DNA of 63,726 nt, the filler included, from an uncultured Acidimicrobiia bacterium (GTDB lineage: Bacteria > Actinomycetota > Acidimicrobiia > Spongiisociales > JAOTWH01), in the NCBI GenBank assembly GCA_964347285.1. It is 7 parts of 4 records of this genome, joined end to end, with 100 filler letters (N's around TTAATTAATTAA, not from the genome) between each part and the next. Parts side by side here need not be neighbours in the genome. Positions count along the whole stretch, not along the records: positions 22,161 to 33,234 come from CAYFYE010000002.1; 6 more parts are not named here. The stretch is one strand, 5' to 3'. The notes under the pieces are model-generated. The model was not told the DNA's origin. It did no database searches and saw only the letters and a list, made by a program, of their open reading frames with translations. The position numbers and the translations under genes are program-made. Shown piece after piece: positions 1 to 63,726 of this stretch. Within the stretch, counting starts at the first letter, position 1; the number at the start of each line of letters is the position of its first letter.

Positions 1-2418
1 TCACTCGACCAGTCGCAGTGTTCCCGGGAGGTCCATACGGCGCATCCGTCGGGCGGTGAGCAGGGGGGCCAGGGCCACGGCCACGATGCCCATGACCACG
101 ACGATGCCGATCGTGGTGGCGTTGACCACGACTCGGAGGCCGAAGTCGGGAAGGGTCTCGGGCAGCAGCACCTGGGTCATCCACCACACCATGGTCAGAC
201 CGCCGGCCACTCCAAGAACGGTGGCCACGATCCCGATCACCAAGCTCTCGGTGACGGCCATGCGCAGAGCAGTGCGGACCTTCACCCCGAAAGCGAACAT
301 CGTGGCGTGCTCGCGGGCTCGAGCGTCGAGATTGATGGCGGCCGTGTTGAAGGCGATCAGCAACGCCAGCAGCAGCACCGCCACCACCATCACCTGAATG
401 ATGCCGAGCATCTGCTCGAACGCGTTGCGCACCGCCTCGGTCACCGCGGTCACCGACTGCACGGAAGCCACCGCGTCTGTATCGAACAGCTCGCGCTGCA
501 CGTCGTCGGTGGCGGCGCCCGCCGCCGGAAGGATGTTGACGGCGTTGGCAATGCCGCTCAGATTGAACAGATCGGCGTGGGCGATGTCCATGTAGACCAG
601 GCCCCGGGCTGGGTGAGGATGGATGCCCAGTACCGGCAGCTCGCTCTCGACGAACGTGTACGAGGCCAAACCTTCCCGCTGCGGGTGGCGCATGGTGACG
701 GCGTCACCGACGTCCACTCCGAGATCGGCGGCCGCCTTCTCGGCCAGCAGCACTCCTTGCCCCGGGCCCAGGGATCCGGAGGTCAGGGTGGGACTCCACA
801 TGCCCTTGCGCAGATCGGCGAGTTCGACGATCACGTCGAGGTCGTCCCGGGATGTCCGGATCGAGGCGCCCAGGCGCAGGGTCGCCTCGGCGAGGTCCAC
901 CGTCTCGGCCTCGGCAACGGCGGCCACCTCGGGGGATGCGGCCGGGCGGAACGTGTCGAGTCCCACGGAGATCCGCCGGGGAGACTCACCGGTCGCCTCA
1001 CGCTCGGCGGTGTCGACGGCGCCGAAGACCGAATCCATGATTCCCAGGAACCCCACCAGCACTGTGACGGCGGCGGCGATACCGAGGATCGTGAGTGCCG
1101 TCCGCCGCGGGGTCCGGCGTAGGTTGCGGAACGGTAGGACCGAGAACGTGTTGCCGGCCCGGCGCCGTCGGTGTTGTGCCGTGGATCTCTTTGCGGTCAG
1201 GTGGGCCGGCTTGATGGCGTCGATCGGATTCACCCGCACCGCCCGCCACACCGGGATGGCGCCCGCCAGGAACGGCATCACCAGCCCGATCACCGCCACC
1301 CGGGCGAACACGGCGGATTGGAACGAGGTGTCCCACACAGGCAGGGGGATGAACCGGGTGAAGATCGCCCCCATGGCGCTGCCGATGAGAACGCCGACGC
1401 CGACCCCGAACACTACGCCGAGGAGGGCGATCTGGGCGCCGACCAGGAGAGGCCTGACCGCCAGCAGCCGGGGCCGCACGCCCAGTGCCATCCCGATGCC
1501 GATCTCTCGACGCTGCTGCTCGGCCAGGCGATGGATCAGATTGAAGGCCGCGCCGACTGCTCCGGCGAGCAACAGCAGGGCGAGCGCATTGAACATGGCC
1601 TGGTCCTGATCGATGTCCGTGGTCAACGCGGCGTAGGAGAGGTTGTCGTCGCGGTTCGACACCGTGGCGCCTATCCCTGAGGCGGCCAGCGCGGCTTCCA
1701 GCTCGGCTTGGACGACGTCCCGGTCGACGCCGTCGGTGATCGTGAGCACCAGGTTGTTGACCAGGCCCGGCTTTCCGGCGAGCACCTGGGCGGTGGTCAG
1801 CGTCGTGAAGACGCCGGCAAAGGTGGCCTCCGTCATGAACATCTCGCCTTCGGGCGCCACGGAGAAGTATTCGGGGGTGGTGGCCTGGCCGGCGTAGGCC
1901 AGTTCTCGACCCCCGCTCACCGCAATGGTTCCGCTGTCGGCCAGCTCGTAGAACTTGGCGAAGTTGCGCTCCACCAGCACGACCGGGCGCCCGGCGTCCT
2001 CTTCCGTGAGCAGCCGGCCGGTGAAGGGGTAGTAGCCGTTGACCTCCGGTCCGCCACCGCTGAAGACCGATCCGGTGATCTCTCCCCGTACCAACACGGT
2101 CTCCGTCGCCGTGGAGGCGTCCACCTGGGTGGGCACGATGAGGCGCTCCTCGGCGGCCCGTACCCACTCCTGGTGGGGGAGGGCGTCGGCTGCGGCAGCC
2201 AGGGCACCTTGTTCGACGAAGCTGCCGGTGGCCAGATCCACCCGAAGGTCGTACATGGCCAGCCGTCCATAGCTGGCGGCGTAGGAGACGCGGCGCCATT
2301 CCGTGGTCGAGGTCAGGCCGGCGTAACCGCCGGTGCCGATGGCGATGACGAGGGCGATCGCTAGGACTTTGGCCCAGTGGGCCCGCAGGTCACGCCACGA
2401 CCAGCGAAGGAGCAGCAC
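1..2418 (-). CDS. ABC transporter permease, FtsX/MacB-like, two permease repeats
   Basis: 805 aa; two sets of TM helices with 'QRREIGIGMALG' and 'RAREHATMFAFG' FtsX-type motifs; follows an ABC ATPase. Confidence 0.88.
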   Translation of the reverse strand: MLLLRWSWRDLRAHWAKVLAIALVIAIGTGGYAGLTSTTEWRRVSYAASYGRLAMYDLRVDLATGSFVEQGALAAAADALPHQEWVRAAEERLIVPTQVDASTATETVLVRGEITGSVFSGGGPEVNGYYPFTGRLLTEEDAGRPVVLVERNFAKFYELADSGTIAVSGGRELAYAGQATTPEYFSVAPEGEMFMTEATFAGVFTTLTTAQVLAGKPGLVNNLVLTITDGVDRDVVQAELEAALAASGIGATVSNRDDNLSYAALTTDIDQDQAMFNALALLLLAGAVGAAFNLIHRLAEQQRREIGIGMALGVRPRLLAVRPLLVGAQIALLGVVFGVGVGVLIGSAMGAIFTRFIPLPVWDTSFQSAVFARVAVIGLVMPFLAGAIPVWRAVRVNPIDAIKPAHLTAKRSTAQHRRRRAGNTFSVLPFRNLRRTPRRTALTILGIAAAVTVLVGFLGIMDSVFGAVDTAEREATGESPRRISVGLDTFRPAASPEVAAVAEAETVDLAEATLRLGASIRTSRDDLDVIVELADLRKGMWSPTLTSGSLGPGQGVLLAEKAAADLGVDVGDAVTMRHPQREGLASYTFVESELPVLGIHPHPARGLVYMDIAHADLFNLSGIANAVNILPAAGAATDDVQRELFDTDAVASVQSVTAVTEAVRNAFEQMLGIIQVMVVAVLLLALLIAFNTAAINLDARAREHATMFAFGVKVRTALRMAVTESLVIGIVATVLGVAGGLTMVWWMTQVLLPETLPDFGLRVVVNATTIGIVVVMGIVAVALAPLLTARRMRRMDLPGTLRLVE

Positions 2419-2422
2419 GGCA

Positions 2423-3121
2423 TCACCAACGCAGTTCGGCGACGTCGGCCTTGCCGCCCCGGGGCGGGCCGTCGCTCACGATGCGCCCGCTCGACAGCTC
2501 GACCACCCGATCGGCCATTCGGGAGATCTCCCGGTTGTGCGTGACGGCCAGGACGGCCCGGCCGTCGGTGGCCTGAGCCTGGAGCAGCTCGAGGATCTGC
2601 ACTCCGGTCCGGAAGTCGAGCTCCCCGGTCGGCTCGTCGCAGAGCATGACCGGGTTGCCGGTAGCCAGGGCCCGGGCGATGGCCACCCGTTGCTGCTCGC
2701 CCCCGGAGAGCTCGTGGGGGAAGCGCTCCATCTTGTCCCCCAGCCCGACGCTGTCCAGGACGGCGCCCGGATCCGCTTCCGAGCCGGCAGCGTCGACCCC
2801 GAATTGGACGTTCTCGGCGGCGGTGAGGCCGGGAAACAGATTGAAGGCTTGGAAGATGAAGCTCACCGATTGCCGGCGAAATTCGAACAGCTCCCGGCGC
2901 GAGGCTCCGGTGAGATCGACACCGTTGACCCGAACCGTACCGCCGGTGGCCACATCGAGGGCGCCGACCACGTTGAGCAGCGTGGTCTTGCCGCTCCCCG
3001 ACGGGCCCAGGACGACGACGAACTCGCTGGGGCCCACCAGCAGCTCGACCTCGTCGAGAGCCGTCACCGCCAGCGGGCCGGTCCCGTAGCGCTTCGACAC
3101 GTCTTTGAGTTCGATGATCAT
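2423..3121 (-). CDS. ABC transporter ATP-binding protein (LolD/MacB-like)
   Basis: Walker A GPSGSGKT, signature LSGGEQQRV, Walker B MLCDEPTG. Confidence 0.93.
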
Positions 3122-3606
3122 CGACCGCCACTCCTGTCGGCACCGGCCGGGGCGCTCCCGGCCAGGAACCGGCGGGCCACCTCGGAGAACTCACGAGCCA
3201 GGAAGCTGTAGACCTCACACATCTCGCTGAGCCGGGCCTGTGCGGCGGGCCGATCGGCGAACCGTTCGAGGGCCCTGCGGGCCAGGTGCTCTACGGCCTC
3301 GAGCGCCTCGAGGCGGCGCCACACCAGATTGACGATCGCTCCCTCGCCGACCGTGAAGTAGTCACGCTGCTCACCCGGCATCCGAATGCGGTCGGCCAGT
3401 CCCTGGCTCACCAGCAGGCGGGTGGCGCTGCTGATCGATCCGGCCGAGGCCCCCAGAGCATGCCCCAGGTCGGCCGCCGATATCGCCGGGGCCTCGGCGA
3501 TGAGTAAGTACCCCCACACCCGGCCGGCCATGCGGGAGACACCGGCCTTTTCGAACAGCTGGCCCATGTTCTCGGCGAAGCGCAACTCGTCGCTCACGTC
3601 GGCCAT
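3118..3606 (-). CDS. GbsR/MarR-family transcriptional regulator
   Basis: 'GVSRMAGRVWGYLLI...SAADLGHALGASAGSISSATRLL...RDYF' winged-helix pattern; 4-nt overlap with the ATPase gene. Confidence 0.85.
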   Translation of the reverse strand: MADVSDELRFAENMGQLFEKAGVSRMAGRVWGYLLIAEAPAISAADLGHALGASAGSISSATRLLVSQGLADRIRMPGEQRDYFTVGEGAIVNLVWRRLEALEAVEHLARRALERFADRPAAQARLSEMCEVYSFLAREFSEVARRFLAGSAPAGADRSGGR

Positions 3607-3621
3607 GACTACCGCCAGTGA

Positions 3622-3650
3622 CTTTCAGACCTTCTTGAATTGTCTGAAAG
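3622..3650. promoter_or_regulatory. Inverted repeat, probable operator of the adjacent regulator
   Basis: CTTTCAGAC-N11-GTCTGAAAG, perfect 9-bp arms, AT-rich, 15 nt upstream of the regulator ATG. Confidence 0.6.
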
Positions 3651-3750
3651 ATGGCGACGGTCCGCCAGGGAACAAGGTCTCTTTCGGGCCGGCCTTCCGG
3701 CCGGCGCCCCTCAACTAGCCTCGGCGTCGGATCTCGACAGGAGGCAGGTC

Positions 3751-4593
3751 ATGGCCAACGTGGTGCGGGCGGCGCTCGTCCAGACCGAATGGACCGGAGA
3801 CAAGGAGTCCATGCTCAAGAAGAACATGGACTATGCCCGGGAGGCCGCCGATCAGGGGGCCAAGGTGATGTGCTTTCAGGAGCTCTTCTACTCCCCGTAC
3901 TTCTGCCAGGTGCAAGACAACGAGCACTTCGACTACGCCGAGCCGGTTCCCGACGGTCCCACCATGAAGGCCATGACGGCGCTCGCCAAAGAGACCGAGA
4001 TGGTGCTGGTGGTGCCCATGTTCGAGAAGGAGGACGACGGGTTCTACTACAACACGGCCGGGGTCATCGACGCCGACGGCACCTACCTGGGCAAGTACCG
4101 CAAGACCCACATCCCCCACGTGACCGGCTTCTGGGAGAAGTTCTACTTCCGGCCCGGCAACCTCGGCTACCCGATCTTCGACACCAATGTCGGCCGCATC
4201 GGGGTCTACATCTGCTACGACCGCCACTTCCCGGAGGGGTGGCGGGCCCTCGGCCTCAAAGGAGCCAAGATCGTCTTCAACCCTTCGGCTACCAGCCGGG
4301 GCCTGTCCATGTACCTGTGGAATCTGGAGCAGCCGGCGTCGGCGGTGGCCAACGAGTATTTCGTGGGCGCCATCAACCGGGTGGGCAAGGAGCCGTTCGG
4401 CGACAACGACTACTACGGGTCGAGCTACTTCTGCGACCCCCGGGGCCAGATCGTCGACGGTGCCGCCTCCGACACCGAGGAGGAGCTGGTGGTGCGGGAT
4501 CTGGACCTCGACATGATCGACGAGGTCCGCAAGACCTGGGCGTTCTACCGGGACCGCCGCCCGGACGCCTACGACGATCTGGTGGCTCCGTAG
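3751..4593 (+). CDS. Nitrilase-family beta-ureidopropionase (N-carbamoyl-beta-alanine amidohydrolase)
   Basis: Catalytic triad motifs FQELF, YRKTHIP, ICYDRHFPE; FWEKFYF; AGGAGG RBS before ATG 3751; near hydA. Confidence 0.85.
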   Translation: MANVVRAALVQTEWTGDKESMLKKNMDYAREAADQGAKVMCFQELFYSPYFCQVQDNEHFDYAEPVPDGPTMKAMTALAKETEMVLVVPMFEKEDDGFYYNTAGVIDADGTYLGKYRKTHIPHVTGFWEKFYFRPGNLGYPIFDTNVGRIGVYICYDRHFPEGWRALGLKGAKIVFNPSATSRGLSMYLWNLEQPASAVANEYFVGAINRVGKEPFGDNDYYGSSYFCDPRGQIVDGAASDTEEELVVRDLDLDMIDEVRKTWAFYRDRRPDAYDDLVAP

Positions 4594-4715
4594 GGTCGGA
4601 TCCGCGAACCGGACTCGGTCCAGGCGAGGGCGCGTGCATACACCCTCGACGTGATCGACCAGGTTTCCAGGACGCCGGCCCGGTCGCGCCTTGCCGGCCG
4701 CCGCGTTGCCGATGA

Positions 4716-5363
4716 TCAGCCGATCGACGCCAGGTATTCCTCGAGGAACTCCATGTGCGTCTCGCCGCTGGTGCGGTCGAACATCATGCTCGTCAAGGGT
4801 GTGGCGTTCTCGAGGAAGACCCCTCGATACATCGGGGCCACCCGGTCGGGGTGATTCTCTTCCATCCACACCCGGAACCCGTGCTCGACGTCGGTCAGTC
4901 CCTCCGGAGCCGGAAAGGTGACCACCCGCAAGACATCGTCGGTGACGGAGACCTGGAGCGTCGTCGTGGCGTCGTCGAGCCCGGCCCGGTTGTAGAACCA
5001 CGAGTCGCCGAAGCCGATCGTGCACCGCTCGTAGGTCATCGGAACCGGTTCGATGGCCTCGCTGGCGACCGTGCAGTCCCGGGCTTCGAGGTCGGCCTCG
5101 GTGGCGATCAGCCACTGGGCGTGATCGGCCCACCCGCCGGATTCCTCCAGTAGGTTGCCGACACGGTCGTAATCACCGCTGTTGACGGCTGCTACGTAGT
5201 CGTCGATGCCGGGCGTTTCGCCTCCCCAGGTCAACCAGAGAGTGACGCCGGCGGCGGCGAGAACGAGGATCAGCACCACCAATCCGAGTACCACCCCCAG
5301 CCTTCTGGGGCGCGGCCGCGCCTCGGGCGGGCGCACCTCGGTGGTGGGTCGGGTTGCCGTCAT
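4716..5363 (-). CDS. Hypothetical membrane-anchored protein
   Basis: N-terminal TM helix (LGVVLGLVVLILVLAAAGVTLW), GAGAGGGGG RBS before ATG 5363. Confidence 0.6.
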   Translation of the reverse strand: MTATRPTTEVRPPEARPRPRRLGVVLGLVVLILVLAAAGVTLWLTWGGETPGIDDYVAAVNSGDYDRVGNLLEESGGWADHAQWLIATEADLEARDCTVASEAIEPVPMTYERCTIGFGDSWFYNRAGLDDATTTLQVSVTDDVLRVVTFPAPEGLTDVEHGFRVWMEENHPDRVAPMYRGVFLENATPLTSMMFDRTSGETHMEFLEEYLASIG

Positions 5364-5464
5364 GGCAGAACCCCCTCTCGGGGCACACTGCCCCAGCAAA
5401 GCGTCGGCTACGCCGATGTCGGTGTCCAGGGTCGAAATACCCAATTGTGCGTAGCATGCCCACC

Positions 5465-5917
5465 ATGCGCTCCGACGCCGCCACCGTCGAGGAATACCTC
5501 GAAGAGCTTCCCGAAGGCCGCCGCCAGGCCATCGAAACCGTGCGCCGGGCCATCCTCGCCCACCTTCCCGAGGGGTACGAGGAGGCCGTCAATTGGGGCA
5601 TGATCAGTTACCAGGTGCCGCTCGAGAGGTATCCCCACACCTACAACGGCCGGCCCCTCCTGTACGCCGCCCTGGCTTCACAGAAGAACCACATGGCGGT
5701 CTACCTCAGCGCCGTGTACGCCGACGAAGAGGCCCGTCGGACCTTCGAGAAGGAGTACCGGGCCAGCGGCAAACCGATGGACATGGGCAAGTCGTGCGTC
5801 CGCTTCGAGAGCTTGGACGATCTGCCGCTCGATCTGATCGAGGATGCCGTTGCCTCGGTGGGGGTGGACGAATTCATCGCGCTCCAGGAAGAGGCCCGGA
5901 GCCGGCGCAGCCGCTGA
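5465..5917 (+). CDS. DUF1801 (YdhG-like) protein
   Basis: 'MRSDAATVEEYL...WGMISY...LASQKNHMAVYL...DMGKSCVRF'; TAGCAT -10 seven nt before ATG. Confidence 0.85.
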   Translation: MRSDAATVEEYLEELPEGRRQAIETVRRAILAHLPEGYEEAVNWGMISYQVPLERYPHTYNGRPLLYAALASQKNHMAVYLSAVYADEEARRTFEKEYRASGKPMDMGKSCVRFESLDDLPLDLIEDAVASVGVDEFIALQEEARSRRSR

Positions 5918-5955
5918 CTGGAACCCTGCACCGTTCCCTTGCCGTTCACTCCCAC

Positions 5956-7350
5956 ATGTCTCGTGGATTTGCCTCGTTGGCCTGCGGGCTCACCCTGGTG
6001 GCCGCCGGCTGCGGCTCACCGGGCGAAGCCGACCCGGCGCCGCCGCCGTCGCCCGGCACGACCGCCGCCGCGGAGGAGCTGGTGGGCAGCCGGGGAGAGG
6101 TCTTTCCCGAGGCGCCGGCCATTCCGGAGGGGCCCCTGGCCGCCGAGGTGGAGGCGGACCTCGATCTGATCATCGGCGACCTGCCGGCCGCCATTCCCGT
6201 CGACGCCATCGGGCGGCTGGGACGGTCGGGAGATGCGCGCCTGGGCTGGTTTCTCTCCGACCTGCTCCGCTTCGTGGGGGGAGCCACCGCTGCCCAGATC
6301 ACGGCGGCGTTCGAAGAGCTGACCGGGACCGAGATCACCGGGGTTCCGTGGCTCGACGTCACCAATCACCTCATCGCCTGGGACACCCCCGCCCCGCCCG
6401 GGTATCGGGAGCGGAAGGGCTCGGTGTTTGGGATCGTCGAGCCGAAATGGGAGCCGTTCTTCGACGACGCCGACGCCGACATCGACTGGCGCCTGGTGTC
6501 CTGGGGCGGGGTGTTCATCGATGATCGGGTCGACGCCACCACCGGCGCGCCTTGCAGCCGGGGCTGCATTCCGGCCCTCGACGATCCGGCGGTCACCGAC
6601 GCCACCGGCGGGGACTGGTATCCCGACGAGCGGGCCGTCTTTGGAGTCGTGATCGACGGCGAGGCCCGGGCCTATCCCAAGAACATCATGGAGGTCCACG
6701 AGATGGTCAACGACACTCTCGGCGGGCGACGGATCGCCCTGCCCTACTGCACGCTGTGTGGCTCGGCCCAGGTGTACTTCGCCGACAACGTCGAGGGGTT
6801 CGCTCCGGTGTTGCGGACCTCGGGATTGCTGTCTCGATCCAACAAGGTTATGTACGACATCACCACCCACTCGGTCCTCGATACGTTCACCGGCCGGGCG
6901 CTTTCGGGGCCGCTCCAGGATGCCGGAGTCGCTCTGGAGCAAGGCTCGGTGGTCACCTCCACCTGGGGGGATTGGAAGGTCGCCCATCCCGATACCACGA
7001 TCGTGGCCGAGGACGGCGGCCTGGGCCGCCGCTACCCGTTGGATCCGCTCGGCGGGCGGGACGATGACGGACCCATCTTCCCGGTGGGCGACGTCGACCC
7101 GCGTTTGCCCGTGCAGGAGCTGGTCTTGGGGGTGATCGCACCCGACGAAACTCCGGTGGCGTTTCCGGTGGGCGCAGCCCTGCTGGCCTTACAGGCCGGC
7201 GAGGACGTCGAGCTGGCCGGGGTGCGCGTCGAGCTCGACGGTGGGGGGTTGCGGGCCTTCATCGACGGCACCGACGCCGCCGGCCACGAGGCGTTCTGGT
7301 TCGCATGGAGCCAGTTTCAGCCCGGGACGCTGGTGTGGGAGCGGGGTTAG
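5956..7350 (+). CDS. DUF3179-domain lipoprotein
   Basis: Lipobox LVAAGC; 'CIPALDDP', 'ARAYP..MEVHEMVND', 'YCTLCGS', 'FWFAWSQF' motifs. Confidence 0.8.
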   Translation: MSRGFASLACGLTLVAAGCGSPGEADPAPPPSPGTTAAAEELVGSRGEVFPEAPAIPEGPLAAEVEADLDLIIGDLPAAIPVDAIGRLGRSGDARLGWFLSDLLRFVGGATAAQITAAFEELTGTEITGVPWLDVTNHLIAWDTPAPPGYRERKGSVFGIVEPKWEPFFDDADADIDWRLVSWGGVFIDDRVDATTGAPCSRGCIPALDDPAVTDATGGDWYPDERAVFGVVIDGEARAYPKNIMEVHEMVNDTLGGRRIALPYCTLCGSAQVYFADNVEGFAPVLRTSGLLSRSNKVMYDITTHSVLDTFTGRALSGPLQDAGVALEQGSVVTSTWGDWKVAHPDTTIVAEDGGLGRRYPLDPLGGRDDDGPIFPVGDVDPRLPVQELVLGVIAPDETPVAFPVGAALLALQAGEDVELAGVRVELDGGGLRAFIDGTDAAGHEAFWFAWSQFQPGTLVWERG

Positions 7351-7386
7351 GAGGAGACCGCGGCCCGGATTCCTTGGGGCCGCTCG

Positions 7387-8634
7387 CTAATCGGGCACCC
7401 CGGGCACTTCGACATCGACGGCCAGGATGCGCTGGCGGCGGGCCCGGGCGATGCGGAACCGGAGGCCGTCGAAAGTCACCTCGTCTCCCTCCTCGAGAAC
7501 GCGACCGGCCCGGCCCATCAGCAGTCCGGCCACGGTGCTCCAATCGCCGCGGGGCAGGGGGGATTCCAAGATCGACTCGGCATCGTCGATGGTGAGACGT
7601 CCGTCGAGGAGCCATCGTCCCGCCCCGATCTTCCGAGCCGGCCGGGTCGGCCGGGACCCTTCGTCACCGATGGCGCCCAGCAGCTCCTCGGCAATGTCCT
7701 CGATGGTTGCCAGCCCGGCCGTACCGCCGTGTTCGTCGACGACGATGGCGACGTGGGTGGCGGCATTCTGCATTTCGGCCAGCAGCTCCACGATCCGCTT
7801 GCTCTCCGGGACGAAGAGGGGGGGCCGCAGGTGGGACCGAACCGGTCCGCCCGGGTCGGTCGTTGCTGCGGCGGCCAGCGTGCGCAGATGAACGACGCCC
7901 TCGACCTCATCGATGGTGTCCCGGCACACCGGGAGCCGGCGGTGACCGGCCCGCACTGCGGTGTCGAGGGCCTCGGCAACGGTCGCCCCCAGGGGCACCG
8001 ACACGATGTCGAGCCGGGGGACCATCACCTCCTCGACCGTACGGTCCCCAAAGGTGAAGGTTCGCTCGATGAGCACGGCATCGTCGGAGGTGATGGTGCC
8101 TTCGGCGGCGGCAGTAGCCGACAGTCGGATCAGCTCGGGTTCGGTGATCGTCGGGGCGGTCGCCACACCGCGCCCCGGCGCCTGCAGGTCGGCAAACCAG
8201 ACGAGCGCCCCGACCACGGGCCTCAGCAGCCGCTCGAGCGCGGCGGTCGGTGTTGCCAGGGCCAGCGCCACCCGGGTCGGATGGCGCACCGCGAAGGTCT
8301 TGGGGATCGCCTCGCTGTACACGAACAGGGCCAGGGTGAGCAGGATGGAGATGAGCGTGACCCCAAGGCCCGAGAGATGCCGGGCGGCCAGCACTCCGGC
8401 GGTGGTGGCGGCACCGATCTGGACGCCGAGAGCCGCCAGCAGGATGGCGTTGAGCACCCGGACCGGGTCTTCAAGCAGGCGGGCCAGGCGGCGGGCCCGC
8501 CGGCTGCCGCGCTCGGCCAGCTCGGCGATCCGGACCCGGGACACCCGGATCAGGGCGGTCTCGGCCGCCGCCAGGAATATGGCGGCCACGAAGGCGAGTC
8601 CGAGCAGGATCGGCAGAAGAACGTCGACATTCAT
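7387..8634 (-). CDS. HlyC/CorC (CNNM-CBS-CorC) hemolysin-family membrane protein
   Basis: 'AAAETAL', 'SEAIPK', CBS pair 'VMVPR', 'VVDEHGGTAGLATIEDI', C-terminal CorC domain. Confidence 0.9.
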   Translation of the reverse strand: MNVDVLLPILLGLAFVAAIFLAAAETALIRVSRVRIAELAERGSRRARRLARLLEDPVRVLNAILLAALGVQIGAATTAGVLAARHLSGLGVTLISILLTLALFVYSEAIPKTFAVRHPTRVALALATPTAALERLLRPVVGALVWFADLQAPGRGVATAPTITEPELIRLSATAAAEGTITSDDAVLIERTFTFGDRTVEEVMVPRLDIVSVPLGATVAEALDTAVRAGHRRLPVCRDTIDEVEGVVHLRTLAAAATTDPGGPVRSHLRPPLFVPESKRIVELLAEMQNAATHVAIVVDEHGGTAGLATIEDIAEELLGAIGDEGSRPTRPARKIGAGRWLLDGRLTIDDAESILESPLPRGDWSTVAGLLMGRAGRVLEEGDEVTFDGLRFRIARARRQRILAVDVEVPGVPD

Positions 8635-8722
8635 TGAATCGTCCCACCGTCAATGTACCGGGGCGGTGAGCGGCGTGTTCCTCGACTAGCTTCACTGGAG
8701 AAGTCCCCGAGGAGGAATGGTC

Positions 8723-10024
8723 ATGGGCAAGCACGCCGAGCTCCTCGCTCGTCATCAGGAGGTGCTGCCTTCCTGGCTGGCGCTCTACTACAAGGAGCCC
8801 ATCGCATTGGTGCGGGGCGACGGCCGCCGGGTGTGGGACGCCGAGGGAAAGCAATACCTCGACTTCTTCGGGGGCATCCTGACCACCATGACCGGGTACA
8901 ACATCCCCGAGCTGACTCGGGCCATTCAGCAGCAGGCGGAGAAGATCCTCCACAGCTCGACCCTGTACCTGATCGAGAGCCAGATCGAGCTGGCGGAGAA
9001 GCTGGCCGAGCTGTCGGGGATCCCTGATGCCAAGGTGTTCTTCACCAACTCGGGGACCGAGGCCAACGACGCCGCCATGTTGCTGGCCACCGTCTATCGG
9101 AGCTCCAACCAGGTCCTGGCCGTGCGGGGCAGCTACCACGGCCGCTCGTTTGCCGCGGTGTCGCTGACCGGACAGCGCAGCTGGTCACCGACCAGCCTCA
9201 GCCCGCTGATCGTGACCTACATCCACGGCGGCTACAAGTACCGCAGCCCCTTCGGGCATCTCGCCGACGACGAGTTCATCGCCGCCTGCACCCAGGATCT
9301 GCGCGACATGCTGGATATCGCCACCTCGGGCGACGTCGCCGCCATGATTGCCGAGCCCATCCAGGGCGTGGGCGGATTCGCCACTCCTCCGGACGGTTTC
9401 TTCGGGGCCTTCAAGGAGGTCCTCGATGACTACGGGATCCTGTTCATCTCCGACGAGGTGCAAACCGGATGGGGACGAACCGGGGAGAACTTCTGGGGCT
9501 ACCAGGCCCACGATGTGATCCCCGACATGATCACGTTCGCCAAGGGTGCCGGAAACGGACTGGCCCTGGGCGGGGTGATCGCCCGGGCCGAGGTCATGGA
9601 TTGCATCCAGGCCAACTCGATTTCCACTTTCGGCGGCAACCCGCTCGTCACGGCCGGAGCGCTGGCCAACATCAACTACGTGCTCGAAAACGACCTACAG
9701 ACCAACGCCTTCAAGGTGGGTAGCCAGCTGCGGACCGGCCTCGACCGCATCTCCGACGAAAGCGAGATCGTGGGAGAGGTACGCGGCAAGGGCCTCATGA
9801 TCGGTGTGGAGCTGGTGGCTCCGGGCAGCAGGGAGGCGAGCGCCACCGCGGCCGGGGCGGTGATGGAAGCGGCGCGAGATCGAGGTCTGCTGGTGGGCAA
9901 GGGGGGCCTCTACGGCAATGTGCTGAGAATTGCTCCACCGCTGACCGTCACCGAGGAGGAGGCCGACGAGGGCCTGACCATCCTGAGCGAGGCGATCGGG
10001 GAAGCCGAGGCCGACCTGAAATAG
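8723..10024 (+). CDS. Class-III PLP aminotransferase, probable beta-alanine transaminase
   Basis: 'FISDEVQTGWGRTG', PLP lysine in 'MITFAKG', 'STFGGNP'; context of pyrimidine catabolism genes; GGAGG RBS. Confidence 0.85.
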   Translation: MGKHAELLARHQEVLPSWLALYYKEPIALVRGDGRRVWDAEGKQYLDFFGGILTTMTGYNIPELTRAIQQQAEKILHSSTLYLIESQIELAEKLAELSGIPDAKVFFTNSGTEANDAAMLLATVYRSSNQVLAVRGSYHGRSFAAVSLTGQRSWSPTSLSPLIVTYIHGGYKYRSPFGHLADDEFIAACTQDLRDMLDIATSGDVAAMIAEPIQGVGGFATPPDGFFGAFKEVLDDYGILFISDEVQTGWGRTGENFWGYQAHDVIPDMITFAKGAGNGLALGGVIARAEVMDCIQANSISTFGGNPLVTAGALANINYVLENDLQTNAFKVGSQLRTGLDRISDESEIVGEVRGKGLMIGVELVAPGSREASATAAGAVMEAARDRGLLVGKGGLYGNVLRIAPPLTVTEEEADEGLTILSEAIGEAEADLK

Positions 10025-10155
10025 CCCCGGCCACCAGGCGGAACTGGGGTGGGAACGGACCAATCCGGCCCCCATCGCCGCCCACCCCACTCGACTAGCG
10101 TTGGCGATCTGAGCTGTCACGAAGTGCTGCAGCAAGGGGCCCAAGGAGGAGAGGC

Positions 10156-11580
10156 ATGCGCACGCTGATCAAGAACGGCTCCGTCGTCGCCGCAGATGGC
10201 ACGACCGAAGCCGACGTTCTGGTGGATGGGGAGACGGTCGTCGGCATCGCCGCGCCGGGTGAACACCCCTGGGAGGAGGGCGCCGACACCGTCCTGGACG
10301 CCTCGGGCAAATACGTCATCCCCGGCGCCATCGACGTCCACACCCATTTCGAACTGCCCTTTGGGGGCACCTTCGTCTCCGACGACTTCGAGACCGGCAC
10401 CAGAGCCGCTGCTCACGGAGGGACCACCACCATCGTGGACTTCGCGGTGCAGGTGAAGGGGGAGACGGTGATGGACGGCTTCGAGAACTGGATGAAGAAG
10501 GCCGAGGGAAACTGCGCGATCGACTACGGGTTCCACATGATCGTGGGCGACATCAACGAGTCGTCGCTCAAGGAGATGGAAGCGATCGTCAACGAGGGGG
10601 TCACCAGCTTCAAGCTGTTCATGGCCTATCCCGGAGTCCTCTACTCGGACGACGGCGAGATCTTCCGGGCGATGCAGCAAGCCGCCAAGGACGGCACGAC
10701 GATCATGATGCACGCCGAGAACGGCATAGCCATCGATGTGCTGCGGGAGCAGGCGGTGGAACGCGGCGAGACCGATCCCAAGTACCACACGGTTACCCGG
10801 CCGCCGACCACCGAGTCGGAGGCGGTGCACCGGGCCCTCGTCCTTGCCGAGCTGGCGGGGTGCCCCCTGTACATCGTCCACATGTCGGCCAAGGAGGCCG
10901 TGATGGAGCTGACTGCGGCCCGCGACCGGGGCCGAAACGCGTTCGGCGAGACGTGTCCGCACTACATGCTCTGCTCCTGGGAGGAGCACGTTTCGGCCCC
11001 GGGCTTCGAGGGCGCCAAGTACGTGTGCTCGACCCCCATTCGTCCCAAGGCCGAAGGCCACCAGGAGTACCTCTGGAACGCCCTGGCCCGCGGCGACTTG
11101 CAGATCGTGTCCACCGATCACGCCGGCTTCTTCTACGAGGACGACGAGACCCTGGGCCGCCAGAAGCGTCTCGGAGAAGGCAACTTCACCCTCATTCCCA
11201 ACGGCCTGCCCGGAGTGGAGGAACGGTTGAACGTCATGTACCAGGGCGGAGTGGTCGAGGGCCGGCTGAGCCTCAACCGCTGGGTGGAGGTGTGCTGCAC
11301 CAATCCCGCCCGGATGTTCGGCATGTATCCGAAGAAGGGCACCATCGCCCCGGGTTCGGACGCCGACATCGTGATCTACGATCCGAGTGCCTCATTCACC
11401 TATTCGGCCGATACGATTCACATGAACGTGGACTACACCGCCTACGAGGGCATGGAGATCAACGGCAAGCCCGAGGTCGTCATGGCGCGCGGCAAAGTGA
11501 TCGTTCAGGACGACACGTATCTGGGCAAGAAAGGCAACGGGCAGTACCTCAAGCGGGGTCTCAGCCAGATGCTCATCTGA
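10156..11580 (+). CDS. hydA: Dihydropyrimidinase
   Basis: 'PGAIDVHTH', 'SFKLFMAY', 'MHAENG', 'STDH', 'IPNGLPGVEER' amidohydrolase motifs. Confidence 0.93.
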   Translation: MRTLIKNGSVVAADGTTEADVLVDGETVVGIAAPGEHPWEEGADTVLDASGKYVIPGAIDVHTHFELPFGGTFVSDDFETGTRAAAHGGTTTIVDFAVQVKGETVMDGFENWMKKAEGNCAIDYGFHMIVGDINESSLKEMEAIVNEGVTSFKLFMAYPGVLYSDDGEIFRAMQQAAKDGTTIMMHAENGIAIDVLREQAVERGETDPKYHTVTRPPTTESEAVHRALVLAELAGCPLYIVHMSAKEAVMELTAARDRGRNAFGETCPHYMLCSWEEHVSAPGFEGAKYVCSTPIRPKAEGHQEYLWNALARGDLQIVSTDHAGFFYEDDETLGRQKRLGEGNFTLIPNGLPGVEERLNVMYQGGVVEGRLSLNRWVEVCCTNPARMFGMYPKKGTIAPGSDADIVIYDPSASFTYSADTIHMNVDYTAYEGMEINGKPEVVMARGKVIVQDDTYLGKKGNGQYLKRGLSQMLI

Positions 11581-11591
11581 GCGGAGGAGCT

Positions 11592-13079
11592 ATGAACCTG
11601 GTCACTCACTGGATCAACGGCAAGCCGTACGACGGAACTCCGGAGCGCACCGGCCCGGTGTTCAATCCCGCTTCGGGGGAGCAGACCAAGGAAGTTGCTT
11701 TCGCATCGCCCGACGTGGTCGACCTGGCGGTGCAGGCGGCCCGGGACGCTTTCGAGACCTGGAGGGATACATCGCTGGCCAAGCGGAGCAAGATCATGTT
11801 CACCTTTCGCGACCTGGTGGACACCCACAGCGAGGAGATGGCCCGGATCCTCGTCGAAGAGCACGGAAAGGTGATCAACGACGCCCGAGGAGAGATCCAG
11901 CGGGGCTTGGAGAACATCGAGTTCGCCTGCGGCATCAGCGAGCTCATCAAGGGCGGGTTCTCCGAGAACGTGTCGACCAATGTCGACAGTTACTCGATCC
12001 GTCAACCGCTCGGGGTGGTGGCCGGGATCACCCCCTTCAACTTCCCGGCCATGGTTCCGATGTGGATGTACCCCAACGCCATCGCCTGCGGCAACACCTT
12101 TGTGCTCAAGCCGTCGGAGAAGGACCCTTCCGCCTCGATGCTCTCCGCCGAGCTGCTGGCCGAGGCCGGGCTACCCGACGGGGTGTTCAACGTGGTCCAC
12201 GGCGACAAGGTGGCCGTCGACGGCATCCTGGAGCACCCGGACATCCAGGCCGTCAGCTTCGTCGGTTCGACGCCGATCGCCCGCTACATCTACGAGACCG
12301 GCACGGCCGCCGGCAAGCGGGTCCAGGCGCTGGGTGGGGCCAAGAACCACATGATCGTGCTGCCCGACGCCGACATGGACCTGGCGGCCGATGCCGCCGT
12401 GAATTCCGGTTTCGGCTCGGCGGGGGAGCGGTGCATGGCCATCTCGGTGCTGGTGACCGTCGGGGACGCCGCCGACCGGCTGATGCCCAAGATAAAGGAG
12501 CGGATGAAGGCAGTGAAGGTGGCCCCGGGCACCGAAGAAGACGCCGACATGGGGCCGCTGGTCACGGAGGCTCACCGGGACCGGGTCCGGGGCTATATCG
12601 ACTCCGGCGTCGAGGAAGGGGCCGTCCTCGTCGAGGACGGTCGCCCGCTCGCCGAGGAAGAGGAGGGCTTCTTCTTGGGCCCGACCCTGTTCGACAATGT
12701 CACCCCCGACATGAAGATCTACCAGGACGAGATCTTTGGGCCGGTGTTGTCGACGGTGCGGGTCGATAGCTACGCCGAGGCGATCGAGCTGCTCGACGCC
12801 AACCCATGGGCCAACGGCGTGGCGATCTTCACCAACGACGGTGGGGCGGCCCGTAAGTTCCAGAACGAGGTGAACGTCGGCATGGTGGGCATCAACGTGC
12901 CCATCCCGGTTCCCACCGCCTACTACTCGTTCGGGGGGTGGAAAGCCAGCCTGTTCGGTGATGCCCACATGTACGGCCCCGAGGGCGTCAACTTCTACAC
13001 CCGGGGCAAGGTGGTCACGAGTCGCTGGCCCGACCCGTCGGCACGGGGCAAGAACCTGGGCTTTCCCCAGCACGATTAA
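11592..13079 (+). CDS. mmsA: CoA-acylating (methyl)malonate-semialdehyde dehydrogenase
   Basis: 'ITPFNFPAMVPMW', 'SFVGSTPIA', 'QALGGAKNH', 'GERCMAIS', 'GMVGINVPIPVP'; GGAGG RBS before ATG 11592. Confidence 0.93.
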   Translation: MNLVTHWINGKPYDGTPERTGPVFNPASGEQTKEVAFASPDVVDLAVQAARDAFETWRDTSLAKRSKIMFTFRDLVDTHSEEMARILVEEHGKVINDARGEIQRGLENIEFACGISELIKGGFSENVSTNVDSYSIRQPLGVVAGITPFNFPAMVPMWMYPNAIACGNTFVLKPSEKDPSASMLSAELLAEAGLPDGVFNVVHGDKVAVDGILEHPDIQAVSFVGSTPIARYIYETGTAAGKRVQALGGAKNHMIVLPDADMDLAADAAVNSGFGSAGERCMAISVLVTVGDAADRLMPKIKERMKAVKVAPGTEEDADMGPLVTEAHRDRVRGYIDSGVEEGAVLVEDGRPLAEEEEGFFLGPTLFDNVTPDMKIYQDEIFGPVLSTVRVDSYAEAIELLDANPWANGVAIFTNDGGAARKFQNEVNVGMVGINVPIPVPTAYYSFGGWKASLFGDAHMYGPEGVNFYTRGKVVTSRWPDPSARGKNLGFPQHD

Positions 13080-14081
13080 ATGGATTTCGGCGTCGTCCTC
13101 CAGACTGATCCCCCCGTGTCCCGGGTCCTCGAGCTGGCCGAACGGGCGGCCGGCAACGGCTTCGGCTACGGCTGGACGTTCGACTCACACGTGCTGTGGC
13201 AAGAGCCGTTTGTGATCTACAGCCGGATGCTGGCTGAGACCGAAGACATGATCGTGGGGCCGCTGGTCACCAACCCGGGGACCCGGGACTGGACGGTGCT
13301 GGCCTCGCTGTTCGCCACGCTGAACGACATGTACGGGGGGCGGACGATCTGCGGTATGGGCCGGGGCGACTCGGCGCTGCGCTACATCGGACGCAAGCCC
13401 ACCACTCTGGCGACGATGGAGGAAGCCATCGAGGTGGTCAAGGGCCTCGTGGCCGGTCGGGAGGTCGACTACCGCGGCTACCCGGTCCGGATCCCCTGGG
13501 TTGGAGATGGGTGGGATCTCCCCATGTATGTCGCCGGCTACGGTCCCAAGGCGCTCGACCTCATCGGGCGCAAGGCCGACGGCTTCGTTCTCCAGCTGGC
13601 CGACCCGCAGATCCTCGAGTGGACGCTGAGCTCGGTCAGAGAGAGTGCCGGAGCGGCCGGGCGCGACCCGGCCGAGGTCAAGGTCCTGGTGGCGGCACCG
13701 GCCTACGTGGGCGACAACCTCGAGGACCAGCGCGACCAGCTGCGCTGGTTCGGCGGGATGGTGGGCAATCACGTGGTCGACCTCGTCAATCGCTACGGGG
13801 AGGACGAGACCAAGGTGCCCAAGGCCCTCAGCGACTACATCAGGGCCCGCAAGGCCTACGACTACGCCCACCACGGCCGGGCCGGCAACCCGAGCACGAA
13901 CTTCGTGAGCGACGACATTGTCGACCGCTTCTGCGTGCTGGGACCGGCCGCCGATCACATCGCCAAGCTGTCGGAGCTCAGGGACATCGGCTGCGACCAG
14001 TTCGCCATCTACCTGATGCACGATGCCCAGGAGGAGACCCTCGACGCCTACGGCCGGGAGATCATTCCGGCGTTGGCCTAA
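13080..14081 (+). CDS. LLM-class putative F420-dependent oxidoreductase (TIGR03842-like)
   Basis: 'MDFGVVLQTDPP...WTFDSHVLWQEP...VTNPGTRDWTV...GRGDSA...WFGGMVGNHV'; abuts mmsA stop. Confidence 0.85.
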   Translation: MDFGVVLQTDPPVSRVLELAERAAGNGFGYGWTFDSHVLWQEPFVIYSRMLAETEDMIVGPLVTNPGTRDWTVLASLFATLNDMYGGRTICGMGRGDSALRYIGRKPTTLATMEEAIEVVKGLVAGREVDYRGYPVRIPWVGDGWDLPMYVAGYGPKALDLIGRKADGFVLQLADPQILEWTLSSVRESAGAAGRDPAEVKVLVAAPAYVGDNLEDQRDQLRWFGGMVGNHVVDLVNRYGEDETKVPKALSDYIRARKAYDYAHHGRAGNPSTNFVSDDIVDRFCVLGPAADHIAKLSELRDIGCDQFAIYLMHDAQEETLDAYGREIIPALA

Positions 14082-14749
14082 CCGCGCCAGAACTCACCGG
14101 TGAGGCCGACGGAGCCGAGTGCTGCCTGCACCTCGGCCCCGGTCTTGGGCCGCCACTTCACGCTCATGCGGTCGGCGTACCAGACCCGCCCCAGGTCGAA
14201 GGCTTGCCGGATCGGTACCAGCTCGCCGACGGGAAGATGTGTCTGCGCCGACCAGGAGGAGGCGTGCTCTTCCGACCGGAAGAGCAGAATCGTCGATCAG
14301 GTGAAGCCGATGTCGTCCCAGAACAGGGAGGGGGGCACCACGAACTGGACGAACCCGTCGTCGCCGTGCAAGACACCTTCTACCACCTCGAGCTGGAAGG
14401 GCCGTCCGCAGTCGGGACAGGCGGTGTGGATGGCGGCATCGACGCCCAGCATCGGAGGAATGGCGAGGGCATCCCACGCACAGTTGGCCCACCACGAGGT
14501 GTCTCGACCGATGACCCGGTAGGCGGTCGGTCGGGCCGAGAACGGGTGGGCCATCCATATCTCGGCGGTGGCGGGGAACAGGGCCAGGGCGTGCCGGTCC
14601 GCCAGCCGTCGGCGAGCGGCGGCGATCTCGTCCTCATCGGCGTCGAGGGCCTCGGCATCCTCGGCGATGGTCGGCGGGCGGCCCGTTTGCGCGAATTGGC
14701 GGTAGATCGAGGCCCGGAGCTGCCAGTCGAATGCGGTGCCCACGTTCAC
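14078..14749 (-). CDS. Organomercurial lyase (MerB)-like protein, predicted selenoprotein (in-frame TGA 14297-14299)
   Basis: 'MAHPFS..PT', 'WANCAWDAL', 'CPDC', 'FWDDIGFT-TGA-STILLFRSEEH...WYADR...GLTGEFWRG-TAG'; SECIS-like hairpin follows TGA; start may be 14743. Confidence 0.8.
14265..14286 (-). other. Bacterial SECIS-like hairpin
   Basis: UGCUCUUCC-GGUC-GGAAGAGCA, perfect 9-bp stem beginning at position +11 after the in-frame UGA. Confidence 0.75.
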
Positions 14750-14792
14750 CGCATCGTATCGAAGATCCCTCTCCGTCTGCCATGCTGAGCGG

Positions 14793-15686
14793 GTGACACC
14801 GTCCCGCATCGACGCGGCGCTGGATGCACTCGAAGGCCTGAGCGTCGGCGACGCGTTCGGCGAGCGGTTCTTCGCTCCGGCAATGGAACAGATGCTCGCC
14901 GGGCGCCGACTTCCGGATCCACCGTGGGCCTGGACCGACGACACCAACATGGCCTGTTCGGTCACCGCGGTCCTGCGCGTGGAGGGAGAAGTCGACCAGG
15001 ATGCCCTGGCTCTGAGTTTTGCCCGCCATTACGAGCCCGGACGCGGCTACGGAGCGGCGATGCATGGCGCCCTGGCCGAGATCGGGAAGGGTCGCCACTG
15101 GAGCGAGGTAGCCGGGTCGCTGTTCGGCGGCGAGGGCTCGTACGGCAATGGTGCCGCGATGCGGGTGGCCCCGGTAGGCGCCTTCTTCGCCGATGATCTC
15201 GAGGCGGCGACCGAACAGGCGAGGCGATCGGCAGCGGTGACCCACGCCCACCCCGAAGCGGCCGCCGGGGCGGTGGCAGTGGCGGTGGCCGCCGCCCTGG
15301 CCGTGGGTTCTCGAGGAGGCGACCGGCCGGGTCCTCCGGATTTCATCCGCGAGGTCCGCGACCACGTTCCCGATAGCGACGTGGCGGCCCGGCTGGGGAC
15401 GGCGGCATCGCTCCCCGGCACTACCTCGGTCGAGGAGGCGGTGCTGGTCCTGGGGAACGGATCGTACGTGTCGTGCCAGGACACCGTCCCTTTCGCCTTG
15501 TGGTGCGCGGCGTGGAATCTGGACGACTACCCGGCCGCCCTGTGGCGCACCGTGAGCGGCCTCGGTGACCGCGACACCACCTGCGCCATCGCCGGGGGCG
15601 TGGTGGGATCCCGGATGGGACGGGAAGGCCTGCCTCTCTTCTGGCGAGAGGCCCGGGAGCCGCTGCCGCAGTGGGCGACGATGTAG
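14793..15686 (+). CDS. ADP-ribosylglycohydrolase family protein
   Basis: 'GLSVGDAFG', 'WTDDT', 'GNGAAMRVAP', 'TH.HP', 'GDRDTT'. Confidence 0.9.
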   Translation: MTPSRIDAALDALEGLSVGDAFGERFFAPAMEQMLAGRRLPDPPWAWTDDTNMACSVTAVLRVEGEVDQDALALSFARHYEPGRGYGAAMHGALAEIGKGRHWSEVAGSLFGGEGSYGNGAAMRVAPVGAFFADDLEAATEQARRSAAVTHAHPEAAAGAVAVAVAAALAVGSRGGDRPGPPDFIREVRDHVPDSDVAARLGTAASLPGTTSVEEAVLVLGNGSYVSCQDTVPFALWCAAWNLDDYPAALWRTVSGLGDRDTTCAIAGGVVGSRMGREGLPLFWREAREPLPQWATM

Positions 15687-15733
15687 GCGGCGATGTAGAG
15701 GGCTCCGGGCCGGGGCGGCCGTACACTCCGGGG

Positions 15734-17590
15734 GTGCGCCGCCCCGAGCCCTCCGAGATTCCCGATGCGCCCGGCGTCTATCTCTTCCGAGATCGCCACG
15801 GACAGGTGCTGTACGTGGGCAAGGCGCTGTCGCTGCGCAAGCGGGTGGCCAACTACTTCGGGGCGGGTCTCCAGCCGCGCACCAAGACGATGGTCGAAGC
15901 GGCCGACGACGTCGAGTGGATCGTCACCGACGGCGAGGTGGGGGCCTTGCACCTGGAGAATGCGCTGATCAAACAGCACCAGCCCCGCTTCAACATTCGG
16001 CTGCGGGACGACAAGAGCTTTCCCTACCTGGCGATCACACGTGCCGATGAGTGGCCCCGGGCCACGGTGCTGAGGGGCCGCAAGCGCAAGAACACCCAGT
16101 ACTTTGGTCCCTACGCCCACGCCTACGCCATTCGCCATACGCTCGACCTACTGCTGCGGACTTTCCCGGTGCGCACCTGCTCGGACGGCAAATACCGGCA
16201 CCACGAGGCCCTGGGCCGTCCCTGTCTCCTCTACCACATCGAGCGCTGTTCTGGGCCGTGCATCGGCGAGGTGACGCCGGAGACCTACCGGGAGCACGTC
16301 GACGGGCTGGCGGACTTCCTCGACGGCGACAGCCGGGGGATGGTCGATGCCCTGACCGCCGCCATGCGCCAGGCCTCCGATGCGTTGGCGTACGAACAGG
16401 CGGCCCGGCTTCGGGATCAGCTGGTGTCGGTCGAGAAAGCATTGGCCCGCCAGGAGATCGTCACCGAGCGCAAGGAGGACTTCGATCTCCTGGCTCTCGA
16501 AGAAGACGATCTGGAAGCGGTGGTAGTCGTGCTCAACGTCCGCCGGGGACGGGTCGTGGGAAGGGCCACCACCGTGGTGGACAAGGTCGAGGACGTCACC
16601 ACCGGCGAACTGATAGCCCGGATGATCAGCCAGCTCTACGGGGACGAGCCCCCTCCGTCCCAGGTGTTGGTCCAGGAGGCGCCCGAGGACGCCGCGCTGT
16701 GGGAGGCGTGGCTGGCGGAACGCCGCTCCTCCGGAGTCTCGCTGCGGGTTCCCCGGCGTGGATCGAAACGGAGCCTACTGGACACGGCCCGCACCAATGC
16801 CCGTGAGGAGTTCGCCCGGCACCGGCTCCGCCGTCAGAGTGATCACAACGCCCGGGCCCGGGCCCTCCGCAGCCTCCAGGAGTCCCTCGATCTCCCCGAA
16901 AGCCCGCTTCGCATAGAGGCCTACGACATCGCCACCATCCAGGGCCGGGACACCGTCGGTTCGATGGTGGTGCTCGAGGACGGACAGCCCCGCCGGGGCC
17001 AGTACCGTCGTTTTCGCGTTCGGAGTGTCGCCGGCCAGGACGACTTCGCTGCGATGGAAGAGGTCCTCAGCCGCCGCTTTCACAACTACCTGGCCGAGCG
17101 GGACCGGCCCCTCGAGGAAAGGGGACGGTTCGCCTATCCGCCCTCGCTCGTTCTGGTCGACGGCGGAGCAGGCCAGGTGAGTAGAGCTGTCAAAGTGCTC
17201 GACGAACTCGATCTCGACATCCCCGTCGCCGGCCTGGCCAAGCGGATGGAAGAGGTCTACCTGCCGGGACGGTCCGATCCGCTGCGGATTCCGCGGGGCG
17301 AGGAGGCGCTGTACATCCTCCAGAGGGTTCGCGACGAGGCGCACCGCTTCGCCAACGCCTACCACGCCAAGCTTCGAGGCAAGCGGATGGTGGACTCCAT
17401 TCTGGACTCCGCTCCCGGGATCGGCCCGGCCCGCAAGAAGGCCCTGCTGCGCAGCTTCGGTTCACTGAAACGCCTCCGGGAGGCCGGCCGGGACGAGCTG
17501 GCCGAAGTGGTACCGCGCCGAGTGGCCGAGGATCTCTATAACGTGTTGCACGGCGAGGAGGCGCATGCAGCGAACCGCATACCAGACTGA
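15734..17590 (+). CDS. uvrC: Excinuclease ABC subunit C
   Basis: 'PGVYLF...LYVGKA..LRKRV..YF', 'RIEAYDI', 'DGGAGQ', 'RDEAHRFA', HhH 'GIGPARKK'; TACACT -10 six nt before GTG. Confidence 0.96.
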   Translation: MRRPEPSEIPDAPGVYLFRDRHGQVLYVGKALSLRKRVANYFGAGLQPRTKTMVEAADDVEWIVTDGEVGALHLENALIKQHQPRFNIRLRDDKSFPYLAITRADEWPRATVLRGRKRKNTQYFGPYAHAYAIRHTLDLLLRTFPVRTCSDGKYRHHEALGRPCLLYHIERCSGPCIGEVTPETYREHVDGLADFLDGDSRGMVDALTAAMRQASDALAYEQAARLRDQLVSVEKALARQEIVTERKEDFDLLALEEDDLEAVVVVLNVRRGRVVGRATTVVDKVEDVTTGELIARMISQLYGDEPPPSQVLVQEAPEDAALWEAWLAERRSSGVSLRVPRRGSKRSLLDTARTNAREEFARHRLRRQSDHNARARALRSLQESLDLPESPLRIEAYDIATIQGRDTVGSMVVLEDGQPRRGQYRRFRVRSVAGQDDFAAMEEVLSRRFHNYLAERDRPLEERGRFAYPPSLVLVDGGAGQVSRAVKVLDELDLDIPVAGLAKRMEEVYLPGRSDPLRIPRGEEALYILQRVRDEAHRFANAYHAKLRGKRMVDSILDSAPGIGPARKKALLRSFGSLKRLREAGRDELAEVVPRRVAEDLYNVLHGEEAHAANRIPD

Positions 17591-18047
17591 GTACGGGACC
17601 GGCTGGGTGGTCCTAAACGAAGAGGAACTCGTGGAAATCGTCCTCCCCGGGGCGGCGCCGCCCCAGGCCGAAGACAGCGCCCCGGGGGCCGCGGCCCACC
17701 TCGTCGAGTGCCTCGAGCAGTACTACTCCGGGAACGCCATGTGGATCTACCGCCCCGATTTCGCCGAAGCGGCCGCCAACACTCCGTTTCAGCGCGAGAT
17801 CTACAAGGTCGTTGCCGGCATCCGTCCCGGTGAGACCATGTCGTACGGCGAGGTGGCGGAGGCGGCCGGCCGACCCGGAGCGGCTCGGGCGGTGGGGACG
17901 GCAATGGCCCGCAATCCGTACCCACCCATCATCCCCTGCCACCGGGTCGTGGCCGCCGACGGGGGACTGGGAGGCTACGGCGGCGGTGTCGAGATGAAGG
18001 CCAGCATGCTGGAACGGGAGCAGGAGGCGAAGCCGCTCCGTGCCTGA
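17565..18047 (+). CDS. ogt: Methylated-DNA-protein-cysteine methyltransferase
   Basis: 'SYGEVA...ARAVGTAMARNP..IIPCHRV' active-site motif. Confidence 0.9.
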   Translation: MQRTAYQTEYGTGWVVLNEEELVEIVLPGAAPPQAEDSAPGAAAHLVECLEQYYSGNAMWIYRPDFAEAAANTPFQREIYKVVAGIRPGETMSYGEVAEAAGRPGAARAVGTAMARNPYPPIIPCHRVVAADGGLGGYGGGVEMKASMLEREQEAKPLRA

Positions 18048-18903
18048 GCTGCCGCGTCTCGTCGTGATCACCGGCATGTCCGGTGCCGGACGGTCCCAGG
18101 CCGCCAAGTTCCTGGAAGACCTCGGCTATGGGGTGGTCGACAATCTCCCCCCTGAGTTCATCACCGATGTGGTCGCTCACGTCGATCTGGACCAGCGCCC
18201 CCGTGCCCGGCTCGCCGTGGTCGTCGACACCCGGCGCGGCCTCACCTTCGAGGAACTCGAGGACGCCCTGCGACAGCTTTCTGCTTCGGGAGTTCACACC
18301 ACGGTCCTGTTCCTCGACGCCGACGATCAGACGTTGCTGGATCGCTACTCCGAGAACCGCCGCCCCCATCCCGTCGCCGCCCCTTCGCTCTCCGAATCCA
18401 TCGCCTTGGAACGCAAAGCGCTCGAAGAACTGCGGGGCGAAGCCGACATCGTGATCGACACCACCGCCCGGACCGTCCCCGAGCTACACAAGATGCTGGA
18501 GGATGCCTTTGCCGCCGATCGCCGGGAGCGCTCCATGCAGATCTCGGTGGTGTCTTTTGGATTCAAGCGAGGCCTGCCCCGGACCCTCGACCTGCTGTTC
18601 GACGTCCGGTTCCTGCCGAATCCCTACTGGGTACCCGAGCTCCAAACCCTCACCGGACACGACCCGGCCGTACGCGACTACGTCCTCGGAAGCGAGGATG
18701 CCGCTCAGTTCATCGATCGGGCCCACGGTCTCCTGTCGTTCCTGGTGCCCCGCTACATGGCCGAGGGCAAGGCCTACCTGACCATCGGGATCGGTTGTAC
18801 CGGCGGTCAGCATCGTTCGGTGGTCATCGCCGATGAGGTGACGAAGCGGCTTCGGGAGGAGGGCTTCGACGTCAGCGTGAGCGATCGGGACGTGGCGGAG
18901 TGA
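18040..18903 (+). CDS. rapZ: RNase adapter / P-loop protein RapZ (YvcJ)
   Basis: 'ITGMSGAGRS', 'VDNLP', 'SFGFKRG', 'DVRFLPNPYW', 'GCTGGQHRSV'. Confidence 0.95.
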   Translation: MPELPRLVVITGMSGAGRSQAAKFLEDLGYGVVDNLPPEFITDVVAHVDLDQRPRARLAVVVDTRRGLTFEELEDALRQLSASGVHTTVLFLDADDQTLLDRYSENRRPHPVAAPSLSESIALERKALEELRGEADIVIDTTARTVPELHKMLEDAFAADRRERSMQISVVSFGFKRGLPRTLDLLFDVRFLPNPYWVPELQTLTGHDPAVRDYVLGSEDAAQFIDRAHGLLSFLVPRYMAEGKAYLTIGIGCTGGQHRSVVIADEVTKRLREEGFDVSVSDRDVAE

Positions 18904-18913
18904 GGGGGCGGCA

Positions 18914-19891
18914 GTGAGGCCGATGGAGACCGCCACCGATCCCTTTCTCGAGGCACTCGAGGCCGACCTCGAGGCTCCGGCGGTGACGGCATTGGGGGGC
19001 GGCCACGGCCTGGCCCGGGCCCTGGAAGCCATACAGCTGTACACATCTGACGTGTCGGCGGTCGTCAGTGTCGCCGACGACGGCGGGTCATCGGGTCGGT
19101 TGGCACCGGCTCTCGGCATACCGCCTCCGGGTGACATACGCCGCTGCCTGGTGGCGCTCACCCCCGACCAGTCCTCCTGGCGCGACCTGTTCGAGTTCCG
19201 CTTCGAGGGTGGCGATGTCGAAGGACATTCGCTCGGCAACTTCATGATCGTCGCCCTGGCGTCTCTCACCGGAGGCTTCGAAGAAGGGGTGTTGGAGGCG
19301 GAGAGGTGCCTCGGCTCGATCGGCTCGGTGATCCCCGTGGCGCTGGAGGCCATGCGGCTGCGGGCGATCATCGACGACGCCCCGGTCGAAGGGCAGCTGG
19401 CCATTGCCCGGCATCGGGGCGCACTCTCGTCGATCGAAGTCCTTCCCAAGGGGGTCGAGGGCAATCCGCGGGCGGTGGAAGCGATCCGGCGTGCCGAACA
19501 GATCGTGCTGGGGCCCGGCAGTTTGTTCACGTCGACCATCGCCACGCTTCTCGTGGACGGCATCGCCGAGGCCGTCAATGCCTCGGACGCCGTCTTGGTA
19601 TACGTCTGCAACCTGGTCACCCAGGACGGAGAGACGCTCGGCTTGGGGGCCGGCGCCCATTTGGATGCCCTGCGGGAGGTGGCCGGCATCAGGTCGCCGG
19701 ACGTAGTGGTGGCCAACCGGACCCCCATCGAAGTGCCCGAGCCTCACGAGGCCCTGCACCTCGGGGAGGACGAGATGGCCGGGCGGGTCGGCGAGCTGGT
19801 CAGCGCCGAACTGGTCGACCACACCCAAGACTGGCCGTACCACCACCCCAATCGGCTGGCGGCAGTGTTGTCGGCGCTGACCCCCGGCTGA
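18914..19891 (+). CDS. yvcK: YvcK/CuvA family gluconeogenesis factor
   Basis: 'GGGHGL', 'DDGGSSG', 'PPGDIRRCL', 'GHSLGN', 'GPGSLFTS'; follows rapZ. Confidence 0.92.
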   Translation: MRPMETATDPFLEALEADLEAPAVTALGGGHGLARALEAIQLYTSDVSAVVSVADDGGSSGRLAPALGIPPPGDIRRCLVALTPDQSSWRDLFEFRFEGGDVEGHSLGNFMIVALASLTGGFEEGVLEAERCLGSIGSVIPVALEAMRLRAIIDDAPVEGQLAIARHRGALSSIEVLPKGVEGNPRAVEAIRRAEQIVLGPGSLFTSTIATLLVDGIAEAVNASDAVLVYVCNLVTQDGETLGLGAGAHLDALREVAGIRSPDVVVANRTPIEVPEPHEALHLGEDEMAGRVGELVSAELVDHTQDWPYHHPNRLAAVLSALTPG

Positions 19892-19942
19892 GAGAATCTC
19901 GGGTAGCTTTGGGGGCAAATAGGGACCAGAAGGGGGCAGAGA

Positions 19943-20930
19943 ATGGCGCATACCGTCCACGTCGTCGGCACCGGGACCATCGGCGAACCGCTCATCGGGC
20001 TTCTCGTCGATCACGCCGAGACCCTCGGGATCGATGCGGTCACCTTCCACAAGCGAACTCCTCTCGTCGACGAGCGGGGCAAGGTCAGAGACCTGATGCA
20101 ACGAGGCGCGGTTCTGGCCGTCGACGAGGACCGATGGAAGGACTTCGAGGCCCTCGGCCACACCCCCAAGCTCGAAGCACGGCAGGCGATCGAGCAGGCG
20201 TCGGTCGTCATCGATTGCACCCCGGCCGGGCTGGAGAACAAGGAGAAGATCTACCGCCGCATCGAGGGTCCGCTCGGATTCCTGGCCCAGGGTTCCGAGT
20301 ACGGCTTCGGCAAGATGTACGCCCGGGGGATAAACGACGCCGCCCTGGTCAGGGGGGACCGCTTCCTCCACATCGTTTCCTGCAATACCCACAACATCGC
20401 CGCCATCATCAAGACCCTGGCGATCGAGCCCGACGGCGTCAGCCGCCTCGAGGCGGGGCGCTTCGTGTGTATGAGGCGTGCCAACGACATCAGCCAGGAC
20501 GGGTCGTTCATTCCGGGCCCGGTCGTGGGGGACCACGATCAGCCCGACTACGGCACCCACCACGCCCGCGACGCCGCCGAGCTGTTCGCCACGGTGGGCT
20601 ACGACCTCCCGCTGTGGTCGTCGGCCGTCAAGCTGAACACCCAGTACATGCACGCCCTGTGGTTCTCGCTCCAGCTCGATCGCCCGATGGGCCTCGTCGA
20701 GGCCAAAGACCGGCTGGAAGCCAATCCGCTGGTGGCCCTCACCCACAAGCGATCCGCCAACCGGATCTTCTCGTTCGGGCGCGATCACGGCTTCTACGGG
20801 CGCATCCTCAGTCAAACCGTGGTCGTGGTGGAATCGCTGGCCGTGCGCAACGAGCGGGAGCTGGTGGGCTTCTGCTTCACCCCCCAGGACGGCAACCCAC
20901 TGCTGTCGTCGGTCGCCGCCGTGCTCTGGT
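19943..20930 (+). CDS. Archaeal-type (class II) GAPDH-like dehydrogenase, truncated at contig end
   Basis: 'VVGTGTIG', 'VIDCTP', 'AQGSE', 'IVSCNTH', 'RRAND', 'THHARD' mirror class II GAPDH motifs. Confidence 0.7.
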
Positions 20931-21030
20931 NNNNNNNNNNNNNNNNNNNNNNNNNNNNNNNNNNNNNNNNNNNNTTAATTAATTAANNNNNNNNNNNNNN
21001 NNNNNNNNNNNNNNNNNNNNNNNNNNNNNN
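20931..21030. other. Artificial contig linker
   Basis: N44-TTAATTAATTAA-N44 (stops in all six frames). Confidence 0.97.
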
Positions 21031-21198
21031 GGCCTCGAGGTCACCCTCCCCGCCGAGGACGAAGGCGTCTAGGGCCAGCCACACCCCGAGGCCGATCAGC
21101 GCCAGAGCCAGCACCACCACGAGGGCGATGAGCCGGCGGTTGACGCGCTCCACCTTGCGGGCCTGCTCGATCTGCGACCGAGTGTCTACGGTCTGCAT
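21031..21198 (-). CDS. Membrane-anchored hypothetical protein, N-terminal fragment
   Basis: AGGAGG RBS, ATG 21198, TM helix LIALVVVLALALIGLGVWL; runs into linker. Confidence 0.6.
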
Positions 21199-21305
21199 GG
21201 GATACCTCCTCCCTGGATCACCCTCCGGATGCAGACACACATAACCACTCTCGATCATTCCAAGAAGAAGCCCACCGGCGCTAGAGGCGAACGGCCCCCC
21301 GGGGG

Positions 21306-22060
21306 TCAGCTCACCGAATGGCTGCGGAACTCCCAGGAGAACCTGGCGATCTCCGACAGCGCCAGAGTGAGCGACCGAGCGGCCGGGAACAGCAGCACGA
21401 TCAACGCCGGCACGAACCAGTAGTTGGCGACGTGGCGGTCCGGCATCACCGGGGTCCAGCTCTCGGACAGCACCAGGCGGCCCTCGGGGGTCTCCTCGAG
21501 CGCTCGCTGCCGTCCGTCCACGACTGCGGCGGGGAGCAGCCGGCGTGGTCGGTGAGGGCCCCGACCCGGCGGGGTCCGTCACCCTCCCACACCGCCGCAA
21601 GGCAGGTGGACTCGTACGGAGCCGTCACCGCGCTGAGGCCGGCGCCCGTGTCGGTTTCGTTGGCCAGCGCCATAATCCCGGCTCCGGCGGCCTCGGCCAG
21701 CGGAACGCCGTCTTCCACAGCGGCATAGACGGCATCGAGTTGCCCGGTGAGCGCCGCAGCGGTGGCGTAGTCCGGATTGGGGGACACCCGGAGCGGGAGA
21801 ATCGCCAGCAGCAGCCCGGTGAAGATGGCGACGTGCACTAGATGACGCATGATCCGCCGGCGACGCAGACGCTCTCGCTCCACATGCTCGGCGCTTCGCT
21901 GCAGCGCCGAGAGACGGGGAGCGGTGGCGTCGATGTGGGCCGGGACCACGGCCCGGCGGCGGCCTCCCTCTTCGTCCTCGATCACCAGCACGAAGTTGTG
22001 TGGGTCGAGCTTCTCGATGAGGTACCGCCCGCTGCGCACGCCTTCGGGCACCTCGGTCCA
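21306..22060 (-). CDS. Hypothetical membrane protein, 5'-truncated, apparent frameshift near 21531-21534
   Basis: Two consecutive frames each with a TM helix join if one base is added to a C4 run. Confidence 0.45.
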
Positions 22061-22160
22061 NNNNNNNNNNNNNNNNNNNNNNNNNNNNNNNNNNNNNNNN
22101 NNNNTTAATTAATTAANNNNNNNNNNNNNNNNNNNNNNNNNNNNNNNNNNNNNNNNNNNN
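22061..22160. other. Artificial contig linker
   Basis: N44-TTAATTAATTAA-N44. Confidence 0.97.
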
Positions 22161-22438
22161 GGCGCGCCCACGTCGAGCTCGCTCCGGTCGGCGAGGATCT
22201 GCACCACCAGGGCTAGCGGACCCTTGGTGGTACTGAAGACGGAGCACATCGTGTCTTCACCCCAGGGTTTCCCGGGCCGGGCCGGGCCGCCCCACAGATC
22301 GACGACCGGGGAACCGGCTCGATAGACGGTGCATGCGGCGCCGACGTCGCTGCGCCGGGAGAAGTTGTCGGCGAAGGCGGCGGCCACAGGCTCGAAGCCG
22401 GCCGCCACCCCGCCGTGGATCTCGGTCGGTCCGCTCAG
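22161..22438 (-). CDS. Serine hydrolase (beta-lactamase family), N-terminal fragment
   Basis: 'IHGGVAAGFEPVAAAFADNF...VVDLWGG...FSTTKG' SxxK motif; start uncertain. Confidence 0.8.
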
Positions 22439-23571
22439 AAGAGCAGGTACTCCCCGGCGATCAGGCGATCGCGCACCCCTTCCCAGTCGGAGGCGCACTC
22501 CTTGACGATCTGGGCGATGCGCGCTTCGTCCACCGCGCCGTGGACCTCGACGTGGGCCGCCTGGGGCTCGGTGACCGGGCTGCCGATCGAGCTGAGCAGG
22601 CGAACCGTGGCCTCGCGGCCCCCCGCCTCCGCCAGCGTGCGGCGGGCGATGTCATCGGCTACGGCGTGATAGGTCTTGCCGACGTGGGCGGCCGGGTTCT
22701 TCCCGGCAGTGGCTTCCAGGCTCATGGGGCGATACGGGGTGATGAGCCCGCCGAAGCGATTCCCCCGCCCCACCTGGCCATCGTCGCCCGCCTCGGCCGA
22801 AGTCCCGCCCAGCGTCAGGTAGGGCGAGTCCTCGATGTCGGCCTGATTGACCCGGATCTCCGCTTCGTCCTCGAGCGCTTCGGCCGCCACTCGCCGGGCC
22901 GCTCCCCAGATGCCGGCGACGGCCTCGTCGTACGCGGTCCGATCGGCGACCTTGGCGGCCAGCACCGGGGCGGCCACTGTGATACGCGTTCCGTTGGAGC
23001 GGGCCCCCATGACCTTGATGTCGCGGCCCACCGGGACCTCGGAGCGGAATTGATCGCTGTTGAGGTGCCGCTCTATGGCGAACACGGCTTCCTCGAGGGG
23101 AGAGCGGGGAAGGGACACGGCGGCAAACGAGGTGTCGTTGGAGAGCGGGACCTCCCTCGCATTGACGATGGCGAGATCGATCGAGGACTGGCTCAGCCAG
23201 ATCTCGACCCGAAAGGCCTCGGGATCGGCGTCGGGGAGTATCTCGGCAAGGTCGTCCTGGGCGGCTTTGACGAGCTGGTCGAGGTCGGGTTGCCAGGCGA
23301 GCATGTTGGCCTTGCCGACGAGGATGAGCCGAGCCGGTGTGAGGTGTCGACCCCCGCCGAAGCCGATGTCGACCGTTCCGGCCGCGAGCACCGCCTTGTC
23401 GACGTTGAAGTGTTGGACGGCGCCCGTATGGGCCAGGAAGTCCTGAGCCAGGCGGCGGGCCAGGCGATCGGCCAGGGCGTCGCAGATGGTGTCGGGGTGC
23501 CCGATCCCTTTCCGCTCGACGAACTCGACCGAAGGCGCGTAGGCCGGGCGATGGGTGATCGAGAGGTTCAT
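22435..23571 (-). CDS. Archaeal-type methionine adenosyltransferase
   Basis: '[16 protein letters not shown]', 'HFNVDK', 'NDTS', '[33 protein letters not shown]'. Confidence 0.9.
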
Positions 23572-23640
23572 GAGCACCTCGGGCGATGGGGCCGATCAGT
23601 GTAACGGTGCCGGTCGAATCGATCCGTGGGCACAGAGCGA

Positions 23641-24237
23641 TCACCCGCTCCGCCACCGCTCCCGGTGGATCACCTCGCCGGCCGGCTTCCAGCCTCGCTG
23701 GAGCGACCCCGAGCGCCGGTCGGGTGCGCCGTGCCCGATGGTGACGATTCCCACGACGGAGACGTCGTCTGGGATCGAGAGGAGATCTCCGATTCCTTCC
23801 AGAGCAGGTCCGCCGAGGAATCCGGCCGCCAGGCCTTCGGCAGCGGCGGCGAGAAGGAGCAGTATCATCGTCGCTCCGGCGTCGACCCACCAGAACGGCA
23901 CCGGCCAGGGATTCTCAACTCCGTCGGGGGCCTTGTCGGGTTCGCGGTACCGCTCGTGATAGGCCTCTTCGCGTACGCAGACGACGACGTGCACCGGGGC
24001 CCGGGAAATCCAGGGGTCGAAGCCCCGGGCCACGTAGTCGGCTTCGCCGACCGAGTCGGCGATGCGCCGTCTGCTTTCCGGATCGGTCACCACGATCATC
24101 GACTGGCCTTGGCTGAACCCGGCCGACGGCGCCTTGCGGGCCGCAGCCACGATCCGATCCAGCGCCCGGGGGTCGACGGGTTCGTCGCTGTAGTTGCGGA
24201 CCATCCTCCGCCGCCGCACCGCTTCGTAGAAGTCCAC
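23641..24237 (-). CDS. Nitroreductase family protein
   Basis: 'VRRRRMVRNY', 'APSAGFSQG', 'WWVDAG', 'EGLAAGF'. Confidence 0.9.
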   Translation of the reverse strand: MDFYEAVRRRRMVRNYSDEPVDPRALDRIVAAARKAPSAGFSQGQSMIVVTDPESRRRIADSVGEADYVARGFDPWISRAPVHVVVCVREEAYHERYREPDKAPDGVENPWPVPFWWVDAGATMILLLLAAAAEGLAAGFLGGPALEGIGDLLSIPDDVSVVGIVTIGHGAPDRRSGSLQRGWKPAGEVIHRERWRSG

Positions 24238-24238
24238 G

Positions 24239-25612
24239 TCAGATCTCGACGAGCGCCTCGTGTATTCCTTCCAGGGCCGCCTTGGCGTCGGAGAACAGCA
24301 TCAGCGTGCCTTCCCGATAGAACAACGGGTTGTCGATGCCGGCAAAGCCCGGTGAGAGACTGCGCTTGACGACCACGACCGTGGCGGCACGGTCGACCTC
24401 GAGGATCGGCATGCCGTAGATCGGACTGGTCGAATCATCCCGGGCGGCCGGGTTGACCACGTCGTTGGCTCCCAGTACGAGGACCACGTCGGTCTGGGGG
24501 AAACGGGAGTTGGCGTCGTCGAGATCGAGCAGCTGTTCATAGGGGATGTCGGCCTCGGCCAGCAGCACGTTCATGTGCCCCGGCATCCGCCCGGCGACCG
24601 GATGGATCGCATAGTTGACCGAGACCCCGCGGCCTTCGAGGGCGGTGGCCAGGTCGCGCACCGCGTGCTGGGCCTGGGCCACCGCCAGGCCGTAACCGGG
24701 AACCACCATGACCTGGCGGGCATACATCAGAGAGATGGCGACGTCGGCGGCGCTGGTGGAGGTCACCGGCCGGACGGCGGCGTCGCCGACGGCCGTCGTC
24801 CCCCCTCCGCCGAACGCGCCGAACAGCACGTTGCTCAGCGGCCGGTTCATCGCCTCGCACATGAGTGTGGTGAGGATCAGGCCGGCGGCGCCCACCAGGG
24901 CACCGCCGATGATCAATGCCGTGTTCTCGATGACGAAACCGGCTGCGGCCGCGGCCAGGCCGGAGAACGAGTTGAGCAGTGAGATGACGACCGGCATGTC
25001 GGCGCCCCCGATCGGCAGCACCATGGCCACCCCGATCACCAGCGTGGCGGCCCCCAGCAGCCACAGTGGCAGGAGGTCCCGACCAACCACCATCCACACT
25101 CCCAGCGCCACGGCTCCTGCTGCGAAAGCTCCGTTGACGACCTGCTGGCCCGGATAGGTGAGGGGCCGGCCGGACACGATCCCCTGCAGCTTGCCGAAGG
25201 CCACCATGCTCCCCGACAGGGTCACCGACCCAATCGCCATCGACAGGGCGATCGTGACGATGGTCTCGTTGGCCAATGCGTCGGGCTCGGCGCGGACCAG
25301 CTCGGCCGCGGCCACCAGGGCCGACGCCGCACCGCCGAAGCCGTTGAAGGCGGCCACGAGCTGGGGCATGGCGGTCATCTGCACCTGGATGGCCGCCGTC
25401 GCGCCCAGAGCGGCCCCCACGGCGAGTCCGGCGGCGATGGTTGTCCAGTCGGCGATGTCCTGGTCGACGAGCGTGATGACGATGGCGGCCAGCATCCCCA
25501 GCGCCGCCAGCCCGTTCCCCAAACGAGCGGTCCGGGGCGAGCTCAGCCGGCGCAGCCCGAAGATGAACAGCGCCGCCGAACCGAGGTAGCCGAGCTGGGC
25601 GGCCGCGGTCAC
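24239..25612 (-). CDS. pntB: NAD(P) transhydrogenase beta subunit
   Basis: 'MPQLVAAFNGFGG', 'IGGADMPVVISLLNS', 'VPGYGLAVAQAQH', 'HPVAGRMPGHMNVLLAEA'. Confidence 0.96.
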   Translation of the reverse strand: MTAAAQLGYLGSAALFIFGLRRLSSPRTARLGNGLAALGMLAAIVITLVDQDIADWTTIAAGLAVGAALGATAAIQVQMTAMPQLVAAFNGFGGAASALVAAAELVRAEPDALANETIVTIALSMAIGSVTLSGSMVAFGKLQGIVSGRPLTYPGQQVVNGAFAAGAVALGVWMVVGRDLLPLWLLGAATLVIGVAMVLPIGGADMPVVISLLNSFSGLAAAAAGFVIENTALIIGGALVGAAGLILTTLMCEAMNRPLSNVLFGAFGGGGTTAVGDAAVRPVTSTSAADVAISLMYARQVMVVPGYGLAVAQAQHAVRDLATALEGRGVSVNYAIHPVAGRMPGHMNVLLAEADIPYEQLLDLDDANSRFPQTDVVLVLGANDVVNPAARDDSTSPIYGMPILEVDRAATVVVVKRSLSPGFAGIDNPLFYREGTLMLFSDAKAALEGIHEALVEI

Positions 25613-25902
25613 TTTCGGTCCTCGGGCTTGCGGCGGAACATGCCCAGCATGCGGTCGGTGACCAAGAAGCCGCCGACGACGTTGATCGTTGCGGTGACGA
25701 CCGCCAAGAACGCCAGCACCGTGGCGAGCCCGCCGGCTCCGAATCCGGCGGCGGTGAGCGCTCCGACGATCGTGATGCCAGAAATGGCGTTGGCTCCCGA
25801 CATCAGCGGGGTGTGCAGGGTCGGAGGCACCTTGGTGATGACCTCGAACCCGACGAACGTGGCCAACACGAACACGGTGATGCCGACGATCAGCGGGCTC
25901 AT
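25609..25902 (-). CDS. pntAB: NAD(P) transhydrogenase alpha subunit, membrane part (split alpha-2)
   Basis: 'VPPTLHTPLMSGANAISG', 'INVVGGFLVTDRML'. Confidence 0.95.
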   Translation of the reverse strand: MSPLIVGITVFVLATFVGFEVITKVPPTLHTPLMSGANAISGITIVGALTAAGFGAGGLATVLAFLAVVTATINVVGGFLVTDRMLGMFRRKPEDRK

Positions 25903-27023
25903 CCGGCCTCCTCGGAGCCCGCCGCTCGTCTTGCCTCGGGATGACGGATCTCACCGGCATGGGCGACACAGGCGCCATCGACGATCTCGTCGTCGAAGTC
26001 GAGCTCGATCTCGCCCTCCGCGGTGAGGTGGCGCAGCAGCTCGAGGACGTTGCGCCCGTACATGTCCGAGGCATCGGAGGCGACCCGGCTCGGCAGGTCC
26101 TCGGGCCCGAGGATCGAGACACCGGCATGGTCCACCTCTGCTCCGGGCCGGGTGAGCGCACAATTGCCTCCGGCGGGAGCCGCCACATCGACGATGACCG
26201 TTCCCGGCCGCATCCGCTCGACCATTCCGGCGTCGATCAGCAAGGGCGCCGGTCGGCCCGGGATCAGAGCCGTGGTGATGACGACGTCCGACCTGGCCAC
26301 CTCCGGAGTGAGCGCCTCGAGCTGGCGCCGTTGGGCGTCTTCGGCCACTTCTCGGGCATAGCCGGCCGCGGTGGCCGCCTCCGCGTCAACTGGGGCCTCG
26401 ACGAAGGAGGCCCCGAGGCTTTCCACCTGCTCGCGGGCCTCAGGGCGGATGTCGTACGCGGAGACGATCGCACCGAGGCGGCGGGCTGTGGCAACGGCCT
26501 GGAGGCCAGCCACGCCGGTCCCGAGCACGAGGACCCGGGAGGGGCGGATGGTTCCGGCGGCAGTCGTCAGCATGGGGAAGAAGCGAGGGGACGCCGCAGC
26601 TGCGGCCAGAACGGCGGCGTAGCCGGCGGCGGTGGCCTGCGAGGAAAGCGCGTCCATGCTCTGGGCGAGCGTGGTGCGCGGCATCGCCTCGAAGGCGAAC
26701 GCGGTGAGCTTGCGCTCGGCGAGGGTTCGCACCACGGCTCCATCGGTGAACGGGGCCAGGAAGCCGATGACGGTGGCTCCTTCCCCGGCCCGGGCCAGAT
26801 GATCACCGGGGGGAGGGCCCACGATGGCGATCACCTCTGCGGACCAGGGATCGCCGATCTCGGCGCCGTTGGCCCGAAAGGCCTCGTCGGGAAAGCCGGC
26901 CGCCCGACCGGCATCCGGCTCGACCGTCACGGTCGCCAGCCCGGCCATCGACTTGGCGATGGTCGGGGTGACCGCCACGCGGCGCTCGGCTGGGTCAGGT
27001 TCCTTGGGGATTCCGACTCGCAT
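25899..27023 (-). CDS. pntAA: NAD(P) transhydrogenase alpha subunit, NAD-binding part (alpha-1)
   Basis: 'MRVGIPKE', 'QSMDALSSQ', 'GTGVAGLQA', 'TALIPGRPAP', 'GGNC'. Confidence 0.94.
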   Translation of the reverse strand: MRVGIPKEPDPAERRVAVTPTIAKSMAGLATVTVEPDAGRAAGFPDEAFRANGAEIGDPWSAEVIAIVGPPPGDHLARAGEGATVIGFLAPFTDGAVVRTLAERKLTAFAFEAMPRTTLAQSMDALSSQATAAGYAAVLAAAAASPRFFPMLTTAAGTIRPSRVLVLGTGVAGLQAVATARRLGAIVSAYDIRPEAREQVESLGASFVEAPVDAEAATAAGYAREVAEDAQRRQLEALTPEVARSDVVITTALIPGRPAPLLIDAGMVERMRPGTVIVDVAAPAGGNCALTRPGAEVDHAGVSILGPEDLPSRVASDASDMYGRNVLELLRHLTAEGEIELDFDDEIVDGACVAHAGEIRHPEARRAAGSEEAG

Positions 27024-27084
27024 CAGCGCGAATCTACGAGGCGACCGGCGGATTCCCAAGCCCGGACGGCCCGGTCCCGGGTAC

Positions 27085-27241
27085 GAGAATGGGGCCGGGA
27101 GCGCAGGGGGAAACGCTCCCGGCCCCGTGTGCTGGAGAACTCTGCTCCAGCGAGCCATGTGGGCCCGAGAGGGAACCGGGCGCCCACCTCGGCTCGTTGC
27201 CGCCAGAGGGGGCGGGAGGGTGTTGCCCCTCTAGGCTGGGC
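27085..27241 (-). ncRNA. Candidate structured small RNA with C-rich loops (6C/cuckoo-like architecture)
   Basis: Four consecutive hairpins; three loops read AACACCCUCCC, UUCCCUCU and UUUCCCCCUG on the minus strand; ECF-type promoter immediately upstream; ends approximate. Confidence 0.55.
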
Positions 27242-27247
27242 AGCCAC

Positions 27248-27284
27248 TTGGACCCGGTCTCCACCGACGGAGTTCTGTGTTTTT
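27248..27284 (-). promoter_or_regulatory. ECF-type promoter for candidate sRNA
   Basis: AAAA-N4-AGAACT-N17-GTCCAA. Confidence 0.6.
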
Positions 27285-27306
27285 CGACTCGAGAGGGCCG
27301 TGGCCC

Positions 27307-27343
27307 AAAACTGGAGAACCGCACGAGGCGGGGACGTGTCTAA
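27307..27343 (+). promoter_or_regulatory. ECF-type autoregulatory promoter of the sigma gene
   Basis: AAAA-N4-AGAACC-N17-GTCTAA, six nt before ATG 27350. Confidence 0.65.
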
Positions 27344-27349
27344 TTGGAC

Positions 27350-27885
27350 ATGGGGGGAATGGACGATCGATCTGACTTCCAGCTCGTTCGAGCAGCGAGC
27401 GAGGATCTGGGAGCTTTCGGCGAGTTGGTACGACGCCATCAGGACTTCGTCTTTGGGGCAGCGATGCGAGTGGTGAGGAACCCGGTCGTGGCCGAAGAAG
27501 TGGCCCAGGAAACCTTCATCAGAGCCTTTCGCGCTTCGGCCGACTTCCGCGGTGAAGCCCAGGTGCGTTCCTGGCTCTACCGGATCGCTACAACCTCGCT
27601 CTCAACGTGGTGAGCCGGCGCCGCAATCCGACCGAAGACCTCCCCGATCGGCCCGTTCTGGTCGGGCCGGAGAGCGCAGCCGTCGCCTCGGCCTTGCGCC
27701 GGGATCTCCACGAGGCCATCGCCGAGCTTCCCGACAACCTGCGGCGCCCGCTCGAGCTGCGGGAGCTGGAACACCGCAGCTACGACGAGATTGCCGAGGA
27801 GCTGGGCGTCCCGCTGAACACCGTTCGGACCAGGATTCTGCGAGGTCGACGGGCACTGGGCGAGAAGCTGGAGGCGTGGCGATGA
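27350..27885 (+). CDS. ECF sigma-70 factor, interrupted by a 1-bp frameshift near 27591
   Basis: Region 2 'AEEVAQETFIRAF...SWLYRIAT' continues in another frame as 'NLALN...SYDEIAEELGVPLNTVRTRILRGR' (region 4). Confidence 0.85.
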
Positions 27886-28208
27886 CCGTGGAGAGCGCTC
27901 CGCGCAGCTGCGGCGTCGCCGACGAGACACTGTTCGAGTTCTCGCTCGGAGACGTGCCGGTCGATCTGGCCGGGGTGGCCATCCCCGAGCCGGACATCGA
28001 CGCACACGTGAGCGGGTGCGACGAGTGCCAGGCCTTCCTCGCCGAGCTGTGGGAGGGGTCCCTCGACAAGGATCTCTCCGAGCCGGTTCTGAAGATCATC
28101 GAGCTCGAGCTGTTCCTGATCGAGCTGGCCAAGCTGGGAGGGGGTATTCTCGCTTCCTTCGCCGAGGCGCTCCTCGCCTACGCGCTGGAACCCGAAGCGG
28201 AGGACTAG
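27882..28208 (+). CDS. Putative zinc-binding anti-sigma factor
   Basis: HxxxCxxC ('HVSGCDEC') plus upstream Cys; ATGA overlap with sigma stop. Confidence 0.75.
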   Translation: MTVESAPRSCGVADETLFEFSLGDVPVDLAGVAIPEPDIDAHVSGCDECQAFLAELWEGSLDKDLSEPVLKIIELELFLIELAKLGGGILASFAEALLAYALEPEAED

Positions 28209-28226
28209 CCGAAGCTCGGAGGAAGA

Positions 28227-28934
28227 GTGGTCGTCGCCCTGGCTGCGTGGCTGGAAGGGCTCATCACCGTTGCGGCCGTAGCCGGGGCACTGCTGCTCCT
28301 CTGGCTGGTGTGGCGGCTCGTCTGCAAGCGGGTCCCTGAGACGATCGCCCAGCTGGTCGACCAGCTCATTCCCGTGTTGGTCGTTGCCGGCATCGTGGTG
28401 GCGGTGCTCGTGGTCATCGATCCCGATCAGGCCGAGCTGCTGATCGACGGGGTGATCCGCTACATCCCGGTGACGCTGGTGGCCATCATCGTGGTCACCT
28501 TGGCCCGGGCACTGGGGCGCATTCTCGGCTTGTTCGTAGAGACGGCTCTGCGCCCGGTGTCGGACGTGATGGCGGTGCGGGGGCGCTTGATCACCTCCTC
28601 GCTCATTCTCGGGGTGGGGCTCATCGTCGCTCTCCAGCAGCTGGGCGTCTCTACCGACATCATCCTCATTCTGGTGGCGGCGTTCGCCTTCGGAACGGCG
28701 CTGGCGGCGGCGCTCGCCGTCGGTTTGGGAGCCGTACCGCTGGCGCGCCAGGTGGCCGCCGGGCGCCACGTCAAAGAGCGCCACTCCGAGGGTCAGCTGA
28801 TCCGCATCGGAGAGCTGGAGGGCCGGGTCGAGAGGATCGGTCTGGCCACCACACGGGTCGAAGCGATGGACGGCGGCTCCATCGAGGTACCGAACGACGA
28901 GTTCCTGGGCACCAACGTGGAGATCCTGCGCTAA
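28227..28934 (+). CDS. MscS-family mechanosensitive channel protein
   Basis: Several TM helices, then 'GQLIRIGELEGRVERIGLATT...IEVPN'. Confidence 0.8.
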   Translation: MVVALAAWLEGLITVAAVAGALLLLWLVWRLVCKRVPETIAQLVDQLIPVLVVAGIVVAVLVVIDPDQAELLIDGVIRYIPVTLVAIIVVTLARALGRILGLFVETALRPVSDVMAVRGRLITSSLILGVGLIVALQQLGVSTDIILILVAAFAFGTALAAALAVGLGAVPLARQVAAGRHVKERHSEGQLIRIGELEGRVERIGLATTRVEAMDGGSIEVPNDEFLGTNVEILR

Positions 28935-29350
28935 GGGCGAGGCTTCGACTCCCACCAGGCCCAGCGTTCCACTGCGATCGAGATGACCGGGCCGGTCGGG
29001 GGTTGACGACGATACTGGGGGTACTTGGCAGCCAGCCACGCGACGGCGTCGGCGTGCTCGGGTCCGGCCTCGACTACCCGGGCCGTTCCATCGGCCCGTA
29101 CCCACCACAGCCGGTTCCAGTCGGTGGCGTAGTGGTCGACCAGAGCCGTCACCCGGGGCTCGGCGGCGATGTTCTCGAGCCGGGCCAGTCGGCCGCCGGA
29201 CTTCGGCTTGTGGTCGATGGCGGACACGATCAGGTCGCCGCGGGTGGCGAAGGTGATCGGCACCAAATGGGGATCGCCTCGGGGCCGGATCGTGGCCAGT
29301 CGAGCCACCGATGCCCCGGAAAACCGGCGTCGGGCCTCAGCCTGGTCCAC
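28931..29350 (-). CDS. PPOX-class F420-dependent oxidoreductase (Rv0121/TIGR03668-like)
   Basis: 'VARLAT...PHLVPITFA...IDHKPK...RLENI...DHY..DW..LWWVRADG'. Confidence 0.88.
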   Translation of the reverse strand: MDQAEARRRFSGASVARLATIRPRGDPHLVPITFATRGDLIVSAIDHKPKSGGRLARLENIAAEPRVTALVDHYATDWNRLWWVRADGTARVVEAGPEHADAVAWLAAKYPQYRRQPPTGPVISIAVERWAWWESKPRP

Positions 29351-29392
29351 CAGGTCCTCCTCGGCGATCGATCCCCTTCGTCGATCCGATCA

Positions 29393-30830
29393 CTATGAGC
29401 CGTCGGAGCCGGCCGCACCGCCCGGACGGGTCCAGTCGGTGTGGTGGGACTCTCCCCGGGGCCGATCGATCCGTTCGTAGGTGTGGGCTCCGAAGTAGTC
29501 GCGCTGGGCCTGGATGAGGTTGGCCGGCAGGCGGGCGGTCCGGAATCCGTCGTAGAAGGCGAGGGCGGCCGAGTAAGCGGGCACCGGGATTCCGGCGTCG
29601 ACCGCGGCCGCCACGACTCGCCGCCAGCCGGCCTGCGCCGCGGCCACCTCATCGGCGAAGAAGGGATGGAGGAGGAGGTTCTCCAGATCAGGGTCGCCGG
29701 CGAACGCGACACGGATCTCTTCGAGGAACGCCGAGCGGATGATGGTTCCGCCGCTCCACATCGTGGCGATGTTGCCGAAATCGAGTCGCCAATCCCGTTC
29801 CGCAGATGCCTGGGCCAGCAGCATGAATCCCTGGGCGTAGGAAACGATCTTCGACGCGTAGAGGGCATCTCCGATATCGGGGAGCAGCGTATCGGGGTCG
29901 CCGGGGATCCTCTGGGAAGGACCGCGAAGGACGGCGGCGGCCTCGATCCGCAGGTTCTTCAGCGACGAGAGAATGCGGGCATAGACCGCCTCGGCAACCA
30001 GGCTGACCGGGGAGCCGAGGTCCATCGACGAGATGACCGTCCACTTGCCGGTGCCCTTCTGACCGGCCGCATCGAGGACTCGCTCCACCAACGGGGTGCC
30101 GTCGTCGTCACGGACGGCCATGATGTCGGCGGTGATGCCCACCAAATAGGACTCGAGCTTCCCGTCGTTCCACGAGGCGAACACCTCGGCCAGCCGGTCG
30201 GCACTCAGACCCAGCCCCGAGCTCATCAGGTGGTAGGCCTCGGCGATCAGCTGCATGTCGCCGTATTCGATGCCGTTGTGGACCATCTTGACGTAGTGGC
30301 CGGCGCCGTCGGGGCCCACCCAGTTGCAGCACGGTGTGCCGTCGTCGAGCTTGGCGGCAATGGTCTGGAAGAGGTCGCTCACCAGGGGCCAGGCCGCCGC
30401 CGAGCCGCCGGGCATCAGTGAGGGCCCCCGTCGGGCCCCCGCCTCCCCGCCCGAGATTCCGGTGCCGACGAACAGCAGCCCGGCGTCCTCGAGCATCCGG
30501 GTGCGACGAATCGAATCCTCGTAGAGAGAGTTTCCCCCGTCGATGACGACGTCGCCGGGGGAGAGGAGAGGGATCAGCTGCTCGATCACCCGATCCACCG
30601 GAGGACCGGCCTGGATCATCAGCATCACCCGTCGGGGCCGCTGCAGGGACGCCACCAGTTCCTCGAGCGTGTGGGTGCNNNNNNNNNNNNNNNNNNNNNN
30701 NNNNNNNNNNNNNNNNNNNNNNGACGGCCACCGTGAATCCGTGGTCGTTCATGTTGAGGACCAGGTTCTGACCCATCACCGCCAGGCCGATCAGGCCGAT
30801 GTCGGCGGCGGGGTGAGGGGGAGTGCTCAT
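29393..30830 (-). CDS. gndA: NADP-dependent 6-phosphogluconate dehydrogenase (spans 44-N gap at 30679-30722)
   Basis: '[13 protein letters not shown]', 'IDGGNS', '[17 protein letters not shown]', 'GQKGTGKW', '[14 protein letters not shown]'. Confidence 0.96.
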
Positions 30831-30939
30831 GGGCCGCGGATGATGCTACGCACCTGCGGAGCGCGGGTGGTCCGGGCTCGCCGAATCGTGTCACAGGTGG
30901 CCGGTACGGTGTCTACACGAGCGAACCGGAGGTCGAACC

Positions 30940-31146
30940 ATGGTGATCGATTGCACCGAGTGCCAGATGCAGCACACCACTGCCTGCCAGGATTGTGTGG
31001 TCGCCCACGTGCTGGGAGACCTGTCCGGCCCGCTCGAGTTCGAATCCGAGCAAGCCGAAGCACTCGAGATCCTCGCCGACGCCGGACTGGTGGCTCCGCT
31101 CCGCCTGGTCCGGCGCGGCGAGCCCGACGCGGCCGCCGCCGGGTAG
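30940..31146 (+). CDS. Small Cys-rich protein (CxxC-x7-CxxC)
   Basis: 'MVIDCTECQMQHTTACQDCVV...LADAGLVAPLRLV'; GGAGG RBS. Confidence 0.75.
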   Translation: MVIDCTECQMQHTTACQDCVVAHVLGDLSGPLEFESEQAEALEILADAGLVAPLRLVRRGEPDAAAAG

Positions 31147-31222
31147 GGGCGGGGCCGCCGCCGACCGGCCGAGCGGAGCGGACGGGGGCCTCCGCCCGGC
31201 CCGGCCGGCCTAGGCTGCACCG

Positions 31223-32311
31223 GTGGAACTGCTCCGCCGGATCGAGAAGGCGGCCCGGGAGGCCGGGGTAGCCGGCTGGGGGGTGTGCGCCGCCGATCCC
31301 TTCCCCGAGGTCCGTTCCGCCATCGAAGTCCGGGTGCGCCGGGGCCTGTCTGCCGAGATGCGTTTCACGTACGCTCGCCCCGAGGTGTCCACCGACGTTC
31401 GGGTCTCCTTTCCCTGGGCAACCCGATTGGTGGTGGCGGCCTGGGCCTACCTGCCGTCGGCGGGCGACCCGGGCGCGCCGACCGCCGGTACCGGTCGCAT
31501 CGCCCGGTTCGCCACCGACGATCACTACCGGGGCCTGCGGGCCACCCTGGCCGTCTTCTCCGAGCTCCTCGACGGCGCCGGCTACCGCTCGGAGGTCCTC
31601 TGTGACGACAACCGGTTGGTAGACCGGGCGGCCGCGGTGCGGGCCGGGATCGGCTGGTGGGGCAAGAACACGATGGTGCTGGCTCCCAGGTACGGCCCAT
31701 GGCTGCTGCTGGGCGCGGTGGTCACCGACGCTCCCCTCGAGATCTCGAAGCCGATGCGGCGGGACTGCGGAACCTGTATCGCCTGCATTCCGGCATGTCC
31801 AACCGGCGCACTGGTGAGCCCGGGCGTGCTCGACGCCCGGCGGTGCCTCGCTCACCTGGCCCAGGCACCGGGCGTGATCCCGGCCGAGTACCGGGAGGCC
31901 ATGGGTGACCGTTGGTACGGCTGCGACGATTGCCTCGATGCCTGCCCTCCCGGGCAACGGCTGGTCGAGGAGGCCCGGACCCCACGGGGTCGCATCGACC
32001 TCCTCGAGGTGCTGGGGAGCGATGATCGATCGCTGCTGGCGCGCTTCGAGCACTTCTACATTCCCCGTCGTCGGGCCCGATACCTGCGACGCAACGCGCT
32101 CGTGGCCATAGGCAACGTCGGGGGCGACGGGGCGCTCGGCGTGGTTTCCGGATACCTGGGTCACCCCGACCGGATTCTCCGCCTGCACGCCGCCTGGGCT
32201 CTGGGCCGGCTGGGGGGACCGGTGGCTCGGGCCGCCCTCACCCACCGAAGGGCACACGAGGTTGATCGAGGCGTGGTCGAGGAGATCGGGGCGGCACTCG
32301 ACGGCAGGTGA
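31223..32311 (+). CDS. queG: tRNA epoxyqueuosine reductase
   Basis: 'IARFA..DHY', 'DRAAAVRAGIGWWGKN', 'CGTCIACIPACPTGA', 'RC', 'YGCDDCLDACP', HEAT-like tail. Confidence 0.92.
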   Translation: MELLRRIEKAAREAGVAGWGVCAADPFPEVRSAIEVRVRRGLSAEMRFTYARPEVSTDVRVSFPWATRLVVAAWAYLPSAGDPGAPTAGTGRIARFATDDHYRGLRATLAVFSELLDGAGYRSEVLCDDNRLVDRAAAVRAGIGWWGKNTMVLAPRYGPWLLLGAVVTDAPLEISKPMRRDCGTCIACIPACPTGALVSPGVLDARRCLAHLAQAPGVIPAEYREAMGDRWYGCDDCLDACPPGQRLVEEARTPRGRIDLLEVLGSDDRSLLARFEHFYIPRRRARYLRRNALVAIGNVGGDGALGVVSGYLGHPDRILRLHAAWALGRLGGPVARAALTHRRAHEVDRGVVEEIGAALDGR

Positions 32312-32371
32312 GGATGGGCCGCCCGGCACCGGCTACCGTGCCGCTCCGAAGCGAGGCGGGGTCGAGTGGCG

Positions 32372-33130
32372 ATGAGGTTGGCGTCCGACATTCATGGCGC
32401 GGTCGCCGCGCTGAGGCGAATGGCGGCACGCCCGGGGCCCTTGGTGATCCTCGGCGACCTCATCAACTTCATCGACTATCGAACCTATGACGGGATCGTC
32501 ACCGAGGTCACCGGCCGGAACTTCGTCGCCGAGATGGTGCGTCTGCGCACCGGGGGCGACTTCGAGGCGGCGGGGGCGCTGTGGCGGAGCTTCCGGCAGG
32601 GACGGGAAGAAGAGCTGGCGCGCCGCTACCAGCAGCTCATCGAGGAGGCCTATGCCGAGATCTGCCCGGCGCTGGCCGGTTCTGGTGCTTACGTCACCTA
32701 CGGCAACGTCGACCATCCCACCGTCCTGCGCCGCCACCTACCCCCGGACTGTACGTTCATCGAGGCGGGCGTAGTGGAGATCGAGGGGTTGGCCGTCGGT
32801 ATCGCTGGGGGAGGTGTTCCTTCGCCTCTCCAGGTACCCGGAGAGGTCGCCGACGACGAGATGGGCGCTCGGCTGAGTTCTCTGGGCCACATCGATGTGC
32901 TCTGCACCCACGTGGCACCCGCCATCGACCCTCTCCAAACCGACGTGATCGGGGGCCGCCAGAAGGGCTCGACGGTCGTCCTCGAATACGTGCTCCACGT
33001 GCAGCCGGCCTTCCACTATTTCGGCGACATCCATCAGCCGCAGGCAGTTTCGTGGCGCCTGGGGAATACGGTGTTCCGCAACGTTGGATACTTTCGGGCC
33101 ACCGGGCGGGGCATCGAGCACAGGCCGTAA
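32372..33130 (+). CDS. Metallophosphoesterase
   Basis: 'SDIHG', 'LGDL', 'YGNVD', 'LCTH', 'FGDIHQP'. Confidence 0.85.
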   Translation: MRLASDIHGAVAALRRMAARPGPLVILGDLINFIDYRTYDGIVTEVTGRNFVAEMVRLRTGGDFEAAGALWRSFRQGREEELARRYQQLIEEAYAEICPALAGSGAYVTYGNVDHPTVLRRHLPPDCTFIEAGVVEIEGLAVGIAGGGVPSPLQVPGEVADDEMGARLSSLGHIDVLCTHVAPAIDPLQTDVIGGRQKGSTVVLEYVLHVQPAFHYFGDIHQPQAVSWRLGNTVFRNVGYFRATGRGIEHRP

Positions 33131-33180
33131 TCGAAGCCTCCGCACACTACGCTTTTCACCACATCCATCGAGGAGCCGAG

Positions 33181-33234
33181 ATGGAGGCAACGATTCGGGC
33201 CACTGAGTCGTCGGCATCCGCCGAGCGGCTCTTC
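33181..33234 (+). CDS. N-terminal fragment, possibly SRPBCC family
   Basis: GAGGAG RBS and ATG; only 18 codons before the linker. Confidence 0.3.
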
Positions 33235-33334
33235 NNNNNNNNNNNNNNNNNNNNNNNNNNNNNNNNNNNNNNNNNNNNTTAATTAATTAANNNNNNNNNN
33301 NNNNNNNNNNNNNNNNNNNNNNNNNNNNNNNNNN
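33235..33334. other. Artificial contig linker
   Basis: N44-TTAATTAATTAA-N44. Confidence 0.97.
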
Positions 33335-33492
33335 TGACGGCGCTCAACGTGATCGGGGTGGGTGAGATCTCCACCCTGACGTTCCAGATCGCCTTCGGTG
33401 CGATAGGCGTGGCCTTCGCGATCGCCTTCGGCGTCGGAGGCATCGACACCGCCAAGAGGTGGTGGGCCAAGAGGCTGGCACCGCGCGAGTAG
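33335..33492 (+). CDS. C-terminal fragment of a membrane protein (MscS/TM-helix type)
   Basis: 'ALNVIGVGEISTLTFQIAFGAIGVAFAIAFGVGGIDTAKRWW...' ending at TAG 33490-33492. Confidence 0.6.
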
Positions 33493-33513
33493 GGCCGGGC
33501 CTACCGACAGAGC

Positions 33514-33542
33514 GAACGGGGACGGCTCGGCCGTCCCCGTTC
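33514..33542. terminator. Hairpin between convergent genes
   Basis: GAACGGGGACGGC-TCG-GCCGTCCCCGTTC, 13-bp perfect stem. Confidence 0.65.
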
Positions 33543-33563
33543 TCGTGGGTAGGTCCGTCCCGG

Positions 33564-35219
33564 CTACTCCGGGTCGGCCGCGCCGAGGGCGGCCCGCTTG
33601 GCGGCCGAGCGGCGCTCGCTCTCCAGGCGGGACAGCTCGTAGTCGTTGTGGTCGACATGCTTCATGGCGTCGGCGATGAGCCGATGTCCGGCCTGGTCCC
33701 TGATGAGACGGTGCATCTGCTGGCACACCCGGCGGTAGCCGGGATGCCCCCCCTGGGTGGTGCGCAGCTCGAGAAGGTGGAAGGCCTCGCGAACATTGAG
33801 ATGGAAGTAGAAGCGGATCTTGTACGCAAAGGGGACGACGTATTGGGCGACGTGCGGACCGTGGGCGGCGACGACCCGCTCCCACAGGGCGGCGGTACGG
33901 TCCATCGCTTCCCGCCACACGTCTGCGCCGTCGATGTCGGCGATCGAACCGGGCAACACGTAACCGTGGTCGGGGGTGAGGCGTTGCCACTCGATCGTGA
34001 GCAACCGGTGCCGTTGCAGATCGCGAAAGATGCCGTAGTCGCACAGGATGTCGAAGCGGTACGAGCTCCGCTCCATGCCCCGGCCCGGCTTGTGGCGCCG
34101 GTTGGAGCGCTCTCCGGCATAGGCGCGCAGGATGGAAGCTCGCTCATCATCGCTCATCCCTCGCACCGTTTCGAGTAGTTGATCGTCGGGCACGTCCACA
34201 TAGGGGTAGAGGGCGGCCGCGGCCAGCTTGAGCTCGGCGTCGGGGTCCCATTCGGTGAGGACCACCTCCGGACGCGGCTCGGGGCTCAAGCCGAGCCCGG
34301 CGGCGATGTCGCTCATCTCTGCGGCGACGTCGCGGAGGTATTGCGACCACCGTCCCCCGCGGTCGGGGACGTCGACCCGCCGCATGAATGCCGGGATCAC
34401 CTTGCGCAACTCGGTGAGCATGAGGTCGGCGTAGTGGCGGACCTCGGCCAGTGGATGGGCCCGCATGCGCAGCATCATCATCTCGTAGGCCTGGCCGGTG
34501 CCGTAGATTCCGACGTTGGAGAGGGTCGAGGCGGGAAGCAGGCCCCGCACGTCGTCGCACGCTTTGGCCTTGATGGTGGAGCGGTAGATGAAATCGGAGT
34601 CGTCCGGATCCTTCGGATACAACGTCTCGAAGTAGGGGACCAGCCGCTGCACCAGCTCCCCGTACCTGGCAAACAGCCAGTCGGCGGTTGCCTCGTACTC
34701 CTCGCCCAGCGGTGTGCCCCGTATCTCGGGTGGTGTCAAGTAGCGATAGCGGTCACCGAGCAGCTGGTCGTAGTACAGGTAGCGGGTGCTCTGCTCGAGA
34801 TAGGCGGCCAGGCGGCCCCATTCGAGCACCTTGGTGAGGATGTTGGACGCCTGTTCGCACGCCAGGTGCACGCCGCCCAGCTGGGCCACCGAGTCGTCGC
34901 CGTACTGATTGAAGACTCGCTGGTAGAGGGCCTCGGCCCTCTCGACGTCGACCAGGTCCTGGGCGTCGGGTCCCAATGCCCCGATGCCCAGCTCGGGTTG
35001 GTTGAAGAACTCGTCCAGGAAGAGTCGGCGCACCGATTTTGAAGAGCGGCTGTAACGAGCGAACAACGCTCCTTTGACCACCTCGGGGAGGTTGACGAGT
35101 GCGAAGACCGGGCCGTCTATGTTGGTGAAGAAGCGGGAGAGGACGTCCCGCTCTTCATCCGTGAACGACTCCGCGAAGTACGCCGGGGAAGCGGCAACGG
35201 GAGTGGTGCCGATGGCCAC
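33564..35219 (-). CDS. thyX: FAD-dependent thymidylate synthase, long two-domain form
   Basis: 'KGALFARYSRS', 'YGDDSVAQL', 'LEQSTRY', second domain 'FRDLQRHR', 'LELRT..GGHP.YR'. Confidence 0.82.
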   Translation of the reverse strand: MAIGTTPVAASPAYFAESFTDEERDVLSRFFTNIDGPVFALVNLPEVVKGALFARYSRSSKSVRRLFLDEFFNQPELGIGALGPDAQDLVDVERAEALYQRVFNQYGDDSVAQLGGVHLACEQASNILTKVLEWGRLAAYLEQSTRYLYYDQLLGDRYRYLTPPEIRGTPLGEEYEATADWLFARYGELVQRLVPYFETLYPKDPDDSDFIYRSTIKAKACDDVRGLLPASTLSNVGIYGTGQAYEMMMLRMRAHPLAEVRHYADLMLTELRKVIPAFMRRVDVPDRGGRWSQYLRDVAAEMSDIAAGLGLSPEPRPEVVLTEWDPDAELKLAAAALYPYVDVPDDQLLETVRGMSDDERASILRAYAGERSNRRHKPGRGMERSSYRFDILCDYGIFRDLQRHRLLTIEWQRLTPDHGYVLPGSIADIDGADVWREAMDRTAALWERVVAAHGPHVAQYVVPFAYKIRFYFHLNVREAFHLLELRTTQGGHPGYRRVCQQMHRLIRDQAGHRLIADAMKHVDHNDYELSRLESERRSAAKRAALGAADPE

Positions 35220-35304
35220 GACAGGAGCGTAATTACATGCGTGCGATTCGGCAAGTCGGCGGGCCTATTCCGACTTCCGCTCTCGTGGTCCTATCTTGTC
35301 ACTC

Positions 35305-35625
35305 ATGACCACCCTGCGGGTCCTCGCCGTAATCCTCGTGCTCGCCATCATCGCAGTGGCCGCAGTGCCGCTCCTGGTCGTCGCCGACCTGGTGGGCGGG
35401 GGCGACGGGTGGGGCCTGTGCCCCGAAGGCCTGAGCTCGTGTCACACCTCCTACTTCGAGGGGCCCGAGCTGGCCGCCCTTCTGGCGGCGGCCACCTTCG
35501 TCTTGGTGGCGTTGCTTCGGCTGGTGTTCGTCGTCCAGCAACGATTGGAGAAACGTCGGAGCCGCCGGCTCAGTGGGCCGGTGTCACCGCCTCGGCCGCC
35601 GGCACGTCGTCCCCCTTCGGCGTGA
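35305..35625 (+). CDS. Small membrane protein with Cys pair in loop
   Basis: Two TM helices flanking 'GWGLCPEGLSSC'; TATCTT -10 seven nt before ATG. Confidence 0.6.
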   Translation: MTTLRVLAVILVLAIIAVAAVPLLVVADLVGGGDGWGLCPEGLSSCHTSYFEGPELAALLAAATFVLVALLRLVFVVQQRLEKRRSRRLSGPVSPPRPPARRPPSA

Positions 35626-36451
35626 AGAACAGCACGAGGTAGATTCCGACCAGGATCAAACCGGCCCCCACCCAGCCCGGGCCGGTCAGCCGCTCATCGA
35701 GGACCACTGCGGCAGTGGCGGCGGCGAACGCCGGCTCGAGGGAGAGGATGATGGCCGTACGTGATGGGCCTACGACCGTCTGTGACCAGACCTGCAGGAG
35801 GAAGGCGAAGGCGCTGACGGCGAGGCCGGTGAACACGACCGCGCCCAGCACTTCGCCGGAGGGAAGCGGAAGGCCGTCGATCGGAGCCGCCAGCAGGAGC
35901 GACAGCGCGGCGGTGGTGAGCAGCTGGACCGCAGTCAGCGGGACGACCGCATGGCGAGGTGCCACCCGCGCCAGCACGACGATGTGGCCGGCGAACGCCA
36001 GCGCGCACGCCATGGTGAGCAGATCACCCGATTGCAGGGAGAAGTCCTCGCCCACCGTCAACAGTGCCAGACCTGCAAAAGACAACGTCGCGCCGGCAAC
36101 GACCCGGTAGCGGACGGCGCGGCGGGCGACCACGGCCACGACGAAGGGCGTGAAGACCACGTAGAGACCGGTGATCAGCCCGGAGTTGGCGGCGGTGGTA
36201 CGGGCCAGGCCCAGGGTCTGCAGGGCATAACCGGCGAACAGGAGCACGCCGGCTCCGACCCCGTCCCGCCACAGCCGCGCCGTCCGAGGCCGGACCAAGG
36301 CCAGAAGGACGGCACTGCCGATCAGGAATCGCCAACCGACAAAGGACAAGGGGGGGAGGGTGGTGATGGCCTCCTTGATCACGACGAACGTGGCCCCGAA
36401 TAGGAAGCTGGCCACCACCAGGGCGAGGTAGGCAACGGGCGTGCGGCGCAC
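35570..36451 (-). CDS. DMT/EamA family transporter
   Basis: 'GATFVVIK', 'GYALQTLGL..TTAANSGLITGL', 'LSLEPAFA'; about 10 TM helices. Confidence 0.9.
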   Translation of the reverse strand: MRRTPVAYLALVVASFLFGATFVVIKEAITTLPPLSFVGWRFLIGSAVLLALVRPRTARLWRDGVGAGVLLFAGYALQTLGLARTTAANSGLITGLYVVFTPFVVAVVARRAVRYRVVAGATLSFAGLALLTVGEDFSLQSGDLLTMACALAFAGHIVVLARVAPRHAVVPLTAVQLLTTAALSLLLAAPIDGLPLPSGEVLGAVVFTGLAVSAFAFLLQVWSQTVVGPSRTAIILSLEPAFAAATAAVVLDERLTGPGWVGAGLILVGIYLVLFFTPKGDDVPAAEAVTPAH

Positions 36452-36478
36452 CCGTCGAGGTTACGGATTTTGGACGGC

Positions 36479-36859
36479 TCAGCCGAGCCGTTTGGTGAGC
36501 GAGGACAGTCCCCCGGCCAAAGCCAGCAGCGTCGAGACAAGCAGGATCCACGGTCCCGGGCCGAGCGACCCGCCGCCGTCGTCGGCGGCCTTGACGGCGT
36601 CGGCCAGCTTGAACGCCGCGAAGGTCACGGCCAGCCCGGCGATGGCTATGGCGACCAGCGCCGCCGGAGCCCGAAGACCCTCGGCGCGATCACCGAACAC
36701 CGCCAGAAGTGCCGGAATGCCGAGGGCTGCGGCTGCCGGCCAGGCATCGCCCTCGAAGCCGTTGACCGAGCCCTGGACCGGCAGTTCGAGGAAAGGAAAG
36801 GCCAGCGCCGCCAGTGCCGCCGCCGCGCCGAGGAGGATGATGATACGGGAGCGATGCAC
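36479..36859 (-). CDS. Hypothetical membrane protein
   Basis: Four hydrophobic segments; TAACGT -10 six nt before GTG. Confidence 0.6.
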   Translation of the reverse strand: MHRSRIIILLGAAAALAALAFPFLELPVQGSVNGFEGDAWPAAAALGIPALLAVFGDRAEGLRAPAALVAIAIAGLAVTFAAFKLADAVKAADDGGGSLGPGPWILLVSTLLALAGGLSSLTKRLG

Positions 36860-36942
36860 CGGGCCACGTTACCGGGCCGGGCCTATCCGGCTCCCGTGCC
36901 GGCCGGCCGCCGAGCGACTCAGAGGGGCTTCCACACCTCGAT

Positions 36943-37920
36943 TCAGCGCTCCAATCCGGCCGCGTGGAGCGCATCGGCCAACCACGACTGGTAGATCTCG
37001 AAGAGCCTGAGGGATCCCGAATCGGCATGTCCGAGGCCGATGAGTGCCCAGCAGATGGCATCGAGGATGCTGAAGATCCTGCCGGCCTTGGCCGATTCCT
37101 CGATTGCCTTGCCGGTCAGCCAAGACCAACGATCGCGAGCCGTCATCCAATAGGCAGCAGCATCCACGTGGGAGATGTCAATTGCCGGTGGTCCCCAGCC
37201 GGCTTCCCCCCAATCGAAGGGCAAGAGAACGAGTCGGCCATTCTCCTGCCGCACTCGCAAGTTCTTGTCGGCAAAATCGCCGTGGACCAGCGTCCATGGT
37301 GGTCCCGCACACATTGCCTCCAACTGATCCCAGCGGGATTCGAGCAGATCACACTGCGCCATGACGGCCGGCAGAGAGAGGTCGCCGGCCCGAAGCTCGC
37401 GAGCATCGTCGAGATAGCCGTGAATGGTTTCCCGGGCCGACCGGAGGCGCTCTAAGTAGCTTCGGGGCCCTTTGTGGGGCAGGCCGTTGACCACCGGAAT
37501 ACCTGTCGCAGTGGAATGCATGAGGGCCAACCAGCGGGCGCGGAGGAGGCGGTGCTCCCCCGACTGGGCAGAATACGGCTCTCCGCCAACGGACTCCAGA
37601 AAAAGCCAGCTGTATTCCCCGTTTGCTTCGTCCACCTTGCCGTAGTAGCTGGGGGAATGGATGGAAAGGAGAGGGATGACGTCCCGGTAGACGGCATCCT
37701 CGACCACGGCGTTGATCTGCCGGCATCGTTTGCCGATCACGGCCGAACCGCCCGGACCCACGCCGGCGAGCCGGCACACCACTTCCTTGTGCGGCTTTCC
37801 CTTCAGGATCTCGATGCTGCTCGGCGCTTTGGCGGCCGGATCCAAATCACGCCAGGCCTGAAAGGCCAGGTGCTCAAGCAGGTCGGCATTCGGCGGTTCG
37901 CCGGGCACACGCCCATCCAT
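36943..37920 (-). CDS. Aminoglycoside phosphotransferase (APH/kinase-like) family protein
   Basis: 'WLFLE', Brenner motif 'TLVHGDFADKN', 'FDWGEAGWG'. Confidence 0.8.
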   Translation of the reverse strand: MDGRVPGEPPNADLLEHLAFQAWRDLDPAAKAPSSIEILKGKPHKEVVCRLAGVGPGGSAVIGKRCRQINAVVEDAVYRDVIPLLSIHSPSYYGKVDEANGEYSWLFLESVGGEPYSAQSGEHRLLRARWLALMHSTATGIPVVNGLPHKGPRSYLERLRSARETIHGYLDDARELRAGDLSLPAVMAQCDLLESRWDQLEAMCAGPPWTLVHGDFADKNLRVRQENGRLVLLPFDWGEAGWGPPAIDISHVDAAAYWMTARDRWSWLTGKAIEESAKAGRIFSILDAICWALIGLGHADSGSLRLFEIYQSWLADALHAAGLER

Positions 37921-37923
37921 CCG

Positions 37924-39714
37924 TCAATCCCCCCGAGGGACCGTCTCGAGCTCGCCGAGGTCTGGCGGCTGCTTGTCGGCCGTAGAGCCATTCGTCCTTG
38001 CGTTGTCGATCCGGCCATTCCTCATCTCGATCAAGAGGTCGCAGTGCGCCAGCGTGTTCAGACGGTGGGCGATCATGAAACTGGTCCGGCCCTGCATGAG
38101 TCGCTCCATGGCCTCCATGATCCCGGCTTCCGTCGCGACGTCCACGGAGCTGGTGGGCTCATCCAATATGAGGATGGGCGCGTCCTTCAGGAAAGCCCTG
38201 GCCAAGGCGATGCGCTGACGCTCTCCGCCGGAAAGGAGCATGCCGCGCTCTCCGACCCGAGTCTCATAGCCGTCGGGGAGGCCGGCGATGAAGTCGTGGG
38301 CGTTGGCCGCCCGGGAAGCTTCTTCGATCTCACCTTCGCCGGCATCGGGATGGGCGTAGGCGATGTTCTCGGCGATGCTGGCCGAGAACAAAATCGGTTC
38401 CTGGAGGACGATGGCGAACTGATCGCGCAGATCGGCCAGTTTGTAATCCCTCAGATCGACGCCGTCGAGGAGGATCCGGCCGGCAGAAGGATCGTAGAAA
38501 CGGGTCAGCAGGTTCACGAGCGTGCTCTTGCCTGCGCCCGTTTCCCCGACGATGCCTACCCTGGTCCCGGCCGGAACCTCCAGAGTGAAGTCCTGCAGGA
38601 CCGGGCGGCCCCGATCATAGGAAAACGAGACATGGTCGAAGGCCACGGCCCCCTCGGCCCTCGAAAGAAACCTCGCCCCCCGCTTGTCGACGATTTCGGG
38701 CGCCTCGTCGAGGACCGAAAGAGCCCGCTCGGCACTGGCCAGATGCAGCTGCAGGCTGGCCACCTTTCTACCGATGGTCTGTAGCGGCTGGTAGAGCTGG
38801 GCCAGGTAGGCCATGACCAGGAGCAGGGCGCCCAGAGTCAACGTACCCGCCTGAACATTGCGGACGCCGAGGAACAGCACCGCCGCCGTGCCCATGGCCG
38901 TGGTCAGGCCGAGCAGGAGGCCCAGGCCGCCTTCAGCCAAGGACACCCGAAAACGCGCCTCCATACCTTCGCTGGAACGGCGGACGAATCGCTCTTGTTC
39001 GCGCTCCTCTTGGCCAAAGGCCCGGACGACGCGACCCGAGGTGAGCACCTCCTGGGCCACCGACAGAGTCGAGCTTTCCAGCTTCTTCAACCGGCGCGAC
39101 TGGCGGCGCAGCCGGAGTCGATACATGCGCACGATGATGAAGTGGATGGGCGACACAGCCAGGGCAACCAGGGCCAATTGCCGATCGAGCCGGAAGGTGA
39201 CGTACAACATCGAGACGAGCGTTATCGCCGCAGTGAGAAAGGGAATGACGCCATCGATGACGATGTAGCGGATGGCCGAGCCGTCGTATTGGATGCGATA
39301 GGTGGAATCGGCTGTGCCTTTGGAGTCGTGGTAGGGCAGCGAAAGGTGCTGAATATGGCCGAAGAGTTGGGTCCGAAAACCGACGACCAGCTTTTCCCCC
39401 GTATAGGTGCTGAGCAGTGAACTTCCGACTACCTGGAGCTGTTTCAAGAGGGCGATGACTATGAGCAGCACCGCAGCCATGGCCAGCAACCCCGCATCGG
39501 AGTCCACGATCGACGAAGGCACCAGCGATTCCAAGAGAGCCGGCGGCGGCTTGTCGCCTATCACGCTGTCGACGGCTATTGCCAGCGGAACGGGGGCGAG
39601 CAGCGACAGAGGCGTGGCCAGAAGGCCCAGCAAGAAGATGCCCAGGATGTGGAACCAAAAGGGTCGGGTCCGTCGTAGCAGCCGCCGGTACAGGGTGAGG
39701 TCCGTGTAGCCCAT
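37924..39714 (-). CDS. ABC exporter, fused permease/ATPase (MsbA-like)
   Basis: N-terminal TMD; GETGAGKST, LSGGERQRI, ILDEPTS, IAHRL. Confidence 0.92.
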   Translation of the reverse strand: MGYTDLTLYRRLLRRTRPFWFHILGIFLLGLLATPLSLLAPVPLAIAVDSVIGDKPPPALLESLVPSSIVDSDAGLLAMAAVLLIVIALLKQLQVVGSSLLSTYTGEKLVVGFRTQLFGHIQHLSLPYHDSKGTADSTYRIQYDGSAIRYIVIDGVIPFLTAAITLVSMLYVTFRLDRQLALVALAVSPIHFIIVRMYRLRLRRQSRRLKKLESSTLSVAQEVLTSGRVVRAFGQEEREQERFVRRSSEGMEARFRVSLAEGGLGLLLGLTTAMGTAAVLFLGVRNVQAGTLTLGALLLVMAYLAQLYQPLQTIGRKVASLQLHLASAERALSVLDEAPEIVDKRGARFLSRAEGAVAFDHVSFSYDRGRPVLQDFTLEVPAGTRVGIVGETGAGKSTLVNLLTRFYDPSAGRILLDGVDLRDYKLADLRDQFAIVLQEPILFSASIAENIAYAHPDAGEGEIEEASRAANAHDFIAGLPDGYETRVGERGMLLSGGERQRIALARAFLKDAPILILDEPTSSVDVATEAGIMEAMERLMQGRTSFMIAHRLNTLAHCDLLIEMRNGRIDNARTNGSTADKQPPDLGELETVPRGD

Positions 39715-39972
39715 CGGATCAGTTGCTCATCCGGCGGAACCGTTGCGTTCCCGAACCGCGATCTTCGACGGCCACGGCCGAGCCCAACAATCCACCCCCC
39801 GACTTCCAGGTCCTGCCCATCGTAGTCGGCCTCGGCTGAGACGACCACGCTCTGTGCCCGAAAGGCTGCGGCGACAGGTACGTAATCCGCTGTGGCGTGA
39901 TCAGGCGCACGTCCCTGCGTTGCCTTTCGGGGTCGGGCGCCGGGCGCCCCAACTTCGTATCCTGCATTCTCC

Positions 39973-40288
39973 ATGGAGGTCGATGCTCCCGACGCCACGG
40001 CCAGGCGCCACGCCCGCACCGTCCTCGGCCGCCTCAAGAGGCGTTACCCCACCATCCACACCGCCCTCCATCACCGCGATCCGTGGGAGCTCCTCGTGGC
40101 CACGGTCATCTCGGCCCAGACCACCGATGAGAACGTCAACGCGGTCACCCCGGAGCTGTTCCGCCGGTGGCCCACGCCGGCCGAACTGGCCGGGGCCGAT
40201 CCCGAGGAGGTGGAGCGGGTCATCTACTCGACCGGCTTCTACCGGCAGAAGACGCGCTCGATCATCCATCTGTCGGAAGATCTGGTCG
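39973..40288 (+). CDS. nth: Endonuclease III, N-terminal fragment
   Basis: 'PWELLVATVISAQTTDENVN.VTPELF...IYSTGFYRQK'. Confidence 0.9.
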
Positions 40289-40388
40289 NNNNNNNNNNNN
40301 NNNNNNNNNNNNNNNNNNNNNNNNNNNNNNNNTTAATTAATTAANNNNNNNNNNNNNNNNNNNNNNNNNNNNNNNNNNNNNNNNNNNN
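40289..40388. other. Artificial contig linker
   Basis: N44-TTAATTAATTAA-N44. Confidence 0.97.
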
Positions 40389-41635
40389 ACCAGCAGCAGC
40401 GCCACCACCCCCACCACCGCCGCCGGGAACAGGACCAAGCCGGTGATTCGAGCCACCCGCCGGCTTCCCAGGGCAAGCACCAGCCCGCCCTTGACGGCGG
40501 TGTTGACCGCAACGGCCGCCAGGACGGCCCGCGCCGCCGAGGTGGGATCCAGCCCGTCCCGCACCAGGTTGGCCATAGACAGGGTGATGGCGTCGACGTC
40601 GTTGATGCCGCTGACCGCACCCACGGCCACCAGCGAGGCGTCCGAGACCCGATCGAGCAGCAATGCCGAGATGAAGACGATCAGGGCGTACAGGGCGCCG
40701 AACTGGAGGGCGATCCCCAGGGTCAGCGGGTTGCGAAACCGGGGACCTTCTTCGTCAGACGTGCCCCCGGCCGCGGGCCGCCACAGCCACCACACCGCCA
40801 CGCCGGCGACCATCACGAACAGCAGCGCCAGCGGAACTGCCAGCTCCCGGGCCAGGTCGGGCGCCACCACCTGGGCCTCGACGAAGACCCGCGGATACAT
40901 GATCGCCGAGGCGCCGAGGATCCCGCCGGTGAGCGCCGCCCGCAAGCCGCGCTCGGCCTTCGACATACGGCTGAATCCCAGGGTGACGGCGGTCGACGAT
41001 ACGAGGCCGCCGGTCACGCCGGTCAGCCCCAGTCCCCGCGAGCCGAACAGACGCACCGAGACGTAGCCGACCAGGCCGATGCCCGACACGAACACGACCA
41101 TCAGCCAGGTCTCAAACGGGTTGAACGCCTCGAGCGGTCCGAAGTCCTCGTTGGGAACTAGGGGCAGGATGACGGCCGAGATCACTCCGAACTGGAGGAC
41201 GGCCCGGACGTCCTCGTCCGAGAACCGCGCCGAGAGTTGGTGAAGGTACTCCTTGGACCGCAGCAGCGCCGCAGTGCCCACGGCCAGCGCCGAGGCCACC
41301 ACCAGTTCCTCGGCCCACGCCAGCACCCCCACCACGTACACGATCACCGCCGCCGCTTCGGTCGTGGTCCCCCAGTCGCTGGTCCGCTGGGAACCGACGA
41401 CGTAGGCGGCGATGAGCAGCCCCGCATACGCCAGCGTGGATGCGATGAACGCGCCGTTGCCGTAGCGGTCGCCGAAGAAGGCGGCTGCGGCGCCCCAGAG
41501 CCCGTAGAAGGCAAAGGTGCGGGCGCCGGCGTACGTGGCCGTTTCCTCCCGTCCCAGCTGGCGCTCGAGACCTACCGCGGCGCCGAGGCCGGCGGCGGCG
41601 AGGAAGGCGACGACGATCTCGCCCGTCGTCTCCAT
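40389..41635 (-). CDS. MgtC/SapB-DUF4010 membrane protein, 3' end at contig edge
   Basis: 'VGLER', 'AGARTF', 'GTTTEAA', 'GGLVSSTAVT', 'SGINDVDAITLS'. Confidence 0.88.
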
Positions 41636-41729
41636 GTCGCCAACTTACACCCGGTCCCCTCAGACCACCCGGGCTGGAAGTCCCGCTGTGCCCGCCGATG
41701 GCCTAGCGTGGCGGGCGCGAGAGGGCCCC

Positions 41730-43700
41730 GTGAGCAACCACACCGACGCCCCAGAGCCGGGCGACACCGCCTGGTACCGGATCGATCCGGGCGACATGGA
41801 GCCCGGTTCGGTCACGATGGTGGTGGTGGCCGATCGGGCGCTTGCCGTGAGCCGAACCGCCGACGGGAGCTGGGGTGTCCTCGACAACCGCTGCCCGCAC
41901 CAGGGCGGCCCGCTGGGCGAGGGCCAGATCGAGAACGGCTGCCTGATCTGCCCCTGGCACGGCTACGAGTACGACCCAGTCGACGGACAACCGCCGGGCG
42001 GCTACGACGATTGGGCCACCGCCTACCGCGTGGAAGAGCGCCCGGACGGGTTGTACGTCGAGCTCCCGGTGCCGCTGGAGCGGGTCACGCTCATGGATCA
42101 GATGGTCGAGGTGATGACGGACTGGGGAGTCGACACCGTATTCGGGATGGTGGGGCACTCCAACCTGGGCCTGGCCGAGGCGATGCGCAAGGCCGAGGAC
42201 AAGGACCGCCTCACCTACATCGGCATCCGCCACGAAGGGGCGGCCGCGTTTGCCGCCAGCGCCTACGCCAAGTTGACCGGCCGCCCGGCCGCCTGCTTCT
42301 CGATCGCCGGGCCGGGCGCCACTAACCTCCTCACCGGTTTGTGGGATGCCCGGGTCGACCGGGTACCGATCCTCGCCCTGACCGGCCAGATCCAGACCCA
42401 GGTGCTCGGTCCGGGCGCATTTCAGGAGATCCCCCTGGGGGCCGCATTCGAAGCGGTGAGCGAATGGAGCCAGACCGTGCTCGCCGCCGAGAACGCCACC
42501 GAGCTGATGGCGCTGGCCCTCAAGCACGCCATCGTTGAGCGGGACGTCGCCCACCTGATATTTCCCGACGAGGTGCAGGAACGGCCCGGCCTGGACAACC
42601 CCCCGCCCCGGCCCAGGGAGGGCCGGCTCGCCCAGACCGAGATCGCCCCTCAGTCGGAGGAGCTGGCCCGGGCCGTCGACCTGCTCACCGGGGCCGAGCG
42701 GCCGGTGATCATCGCCGGCAACGGCGCTCGACCGTTCGCCGACGAGATCATCCGGCTGGCCGAGCAGATCGATACCCCGGTGATCACCACCTTCAAGGCC
42801 AAGGGCCTCCTCAACGACGACCATCCGCTCGCCTGCGGGGTGCTGGGACGGTCGGGGACCCCGGTGGGATCGGCGGTGATGGGCCGCAGCGATGCGCTGC
42901 TGGTAGTGGGGGCATCGTTCTCCAACCACACCGGCATATCCCAGAACAAGCCGACCATCCAGATCGACTTCGACCGCATGATGCTGGGCAAGTTTCATCC
43001 GGTCGACATACCGCTGTGGGGGGAGATCGGCCGGACGCTGGAGCTCCTGTGCGACGCCCTTCCCTCCCGGGAACGGCCCGCGCAGCGCGACGACATAACC
43101 CGCCGCCGGGCCCGGTGGCGGGCCGAAAAGGAGAAGCGGGCCCACAAGACCGACCCCATGGGCCGCATGCACCCGGCCGCCCTCTTCGCAGTCCTGGGTG
43201 AGGTCGTGCCGGAGGATGCGGTGATGCCGGTCGACGTGGGCAACAACACCTATGCCTTCGGGCACTACTTCGAGTGCAAGCGCCAGGACGTGCTGATGTC
43301 CGGCTATCTGGGGTCCATCGGCTTCGCCTTCCCGGCGGCGATGGGGGCTTGGGCGGCCACCAACGGGTCGCGCAAGATCGTGTCGATCTCCGGCGACGGC
43401 GGGTTCGGCCAGTACATGGGCGAGTTCACCACCGCAGTCAAGTACGGCATGCCGATCACCCATGTGCTGCTCAACAACGACGAGCTGGGCAAGATCAGCC
43501 GGGAGCAGATCGGGGCCCTCCGCCCGGTGTGGCAGACCAGCCTGCACAACCCCGACTTTGCCGAATACGCCCGAATCTGTGGAGGGCAGGGCTTCCGGGT
43601 GAACGAGGTCGACGAGCTGGCCCCAGCCCTACGGGCGGCCCTGGCCGTCGAGGACGGGCCGACGCTCGTCGAAGTGCGCGTGTCGGCCCGAGACACGTGA
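41730..43700 (+). CDS. Rieske [2Fe-2S]-fused TPP-dependent enzyme (pyruvate oxidase/AHAS-like)
   Basis: Rieske CPHQG...CPWHG; 'RHEGAAAF', 'GPGATN', TPP motif 'GDGG...LLNN'. Confidence 0.88.
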   Translation: MSNHTDAPEPGDTAWYRIDPGDMEPGSVTMVVVADRALAVSRTADGSWGVLDNRCPHQGGPLGEGQIENGCLICPWHGYEYDPVDGQPPGGYDDWATAYRVEERPDGLYVELPVPLERVTLMDQMVEVMTDWGVDTVFGMVGHSNLGLAEAMRKAEDKDRLTYIGIRHEGAAAFAASAYAKLTGRPAACFSIAGPGATNLLTGLWDARVDRVPILALTGQIQTQVLGPGAFQEIPLGAAFEAVSEWSQTVLAAENATELMALALKHAIVERDVAHLIFPDEVQERPGLDNPPPRPREGRLAQTEIAPQSEELARAVDLLTGAERPVIIAGNGARPFADEIIRLAEQIDTPVITTFKAKGLLNDDHPLACGVLGRSGTPVGSAVMGRSDALLVVGASFSNHTGISQNKPTIQIDFDRMMLGKFHPVDIPLWGEIGRTLELLCDALPSRERPAQRDDITRRRARWRAEKEKRAHKTDPMGRMHPAALFAVLGEVVPEDAVMPVDVGNNTYAFGHYFECKRQDVLMSGYLGSIGFAFPAAMGAWAATNGSRKIVSISGDGGFGQYMGEFTTAVKYGMPITHVLLNNDELGKISREQIGALRPVWQTSLHNPDFAEYARICGGQGFRVNEVDELAPALRAALAVEDGPTLVEVRVSARDT

Positions 43701-43905
43701 GGTGGGCCGCCGCCGTCGCCCTGGTCGGTCTGGCGGCCGCCTGCGGGGATTCCTCGACCGGAGAGTCCGAGCCTGCGCCGGCGCCGGTCGAAGACACGAT
43801 CCCCGTCGACACCGGATCGGCGGCTGATGGCTGTGCCGACGTCATCGACGCCCGGGCGGAACGCCGGGAAGACGGCGGCTACGCCTTTGCGGTCACGGTG
43901 AGCTC
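43697..43905 (+). CDS. Lipoprotein, N-terminal fragment
   Basis: GTGA overlap; lipobox 'LAAAC'; runs into linker. Confidence 0.6.
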
Positions 43906-44005
43906 NNNNNNNNNNNNNNNNNNNNNNNNNNNNNNNNNNNNNNNNNNNNTTAATTAATTAANNNNNNNNNNNNNNNNNNNNNNNNNNNNNNNNNNNNNNN
44001 NNNNN
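43906..44005. other. Artificial contig linker
   Basis: N44-TTAATTAATTAA-N44. Confidence 0.97.
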
Positions 44006-44157
44006 CGGACATTGGGACCGTCGTCGCCCCCACACGCCACCAGCGCCACGGCGAGTGCCAGTGCCGCCCCCGACCGGCCGAGCCGCCGAAACGGCGCGAC
44101 GGCGGAGACGGCGTGAACCCCCCAGCCCACATCAGGAGCCGGCATCATCTGGGGCAA
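44006..44157 (-). CDS. Lipoprotein, N-terminal fragment
   Basis: 'RRLGRSGAALALAVALVACGGDD' lipoprotein signal; start uncertain. Confidence 0.45.
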
Positions 44158-44318
44158 ACCCGGCGCCCGGCCTCACCGCCACGGACGGGGTGGGCTCGCC
44201 GAGCAGAAGCACGGCCGCCGGGCGGGGCAGCTGCTCCAATCGCCACGGAGGAACGCTGCTGGGCGCAATCGCGAAATAGGCGGCCACCATCCCGCCCACA
44301 AGGACCCGGCGCAGCTCC

Positions 44319-45084
44319 TCAAACCTGGGGCGGCTCACGGTAACTCCCGAATACCGACTTCAGCGCCGCCACCATCTCGCCCTGGGTGGCCCTGGCCCGG
44401 GCGGCTTCGACGAGGAGTGGCATAAGATTGCCCTCGCCCCGGGCCCCTTCACTGAGAGCGGCCAGCGTCGCGTCCACCCGGGTCTGATCGCGCCGGGAAC
44501 GCAGGTCGGCGAGACGACCCCGCTGGGCCTCCTCGACCTCGGCACCAATGCGGAGGATCTCCAGCTCGTCCTCGTCGTCGACGCTGTACGCGTTTACACC
44601 GACGATCGTGCGCTCCCCCGAGTTGACGGCCTTCTCGAACTCGTATGCGGAGTCGGCCAGAGCCGACTGGAACCATCCCTCGTCGATGCCGCGCAGCACT
44701 CCGGCCAGCATCGAGCCCTGCCCCATCCGCTCGATGGCGGAGAACAACTCCTCGGCTCTGGCCTCGATGCGGTCGGTCAGCTCCTCGACGTACCAGGCCC
44801 CTCCGAGCGGGTCGATCGTGTCGGCGACGCCGCTTTCGTCGGCGATGATCTGCTGGGTGCGGATGGCGATCTCGGCGGCGTGGGCGGAGGGCAAGGCATA
44901 CACCTCGTCGAGGGCGTTGGTGTGCAGGCTCTGCGTGCCTCCCAAGACCGCGGCCAGGGCTTCGAGGGCGGTACGCACGATGTTGTTCTCCGGCTGTTGC
45001 ATGGTCAGCGACACCCCGGCCGTCTGGGCGTGGAAGCGCAGTTTGAGGGACCGCTCGTCCTCGGCCCCGTAGCGCTCCTTCATC
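44319..45084 (-). CDS. Methylmalonyl-CoA mutase family large subunit, C-terminal part
   Basis: 'LRFHAQTAGVSLT.QQPENN', 'LGGTQSLHTNALDE', 'IAIRTQQI', 'DPLGGAWYVE'. Confidence 0.93.
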
Positions 45085-45184
45085 NNNNNNNNNNNNNNNN
45101 NNNNNNNNNNNNNNNNNNNNNNNNNNNNTTAATTAATTAANNNNNNNNNNNNNNNNNNNNNNNNNNNNNNNNNNNNNNNNNNNN
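45085..45184. other. Artificial contig linker
   Basis: N44-TTAATTAATTAA-N44. Confidence 0.97.
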
Positions 45185-46103
45185 CCTGGCCGGCGGTGGC
45201 GTTGACGGCGTTGACCCAGTTCACCGCATGGGGATTGCCGGGGTTCTCCTTGACCCAGCCAACGTAGGCCTGGTCGAGTGTCGAGGCGTACAGGTGGCAG
45301 AAGCAGGCGTCCTTTCGCCCGCCAGGTATCTCCGGGTCGACCGTCGCCGGGTTGGGTACCGGCTCCCAGATCTTGGCCCGGTACACCGCGTAGCTACGGC
45401 CGGCGATGGCCTGGGCCTGCAGCACGGCCGCCGACCACGAGGACGGCACCTCGCCGAGGCCGTAGAGGTACTGCTCCAGGTCGATCTCGAGCGCAACGTG
45501 AAAGGTGTTGTCGGGGGCCGGGCGGATCCGGATGGCGGTGCCTCGGGCATAGGTGCGGTTGATGTTGGGCAGCTCGATCTTGACGTTGGGCTGGTCCTCC
45601 CAGGTGAAGGCCGCCCGGCACTCCCCGGGGTTGCCTACGGGGAGAAAGGCGGCCCCGTCGAAGCGAGAGAACTGGCACTGGTTGAGCCCGGTCACCTCGA
45701 ATCGCCACAGCTCGCCGGCCTGGGGCTGAGCCGACTGCTTGGGGCAAGGGCCCTCACCGTCGCCGGCCTGGCACAAGGTCACCGGTCCCCCGAGGGGCCG
45801 GAAGTCGACGACGGTCTGGTCCTGCTGGAGGCCGATCCACAGCGGGTTGGGAAACGAGGTGACGGCGGCGGCGTCCTGGACCGCCGTGCCGGTGTAGTAG
45901 TACCCGGTGATCTGGGCTGCCGAGTAGCCGGCGGCGTCGGCCAGGGCGCGGGCCCCATACTGGGTCATGCCGATTCCGTGACCCCATCCGGCACCGGTGA
46001 AGGCGACCTCTTCGTCTGCGTGGGCCGGGGCCGCCCACAGCACCAGGGCGGTGAGCAACGCCGCGGCGACCGACAGCGGGCGGATCAGGATCGTGGGGGG
46101 CAT
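45185..46103 (-). CDS. Secreted SpoIID/LytB-domain protein, truncated
   Basis: Signal peptide; 'GAGWGHGIGMTQYGA', 'LEQYLYGLGEVPSSW...AQAIAGRSYA', 'DQAY.G'. Confidence 0.88.
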
Positions 46104-46153
46104 GTGTGATTCGATCGGCTCTCGGTTGTCGGTAGTTGAACTGACTACGCCCG

Positions 46154-46184
46154 AAAACCCCGGGGAACTCTACTCGCCCCGGGT
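46154..46184 (-). terminator. Probable terminator after korB
   Basis: GC stem CCCGGGG/CCCCGGG followed by GTTTT on the minus strand. Confidence 0.4.
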
Positions 46185-46199
46185 CCGATCACCGGTTTG

Positions 46200-47216
46200 T
46201 CACTCGACCGTCCACGTTCCGGTAGAGGTGATCAGTTCGTGCAGGTCACCCGGGCCCTTGGTCGCCTGGGCCTCGACCAGCTGGCGAGCCACCATGTCTT
46301 CGTAGGCATCCCGTTCCACGCTCCGGAACACGCCGACCGGGGTGGGGCCGTGCGGACCGTGGGAGAGCCGGCTGAGGGCGAAGGCGGCGCTGGGGTCGAC
46401 CGCGTGGGCATCGTGGACGTGGATGGTGTCCAGGCCCACCTCGGCCACCTCGACGATGCGGGCCGTGCCGTCCTCGATGACGATGCCGTGCTCGCCTTCT
46501 TTGCCGAAGACGACCGGGCGGCCGTGCTCGAGATTGATGCGGTTGGCTTCCCGCTCGTCGCGGCCGGTGAGCTCGATGAATGCCTTGTCGTTGAAGACGT
46601 TGCAGTTCTGGTAGATCTCGATGAAGGCCGAGCCCCGGTGCTGGTAAGCCTGTTCCAGCATCTCGGTGGTGTGGTCGCGGTCCATGTCGATGGTGCGGGC
46701 CACGAAGGTGGCCTCGGCCCCGAGCGCCAGGCTGACCGGATTGAACGGGTAGTCGACGGTGCCGAACGGGCTCGACTTGGTGATCTTGCCCGCCTCGCTG
46801 GTCGGAGAGTACTGGCCTTTGGTGAGGCCGTAGATCTGGTTGTTGAACAGCAGCACCTTGATGTTCACATTGCGCCGCAGGGTGTGGATGATGTGGTTGC
46901 CGCCGATCGAGAGGGCATCGCCGTCCCCGGTGACCACCCAGACCGACAAGTCGGGATTGGCGGTGGCGATGCCGGTGGCGACGGCCGGGGCCCGGCCGTG
47001 GATGCCGTGCACTCCGTAGGTGGCCATGTAGTAGGGGAACCGGGATGCGCACCCGATCCCGGAGACGAACACGAACCGCTCCTTGTCGACGTCCAGGCCG
47101 GCCATGAAGTTCTGCACGGCGGCCAGGATCGTGTAGTCGCCGCAACCGGGGCACCAGCGGACTTCTTGGTCGGTCTGGAAATCCTTGCGCTCGTATCTGG
47201 TGGCGGCGTCGGTCAT
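46200..47216 (-). CDS. korB: 2-oxoacid:ferredoxin oxidoreductase beta subunit
   Basis: 'VRWCPGCGD', 'SGIGC', 'IHGRAP', 'GDGDALSIGGNH', 'YGLTKGQYSPT'. Confidence 0.94.
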   Translation of the reverse strand: MTDAATRYERKDFQTDQEVRWCPGCGDYTILAAVQNFMAGLDVDKERFVFVSGIGCASRFPYYMATYGVHGIHGRAPAVATGIATANPDLSVWVVTGDGDALSIGGNHIIHTLRRNVNIKVLLFNNQIYGLTKGQYSPTSEAGKITKSSPFGTVDYPFNPVSLALGAEATFVARTIDMDRDHTTEMLEQAYQHRGSAFIEIYQNCNVFNDKAFIELTGRDEREANRINLEHGRPVVFGKEGEHGIVIEDGTARIVEVAEVGLDTIHVHDAHAVDPSAAFALSRLSHGPHGPTPVGVFRSVERDAYEDMVARQLVEAQATKGPGDLHELITSTGTWTVE

Positions 47217-49075
47217 CGCTGGGTCATCTCCATGATCTTGTCCTCGATCTCGGCCGCCTTGAACGGCACGCCCTGCACCTTCCCGTAGCCGACGGCCGGG
47301 ACCAGGAACTGGTCGCGCACCATGCGGACGAGCTGGCCTCGGTTCAACTCCGGCACCAGGATCGTCCGGTGCCGGTCGAGGATCTCACCCAGGTTGGCCG
47401 GGAAGGGGTTGAGGTGGCGCAGGTGAACACGGGCCACCTCGGCACCGTGGCGGCGGGCGTTGCGGACCCCGGCCAGCACCGCCGCGTTGGTCGATCCCCA
47501 GGAGAGGAGAAGGAGGTCGGCCGTCTCGTCCCCCTCGACGACTGCCGCCGGGATGTCGTTGGCGATGCGCCTGACCTTGTCTTCCCGCAGCCGGGTCATC
47601 AACTCGTGGTTGACCGGGTCGTAGGACACGTTGCCGGTGAGCTCTTCCTTCTCGAGGCCGCCCACCCGGTGTTCCAGGCCGGGGGTGCCGGGGACCGCCC
47701 AGGGTCGGGCCAGTGTCTCGGGATCGCGCAGATAAGGCAGGAATTGGCCGTCGCTGTTGGGCTCGGTCGCGAAGGGGATGCTGATGTCGGCCAGCTCGTC
47801 GACCTCGGGCAGCAGCCACGGCTCCGAGCTGTTGGCGATGTAGCCGTCGGACAACAGGAGGACCGGGGTCATGTACTTGAGGGCTATGCGGGCCGCCTCG
47901 ATAGCGGTGTCGAAGGCATCCGACGGCGAGGCGATGGCGATCACAGGAACCGGAGCCTCGCCGTGACGTCCATGCATCGCGAACAGGAGATCGGACTGCT
48001 CGGTCTTGGTGGGCAGGCCGGTCGAAGGGCCGCCCCGCTGGATATCGATCACGATCAGGGGAAGTTCCAACATCATGGCCAAGCTGACCGTTTCGCTCTT
48101 GAGGGCCAGCCCGGGTCCACTGGTTCCGGTGGCGCCCAGGCTTCCCGCGAACGCGGCCCCCAGTGCCGCCCCCGCCGCCGAGATCTCGTCCTCGGCCTGG
48201 AAGGTGCGCACCCCGAAGTTCTTGTAGCGGGCCAGCTCCTCGAGGACGCTGGAGGCCGGCGTGATCGGGTAGGAGCCGTAGAAGAGGGGAAGCTTGGCGG
48301 CCTGGGCGGCGGCGATCAATCCCCAGGCCAGAGCCTGGTTGCCGGTCACGTTGGCATACGTTCCCGGCTCCAGCTTGGCCGGTTTCACCTCGATCGTGTG
48401 CTGGAACGCCTCGGTGGTGATGCCGTAGTTGTATCCGGCCTTGAGGGCGGCGATGTTGGCCGCCGCTACATCGGGAGTCCGGGAGAATTGATGGTCGACC
48501 CAATCGATCGTGTAGTCGAGGGAACGCCCGAATACCCACGAGAGCAGACCGAGTGCGAAGAAGTTCTTCGACCGCAGCACGCCCCTCCCAGTGAGGCCGG
48601 TGCCGGCAACGGCCTCCTTGGTCAGCTCCTCCATCGGCGCTTCGAGCAGCGTGTAGTTGTCGAGGCTGCCGTCGGTGAGAGGGTTGTCCTCGTAGCCGGC
48701 CTTGTGGAGGTTCCGCTCCTGGAAGGCGTCGGCGTTGGCGATGATGATCCCGCCCTTGCGGACGTCGCCGAGGTTGGCCTTGAGGGCGGCCGGGTTCATG
48801 ACCACCAGCACGTCGGGCTCGTCCCCGGGAGTCAAGATGTCCCAGTCGGCGATGTGGACCTGGAACGATGAGACGCCGGGAAGCGTGCCGGCCGGGGCGC
48901 GAATCTCGGCGGGGAAATTGGGAAGCGTCGAGATGTCGTTACCGAACAGTGCCGAAATCGCGGTGAAGCGGTTGCCGACTAGTTGCATTCCGTCCCCGGA
49001 GTCGCCGGCGAAGCGAATCACCACGTGGTCGCGGCTGGTCACCTCCGGCGCGGGGGCCTTCGATTGAGTGGTCAC
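47213..49075 (-). CDS. korA: 2-oxoacid:ferredoxin oxidoreductase alpha subunit (gamma-alpha fused)
   Basis: 'RFAGDSGDGMQL', 'SYPITPAS', 'QAEDEI', 'TSGPG', 'QRGGPSTGLPTKTEQSD'. Confidence 0.94.
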   Translation of the reverse strand: MTTQSKAPAPEVTSRDHVVIRFAGDSGDGMQLVGNRFTAISALFGNDISTLPNFPAEIRAPAGTLPGVSSFQVHIADWDILTPGDEPDVLVVMNPAALKANLGDVRKGGIIIANADAFQERNLHKAGYEDNPLTDGSLDNYTLLEAPMEELTKEAVAGTGLTGRGVLRSKNFFALGLLSWVFGRSLDYTIDWVDHQFSRTPDVAAANIAALKAGYNYGITTEAFQHTIEVKPAKLEPGTYANVTGNQALAWGLIAAAQAAKLPLFYGSYPITPASSVLEELARYKNFGVRTFQAEDEISAAGAALGAAFAGSLGATGTSGPGLALKSETVSLAMMLELPLIVIDIQRGGPSTGLPTKTEQSDLLFAMHGRHGEAPVPVIAIASPSDAFDTAIEAARIALKYMTPVLLLSDGYIANSSEPWLLPEVDELADISIPFATEPNSDGQFLPYLRDPETLARPWAVPGTPGLEHRVGGLEKEELTGNVSYDPVNHELMTRLREDKVRRIANDIPAAVVEGDETADLLLLSWGSTNAAVLAGVRNARRHGAEVARVHLRHLNPFPANLGEILDRHRTILVPELNRGQLVRMVRDQFLVPAVGYGKVQGVPFKAAEIEDKIMEMTQR

Positions 49076-49177
49076 GGTGGCTCGATCCTTCGCGTCTGGA
49101 ACGTCGAAAAACGGGGTAATCAGCGGGCCCGACCATCATACCGTCGGCCTGGTCCGGCCCAACCAATCGTGATGGTC

Positions 49178-50578
49178 TCACGTCTCGGGAGGCTCAGGTG
49201 GGCGACCGACCGCCACCAGACCGGCGGCCTCGAGGGCCAGCCCCACCGCCAGGAGGCGAGCTTCGCCCCAGCGGGGTCCGATCAGTTGGACCGGGGGAGC
49301 CGGTCGGCCGGCGACATTGAGAGGGAGCACCAGGGCCGGGACGCCCATGTGGTTGACCAGCGCCGAGAACTGGGGCAAGACGCTCCGGTAGTGCCGCTCC
49401 ACTCCGTCCACCGTCATCTCGGGCTTTCCGATGACCTTGTGCAGCGCCGGCACCGCCGGCGTGGCCAGAAGGTCGAAGCCGGCGAACAGCCGATCGGCGG
49501 CTTGGGCGAGGGCGGTCCGCCATTCCAGCCCGGCCTGGGCGTCCTCGGCCGTGGCCGTGGCTCCTTGCGCCAGCCGTTCCCGCACCTCGGGCCCGTAGCG
49601 CTCGGGATTCTCCTCGTACCAGGCCCGGTGGACGGAGAACGCCTCGGGAGCGGTGGCCTCCCAAACCCGGCCGGGAGCCTGCAGCTGGGGCGCGTGCGGC
49701 TCTTCGACAAGCGCACCGTGATCGGCGAGGGCGTCGAGAAAGGAGCTGAGGGCACCGGCGATGATGGGATCGGTGGGCTGGTCGACCCACGGGCGGGGCA
49801 CGCCCACCTTCAAGCCGGTGAGGGGGGCCGGTCCCGCGGGGTACTCCACCTCTCGATTCACCGACCACGGGTCGTGCGGATCGAAGCCGGCGATGGCGGC
49901 ATACACCAGGGCGGCGTCGGCAACGGAGCGGGCCAGCGGCCCGACGGTGTCGACCGACGAAACGAGGGGGAAGACACCCCGCAACGGCACCCGGCCGTGG
50001 GTGACCTTCAGGCCGACGATGCCGCACAGCGCCGCCGGCACCCGCACCGACCCCCCGGTGTCGGTCCCCAGCGACACCGGAGCCATGCGGGCGGCGACGG
50101 ATGCCGCCGATCCTCCCGACGACCCGCCCGGAGATGTGTTCGGGTCCCAGGGGTTGCGCACCGGGCCCCACCAGTCGTTCTCGCTGGAGAATCCATAGGC
50201 GAACTCGTGGAGGCCGGCCCGACCGATCGAAACGGCCCCGGCCGACTCGAGACGCTCGATCACCGGGGCGTCCTCCTCCGGGACCTTTCGATAGAAGGAA
50301 GAGCCGCAGGTGGTGGGCACACCGGCCTCGTCGATGAGATCCTTCACGGCTACCGGGACGCCGGCCAGGGGACCGAGTCTCTCACCCCGGCTCCGGCGCT
50401 CGTCGAGTCGGGCGGCCCGGGCGACGGACCGCTCGGCGTGCACGAGGGTGAAGGTGTTGAGGAGGGGCTGCAGGCGCTCTATGCGTTCCAGGTAGGCACC
50501 GACCACCTCCCGGACCGAGACCTCTCCGGAGGAGACGTCTGCGGCGAGTCGGCCCGCCGACCGATCGATGAGGTCCAC
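49178..50578 (-). CDS. Amidase signature family enzyme
   Basis: 'GVPVAVKD', 'PGGSSGGSA', 'LGTDTGGSVRVPA'. Confidence 0.9.
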   Translation of the reverse strand: MDLIDRSAGRLAADVSSGEVSVREVVGAYLERIERLQPLLNTFTLVHAERSVARAARLDERRSRGERLGPLAGVPVAVKDLIDEAGVPTTCGSSFYRKVPEEDAPVIERLESAGAVSIGRAGLHEFAYGFSSENDWWGPVRNPWDPNTSPGGSSGGSAASVAARMAPVSLGTDTGGSVRVPAALCGIVGLKVTHGRVPLRGVFPLVSSVDTVGPLARSVADAALVYAAIAGFDPHDPWSVNREVEYPAGPAPLTGLKVGVPRPWVDQPTDPIIAGALSSFLDALADHGALVEEPHAPQLQAPGRVWEATAPEAFSVHRAWYEENPERYGPEVRERLAQGATATAEDAQAGLEWRTALAQAADRLFAGFDLLATPAVPALHKVIGKPEMTVDGVERHYRSVLPQFSALVNHMGVPALVLPLNVAGRPAPPVQLIGPRWGEARLLAVGLALEAAGLVAVGRPPEPPET

Positions 50579-50582
50579 CCGA

Positions 50583-51767
50583 TCAGCCGGTGGGGGTGGC
50601 CGTCCAGGTGAGCGGCCCGTCCTGCGGGAAGAACGACACCCAGGGCCGGCCGGGAGGCACCGCCATCGGTGCGCCTTCCTCGTCGCGCAGCACGAAAGGC
50701 TCTTCGATCACGTCGCGGCTCCAGGTGCCTTCCTGGACCTTGCCCTCGGCGAACACATAGGCGGTCCCGTTCCCCACGGTCTCCATGGCCGGTACGGCGC
50801 TGCCGGCACCGGTCGGCGTTGCGGTGTACAGCGTTCCGGTGAGCACGACGAGGATGTCGGTGCTGATCTGCTCCTCGTTTCCCTGCCGATCGATCACGTT
50901 GTGGGGCAGCTCGTTGGTGTAGCGCACGTACTTCTGGCCGTCCCAGATCCACAGCACCCGGTTGGCAACGTCCCAACCGACGTTGACCTCGACGGCCGGC
51001 TCGGTGCCGCCGTAGGGGCCGATCTCGAAGAACACGCCGGGCGGGTCGTCGGGATAGCCGCGCTGGTCGGCGACCTCACGGAGCGCCATGGTGTCGCCGT
51101 ACAGGTTGTGGGGGGCGAAGCGGCTGTCGATGCGGAATGTGCCCGGCCCTTCGCCGATGAGCTTGATATCGGAGCCGACGATCAGCTGCTCGATCCAGGG
51201 CTGCGCTCCAGAGATGATCATGACGGGCTCGAAAGGCCGGATCAGAGTGGGGTCGGTGGGCCGCCCGCTGCGGATGGGGCCGAGATAGTCGGTGTCGTTG
51301 TCGTGAAAGACGGCGATGAAGCGACTGAACCCGCCCTCCACCAGCAGTTCGTAGACCCAGTCGGCCTCGTCGATGCCGGATTGCGGCTGGGCGTTGGGGT
51401 GGTTGTCGATCTTCACGGCCAGGACGCGACGATCCAGTTTGGCCGGATCCTCGGCTGCCAGGCCGTTGAGCGGCGAGACGGGTCCGGTCGCCACCGTCGT
51501 CGTGGTCGTCGAGGACGTCGTCGTGGTCGTGGTCGGCGCAGCGGCGGTCGTCGTCGTGGTGGTGGTCGTGGTCGCGGTCGAGCCTCCTCCGGCAACGAGG
51601 ACGATGATGACGGCCGCCAGGGTCACCCCGGCGGCAGCACCGCCCCCGTAGAGGAGCTGGCGACCGCGTTCGAGGCCGCCGTACCAGTCCCAGAGATCTC
51701 GGATGCGCTCGGGGAGGGACCGGAAGAAATCGGCGACGGCCCGGAAGAAGTCGGCGATGCGGCTCAC
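50583..51767 (-). CDS. DUF3048 membrane-anchored protein
   Basis: TM helix, Thr-rich linker, 'LAVKIDNHPNAQPQSGI..AD.VYE..VEGG.SRF', 'GPIRS.RPTD', 'APHNLY'. Confidence 0.88.
   Translation of the reverse strand: MSRIADFFRAVADFFRSLPERIRDLWDWYGGLERGRQLLYGGGAAAGVTLAAVIIVLVAGGGSTATTTTTTTTTAAAPTTTTTTSSTTTTTVATGPVSPLNGLAAEDPAKLDRRVLAVKIDNHPNAQPQSGIDEADWVYELLVEGGFSRFIAVFHDNDTDYLGPIRSGRPTDPTLIRPFEPVMIISGAQPWIEQLIVGSDIKLIGEGPGTFRIDSRFAPHNLYGDTMALREVADQRGYPDDPPGVFFEIGPYGGTEPAVEVNVGWDVANRVLWIWDGQKYVRYTNELPHNVIDRQGNEEQISTDILVVLTGTLYTATPTGAGSAVPAMETVGNGTAYVFAEGKVQEGTWSRDVIEEPFVLRDEEGAPMAVPPGRPWVSFFPQDGPLTWTATPTG
51492..51577. repeat. Low-complexity Thr-codon repeat (poly-Thr linker)
   Basis: Runs of GTC/GTG/GGT encoding TATTTTTTTTTAAAPTTTTTTSSTTTTTV on the minus strand. 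Confidence 0.7.
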
Positions 51768-51823
51768 GATGCGGGAGTGTAAGGGGACGGGCGACCACTT
51801 CCGTCGCTTTCAGGAGGCTCGAC

Positions 51824-54148
51824 TCAGGGCGGCGGCACCAGGCGCAGCTCGTCGTGGGTCGCCGCCTCCACCTCGTCATCGGCCCACGGGATGGGGAGCC
51901 CGTCTCCCTTTTCCCACAGGCCGAGCTGGTCGGCGTAGTGGGGCGAGTAGGGGTTGCCGGATTGGCCTCCGGGGAGCACAAAGCGGCACCGCTCCCAGTC
52001 ACCCACATCGATCGTCATGCGCAGCGAGGCGATTGCTACCGTCGTCGGGCCGGCCGGCTGGAGGGGATCCGGACCGGCCTGGCTGACGGTGTTGGCGTCT
52101 CCCCCCCAGCGCAGCGGGCCGAGGTTGAAGATCTGGTCGAGCGGGGGACGCTCGGCGAGGGGATGGCGCAGGACCAAGGGCCGGACCCGCCCCCAGGTGC
52201 GTTGAGCTCGGTCTCCAAAGGAGCCCAGAGAGCGAGTCGCCTGGGCGAGGGCGCCGGCGATCTCCTCGTCCCATCCCCGGGCGAACCATCCGGTGGGCCG
52301 TTCCCTGAGCAGCGTCACCAGCAGGCCGGCCCGGCGGAAGGCAAAGAGGCTGAAGGGGACGATGGAGGTGAAGCCCCGCCCCAGGGCCCATTCGGCGGAG
52401 CCGGGCGCTTTGGCGAGGACGATCCGTCTGTCCAGTTCGGCCAGGAGCAGTTCGAACAGGGCCGCCTCCTCGGAGTCGGCGCCGACCACGCCGTCCCATT
52501 CCTCCAGGAGCCGGTGGACTTCATCCAGATCGGCCCGGCCGGCTATGGCGGGAAGGACGTGAGACCGCAACTCTCGCCACACCAGGGACACCTGGTCGAG
52601 CTGTAGATCCATTGTCCCGTACAGGTCCCAGTCGTCACGCTGGGACAGAACTTGGACGATGCGTCCCACCCGATAGCCGTCGATCCAGTCGACTCCCAGG
52701 TAGGGCTCCCGACCGGCCGCCGGCCGATTGTTGGCCGTCGCCACGAAGCCGGATTCCGGATCGAGGGCGTAGGGCATCATCCCGGGGTCGACCGGCTCCG
52801 ACTCCCAGCCCACCCCTGCCGACCAGGCCGGCAATGGGATGGTGCCGCCCCCGGTGCGCCGGACCGGTGCCTCTCCGGCGAGCAGGTAGCCGATGTGGCC
52901 GTCGGCGTCTGCATACGACATGCCCAGCGTGGCGGCCGGCCACTGAGCCATGGCGGTCCGGAACTCCTCGAAGTTGCGGACCCGGTGGAGGGCGAGCAGG
53001 CCTTTGATCGGGCGAGGCTCCAGCCAGGTCGCTTGGAGCGATATGGCGCCCAGCTCGCCGGCGAGGGCCGGCCCGATGATCGGTCCCCGGTCGGTGACGA
53101 GGACGTCTTCGATGGCGGTGTCGCCGTTGCGGACTCCGATGCTTTCGGTGTAGACCCGGCACGGCACGAATCCTTCCGGTCGGCGCACCGAACGCCCGTC
53201 GGAGCCGATCTCCTCGATGTAGAGGTCGGTGTTGTCGACGAGGCCGGCGGTCACTCCCCAGGCGGCGTGGCCATTGTGGCCGGCCGGAACGCCGGGGGTG
53301 CCCACGAAGGAAGCTCCGGCCAGGGCCCACCGGGGAGTCACGAGGTGGCACAGATACCAGTGCGGGGGCAGCAGCGGGGCCAGGTGGGGGTCGTTGGCCA
53401 GAAGGGGTCGGCCGGTGGCGGTCCGGCCGGGCGCTACCGCCCACGTATTCGATCCGCCTTCGAGACCGGCCCAGGAACGCAGGCCCTCGACGTCGGCCGC
53501 CAGGCGGTCGAGGGCGGGCCCGGCGGCATCGCCGGGAGGGGTCGACAGCGGATGCCACTCCGGATAGGCGGGATCGAGAGCATGGAGGGCCTCCTCTCCA
53601 TCGGTGGAGAGCACCTTGAGGCGGGCCAGCTCGCTGTCCCAGTTGGCGGCGAGCAGGAAGCCCTCCAGGGCCAGGATGGCCAGGACATCGGCCGGCTGGA
53701 ACGGCGTCGGGGCCGCTCGCAGCAGCACGAACTCGTGGGGGCGGGCCGGGAGGCCGATCTCCCATCCGGCATTCACGCCGGCGGCGTAGGCGGCGAGGGC
53801 GGCTGCCGTCTCCTCGTCGAGGAGGGGGAGCCGAGCGTCGGCGCTGCGCCAGAAGCCGACTCGGCGCGCCAATCGATCGACGGCGAGCGCTTCGGGGCCC
53901 ACCAGCTCCGCAAGCGTTCCTCGCGAGAGGCGGAGGAGCAGCTCGAGCTGAAAGGTCCGGTCCTGGCCGTGGCAGAAGCCGATTCCGTAGAACGCATCGG
54001 TGTCGGATTGGGCGCCGATGTGGGGAACGCCAAACCGGTCACGTCTGATCGTCACCGGCCCTTCGATGCCGGGGACTTCGATTTGCCCGCTGGTGACCGG
54101 GAGGCGGCGGCCCAGGAGCAGACGGGCGGCGGTTTTGGCAAAGCTCAT
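51824..54148 (-). CDS. Penicillin acylase family (Ntn-hydrolase)
   Basis: 'RDRFGVPHI', 'HGQDR.FQL', nucleophile 'GSNTWAV', 'LANDPHL', 'PGGQSG.P.SPHYADQ'. Confidence 0.92.
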   Translation of the reverse strand: MSFAKTAARLLLGRRLPVTSGQIEVPGIEGPVTIRRDRFGVPHIGAQSDTDAFYGIGFCHGQDRTFQLELLLRLSRGTLAELVGPEALAVDRLARRVGFWRSADARLPLLDEETAAALAAYAAGVNAGWEIGLPARPHEFVLLRAAPTPFQPADVLAILALEGFLLAANWDSELARLKVLSTDGEEALHALDPAYPEWHPLSTPPGDAAGPALDRLAADVEGLRSWAGLEGGSNTWAVAPGRTATGRPLLANDPHLAPLLPPHWYLCHLVTPRWALAGASFVGTPGVPAGHNGHAAWGVTAGLVDNTDLYIEEIGSDGRSVRRPEGFVPCRVYTESIGVRNGDTAIEDVLVTDRGPIIGPALAGELGAISLQATWLEPRPIKGLLALHRVRNFEEFRTAMAQWPAATLGMSYADADGHIGYLLAGEAPVRRTGGGTIPLPAWSAGVGWESEPVDPGMMPYALDPESGFVATANNRPAAGREPYLGVDWIDGYRVGRIVQVLSQRDDWDLYGTMDLQLDQVSLVWRELRSHVLPAIAGRADLDEVHRLLEEWDGVVGADSEEAALFELLLAELDRRIVLAKAPGSAEWALGRGFTSIVPFSLFAFRRAGLLVTLLRERPTGWFARGWDEEIAGALAQATRSLGSFGDRAQRTWGRVRPLVLRHPLAERPPLDQIFNLGPLRWGGDANTVSQAGPDPLQPAGPTTVAIASLRMTIDVGDWERCRFVLPGGQSGNPYSPHYADQLGLWEKGDGLPIPWADDEVEAATHDELRLVPPP

Positions 54149-54223
54149 GCCGCGAAGAGGCTAGGGACAAGTCAGGCGAGAGAAGTCGGGAGGCGGCGCC
54201 GTGGCGTGTACCGGCGGTGCGGC

Positions 54224-55156
54224 TCAACCGTCGGCGACGATCTTCGCCGTCAGCTCGGCCTGAATGACCGCCGCCTCGTCGTTGGGCACCTGACAGGTGC
54301 CGGCCTTCACGTGCCCCCCTCCGTCGTAGGCCAGCATCAGCTCCCCGACGTTGGTCCGTGAGCTCCGATTGAATATCGATTTGCCGACGGCGAAGACCGT
54401 GTTCTGGCGCTGCTTGCCCCAGATGACGTGCATCGAGATGTTCTGTTCCGGATGCAGCGCGTAGATCATGAAGCGGTTGCCGGGCCAGATGGTCTCTTCG
54501 CTACGAAGGTCGAGGACCACCAGGTTGTGATGGACCCGGGCACATCGCCGGATCTGATCCTTGAAGCGCCGTTCGTGCGCGAAGTAGAGGTCGACCCGTT
54601 CCTCGACGTCGGGCAGCCTGATGATCTCCTCGATCGTGTGATGCCGGCAATACTCGATGAGCTCCATCATCAGCTGGTAATTGCTGATGCGGAAGTCGTG
54701 GAAGCGCCCCAAGCCGGTCCGGGAATCCATTATGAAAGAAAGGAGCTCCCACCCCTTGGGCTCGAGAACGTCTTCCATCGTGTAGAGGGCCGAGTCGGCC
54801 TTGTCGACGGCGGCCATCATGGCGTTCCATTCGGCGGGGAAGCGCTCCTTGCCTCCGAAGTGCTCGTAGACCACCCGTGCCGCAGAGGGAGCGTTGGCGT
54901 TGATGATGTGGTTCGGTGGAGTGATGGGGTTGCGTAGTTTTTCACTGAAGTGGTGGTCGAACGCCAGGTGCACCCCCTCCTGATAGGGGAGGTTGGTCAA
55001 TATGTCCCGAGGGGTGACTTCGATCTTTCCGTCCTGGACGTCTTTGGGGTGTACGAACAGGATCTCGTCGATCAGATCCAGTTCCCTGAGGAGGACGGCC
55101 GACACCAACCCGTCCATGTCGCTGCGGGTGACCAGCCGGTGCTTTTCGGCCGTCAT
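54224..55156 (-). CDS. DHH-family phosphoesterase (exopolyphosphatase/oligoribonuclease-like)
   Basis: 'RLVTRSDMDG', 'FDHH', 'MDSRTGLGRF', 'GGGH..AGTCQ'. Confidence 0.85.
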   Translation of the reverse strand: MTAEKHRLVTRSDMDGLVSAVLLRELDLIDEILFVHPKDVQDGKIEVTPRDILTNLPYQEGVHLAFDHHFSEKLRNPITPPNHIINANAPSAARVVYEHFGGKERFPAEWNAMMAAVDKADSALYTMEDVLEPKGWELLSFIMDSRTGLGRFHDFRISNYQLMMELIEYCRHHTIEEIIRLPDVEERVDLYFAHERRFKDQIRRCARVHHNLVVLDLRSEETIWPGNRFMIYALHPEQNISMHVIWGKQRQNTVFAVGKSIFNRSSRTNVGELMLAYDGGGHVKAGTCQVPNDEAAVIQAELTAKIVADG

Positions 55157-55215
55157 GGGACTCCTTTGGCAGCTCCTCAGGTGCTTTTCGGCCGATCTGG
55201 CGAAAGCCTTGAGCC

Positions 55216-55734
55216 TCAGCCGAGGGCCGGGGCCTCGGCGGGTCGTCCCAGCCGGTCCGGCGGCCAATAGCGCAACACGGCCCGCCACTCGATGTCGGCG
55301 GCGCGAATCGGTCCCAGGGATCGACCGTCGTCGGCCGAGAGGGCTCGTCGGTCGCCCAGCACGAACACCTCCCCGGGCTCGAGGTCCCACGATCCGTCGC
55401 CGAGGGTGGGCCCGTCCGCCCACGGCTCGGCCAGAGGGCGGCCGTCGACGTGGACCTGGCCCCCCGAGATCTCGATCCGCTCGCCGGGGAGGCCGACCAC
55501 GCGTTTTGTGAGGTAGAAACGGTGCCGAGCGGGGTGGGGGAAGACGACGATCTGGCCCCGTAGGGGGGAGCCGGACACCCGGCGGGTCAACAGGTAGTCG
55601 CCCGGCAGCAATGCCGGAGCCATGCTCTCCTCGGCCACCTCGAATCGGCCGAACTCGCGGCGGAGCAGCGCACCGGCGATCGCCGCCAGCGCGGCTCCGA
55701 TAGCCGCCCCCGCTACTCGCCTCCCGTCCGGCAC
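55216..55734 (-). CDS. sodX: S26 peptidase, probable NiSOD maturation protease
   Basis: 'SMAPAL.PGD', 'LTKRV', 'LGD...S.DGR..GP'; divergent from sodN. Confidence 0.75.
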   Translation of the reverse strand: MPDGRRVAGAAIGAALAAIAGALLRREFGRFEVAEESMAPALLPGDYLLTRRVSGSPLRGQIVVFPHPARHRFYLTKRVVGLPGERIEISGGQVHVDGRPLAEPWADGPTLGDGSWDLEPGEVFVLGDRRALSADDGRSLGPIRAADIEWRAVLRYWPPDRLGRPAEAPALG

Positions 55735-55815
55735 CTGCCCCCCGGACCCGGTCGGAGCGGAGTGTATCGTGACCGGGCCGTCGTAACGCAGAAGCTATCG
55801 ACTGGGAGGTGACCC

Positions 55816-56247
55816 ATGGGGCTCTGGAAGCCCGCCCGTATTGCCCATGCTCACTGCCACGTTCCCTGTGGCATCTACGACCCGGTGTTCGCCCAGAATG
55901 CCGCCGAGACCGTCGTCAAGATGGTCGAGCAGCTCAACGATCTCGACGTGCCCGGTCCGGACGCATCCAAAGAGGAGCAGCTGAGCTACGGGCAGGCGGT
56001 CGCTCGCCGCGTGGCCAACAAGGAGGAGCACGCCAAGAAGTGCAAGTACGAGCTCCTGGATGTGCTGTGGAGCCAGTACTTCAAGCCGGCCCATGTCGAG
56101 CGCTGGCCCGATCTCCACGACAAGTTCTTCTCCGCCGGTCACCTATGCACCCAGAACATGCAGGAGATCTCGATGGAGAAGGCCCAGGCTCTGCTCGATC
56201 TGACCACAGAGATCGCCGAGATCTTCCACGAATCCAAGAAAGGCTGA
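55816..56247 (+). CDS. sodN: Nickel superoxide dismutase precursor
   Basis: Leader then hook A|HCHVPCGIYDP; 'KEEHA', 'LWSQYFKP.H'. Confidence 0.92.
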   Translation: MGLWKPARIAHAHCHVPCGIYDPVFAQNAAETVVKMVEQLNDLDVPGPDASKEEQLSYGQAVARRVANKEEHAKKCKYELLDVLWSQYFKPAHVERWPDLHDKFFSAGHLCTQNMQEISMEKAQALLDLTTEIAEIFHESKKG

Positions 56248-56271
56248 GGTCGGGGCCGGGCCGGCCGCCAA

Positions 56272-57846
56272 TCACGATGGGGGTGGGCCGCCGGCTGCTC
56301 CAATCGTCTTCAACCGCTCGATCCCCGCAACAGACAGAAACACGGTGGCGGCGAAGACCACTGCGCCAACGATCACGGCCGCCACGCTCCCCGGTGCCGT
56401 CTCGGCGGCGGTGACCTGGAGCACGGCCTCGGAGGCGACCCAGGCCACCAGGCCGGCCAGGGTGGCCACCGGCAGGGCTCGCCGGGCGGTGATCAGCACG
56501 GGACTCAGGTATCCCCAGCCGATCTCGCGATGCCACAGAAAGGCGAGGACGGCGGTGTAGCCGGCCAGTGCCAGCGTGGACGCCAAAGCCAGGCCGGTGA
56601 CGTCGAAGGCGGTGAGCAACCCCCAGTAGAGGGGAACGGCGAGGGCGGTGGCCGCCGTCCCCACGATGACCGGTACCCACATCCGGCGTCGGGCATAGAA
56701 CGCCCGGGCGTACAGCTGCTGGGCACCCCAGAGCGGGATCCCCAGCGCGAAGAAGAGGAGCGTTGCGGCGGTGGCGCCGGTATCGCCTGCGTCCCAGTCA
56801 CCGCGCTCGTAGAGGAGCCGCACCACCGGGAGGGCCAGGGCGGCCAGGGCGGCGGCCGCTCCCAGGCTGAGGGCGATCACCGGGCGCAGTGCCTTGGTCA
56901 GGGTTGTCGCCAAGGCGTGGATTCTTCCTTCGGCCGCCAGCCGGGCCAGGTACGGATAGGCCGCCACGCCGGCGGCCTGGGCGATGATCCCCACCGGCAC
57001 CAACATCGTGCGCCGGCCGAACTGGAGCCAGGAAATCGATCCGTCGGCATCCGCCAGCGACCCGAAGCTGCGCCCCAACAGCTCGTCGAGGATGACGAGT
57101 GATTGCCCGATCATGAGCGGGATCGCCAGCGCCAGATACTCCAGGAGCGCCGGATCGACGAGGCGGTCGGTCCGGCGGAATCGGAGTCCGGCATTCCGGG
57201 CCCCCAGCCATTGAACGAGGAAGTTGCCGACTACGGCGCCGCCGAGTACGCCCCAGGCGAATCCCTCCGGGCTCTGCTCACCGTCGATGCGGAGGAAGAC
57301 GCCGCCCAGGATGATCCCGAGGTTGTAGATGATCGGTGCCAGCGTCGGCACCAGGAAGCGCTCTTTGGCGTATTGAACCGCCATGAACAGCGAGCCGACC
57401 ACGAAGAAGACCTGGGCGGGCAGCACGATACGGGTGAGCCGGGTGGCCCGCTCCACCTGCTCGGGCGTGAAGCCGGGCACCACCCGCTCGATCACCGGGC
57501 CGGCCGCCGCCATGGCGATCACCACCAGGACCGTCATCGCCGCCCCAACCGGTACGGCGATGGCAGTGAACGCCTTCCAGCCGCCTTCCTCATCGCCGGC
57601 GGCGAGGTGGCGCGACAGGATCGGGATGAAGGTGATCGCCATGTACCCGCCGGCCAGCAGGTAATTGAGGAAATCCGGGATGAGGAAGGCGACCTGGTAC
57701 TCGTCGGTGAAGGCGTCGGCACCGAGCACCGAGGCGAACACCATGTCGCGGACCAGGCCCAGGACCCGTGACAGCGCAACTCCGGCGCCGACGATCAGGG
57801 CGGCGCGGCCGATGCGGCTGCCGATGGTCCGCGTCGACGTGCTCAC
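56272..57846 (-). CDS. murJ: Lipid II flippase
   Basis: 'LSRVLGLVRD', 'AFLIPD', 'FIPI', 'LYERG', 'RAFYAR'; many TM helices. Confidence 0.92.
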   Translation of the reverse strand: MSTSTRTIGSRIGRAALIVGAGVALSRVLGLVRDMVFASVLGADAFTDEYQVAFLIPDFLNYLLAGGYMAITFIPILSRHLAAGDEEGGWKAFTAIAVPVGAAMTVLVVIAMAAAGPVIERVVPGFTPEQVERATRLTRIVLPAQVFFVVGSLFMAVQYAKERFLVPTLAPIIYNLGIILGGVFLRIDGEQSPEGFAWGVLGGAVVGNFLVQWLGARNAGLRFRRTDRLVDPALLEYLALAIPLMIGQSLVILDELLGRSFGSLADADGSISWLQFGRRTMLVPVGIIAQAAGVAAYPYLARLAAEGRIHALATTLTKALRPVIALSLGAAAALAALALPVVRLLYERGDWDAGDTGATAATLLFFALGIPLWGAQQLYARAFYARRRMWVPVIVGTAATALAVPLYWGLLTAFDVTGLALASTLALAGYTAVLAFLWHREIGWGYLSPVLITARRALPVATLAGLVAWVASEAVLQVTAAETAPGSVAAVIVGAVVFAATVFLSVAGIERLKTIGAAGGPPPS

Positions 57847-57886
57847 GGGGGCAAGTTACCCGGCCGGTTCCGGCCCTCCCGGTAGA

Positions 57887-58633
57887 TCAGGTGAGGTCGC
57901 GGCGCTTCAACAAGTACGAAGTGACGATCACTCCGAGTGCGGCCAGCACCAAAGCTTTGGCGAGGGCTCCCCCGGCCCCGGGCGCCACCGAGCCGAGAGG
58001 TTCTTCGAGCAGGGCTTCGGCCCCCTCGACCAGGGCGGTGTACGCCGATAGGCCGATGCGAGAAACCGAGAAGGGAGTGAGGGCGGCCACCGCCGAGGCC
58101 AGACCGCTCTCCCAGATGAAGAGGAAGCCGAGCCCCACCAGCACCGCTCGGTCGGTGACGTAGCCGAGAGGCACGAAGATGGCGCTGTAACCGGCGGTGT
58201 TGAGAGCTACTGCCAGGAGCAGGGGCCCGATGACACCCGACGCGTCGCCGGTCGCCATCAGGGCCAGCGCGGCCAAGACCGCGCTGATGCCGCTGAGTGC
58301 CACGCAGACCATCCATGCCGCCGCCCCTTTTGCCACGACGATCTTCCAGCGTGCCAGGGGCCGCAGGGTGATGAAAGAGAGGGTGGCCTGGCGACGCTCC
58401 TCACCGAGGGTGGAGGCGGCCATGATGAGGCTGATCACCGGTACGACGAGCAGCATCAGAATGGCCAGGGGTGCCTCGTTGAAGAACTCGAAGGCGCGCC
58501 GCTCCGTCATGGATCGGCCGGCCAGGTACATGACGAAGGCGGGCAGCAGGGCGACGGCCACCAGAGCCCAGTTTCGCTTGGCCGAAACCAGCTGACGGAT
58601 CGTCACCACCCAGATGGCGATCTGAGCCTTCAT
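57887..58633 (-). CDS. ABC-2 type transporter permease
   Basis: 'LGEERRQATL.FI.LRPL.RW.IV.AK'; six TM helices. Confidence 0.85.
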   Translation of the reverse strand: MKAQIAIWVVTIRQLVSAKRNWALVAVALLPAFVMYLAGRSMTERRAFEFFNEAPLAILMLLVVPVISLIMAASTLGEERRQATLSFITLRPLARWKIVVAKGAAAWMVCVALSGISAVLAALALMATGDASGVIGPLLLAVALNTAGYSAIFVPLGYVTDRAVLVGLGFLFIWESGLASAVAALTPFSVSRIGLSAYTALVEGAEALLEEPLGSVAPGAGGALAKALVLAALGVIVTSYLLKRRDLT

Positions 58634-59574
58634 CGCCGCTGCCTGACCAGGTAGCGGAACACGCTCTCCAGCGACTCGTCCTCGGGTTCGACCCGGGTGA
58701 GCCGCACATCGAGCTCCTGGGCGAGCGCCGGAAGGGTGTGTCCGAGCGCGGAGAGATCCGTGGTCTCCAGGCGGATCGTGTCTCCGTCGACCGCGACGCT
58801 GTGCACGTAGTCGGCGTCCAGGAGAGCCGAGCCCAACCGGCGCGGCCGGTCGGCTTCGACACGCACCCGGAACGGGATGTCGGACATGGCGGCCCGGATG
58901 GCGGAGATGCTCCCGGCGGCGGCGAGCTTCCCGTCGACGATGGCAAGCACCCGCTCGGCCATGCGCTCCACCTCGGCCAACACGTGCGATGAGACGATGA
59001 GGGTGTGCCCGGCGTCGCCCAGCTCACGGAAGATGTCGATGAGATGGGCGCGCTGCACCGGGTCGGTTCCGTTGAGCGGCTCGTCGAGTATCAGCACGCT
59101 GGGCCGGTGAACGAGGGCGGCGGCCACTTTGGCTCGCTGTCGCATGCCCTTGCTGTACGTCGCCAGCTTCCGGTCGGCGTCGTCGGTGAGGCGGACCTCC
59201 TCGAGAGCCTGGGCGGCGGCCCGAGACGGCGAATCGGTCCCCGCCAGCTTGGCGCCGTACTCGACGAATTGACGGGCGGTGAGGAACCCGTACACCGCAT
59301 CCTCCTCCGGGACGAGCCCCAGCCGGTGGTAGATGGTCGGGTCGCGGCGGGGATCCTCGCCCAGGATCCGTACCCCTCCCTCCGAGGGGACGAGGAGACC
59401 GGCCAGCATGCGCAGAAGCGTCGTCTTGCCGGCTCCGTTGGGGCCGAGGAGTCCGGTCAGCCCGGGCCCGAACGAGCAGCTCACCCCGGAGACGGCCACT
59501 TTCTGGCCGAACCATTTCGAGACCTCGCTCACCTCGACGGTGGGGTCGCCGACCCAAGCCGGAGACGATGTCAC
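58630..59574 (-). CDS. ABC transporter ATP-binding protein
   Basis: GPNGAGKTT, YSKGMRQR, ILDEPLNG. Confidence 0.92.
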   Translation of the reverse strand: MTSSPAWVGDPTVEVSEVSKWFGQKVAVSGVSCSFGPGLTGLLGPNGAGKTTLLRMLAGLLVPSEGGVRILGEDPRRDPTIYHRLGLVPEEDAVYGFLTARQFVEYGAKLAGTDSPSRAAAQALEEVRLTDDADRKLATYSKGMRQRAKVAAALVHRPSVLILDEPLNGTDPVQRAHLIDIFRELGDAGHTLIVSSHVLAEVERMAERVLAIVDGKLAAAGSISAIRAAMSDIPFRVRVEADRPRRLGSALLDADYVHSVAVDGDTIRLETTDLSALGHTLPALAQELDVRLTRVEPEDESLESVFRYLVRQRR

Positions 59575-60446
59575 ATCAGCCTCCGATAGCGACGGACGAC
59601 CAGGTAGGCGGCGGCAACGGCGACCACCACGATGACCACGATCGAAACCCACGGGTCGAAGCCGGCCCGTTGCGGGATCCAGCGGTGACTGGTTTGGTCG
59701 AAGATCCAGTCGGTGACGTAGCGGGGGTGGTGGTTGATCGCCAGCAAACCGAAGACGGGGAAGTCGGAGTCGACGAGAGCGGTGGAAACGGCGTTGCCGA
59801 TGAAGATCCCCCCCACGAAGATCCCCGCCGAGAAAGAGGTACGGGCCGCCAGAGCCGCCACGAACAGGGCCAGCGGTGCATAGGCGGCGATGTAGACCAC
59901 CGAGGCTGCCGCAGCTTTCCAGAGCGTATCGGAGCGGTCGAGGAGGTCGGTGAAAAACCCCTCGGAAGAGACCGCCGCCTGGCCGAGCACCAGCAACACC
60001 TGGGGGATGAACAGAAAGCCGAACAGGAGCGCCGCCAGTGACCCGGCCCGGGAACCCAGGTAGTCGTTGCGCCCCAAAGGCCGGGAGGCGTACACCTGCA
60101 GGGTTCCGAAGATGCGGTCGGGGACCATGAGCTCCGAAGCGGCCAGGGCCAGGAAGAGCAGCGTCACCGTTCCGTTGAAGCTGAAGTACTGGACCGGTCC
60201 GAAGAAATCCTCGGTGTCGCTGATCAGCTCCCCGGCGATCACGCTGAAGGCCAGGAAGACGACTGCGGGGATGATGGCGAGCCCGGCCAGGAACCAGGGC
60301 AGGATCTTGCGGCGCGCCTTGCGTCGCAGCCCGGCTACTCGGCGCAGGCCGTCGCGCACGATTGCCGCCCGCACTCCGGATCGGCCGAGCCGTTCACCTT
60401 CGTAGGGCTTGTATCCGAGGTCGAAGACCTGTCCCTGGTCAGTCAC
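59571..60446 (-). CDS. ABC-2 type transporter permease
   Basis: 'VFDLGYKPYEG', 'PDR..GTLQVYASRPL.R.DY'. Confidence 0.82.
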   Translation of the reverse strand: MTDQGQVFDLGYKPYEGERLGRSGVRAAIVRDGLRRVAGLRRKARRKILPWFLAGLAIIPAVVFLAFSVIAGELISDTEDFFGPVQYFSFNGTVTLLFLALAASELMVPDRIFGTLQVYASRPLGRNDYLGSRAGSLAALLFGFLFIPQVLLVLGQAAVSSEGFFTDLLDRSDTLWKAAAASVVYIAAYAPLALFVAALAARTSFSAGIFVGGIFIGNAVSTALVDSDFPVFGLLAINHHPRYVTDWIFDQTSHRWIPQRAGFDPWVSIVVIVVVAVAAAYLVVRRYRRLM

Positions 60447-61344
60447 CGCCGCCCTCCAAGAAGATGTCCTCGAGCGATGTCGACCGGGTTCCGAGGCTGC
60501 GCAAACCGGCACCGGTGGCGGCCAGCGCATCCCTGATCGCCGTGAACGGGTCCTCCACGGGGAGGCGCACCGCCAGCCGGGAGCCTTCGACCGAGACCTC
60601 CGCTCCCGCCTTCTCGAGAGCGGCAACGGTCGGGCCGGTCTCGCCGAGGAGTTCCACGTCGACCGTGCCGGTCACCTCGAGGGAAGCAATGGGCCCGGTG
60701 CGGAGCAGCCGGCCGCCGTCCAGCATCATCACCCAGTCGCAGGTCTGCTCTATGTCGGTGAGGACGTGCGACGACGCAATGACGTTGATGCCGAAGCCGG
60801 CCAGCCGACCAATGAGGTCGAGCATCTCTTCCCGTCCCTCCGGGTCGAGTCCGGCCGTGGGCTCGTCCAGCAACACGAGCTCGGGATGGTGGACGATCGC
60901 CTGGGCCAGCTTGGCCCTCTGGGCCATGCCGGTGCTGAACTCGCCAATGGGGCGGAACCGTTCCTCGTGAAGGCCGACCAGCCCCAGCACGTCCGAGGCG
61001 CGCTGGCGGGCAGCCCGGACCGGCAGCCCGGCCAGCTCGGCCGCGTAGCCGATGAAGTCGGCCGCGGTTTGGTCTTTGGGAAGGCAGTCGTCTTCCGGCA
61101 TGAAACCCACGCTGGCGCGGACGTCTATCGGGCTGTCTTGCACCGAGTAGCCGAGCACGTGCACCTCACCGGCGGCCGGTTCGAGGATGCCGAGAAGGAT
61201 CTTCAGGAGCGTGGTCTTGCCGGCGCCGTTGGCGCCGACGAGGCCGACGGTTCCGGCCGGCACGTCGACCGATACGCCGCTGAGCGCCACCAGATCGCCG
61301 TAGGCGTGGGTCAGGCCCTCCGTGCGGACTACTGCGTCCCCCAC
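60439..61344 (-). CDS. ABC transporter ATP-binding protein
   Basis: GANGAGKTT, FSTGMAQR, LLDEPTAG. Confidence 0.92.
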   Translation of the reverse strand: MGDAVVRTEGLTHAYGDLVALSGVSVDVPAGTVGLVGANGAGKTTLLKILLGILEPAAGEVHVLGYSVQDSPIDVRASVGFMPEDDCLPKDQTAADFIGYAAELAGLPVRAARQRASDVLGLVGLHEERFRPIGEFSTGMAQRAKLAQAIVHHPELVLLDEPTAGLDPEGREEMLDLIGRLAGFGINVIASSHVLTDIEQTCDWVMMLDGGRLLRTGPIASLEVTGTVDVELLGETGPTVAALEKAGAEVSVEGSRLAVRLPVEDPFTAIRDALAATGAGLRSLGTRSTSLEDIFLEGGGD

Positions 61345-61404
61345 GAGGTCACGCTAGCGGTCCGGTCACTTGGTGGGGCCGGCGGCTCCCCTTAGGTTGT
61401 CCCC

Positions 61405-62100
61405 GTGGAGTCCCTCTTCGCTCTGGCCGCCGCTTCGGCGAGTACCGGCTTCGTGGTGGCGCTGGTGAGAAGCCATGTGCTCCGCCCCCGGCCCCACGCC
61501 GCCGCCTGGTCGGTGGCAATGGCGATGTACTCCCTGGCCACCTGGGCCCTCTTCGTGGGCCTGGCTTGGGAGTGGAGCGACGGGGTGTTCCGGGTGTTCT
61601 ACCTCTTTGGGGCGATCCTCAACGTCGTGTTCCTGGCACTCGGATCGGTATACCTGGTACTCGGTCCCCGCGTGGGCGGCGCCCTGTTGGTCGTGTTGGC
61701 CGCATTCGGTGCCGGGGCCGGGGCGGTAACGCTGACCGCCGATTTCGTCGCCCCCCTGGCAACGTCGGGAATACCGGTCGGATCGGAGGTTTTCGCCGAG
61801 CCGGCGGAAGGGATCGCCACGCCCCGGTTGTGGGCGGTGGTCGGCAACACGGTGGGCACCGCCCTTCTCGCCGGCCTGGCGATATACGGCGTCGTCCGCT
61901 TCTGGAGGAGCAATCGGGCTCTGGCCCTCGGCAATCTGCTGATCGTCGCCGGCACGGTGGCTCCGGCCGTCGGCGGGTCGCTCACCGGGCTCGGTGAGGG
62001 AGGCCTGCTGGCACTGTCGCTGCTGGCGGGGGCAGCCCTGCTGTGGTGGGGCTACGCCGTGGCCGCCCGGGCCCGAAGGCAGGCGGCCGAGGCCGGATGA
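61405..62100 (+). CDS. Hypothetical multi-pass membrane protein
   Basis: About 7 TM helices, 'FRVFYLFGAILNV..LALGS.YL'; TAGGTT -10 six nt before GTG. Confidence 0.75.
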   Translation: MESLFALAAASASTGFVVALVRSHVLRPRPHAAAWSVAMAMYSLATWALFVGLAWEWSDGVFRVFYLFGAILNVVFLALGSVYLVLGPRVGGALLVVLAAFGAGAGAVTLTADFVAPLATSGIPVGSEVFAEPAEGIATPRLWAVVGNTVGTALLAGLAIYGVVRFWRSNRALALGNLLIVAGTVAPAVGGSLTGLGEGGLLALSLLAGAALLWWGYAVAARARRQAAEAG

Positions 62101-62344
62101 CCGGTCCTTCGCCGGTGCGACGCGAACTCTGACCCCACGCGGCTTCCCAGCGGGAGGGTTCACCGTTGCTGCTTCTTCGGGCACGAGCGCATGATGTGCC
62201 GATCCAGCGCATCATTCATGCGCGGGCGATATGGCGCAGAGCGGGTGCTCTGCGCCGGGCATGGCTTTGGCAATGCGCGGCGGGCCGGCACTGTTCATCC
62301 GGAAAGCGTATGTTGGGCCATAGGCATCCGACACAGGAGGCGCC

Positions 62345-62677
62345 ATGGCCAAGTACGCCCTGTTCTTTTCGTACACGCCCGAGTCGTGGGCGAGCATGAT
62401 CAAGAACCCCACAGACCGTAGCGCGGCCGCCCGCCAGGTCGTTGAAGCCGTTGGTGGCACGATCGAGAGCTTCTACTGGATGTTCGGCGAGTACGACGGC
62501 ATCGCCATCGTCGATGCTCCGGATTCCATCTCCGCTGGTGCGGTGAGCGTTGCCGTGGCGAGTACCGGCGCTTTGAGCAAGGCCGTCTCGACTCAGTTGT
62601 TCGACGCCGACGACCAGGCAGCCCTGGTGGAACTAGCCAAGACGGCGTTGGCCTCCTACACGCCGCCGACCGGATAG
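62345..62677 (+). CDS. GYD-domain protein
   Basis: 'MAKY...YT...DR..AAR...GG..ESFYWMFGEYD'; AGGAGG RBS. Confidence 0.85.
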   Translation: MAKYALFFSYTPESWASMIKNPTDRSAAARQVVEAVGGTIESFYWMFGEYDGIAIVDAPDSISAGAVSVAVASTGALSKAVSTQLFDADDQAALVELAKTALASYTPPTG

Positions 62678-62712
62678 TCGGCCTCGGTTGACGTTCGATA
62701 CGCGACAGGAAG

Positions 62713-62946
62713 GTGAAGATCGACCAGTCCTTTGTGCGGGCGATGGAAGCCGACACCAAGGACGCAACGATCGTCAGCAGCGTCATTGAGTTGGCAGCAA
62801 GACTCGGCCTCGGAGTTGTCGCCGAGGGCGTCGAGGCCGGCGCACGCCCACCGCCTGAAGGACGAGGGTTGCAGCCAGGCCCAGGGTTTCTACTTCAGCA
62901 GGCCGAACTCGGCCGAAGCCGTCGAGACGCTGATCACCAGGGGTAG
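62713..62946 (+). pseudogene. EAL-domain phosphodiesterase remnant
   Basis: 'VKIDQSFV...[11 protein letters not shown]', frameshift, then '[13 protein letters not shown]'; no N-terminal part. Confidence 0.75.
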
Positions 62947-63508
62947 CAGCCGAGTACGGGCTCTCTCGAGATCGCCTGCGCCCGCAGCAAGCCCAGCCAC
63001 TCGCCAGAATATGGTAGACGTTCACTGATTGGTAGGGGCGCAGGCATACTCAACGCGACGATCGCTACCGACCGCCTTCTTCTCGTGCAAGTCACCCACC
63101 CCCGCCGAGCGATATCGCGCACCTCCTTCCGACCCGAACCGGCAAGGGGAGCGGCCTTGCGCTCGCGCCACGCGTCGTGGCCCGGCGCTCAGATCGCGCC
63201 GTCACTTGGCACGTTCGACCCGTCGTCTCACCGCGAGCGCACGAGGTGCCGATACCGCGCACTCTCCGGGACGGGTGTTCGTGCCCCGATTTGGTGATCT
63301 GGGCGGGGCTGGGTGGACCGAAAGCCTCTGGCAGCCCATAGCTGGAGGGCAGCGATCAATGGGGCTGCAGCACACCGTTCCAAGCCTGGTCCGAGGTGGT
63401 GATGATGGTGATGACGCGGCTTTCGAATTCTGTTGCTGTCTTGATGCTCGTCTGTGCTCTTGGACGGAGTAGCGCTGTTGGACAGGCCGCTGCATCTGAG
63501 TCGGCGAC

Positions 63509-63726
63509 TCAGGTGCCGTCGAGTGAGTCCAGCCAGCCGGCAAACTCCTCCGTGACGGTAGGTCCGCTCGATTTGAACTCGGCGGTGACATGGGCCCCCC
63601 TCGCCGCCAAGGCGGCCGCCATCCTCCCCAGCATCTTGCCCGGCGAGGTCTTATAGGTGCAAAAGACCGCGGCGGGCTGCCCGTTGAGAGATAGCCGCCC
63701 GATGAACTCCATCGTCGCCTTGGTCG
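63509..63726 (-). CDS. C-terminal part of a probable flavodoxin-like protein
   Basis: 'FI..L.LNGQPAAVFCTYKTSPGKML..M...L.ARGA.V'; starts beyond the window. Confidence 0.5.
   Translation of the reverse strand, partial: TKATMEFIGRLSLNGQPAAVFCTYKTSPGKMLGRMAAALAARGAHVTAEFKSSGPTVTEEFAGWLDSLDGT

What the first reader, a model, noticed from the sequence alone, without database searches (positions are those of the whole stretch)
14078..14749. Hidden selenoprotein: MerB-like lyase with Sec at a catalytic Cys position
Seen: the ORF track stops at TGA 14297-14299, but the frame stays open for 72 more sense codons (STILLFRSEEHASSW...WYADRMSVKWRPKT...GLTGEFWRG). It ends at TAG 14078-14080, overlapping the convergent gene's stop and filling an otherwise empty ~215-bp gap. 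Established: MerB uses Cys96/Asp99 and Cys159. Here 'NCAWD' supplies the first pair, and by motif alignment the TGA falls where the second Cys is expected. Inference: a ~223-aa Sec enzyme for organometal chemistry. No merA/merR/merT lies nearby, so its substrate may not be mercury. Sec-containing MerB-like proteins have been noted in other lineages, so any novelty is in lineage and function.
Basis: partly seen in the sequence, partly recalled or inferred. Interest (0 to 1): 0.85.

Follow-up and report, generated by a model that had tools for sequence, protein, structure and literature searches.

The report
Hidden selenocysteine MerB-like lyase gene
An apparent stop codon in the middle of this Acidimicrobiia gene is predicted to encode selenocysteine at a catalytic position of a mercury-lyase-like enzyme, and the same hidden form recurs in many bacterial phyla where databases record the protein cut short.

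Summary
On the minus strand, TGA 14297-14299 interrupts a frame that stays open for 72 more codons to TAG 14078-14080. Read through, it gives a 223-residue protein.

The Pfam MerB domain covers both sides of the TGA. AlphaFold2 folds the whole chain at pLDDT 96.8, and only MerB/MerB2 structures match it. The TGA aligns with the MerB Cys that I recall as Cys159. The Cys96 and Asp99 equivalents (Cys90, Asp93) are invariant.

All 80 homologous loci fetched from six phyla have TGA at this column. A hairpin with a GGUC loop follows 15 nt later. It shows compensatory changes and matches the E. coli fdhF SECIS in loop and spacing. Cys-containing homologs exist. The genome has tRNA-Sec, selA, selB and selD.

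It is not SaoL, the one MerB-like selenoprotein I found in print. It scores 33 bits against a 140-bit cut-off, reads T-U rather than C-U, and has no SAO locus. It is not classical merB either: it stands alone, and most carriers have no MerA.

The substrate is untested. Cleavage of carbon-metal bonds is inferred from the fold and conserved residues.

Earlier notes of this scan report the same family on other genomes.

The parts
14078..14749 (-). Complete coding sequence of the MerB-like selenoprotein: 223 codons plus the TAG stop. Start taken as GTG 14749; GTG 14743 is an alternative.
   Evidence: open frame. (alignment A2: homologs have 141-155 codons before the Sec codon, and this start gives 150). 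(AF2 pLDDT 96.8 over all 223 residues).
14297..14299 (-). In-frame TGA, predicted selenocysteine codon (Sec151). It aligns with the MerB Cys recalled as Cys159.
   Evidence: (aligned to the Cys of MerB2 5c17 and of MerB 3f2g). (TGA in 80 of 80 homologous loci). (Cys in 69 of 148 representatives).
14265..14286 (-). Predicted bacterial SECIS hairpin: 9-bp stem in this copy (the conserved core is 7 bp, 14267-14284), with apical loop GGUC at 14274-14277. It lies inside the codons for L-F-R-S-E.
   Evidence: fold. (81 sequences: loop G23, G24 and C26 invariant; inner 4 pairs formed in 78 of 78 distinct sequences; compensatory changes in 11 and 12 sequences). (E. coli fdhF has a GGUC loop at nt 22-25 from the U of UGA; here it is at 23-26).
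14471..14482 (-). Codons for Cys90-Ala-Trp-Asp93 (within WWANCAWD), the equivalents of MerB Cys96 and Asp99.
   Evidence: alignment to MerB and MerB2. (Cys90 and Asp93 in 76 of 76 sequences).
14585..14749 (-). N-terminal helical domain, about residues 1-55, winged-helix-like.
   Evidence: helices 3-22, 28-34, 39-51. (weak local Foldseek matches of 50-65 columns to LexA, MntR and GntR DNA-binding domains, E about 0.4, probability up to 0.99). The full-length MerB matches also cover this region.
14177..14542 (-). MerB catalytic domain (Pfam PF03243), residues 70-191. It contains the Sec codon.
   Evidence: 101.9 bits against a cut-off of 27, profile 1-125 of 126. (same range on G000:C1, '1 TGA' inside).
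14081..14176 (-). Conserved C-terminal extension beyond the Pfam MerB model, residues 192-223. It includes invariant G215 and W221.
   Evidence: invariant columns. (pLDDT 91-98, helix 204-213). (the part after Sec is 45% identical on average across the family, against 41% for the part before).

Best explanation
This is one intact 223-codon gene for a MerB-fold protein whose internal TGA (14297-14299, minus strand) is predicted to be read as selenocysteine, at the position of the second catalytic cysteine of the organomercurial lyase MerB.

How the recoding would work (inferred from the sequence features): during translation, a hairpin starting 15 nt after the UGA, with a GGUC apical loop, would recruit SelB carrying Sec-tRNA(Sec). 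The genome encodes tRNA-Sec, selA, selB and selD. Sec is inserted instead of terminating, and translation continues for 72 more codons to TAG 14078-14080.

How the enzyme would work (inferred from homology, not tested): the product keeps the MerB catalytic set as Cys90 / Asp93 / Sec151. It would therefore likely bind an organometal through the Cys-Sec pair and cleave the carbon-metal bond by Asp-assisted protonolysis, as MerB does. The gene stands alone, and most carriers have no MerA. So it would not act as part of a classical mer resistance operon, and the bound metal would have to be released to cellular thiols or another acceptor.

My odds: real selenoprotein about 0.93; carbon-metal(loid) lyase chemistry about 0.55; methylmercury or another organomercurial as the physiological substrate about 0.35.
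For: One gene, not two:
- The Pfam MerB model covers both sides of the TGA (whole protein 101.9 bits, profile 1-125; N part 1-74; C part 87-125).
- AF2 gives pLDDT 96.8 and pTM 0.92 for the whole chain.
- Foldseek finds only MerB/MerB2 chains at E <= 0.001 (11 chains, TM 0.51-0.70).
- GC3 is 0.86 before and 0.85 after the TGA.
- The part after Sec is as conserved as the part before (45% against 41% mean pairwise identity over 2850 pairs).

Sec rather than stop:
- The TGA aligns with the catalytic Cys of MerB2 and MerB.
- 118 of the 120 listed database homologs end exactly one residue before it.
- 80 of 80 loci from Gemmatimonadota, Acidobacteriota, Chloroflexota, Planctomycetota, Actinomycetota and Myxococcota have TGA at that column. 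In 79 of 80 the frame runs on for 65-86 codons.
- Of 148 representatives, 70 stop there, 69 have Cys, 2 have Trp and 7 have another residue or a gap.

SECIS:
- The inner 4 pairs form in 78 of 78 distinct sequences. There are U-A to C-G changes in 11 and C-G to U-A changes in 12. The covariation score is reached by 0 of 500 shuffles and exceeds all six slid controls.
- The Arg codon is CGG in 81 of 81 and the next codon is TCG in 80 of 81.
- The loop and spacing match E. coli fdhF.

Machinery:
- tRNA-Sec scores 75.3 bits with anticodon TCA. selA, selB and selD are present, and selD has its own in-frame TGA.
- SelA is present in 15 of 16 class-level carriers of the TGA form and in 5 of 5 carriers checked from other phyla.

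TGA is otherwise a normal stop: 19 of 29 long high-GC3 ORFs in the window end with it.

The TGA is not an error: no difference at 14297-14299 is listed in three runs, and a contig from a second study spans it.

Catalytic residues: Cys90 and Asp93 are present in 76 of 76 sequences.
Against: - There is no direct evidence of selenium incorporation or of expression.
- The single-sequence fold energy around the hairpin is not exceptional (z = -1.61, 11 of 200 shuffles fold as well).
- Rfam has no match. From recall, it holds no general model for bacterial SECIS elements.
- For the percentage of paired cells, 14 of 500 shuffles reach the observed value. The hairpin overlaps a conserved peptide (LFRSE), so part of its conservation is protein-level.
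- The co-occurrence test with SelA is weak within this class, because 101 of 151 genomes have SelA anyway. One carrier (G033, 98% complete) shows none.

On function:
- Curated MerB models are not reached (59.4 against 193 bits, and 47.6 against 200).
- There is no mer context.
- Hg-Se binding is expected to be very tight (established chemistry, from recall). Without MerA, product release is unexplained, which argues that mercury may not be the substrate.
- The MerB Cys117 column holds Cys in only 53 of 76 family members.
Confidence: 0.85

Rival explanations
1. It is a real selenoprotein with the MerB fold, but not a carbon-mercury lyase. The Cys-Sec pair would instead bind, sense or hand over a soft metal or metalloid, or cleave another carbon-metal(loid) bond, or carry out thiol/selenol redox chemistry.
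For: - The gene is stand-alone with no conserved neighbours.
- No MerA passes its cut-off in the own genome, in 15 of 16 class-level carriers or in 5 of 5 carriers from other phyla.
- Curated MerB models are far from reached.
- There is a conserved C-terminal extension absent from the Pfam MerB model.
- The N-terminal domain gives weak local matches to winged-helix DNA-binding domains.
- Haft & Gwadz argue for SaoL that Sec at the metal site makes non-mercury substrates plausible, and that MerB accepts other metals at this site (passages read).
Against: The full MerB catalytic set is kept without exception: Cys 76 of 76, Asp 76 of 76, and Sec at the third position. This includes the Asp, which in MerB serves as the proton donor (recalled). 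A pure binding protein would not need it. The only structural matches at E <= 0.001 are MerB enzymes.
Confidence: 0.35
2. The TGA is a true stop. The gene is a pseudogene or encodes only a ~150-residue truncated MerB-like protein, and the downstream open frame is residual.
For: - Gene callers and public databases record the short form.
- Termination at UGA competes with Sec insertion in every known system (established knowledge), so some truncated product is likely when selenium is scarce.
Against: - TGA is conserved in 80 of 80 loci across six phyla, and the downstream frame is open in 79 of 80.
- The downstream part is as conserved as the upstream part, has coding GC3 and folds with the rest at pLDDT above 90.
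- A truncated product would lack a third of the MerB domain and its metal ligand.
Confidence: 0.04
3. It is a member of the published SaoL family (selenocysteine-assisted organometallic lyase) of anaerobes.
For: It shares the MerB relationship, with Sec at the same catalytic position. All 76 aligned members give a weak match to NF040728.
Against: - It scores 32.9 bits against a cut-off of 140. The best E-value among the 76 members is 6.8e-16, which I estimate at about 59 bits.
- The residue before Sec is Thr in 75 of 76 and Ala in 1 of 76, never Cys. SaoL is defined by a CU dipeptide.
- There is no nine-gene SAO neighbourhood. The neighbours here are a luciferase-like oxidoreductase, an ADP-ribosylglycohydrolase, an aldehyde dehydrogenase and UvrC, and no neighbour recurs across phyla.
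Confidence: 0.03
4. The TGA is a sequencing or assembly error for TGC/TGT, or the organism reads TGA as an ordinary amino acid under a reassigned genetic code.
For: The genome is a fragmented assembly (187 contigs, 90.5% complete). Two of the 148 representatives carry Trp at the column, which could come from gene calling under another genetic code.
Against: - The same codon is present in 80 of 80 independent genomes.
- No difference at 14297-14299 is listed in the contigs of three runs from two studies.
- TGA ends 19 of 29 long high-GC3 ORFs in the window and is the final stop of most homologous genes.
Confidence: 0.01

Closest known systems
SaoL, MerB-like organometallic lyase selenoprotein (NCBIfam NF040728; Haft & Gwadz, bioRxiv 10.1101/2022.07.06.499078; passages read)
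   Same: It is a MerB-related protein with Sec at the position structurally aligned to MerB Cys159. It keeps the Cys96 and Asp99 equivalents. [quoted passage not shown]
   Different: - SaoL has a CU dipeptide; here the motif is T-U (75 of 76).
- SaoL marks a nine-gene SAO locus in strictly anaerobic bacteria, mostly Firmicutes; this gene stands alone in six other phyla.
- The NF040728 score is 33 bits against a cut-off of 140.
- This clade has a conserved C-terminal extension.
MerB, organomercurial lyase (plasmid R831b; PDB 1S6L, 3F0O, 3F2F, 3F2G) and MerB2 (PDB 5C17)
   Same: Same fold (Foldseek E 2.7e-11 to 6.6e-08, TM 0.51-0.70 over about 200 columns). Same Pfam domain. Cys and Asp lie in the same motif positions, with a chalcogen ligand at the third position.
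   Different: - About 21% identity.
- Sec instead of Cys159, and Ser/Ala/Arg instead of Cys160.
- It fails the curated MerB models.
- It is not next to merA, merR or merT, and most carriers lack MerA. In the same class, TGA-free MerB matches lie within a few kb of MerA.
E. coli fdhF SECIS element (read from NC_000913.3)
   Same: A hairpin immediately downstream of the UGA inside the coding sequence, with apical loop GGUC at nt 22-25 from the U of UGA (23-26 here).
   Different: The stem sequence differs. I did not look for the bulged U of the fdhF element (recalled). Binding to SelB is not tested.

Membership tests
Bacterial selenoprotein gene (Sec-UGA recoding) | An in-frame UGA conserved among orthologs, with the reading frame continuing | tested here: met
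   80 of 80 loci have TGA at the column. In 79 of 80 the frame is open for 65-86 codons beyond it.
Bacterial selenoprotein gene (Sec-UGA recoding) | Homologs with Cys at the same column | tested here: met
   69 of 148 representatives have Cys there. P0012 is 42% identical and has Cys aligned.
Bacterial selenoprotein gene (Sec-UGA recoding) | A SECIS hairpin just downstream of the UGA, with conserved G/U in the apical loop | tested here: met
   GGUC loop at nt 23-26. The inner 4 pairs form in 78 of 78 sequences, with compensatory changes at two pairs. It matches fdhF in loop and spacing.
Bacterial selenoprotein gene (Sec-UGA recoding) | tRNA-Sec, SelA, SelB and SelD in the genome | tested here: met
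   All four were found on other contigs of G000.
Bacterial selenoprotein gene (Sec-UGA recoding) | Selenium shown in the protein | not testable with these tools
   This needs 75Se labelling or mass spectrometry.
MerB organomercurial lyase (EC 4.99.1.2) | MerB domain and fold | tested here: met
   PF03243 at 101.9 bits against a cut-off of 27. Only MerB/MerB2 match the model at E <= 0.001.
MerB organomercurial lyase (EC 4.99.1.2) | Curated equivalog score (NF009710 / NF033555) | tested here: not met
   59.4 bits against 193, and 47.6 against 200.
MerB organomercurial lyase (EC 4.99.1.2) | Catalytic Cys96, Asp99 and Cys159 | tested here: not met
   The Cys96 and Asp99 equivalents are present in 76 of 76 sequences. 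The Cys159 position holds Sec, not Cys. This is a chemically similar replacement, so it counts against strict membership and not against MerB-like chemistry.
MerB organomercurial lyase (EC 4.99.1.2) | mer operon context (merA, merR, transport genes) | tested here: not met
   The neighbours are unrelated. No MerA passes its cut-off in the genome. MerA is present in 1 of 16 class-level carriers, 170 kb from the gene, and in 0 of 5 carriers from other phyla. merR and merT were not searched genome-wide.
MerB organomercurial lyase (EC 4.99.1.2) | Protonolysis of C-Hg bonds | not testable with these tools
   This needs an enzyme assay.
SaoL (NF040728) | HMM score of 140 bits or more | tested here: not met
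   32.9 bits. The best E-value among the 76 clade members is 6.8e-16.
SaoL (NF040728) | CU dipeptide at the metal site | tested here: not met
   The residue before Sec is T in 75 of 76 and A in 1 of 76.
SaoL (NF040728) | Nine-gene SAO neighbourhood | tested here: not met
   No neighbour recurs beyond one Gemmatimonadales subgroup, at most 10 of 81 loci. The window's neighbours were named by Pfam. The individual Sao family models were not scanned.
SaoL (NF040728) | Restricted to anaerobes | tested here: inconclusive
   The carriers are MAGs of phyla that are mostly aerobic (titles), but their physiology is not known from these data.

The most novel reading that the evidence does not exclude
This clade is a large selenoenzyme family that databases do not show. 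It carries out mer-operon-independent breakdown of methylmercury (or another organometal) in abundant soil, sediment and aquatic bacteria: Gemmatimonadota, Acidobacteriota, Chloroflexota and Acidimicrobiia. Environmental merB surveys miss it because truncated calls lack the Cys159 column. It would link selenium availability to mercury cycling.
Probability: 0.25. Interest if true: 0.8.

Novelty: new variant of a known kind. Interest (0 to 1): 0.6.

Why it matters
Public protein collections hold this family almost only as ~147-residue fragments. Some are named 'organomercurial lyase', 'hypothetical protein' or 'MocR family regulator'. NCBIfam release 20.0 has no model that reaches its cut-off for it.

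At least one marine merB survey states that it discards sequences lacking Cys159 (PMC12874090, section 4.4). A filter like that would remove this family.

If the enzyme does cleave carbon-mercury bonds, it would be a candidate for demethylation in organisms without mer operons. It would also give a natural Sec/Cys pair for studying how selenium changes MerB chemistry.

For annotation, the practical result is a corrected 223-residue gene model here and a recognisable signature elsewhere: WWANCAWD ... T-U ... LFRSE, with a GGUC-loop hairpin.

Tried and rejected
- Rfam scan of 13900-15000 at E <= 10: no match.
- Conserved gene neighbourhood across 81 loci: none beyond one Gemmatimonadales subgroup. 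The apparent top clusters were the gene itself and ORFs overlapping it on the other strand.
- Sequencing runs: no RNA holder is listed, so nothing can be said on expression. The runs are contigs, not raw reads. X1 may be the source of this DNA and is not independent. X2 does not cover the TGA with this organism's own contig.
- Active-site distances in the AF2 model: coordinates are not exposed to the script machine, so geometry was not measured.
- A phylogeny including SaoL and canonical MerB sequences: not built, because no tool gave me those sequences as usable proteins. 'Distinct from SaoL' therefore rests on HMM score, motif and context.
- The tree of Sec and Cys forms used FastTree only. 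The window's protein is unresolved in a polytomy, so no claim is made about the direction or number of Sec/Cys switches beyond 'more than one'.
- The search of earlier findings by sequence returned nothing. The look-ups by words and by place returned notes only after my analysis was complete.
- Literature: seven searches of the held library found SaoL as the only MerB-like selenoprotein. Subscription journals, and the supplements of the two reviews and of the preprint, were not seen and might list this clade.
Full report
**1. The observation**

On the minus strand the sequence reads ...ATC GGC TTC ACC TGA TCG ACG ATT CTG CTC TTC CGG TCG GAA GAG..., with TGA at 14299-14297. The mechanical ORF list ends the ORF there (14297..14965). 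Translation with TGA=U gives a single uninterrupted frame from upstream of 14749 to TAG 14080-14078, with 72 sense codons after the TGA. The stop overlaps by 4 nt the stop of the convergent gene 13080-14081 (+), which is a luciferase-like oxidoreductase.

Homologs carry 141-155 codons before the TGA. GTG 14749 (150 codons before it) is therefore the likely start, giving 223 residues. GTG 14743 is an alternative. The longer ORF back to 14965 overlaps the divergent ADP-ribosylglycohydrolase gene and has no counterpart in homologs.

**2. One gene with the MerB fold**

- Pfam MerB (PF03243) matches the read-through protein over profile positions 1-125 of 126, at 101.9 bits against a cut-off of 27. 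The piece before the TGA matches positions 1-74, and the piece after it matches 87-125 on its own.
- An AlphaFold2 model built on 76 read-through homologs has mean pLDDT 96.8 and pTM 0.92, with no low-confidence segment. This includes the 72 residues after the TGA.
- Against the PDB, the only matches at E <= 0.001 are 11 chains of MerB and MerB2, with TM 0.51-0.70 over about 200 columns at about 21% identity.
- Third-position GC is 0.86 before and 0.85 after the TGA, against 0.67 and 0.51 in the other two frames after it.
- Across 76 family members the part after the TGA is as conserved as the part before, at 45% against 41% mean pairwise identity.

**3. The TGA sits at a catalytic cysteine**

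HMMER alignments to solved structures place the TGA column on the Cys of MerB2 (5c17, G-T-C-K) and of MerB (3f2g, the C160S mutant, F-C-S-H), which I recall as Cys159. They place the C and D of WWANCAWD on the MerB Cys and Asp that I recall as Cys96 and Asp99. The residue numbers are recalled and agree with the passages of PMC8261052 and the Haft & Gwadz preprint read.

In the 223-residue numbering these are Cys90, Asp93 and Sec151. Cys90 and Asp93 are present in 76 of 76 aligned members.

**4. The TGA is conserved, with Cys in other homologs**

- Of 586 database proteins with E <= 0.001, 120 were listed. Of these, 118 end exactly at the residue before the TGA with no tail, one ends a residue earlier, and one (P0012, 231 aa, 42% identical) runs through with Cys aligned.
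- In one-genome-per-species contigs, 135 stretches encode a relative and the best 80 were kept. All 80 have TGA at the column. The search pattern covering this column was back-translated with Cys, so it could not have favoured TGA.
- The record titles name Gemmatimonadota, Acidobacteriota, Chloroflexota, Planctomycetota, Actinomycetota and Myxococcota.
- In 79 of 80 loci the frame runs on for 65-86 codons. L055 has a second TGA 15 codons later.
- A profile search of 1.84 billion representatives gave 4440 hits at E <= 0.001. Of 148 examined (147 of the 150 listed, plus P0012), 70 stop at the column, 69 have Cys, 2 have Trp, and 7 have another residue or a gap.
- On a FastTree tree of 145 full-length sequences, Sec and Cys forms interleave: about 9 changes, with at least 2 forced by well-supported branches. 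The window's protein lies nearest an Acidimicrobiia Sec clade but is not resolved into it.

**5. The recoding signal**

The alignment covers the 48 nt from the TGA in 81 sequences, of which 78 are distinct. A hairpin occupies columns 16-22 and 27-33, with loop GGTC at columns 23-26. G23, G24 and C26 are invariant. In this window the stem extends to 9 bp (14265-14286).

- The inner four pairs form in 78 of 78 distinct sequences. Pair 19:30 changes from U-A to C-G in 11 sequences, and pair 21:28 from C-G to U-A in 12.
- The covariation score and the number of doubly changed cells are reached by 0 of 500 shuffles. The score exceeds all six slid controls.
- The weaker measure, percentage of paired cells, is reached by 14 of 500 shuffles.
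- The hairpin lies in the codons for L-F-R-S-E. Arg is CGG in 81 of 81 and the next codon is TCG in 80 of 81, although each amino acid has six codons and the genomes differ widely in composition.
- Some compensatory changes alter the protein (Glu to Lys) while keeping the pair.
- Read from the E. coli K-12 record, the fdhF UGA (codon 140) is followed by a hairpin with loop GGUC at nt 22-25 from the U of UGA. Here the loop is at nt 23-26.
- In metagenome contigs laid on the gene, many contigs of other organisms align only across 14263-14320, the TGA plus hairpin, and diverge on both sides. That fits nucleotide-level constraint on exactly this segment.

On the other side, the single-sequence fold is unremarkable (z = -1.61) and Rfam gives no match.

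**6. The machinery**

The window's genome (2.63 Mb, 187 contigs, 90.5% complete) has:
- a tRNA-Sec at 75.3 bits with anticodon TCA;
- selA and selB side by side;
- selD with its own in-frame TGA.

TGA is otherwise the commonest stop codon, ending 19 of 29 long high-GC3 ORFs in the window.

In a sample of 151 genomes of the same class, 17 have a strong ortholog (E <= 1e-48). Sixteen of these have one TGA and one has none. SelA is found in 15 of those 16, against 101 of 151 overall, so this test is consistent with Sec use but weak. SelA is present in 5 of 5 carriers checked from other phyla.

**7. Not an error**

No difference at 14297-14299 is listed for three runs from two studies. A contig from the second study, about 88% identical, spans the TGA. 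The best holder may be the source of this DNA, and all runs are contigs rather than raw reads.

**8. Context and organism**

UvrC, encoded next door, has its closest named relatives (71-79% identity) almost all in Acidimicrobiia MAGs. The organism is therefore placed in Acidimicrobiia, Actinomycetota.

The window's neighbours are a luciferase-like oxidoreductase, an ADP-ribosylglycohydrolase, an aldehyde dehydrogenase and UvrC. Across 81 loci no neighbour recurs beyond one Gemmatimonadales subgroup, at most 10 loci.

- The genome has a single MerB-domain gene and no MerA above the curated cut-off (best 277 bits against 454).
- MerA passes the cut-off in 14 of 151 genomes of the class, but in only one of the 16 carriers of the TGA form (G018), about 170 kb from the gene.
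- MerA passes in 0 of 5 carriers from other phyla.
- By contrast, the weaker TGA-free MerB matches in G020, G040, G088 and G089 lie within a few kb of a canonical MerA on the same contig.

Genomic context therefore separates this clade from classical merB.

**9. How it most likely works**

Shown directly: the conserved UGA, the hairpin, the Sec machinery, the fold and the conserved residues.

Inferred:
- SelB with Sec-tRNA(Sec) reads the UGA, directed by the hairpin.
- The enzyme binds an organometal through Cys90 and Sec151, and Asp93 protonates the leaving carbon, as established for MerB (recalled, and cited).
- Without MerA, the metal is released to small thiols or another acceptor.

Sec would give a lower pKa and stronger binding of soft metals (established chemistry, from recall). 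That could raise reactivity at low substrate levels, but it would make release of Hg(II) harder. For this reason I put mercury as the physiological substrate at only about 0.35.

**10. Comparison with what is known**

The only MerB-like selenoprotein I found in the held library is SaoL. I read passages of Haft & Gwadz (bioRxiv 10.1101/2022.07.06.499078). I also read table rows of the reviews PMC9312934 and PMC13188914, which list only that family, with motif CU and model NF040728.

This gene fails the SaoL model (32.9 bits against 140), has T-U instead of C-U (75 of 76), and has no SAO locus. It also fails the curated MerB models.

NCBI-sourced homologs named 'organomercurial lyase' are 147-163 aa, that is, truncated. 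A marine survey states that merB sequences lacking Cys96, Asp99, Cys117 or Cys159 were discarded (PMC12874090, section 4.4), which would remove truncated calls of this family.

**11. Earlier notes of this scan**

After my analysis, look-ups showed that the same single-Sec MerB-like family had been reported on other genomes, that double-Sec relatives had been noted, and that three other hidden selenoproteins had been noted in this genome. These notes agree with my reading but are not independent evidence. I tested the single-Sec claims here on this window. In this clade Cys90 is never Sec (76 of 76 Cys).

**12. Verdict**

This is a real, intact selenoprotein gene, at about 0.93. It is a member of a widespread MerB-like clade that is distinct from SaoL and from mer-operon MerB, and that I did not find described in print. 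Its chemistry is predicted from conserved catalytic residues, and its substrate is unknown.

Noticed in passing
L055:3478-3480: In this Chloroflexota locus a second in-frame TGA lies 15 codons after the Sec codon (W-*-Q). Its closest relative L054 and many others have W-C at that column. It could be a second Sec codon or a broken copy. The window itself has Ser there.
   Followed up: partly
G000:C9:24865-25794 (outside the window): The genome's selD has one in-frame TGA inside the TIGR00476 match, so it is probably a Sec-containing selenophosphate synthetase.
   Followed up: no
G018:C16:200235-201584 (a relative's genome): A MerA-like pyridine-nucleotide disulfide oxidoreductase match (375 bits, below the cut-off) with one in-frame TGA lies directly downstream of a canonical MerA. 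It may be another selenoprotein.
   Followed up: no
G063:C1:1408064-1408735 (a relative's genome): A weak MerB-profile match with two in-frame TGAs lies about 3 kb from a canonical MerA. It may relate to the double-Sec MerB-like forms noted elsewhere in the scan, or it may be two frames joined.
   Followed up: no
P0022, P0057, P0077: Database proteins of 308-320 aa carry RNase H-type domains (PF13456, PF00075) fused in front of the MerB-like part. They too end at the Sec column.
   Followed up: no
window 14263-14320: In two metagenome studies, many contigs from other organisms align at 85% or more only over the TGA plus hairpin. Summed depth spikes there (63.6 in X1 and 286 in X3, against 8.3 and 5.2 in nearby bins).
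   Followed up: partly
window 14736-14749: The GTG start listed for the divergent ADP-ribosylglycohydrolase ORF (14736) overlaps the likely start of the MerB-like gene (14749) by 14 nt. The Pfam match of that ORF begins only at residue 31, so its true start is probably further downstream.
   Followed up: no
window 20931-43949 (several places): The window holds 572 N in runs of 44, often in pairs 12 nt apart, for example 20931-20974 and 20987-21030. The genome search maps window places 45185-63726 to a different contig (G000:C48) from the one holding this gene (G000:C1), so the window joins at least two contigs.
   Followed up: no
P0002 and P0274: The closest MerB-like homolog (63% identity) and a close UvrC homolog (79%) are each reported from an ENA contig of 4441 bases. 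If it is the same contig, the MerB-like/UvrC adjacency is kept in a near relative.
   Followed up: no

Follow-up and report, generated by a model that had tools for sequence, protein, structure and literature searches.

Cuckoo RNAs are stress-induced sRNAs with anti-Shine–Dalgarno (SD)-like loops of the CCUCC type, and the sRNA sX13 acts through C-rich loops. 6C RNA is described as a pair of stem-loops with at least six cytosines in each loop (PMC8388888), and GsrN of Caulobacter as an EcfG-regulated sRNA whose conserved C-rich loop pairs with a G-tract of katG and whose homologues lie near sigma genes (PMC5869019, eLife 2018). A full-text search of the literature returned no sRNA described for the Acidimicrobiia, which are abundant and mostly uncultured Actinomycetota, and nothing on an ECF-linked C-rich sRNA in this lineage. 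We have analysed a candidate for such an RNA, at positions 27085-27241 on the minus strand, in a metagenome-assembled genome (MAG) of an uncultured Acidimicrobiia bacterium (GCA_964347285.1). Positions refer to the window, the whole stretch of 63,726 nt that was analysed, which contains N runs and in which the contig of the element (G000:C2 of this genome) has an offset of 22160. The arrangement of the locus, a predicted promoter followed by a putative hairpin RNA, is one that recurs across many uncultured Acidimicrobiia and is so far undescribed. Our preferred reading, to which we give slightly better than an even chance, is that 27085-27241 encodes an ECF-sigma-dependent, trans-acting sRNA of ~155 nt with C-rich loops.

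All four hairpins of the element are confirmed: the contiguous stems, the C-rich minus-strand loops and the AUUCUC tail of the last hairpin, all reported in the initial annotation, are present both in the sequence and in the minimum free energy (MFE) fold of the minus strand. H1 (27199-27241) carries the loop AACACCCUCCC, which includes CCUCC; H2 (27152-27195) ends in the apical sequence CCGG-UUCCCUCU-CGG; H3 (27131-27151) is a hairpin of 7 bp whose loop, CAGAGUU, is not C-rich; and H4 (27085-27126), the presumed terminator, has a G/C stem of 13-14 bp (13 perfect G/C-rich pairs and one U.G pair, 27126-27091), the loop UUUCCCCCUG and the tail AUUCUC. C-rich loops are exposed in the predicted fold in three of the four hairpins (H1, H2 and H4). 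The minus strand of 27085-27241 folds at -94.2 kcal/mol, compared with -68.4 +/- 4.1 kcal/mol for 200 dinucleotide shuffles (z -6.25, none of the 200 equal), and the plus strand at -91.4 kcal/mol (z -2.9, with 2 of 200 shuffles as good). Three G.U pairs are present in the fold of either strand, and the strand is therefore not decided by the fold alone.

Searches by BLAST (11-nt and 9-nt words) and with R1, a single-sequence covariance model built from 27085-27241, found the element to be single-copy in this 2.63-Mb, 90%-complete MAG. A foreign 251-nt metagenome contig matches H4 alone, with a loop that is 4 nt shorter and flanks that are unlike. The initial annotation had named a dispersed repeat among the findings that would undo an sRNA interpretation, and a reading of this kind, as a REP sequence or miniature mobile element, would fit the G+C-rich palindromes in an intergenic region and the sharing of H4 with the foreign contig. 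We consider it extremely improbable, however, as there is one copy in the MAG (an assembly of this kind can lose repeats) and none in 60 and 150 related genomes.

At gathering score, Rfam 15 gave no match to any part of the window. Below threshold (E <= 10, 26950-27420), the non-microRNA matches were limited to Scr3202 (RF02833; 23.1 bits against a gathering score of 52, E 0.41), sX13 (RF02232; 18.5 against 50 bits), Pxr (20.6 against 80 bits) and the eukaryotic lncRNA MEG3_2 (12.4 against 60 bits), all on the minus strand. Neither 6C nor cuckoo RNA, the two families proposed beforehand for comparison, gave a match at E <= 10, and the element belongs to none of 6C, cuckoo, Scr3202 and sX13. 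Elsewhere in the same genome lies a candidate that is more 6C-like (G000:C9, 28.3 bits against a gathering score of 47).

ECF-type promoters generally have a -35 box containing AAC and a -10 box containing GTC or CGT. Two predicted promoters of this type stand in the 326-nt intergenic region (27024-27349) that separates minus-strand pntAA from a plus-strand ECF sigma gene. That of the sigma gene, P_sig (27315-27343, plus strand), combines AGAAC (27315-27319) with GTCTAA (27338-27343) in the order AGAAC-N18-GTCTAA-ttggac-ATG, so that the motif ends 6 nt before the ATG at 27350, and it is kept upstream of orthologues. The divergent promoter, P_div (27248-27276, minus strand), has a -35 box AGAAC at 27276-27272, an 18-nt spacer and a -10 box GTCCAA at 27253-27248, with a predicted start at ~27241. 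Its -10 box ends 6 nt before H1, in the order AGAAC-N18-GTCCAA-gtggct and then GCCCAGCC, the first bases of H1. A putative ECF-type promoter is present, in other words, at the right distance upstream of the element's 5' end. On both strands of the 2.63-Mb genome, AGAAC-N18-GTC[CT]AA has exactly two matches, and these are the back-to-back copies on opposite strands of this intergenic region; the motif was derived from the sigma-proximal copy, which makes the count of two per genome a post hoc one. The mononucleotide expectation is ~0.7 matches per genome (~1e-7 per position), and relaxed scans of the same genome returned one more site for spacers of 17-19 nt and 12 sites for GAAC-N18-GTCNAA. 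Even so, it is very unlikely that another exact match would fall by chance on the right strand and only 6 nt away from where the fold begins. TANNNT boxes number only two between 27000 and 27380, TAGATT on the minus strand (27036-27031) and TAGGCT on the plus strand (27232-27237). A T-run at 27275-27286, at first a candidate plus-strand terminator, is more readily accounted for as A/T-rich spacing that separates the two -35 boxes.

The earlier proposal of a minus-strand RNA of ~155 nt with C-rich loops is supported by the position of P_div, 6 nt before H1, and by the recurrence of the arrangement at orthologous loci. With the region-4 fragment of the sigma gene as query, clear orthologues (43-65% identity) were detected in ~28 of 150 order-level genomes; these are intact and encode 173-185 aa. 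The motif (G/A)GAAC-N17-19-GTC(T/C/A)AA upstream of the orthologues provides a phylogenetic footprint of the plus-strand promoter, and 27 of 29 loci from the 150 genomes have a divergent back-to-back copy (consensus GAACT...GTGTCCAA). A second set was obtained by scanning contigs with an alignment of 14 orthologues (A6), which gave 80 loci. We analysed 56 of them, all with >=47% identity (L165-L221 minus L214, for which there is no upstream sequence); L222-L244 were excluded for identities of <=41%, for an origin in other phyla or for being a fragment. The sets of 29 and 56 loci overlap in species and their counts are not additive.

In this second, Acidimicrobiia set, a regular expression matched the sigma-proximal motif at 38 of the 56 loci and the divergent motif at 49, of which 47 have at least 100 nt of sequence downstream; MFE folds were computed for the next 210 nt. 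Hairpin loops with CCCC, CCUCC or CCCUC were found in the sense direction at 29 of these 47 loci, as against 5 in antisense and 7 among 94 random segments of the same loci, and a stricter loop motif (CCCCC or CCCUC[A/U]C) gave 27 sense vs 0 at the same 47 loci. One of the covariance models described below (R3) adds five of six unclassified loci, so that a predicted hairpin RNA, mostly with C-rich loops, follows P_div at 34 of 47 loci. At 12 loci the divergent promoter is instead followed within ~70 nt by the start of an ORF, and the four such ORFs that were tested encode MS-channel TM-helix, MS_channel_2nd or LapA-domain proteins. A Pyr_redox_2 gene lies downstream at two loci (L166 and L205). 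The links to pntAA, Pyr_redox_2 and MS-channel genes suggest that the response governed by this sigma factor may be tied to redox or envelope physiology.

The RNAs predicted in this slot are of at least four distinguishable types. In the hairpin-B type, a variable first hairpin, often with ACCAUUCC, precedes a hairpin of 14-15 bp with the loop GUCUGUCUUAACCCCCUCACG; 12 sequences of this type support 18 pairs, 8 of which are compensatory, with many G.U pairs. The type found in five genomes of genus g16 has 53 pairs, 9 of them compensatory. Its C-rich loops, CUGCCCCCCUG and AGGCCCCCCCAA, do not vary, and four of these genomes show a classical U-tail terminator. The type of genus g36 is one 18-bp hairpin with the loop UUUGCCCCCCUG. 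In family f1, to which the organism of the window itself belongs (L131, L165 and L166), the first hairpin has the loop CCUCCCAU and the second the tip CCGG-CCCCCCUCA-CGG on stems that are wholly different between genomes, and a G/C-rich terminal hairpin comes last. R2, the covariance model of the g16 type, recovers five of eight g16 genomes and nothing else among the 150 genomes; R3, that of the hairpin-B type, recovers nine non-seed loci at 22-86 bits. Rfam matches of the related RNAs were absent at E <= 0.1 for seven loci and at E <= 0.01 for 15 loci. Covariation upstream of the sigma orthologues, which the initial annotation had put forward as a check, is thus borne out for the stems of the related RNAs and not for 27085-27241, for which no sufficiently near relative was found. 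Metagenome contigs reached via pntAA included one (L043) that is 100% identical over the intergenic region, the next best being at 61%.

The RNA of the window and the other Acidimicrobiia types have in common the slot beside a sigma orthologue, the strand, the C-rich loops and a G/C-rich terminal hairpin. The Acidimicrobiia types span 110-230 nt and often have pntAA next, and the window RNA would span ~155 nt and also has pntAA next. Between the -10 box and the first helix lie 5-6 nt in L131 and L165 and 6 nt in the window. Further likenesses to the f1 type are a first loop bearing CCUCC and a second-hairpin tip of the form CCGG-UUCCCUCU-CGG, and the AUUCU-type tail after the last hairpin is similar to those of L170 and L202 (AUUCUUCC and AAUUCUGC). 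The widespread loop GUCUGUCUUAACCCCCUCACG and motif ACCAUUCC, in contrast, are absent from the window RNA. Smith-Waterman alignments with three same-family RNAs, scored against shuffles, gave z values of +0.3, -1.0 and -0.2. On the element, R2 reached 12-13 bits in hairpin-only partial matches and R3 gave no match at E <= 1, its best score in this genome (17.8 bits, E 2.2) falling elsewhere. The five matches of R1 across the 150 order genomes (E 0.05-0.7) all lie inside open frames and were judged to be chance, and DNA similarity searches of 60 relatives returned short chance matches only. A joint alignment of the window RNA with two same-family RNAs (MAFFT/RNAalifold) was also tried; it aligned the loops and yielded no usable consensus structure. 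Because sequence and model comparisons give no significant similarity, we speak only of positional equivalence: by position, predicted promoter and architecture, the window RNA is the positional equivalent of the related RNAs. It is probably a diverged orthologue of these, though no established member of any of the four types. The interpretation first offered for this element stands in part, namely for strand, size, C-rich loops, absence from Rfam and non-repeat character, and falls short for structural conservation of the 27085-27241 sequence itself.

The related loci also bear on the choice of strand. A plus-strand RNA, either an extended sigma-gene leader or a CsrB-like protein sponge with G-rich loops, would draw on the stable fold of that strand, with its loops GGGAGGG, AGAGGGAA and CAGGGGGAAA, and on the TAGGCT box. 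That box, however, is near the downstream edge of the element, and a transcript initiated there would contain almost none of the hairpins, while the sigma gene has a conserved promoter beside its start. CsrA (PF02599), moreover, was not found in the genome by a search with positive controls in three named genomes, and both the G.U pairs and the U-tail terminators of the relatives are on the strand of the divergent promoter. A plus-strand RNA is, in our estimation, highly improbable.

A different concern arises from the state of the sigma gene (27359-27885, plus strand). Its start at 27359 agrees with the orthologues, but the gene is frameshifted just after 27590, such that Pfam domains Sigma70_r2 and Sigma70_r4_2 are found in two frames (region 2 in 27350/27359-27613, region 4 in 27592-27885). 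It is followed by an ORF for a putative anti-sigma factor (27882-28208, plus strand), the translation of which contains H-x3-C-x2-C (HVSGCDEC), a motif that we take to be that of an anti-sigma partner; Pfam and NCBIfam searches with this ORF gave no match. The frameshift is present in the MAG and in a separate contig set of the probable source run, with no indel there at ~8x depth, and a related contig has one extra base after 27590. Both P_sig boxes are kept in a metagenome contig that is ~93% alike, the sole change within 27315-27343 being at spacer position 27324; among the metagenome contigs, X3 covers 27289 onward only (27289-27495, ~93%) and the X2 contigs end at 27021. A search for an intact sigma orthologue elsewhere in the 90%-complete MAG found none, and the promoter of the element may currently be silent owing to the frameshift.

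The element could on this account be a relic, with a broken sigma gene, two silent promoters and hairpins that are decaying or neutral leftovers of an ancestral RNA, or else G+C-rich palindromes with a role at the level of DNA. The occurrence of the frameshift in two assemblies of the same data would agree with this, as would the failure to find a homologue of the exact sequence in 60 relatives, 150 order genomes and metagenome contigs, and the dissimilarity of the loops to the family-wide motif CCCCCUCA. All four stems are nevertheless intact, including the perfect 13 bp of H4 (z -6.25 for the whole fold), both promoter copies match the consensus exactly, and strand-asymmetric C-runs are kept in three of the four loops. 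A single-base frameshift at ~8x depth could, in addition, be recent or confined to the strain. A non-functional element is decidedly unlikely in our view.

The rival that we weigh most seriously concerns the gene on the other side of the element. pntAA (25899-27023, minus strand) encodes the NAD(P) transhydrogenase alpha part 1 of 374 aa (Pfam AlaDh_PNT_N and AlaDh_PNT_C). An ORF of 419 aa at 25899-27158 was considered as an upstream-extended pntAA and rejected, since homologues start at MRVGIP. The -10 box TAGATT (27031-27036, minus strand) lies 7 nt before the ATG (27023), an arrangement of the leaderless type. Among 30 pntAA loci, a TANNNT box 7-10 nt before the start occurs at 20 and an SD-like motif at only 3, and a leaderless pntAA is plausible for this reason; one of these 30 rows (L027) belongs to a genome marked unpublished, and no conclusion here depends on it. 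The earlier observation that pntAA has a box of its own, and hence no need of the element as a leader, agrees with these counts. In the upstream regions of the 30 most similar pntAA loci, no comparable element was found in same-family genomes, in which other genes lie directly upstream of pntAA. At loci with a sigma orthologue, on the other hand, half of the RNA-bearing cases (17 of 34) have pntAA next to the RNA, downstream and in the same orientation, so that the pairing is not peculiar to this genome. From predicted start to pntAA ATG, the distance is 97-203 nt in 15 of these loci, 441 and 552 nt in the other two and 218 nt in the window, and a TAGCGT-like box precedes the pntAA start in each of the 17. 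The window element has the same position as the hairpin-B type, between a divergent ECF-type promoter and a leaderless-type pntAA. In genomes G001 and G003 the sigma gene and pntAA are on one contig, 3.5-4.5 kb apart.

The position of pntAA after the RNA in related loci keeps alive a model in which the element, driven by the ECF sigma factor, serves the pntAA operon as a structured 5' leader or attenuator; the same position would fit conserved gene order equally well. P_div would then add stress-induced transcription of pntAA to that from the leaderless housekeeping promoter, and the hairpins would work in cis: H4 could attenuate transcription, or the structure could govern processing or stability or offer a binding site. 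Any short RNA would arise as a by-product or have a dual function. The element is on the pntAA strand, as this model requires, and the orthologous divergent promoter appears to drive MS-channel-type and LapA-domain genes directly, with Pyr_redox_2 downstream in L166 and L205. H4 also has no more than a weak U/C tail. H4 is predicted at -35.3 kcal/mol, and its tail AUUCUCGU has 4 U in 8, which is below the scan threshold; a consensus terminator scan of 26800-27600 called no site. Read-through from H4 into pntAA is possible, because H4 is without a U-tract and no terminator was called. The genome contains 88 distinct perfect hairpins of >=11 bp, several of which have short U/C tails only (e.g. 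...CCTCTTC-tctctg and ...CCCCGTTC-tcgtggg), and others carry full U-tails (e.g. C9:26011).

Other features argue against a leader. A leadered pntAA transcript would be without a ribosome-binding site, given that pntAA keeps its own -10 box and rarely has an SD-like motif, and a hairpin of -35 kcal/mol would be odd in a leader unless it terminates. At L192 and L221 the RNA is separated from the pntAA -10 box by an additional strong terminator hairpin, and a U-tail is present at L177. In 17 of 34 loci, furthermore, the RNA is found with no pntAA behind it; these include the loci of family f11, in the genomes of which pntAA was not found (0 of 13). Taking both sides together, we regard a cis-acting leader as unlikely, if with an appreciable probability.

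Under the preferred reading of a trans-acting sRNA, the RNA would be transcribed from P_div, back-to-back with the promoter of an autoregulated sigma/anti-sigma operon, starting at ~27241 at the foot of H1 and mostly stopping at H4 (27126-27091). Release of the sigma factor would lead to the RNA and more sigma factor being made together. The loops CCCUCCC, CCCUCU and CCCCCU would pair with G-rich, SD-like stretches of mRNAs and alter their translation or stability. We infer the transcription of the RNA, its 5' and 3' ends, its sigma dependence, its action in trans and its targets from the features described above, and the pairing of the C-rich loops with G-rich, SD-like sites by analogy with GsrN and 6C. 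The predicted 5' end of the sigma mRNA (~AUGGGGGGAAUGG, 27350-27362) contains GGGGGAA, which is complementary over 7 bp to UUCCCCC of the H4 loop. Pairing between this loop and the 5' end of the sigma mRNA is speculation drawn from the sequence; through its G6 tract (27352-27357) and these seven pairs, the RNA might exert feedback on its own sigma factor. A broader proposal is that of a class-wide, hard-wired riboregulator of one ECF sigma factor with a Cys/His anti-sigma partner, encoded between the sigma gene and the genes of the proton-translocating transhydrogenase. The promoter pair would co-induce the sigma factor and a fast-evolving RNA with only its C-rich, anti-SD-like loops constant, and this RNA would both target G-rich ribosome-binding sites in trans and gate pntAA in cis. 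We find this proposal rather unlikely, but such a dual action, if true, would couple the stress response of the sigma factor to the supply of NADPH through the transhydrogenase.

If our interpretation is correct, the locus defines, at sequence level, the promoter motif of one ECF sigma group and supplies at least four RNA types, so far unannotated, that could be curated in the manner of Rfam. It would also illustrate that sRNA slots are traceable through promoter and gene order even where the body of the RNA has diverged past recognition.

Among the described systems, 6C (RF01066, gathering score 47 bits) resembles the element in being from Actinomycetota, in having multiple hairpins with C-rich loops and in its presumed pairing with G-rich mRNA sites, whereas the element differs in having four hairpins rather than two, C-runs of 3+3, 3 and 5 (the longest being 5) and no match at E <= 10. 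Scr3202 of Streptomyces and sX13 of Xanthomonas, the best of the sub-threshold Rfam matches, are likewise hairpin sRNAs with C-rich loops, which speaks for the sRNA reading, but score well below gathering and come from unrelated taxa and genomic contexts. Unlike the cuckoo RNAs (CcsR1, RF02791; ar14, RF02344), the element has no CCUCCUCCC and no tandem repeats of one hairpin unit. As far as the available part of the GsrN study describes that system, it is like our reading of the element, here predicted by sequence alone, in being an sRNA under an ECF-family sigma factor with a C-rich loop. On the same partial account of GsrN, the element is set apart by belonging to Actinomycetota and not Alphaproteobacteria, by a different ECF group with no PhyR/NepR partner switch seen, and by the absence of sequence similarity to GsrN, and it has three C-rich loops and a strict back-to-back promoter pair. 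If real, this system would represent an independent actinobacterial parallel to EcfG-GsrN of the Alphaproteobacteria.

Among the RNAs that follow the divergent ECF promoter in related genomes are two types that were without a match when searched against Rfam. The first is an Acidimicrobiia RNA hairpin, widespread and unannotated, that lies 3' of the promoter, has a conserved 21-nt loop (GUCUGUCUUAACCCCCUCACG) and has covarying stems (alignment A9, covariance model R3); it was detected in loci L170-L173, L178, L181, L190, L192-L194, L202, L204, L221 and others. The second is a genus-level sRNA of ~200 nt in loci L136, L137, L139, L140 and L142, and also in L174 and L185-L188, which has the loops CUGCCCCCCUG and AGGCCCCCCCAA and a U-tail terminator; alignments A2 and A4 (model R2) support it with nine compensatory pairs.

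In lineages that lack such an RNA (L209-L220, from family f12 and others), the divergent promoter lies directly 5' of genes for membrane proteins with MS-channel TM-helix, MS_channel_2nd or LapA domains. In L166 and L205, a Pyr_redox_2 gene is located downstream. These MS-channel/LapA-domain and Pyr_redox_2 genes hint at the regulon of the sigma factor. Further candidate members may be indicated by matches to a looser promoter motif (GAAC-N18-GTCCAA) elsewhere in the source genome (G000), at C31:19660 (+), C3:53783 (-) and C22:6035 (-), the first of which has an SD and then an ATG downstream.

The ECF sigma gene of the window (27359-27885) is split by a one-base frameshift directly past 27590 (site within 27585-27600), which puts region 4 in a different frame from region 2. 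An extra base at this site keeps the frame in a ~93%-alike contig from another metagenome, and no indel was found at the site in contigs of the probable source run. The window also contains 13 runs of 44 N (20931-45184), and contig C2 of the genome extends well past the part included here.

On the other side of the candidate sRNA, pntAA appears to be leaderless throughout the order: of 30 pntAA loci, 20 have a TANNNT box 7-10 nt 5' of the start (27021-27036 in the window) and 3 have an SD-like motif. An ATG at 27158 (-), within hairpin H2, shares the pntAA frame (27023-27158) and would add 45 residues to the protein should read-through transcripts be translated. This in-frame ATG has neither an SD nor homolog support and is probably meaningless.

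A low-depth contig of 251 nt (X4, record 19), which belongs to an unrelated sediment metagenome, resembles the window at the H4 hairpin only (27091-27125), with one mismatch and a loop 4 nt shorter than that of the window, and its flanks are dissimilar to the window.

Finally, a second candidate sRNA with C-rich loops was located in the same genome, outside the window, at C9 ~25930-26050 (L245 ~330-450), and has a -10 box (TACTAT) as well as a classical U-tail terminator; its two hairpins carry the loops UCCUCCCCCCUG and UCUCCCCCCUG. Rfam hits below the gathering thresholds were obtained for this candidate with ar14 (32.8 bits against 58.8), Scr3202 (28.8 against 52) and 6C (28.3 against 47), and it is more 6C-like than the element at 27085-27241.
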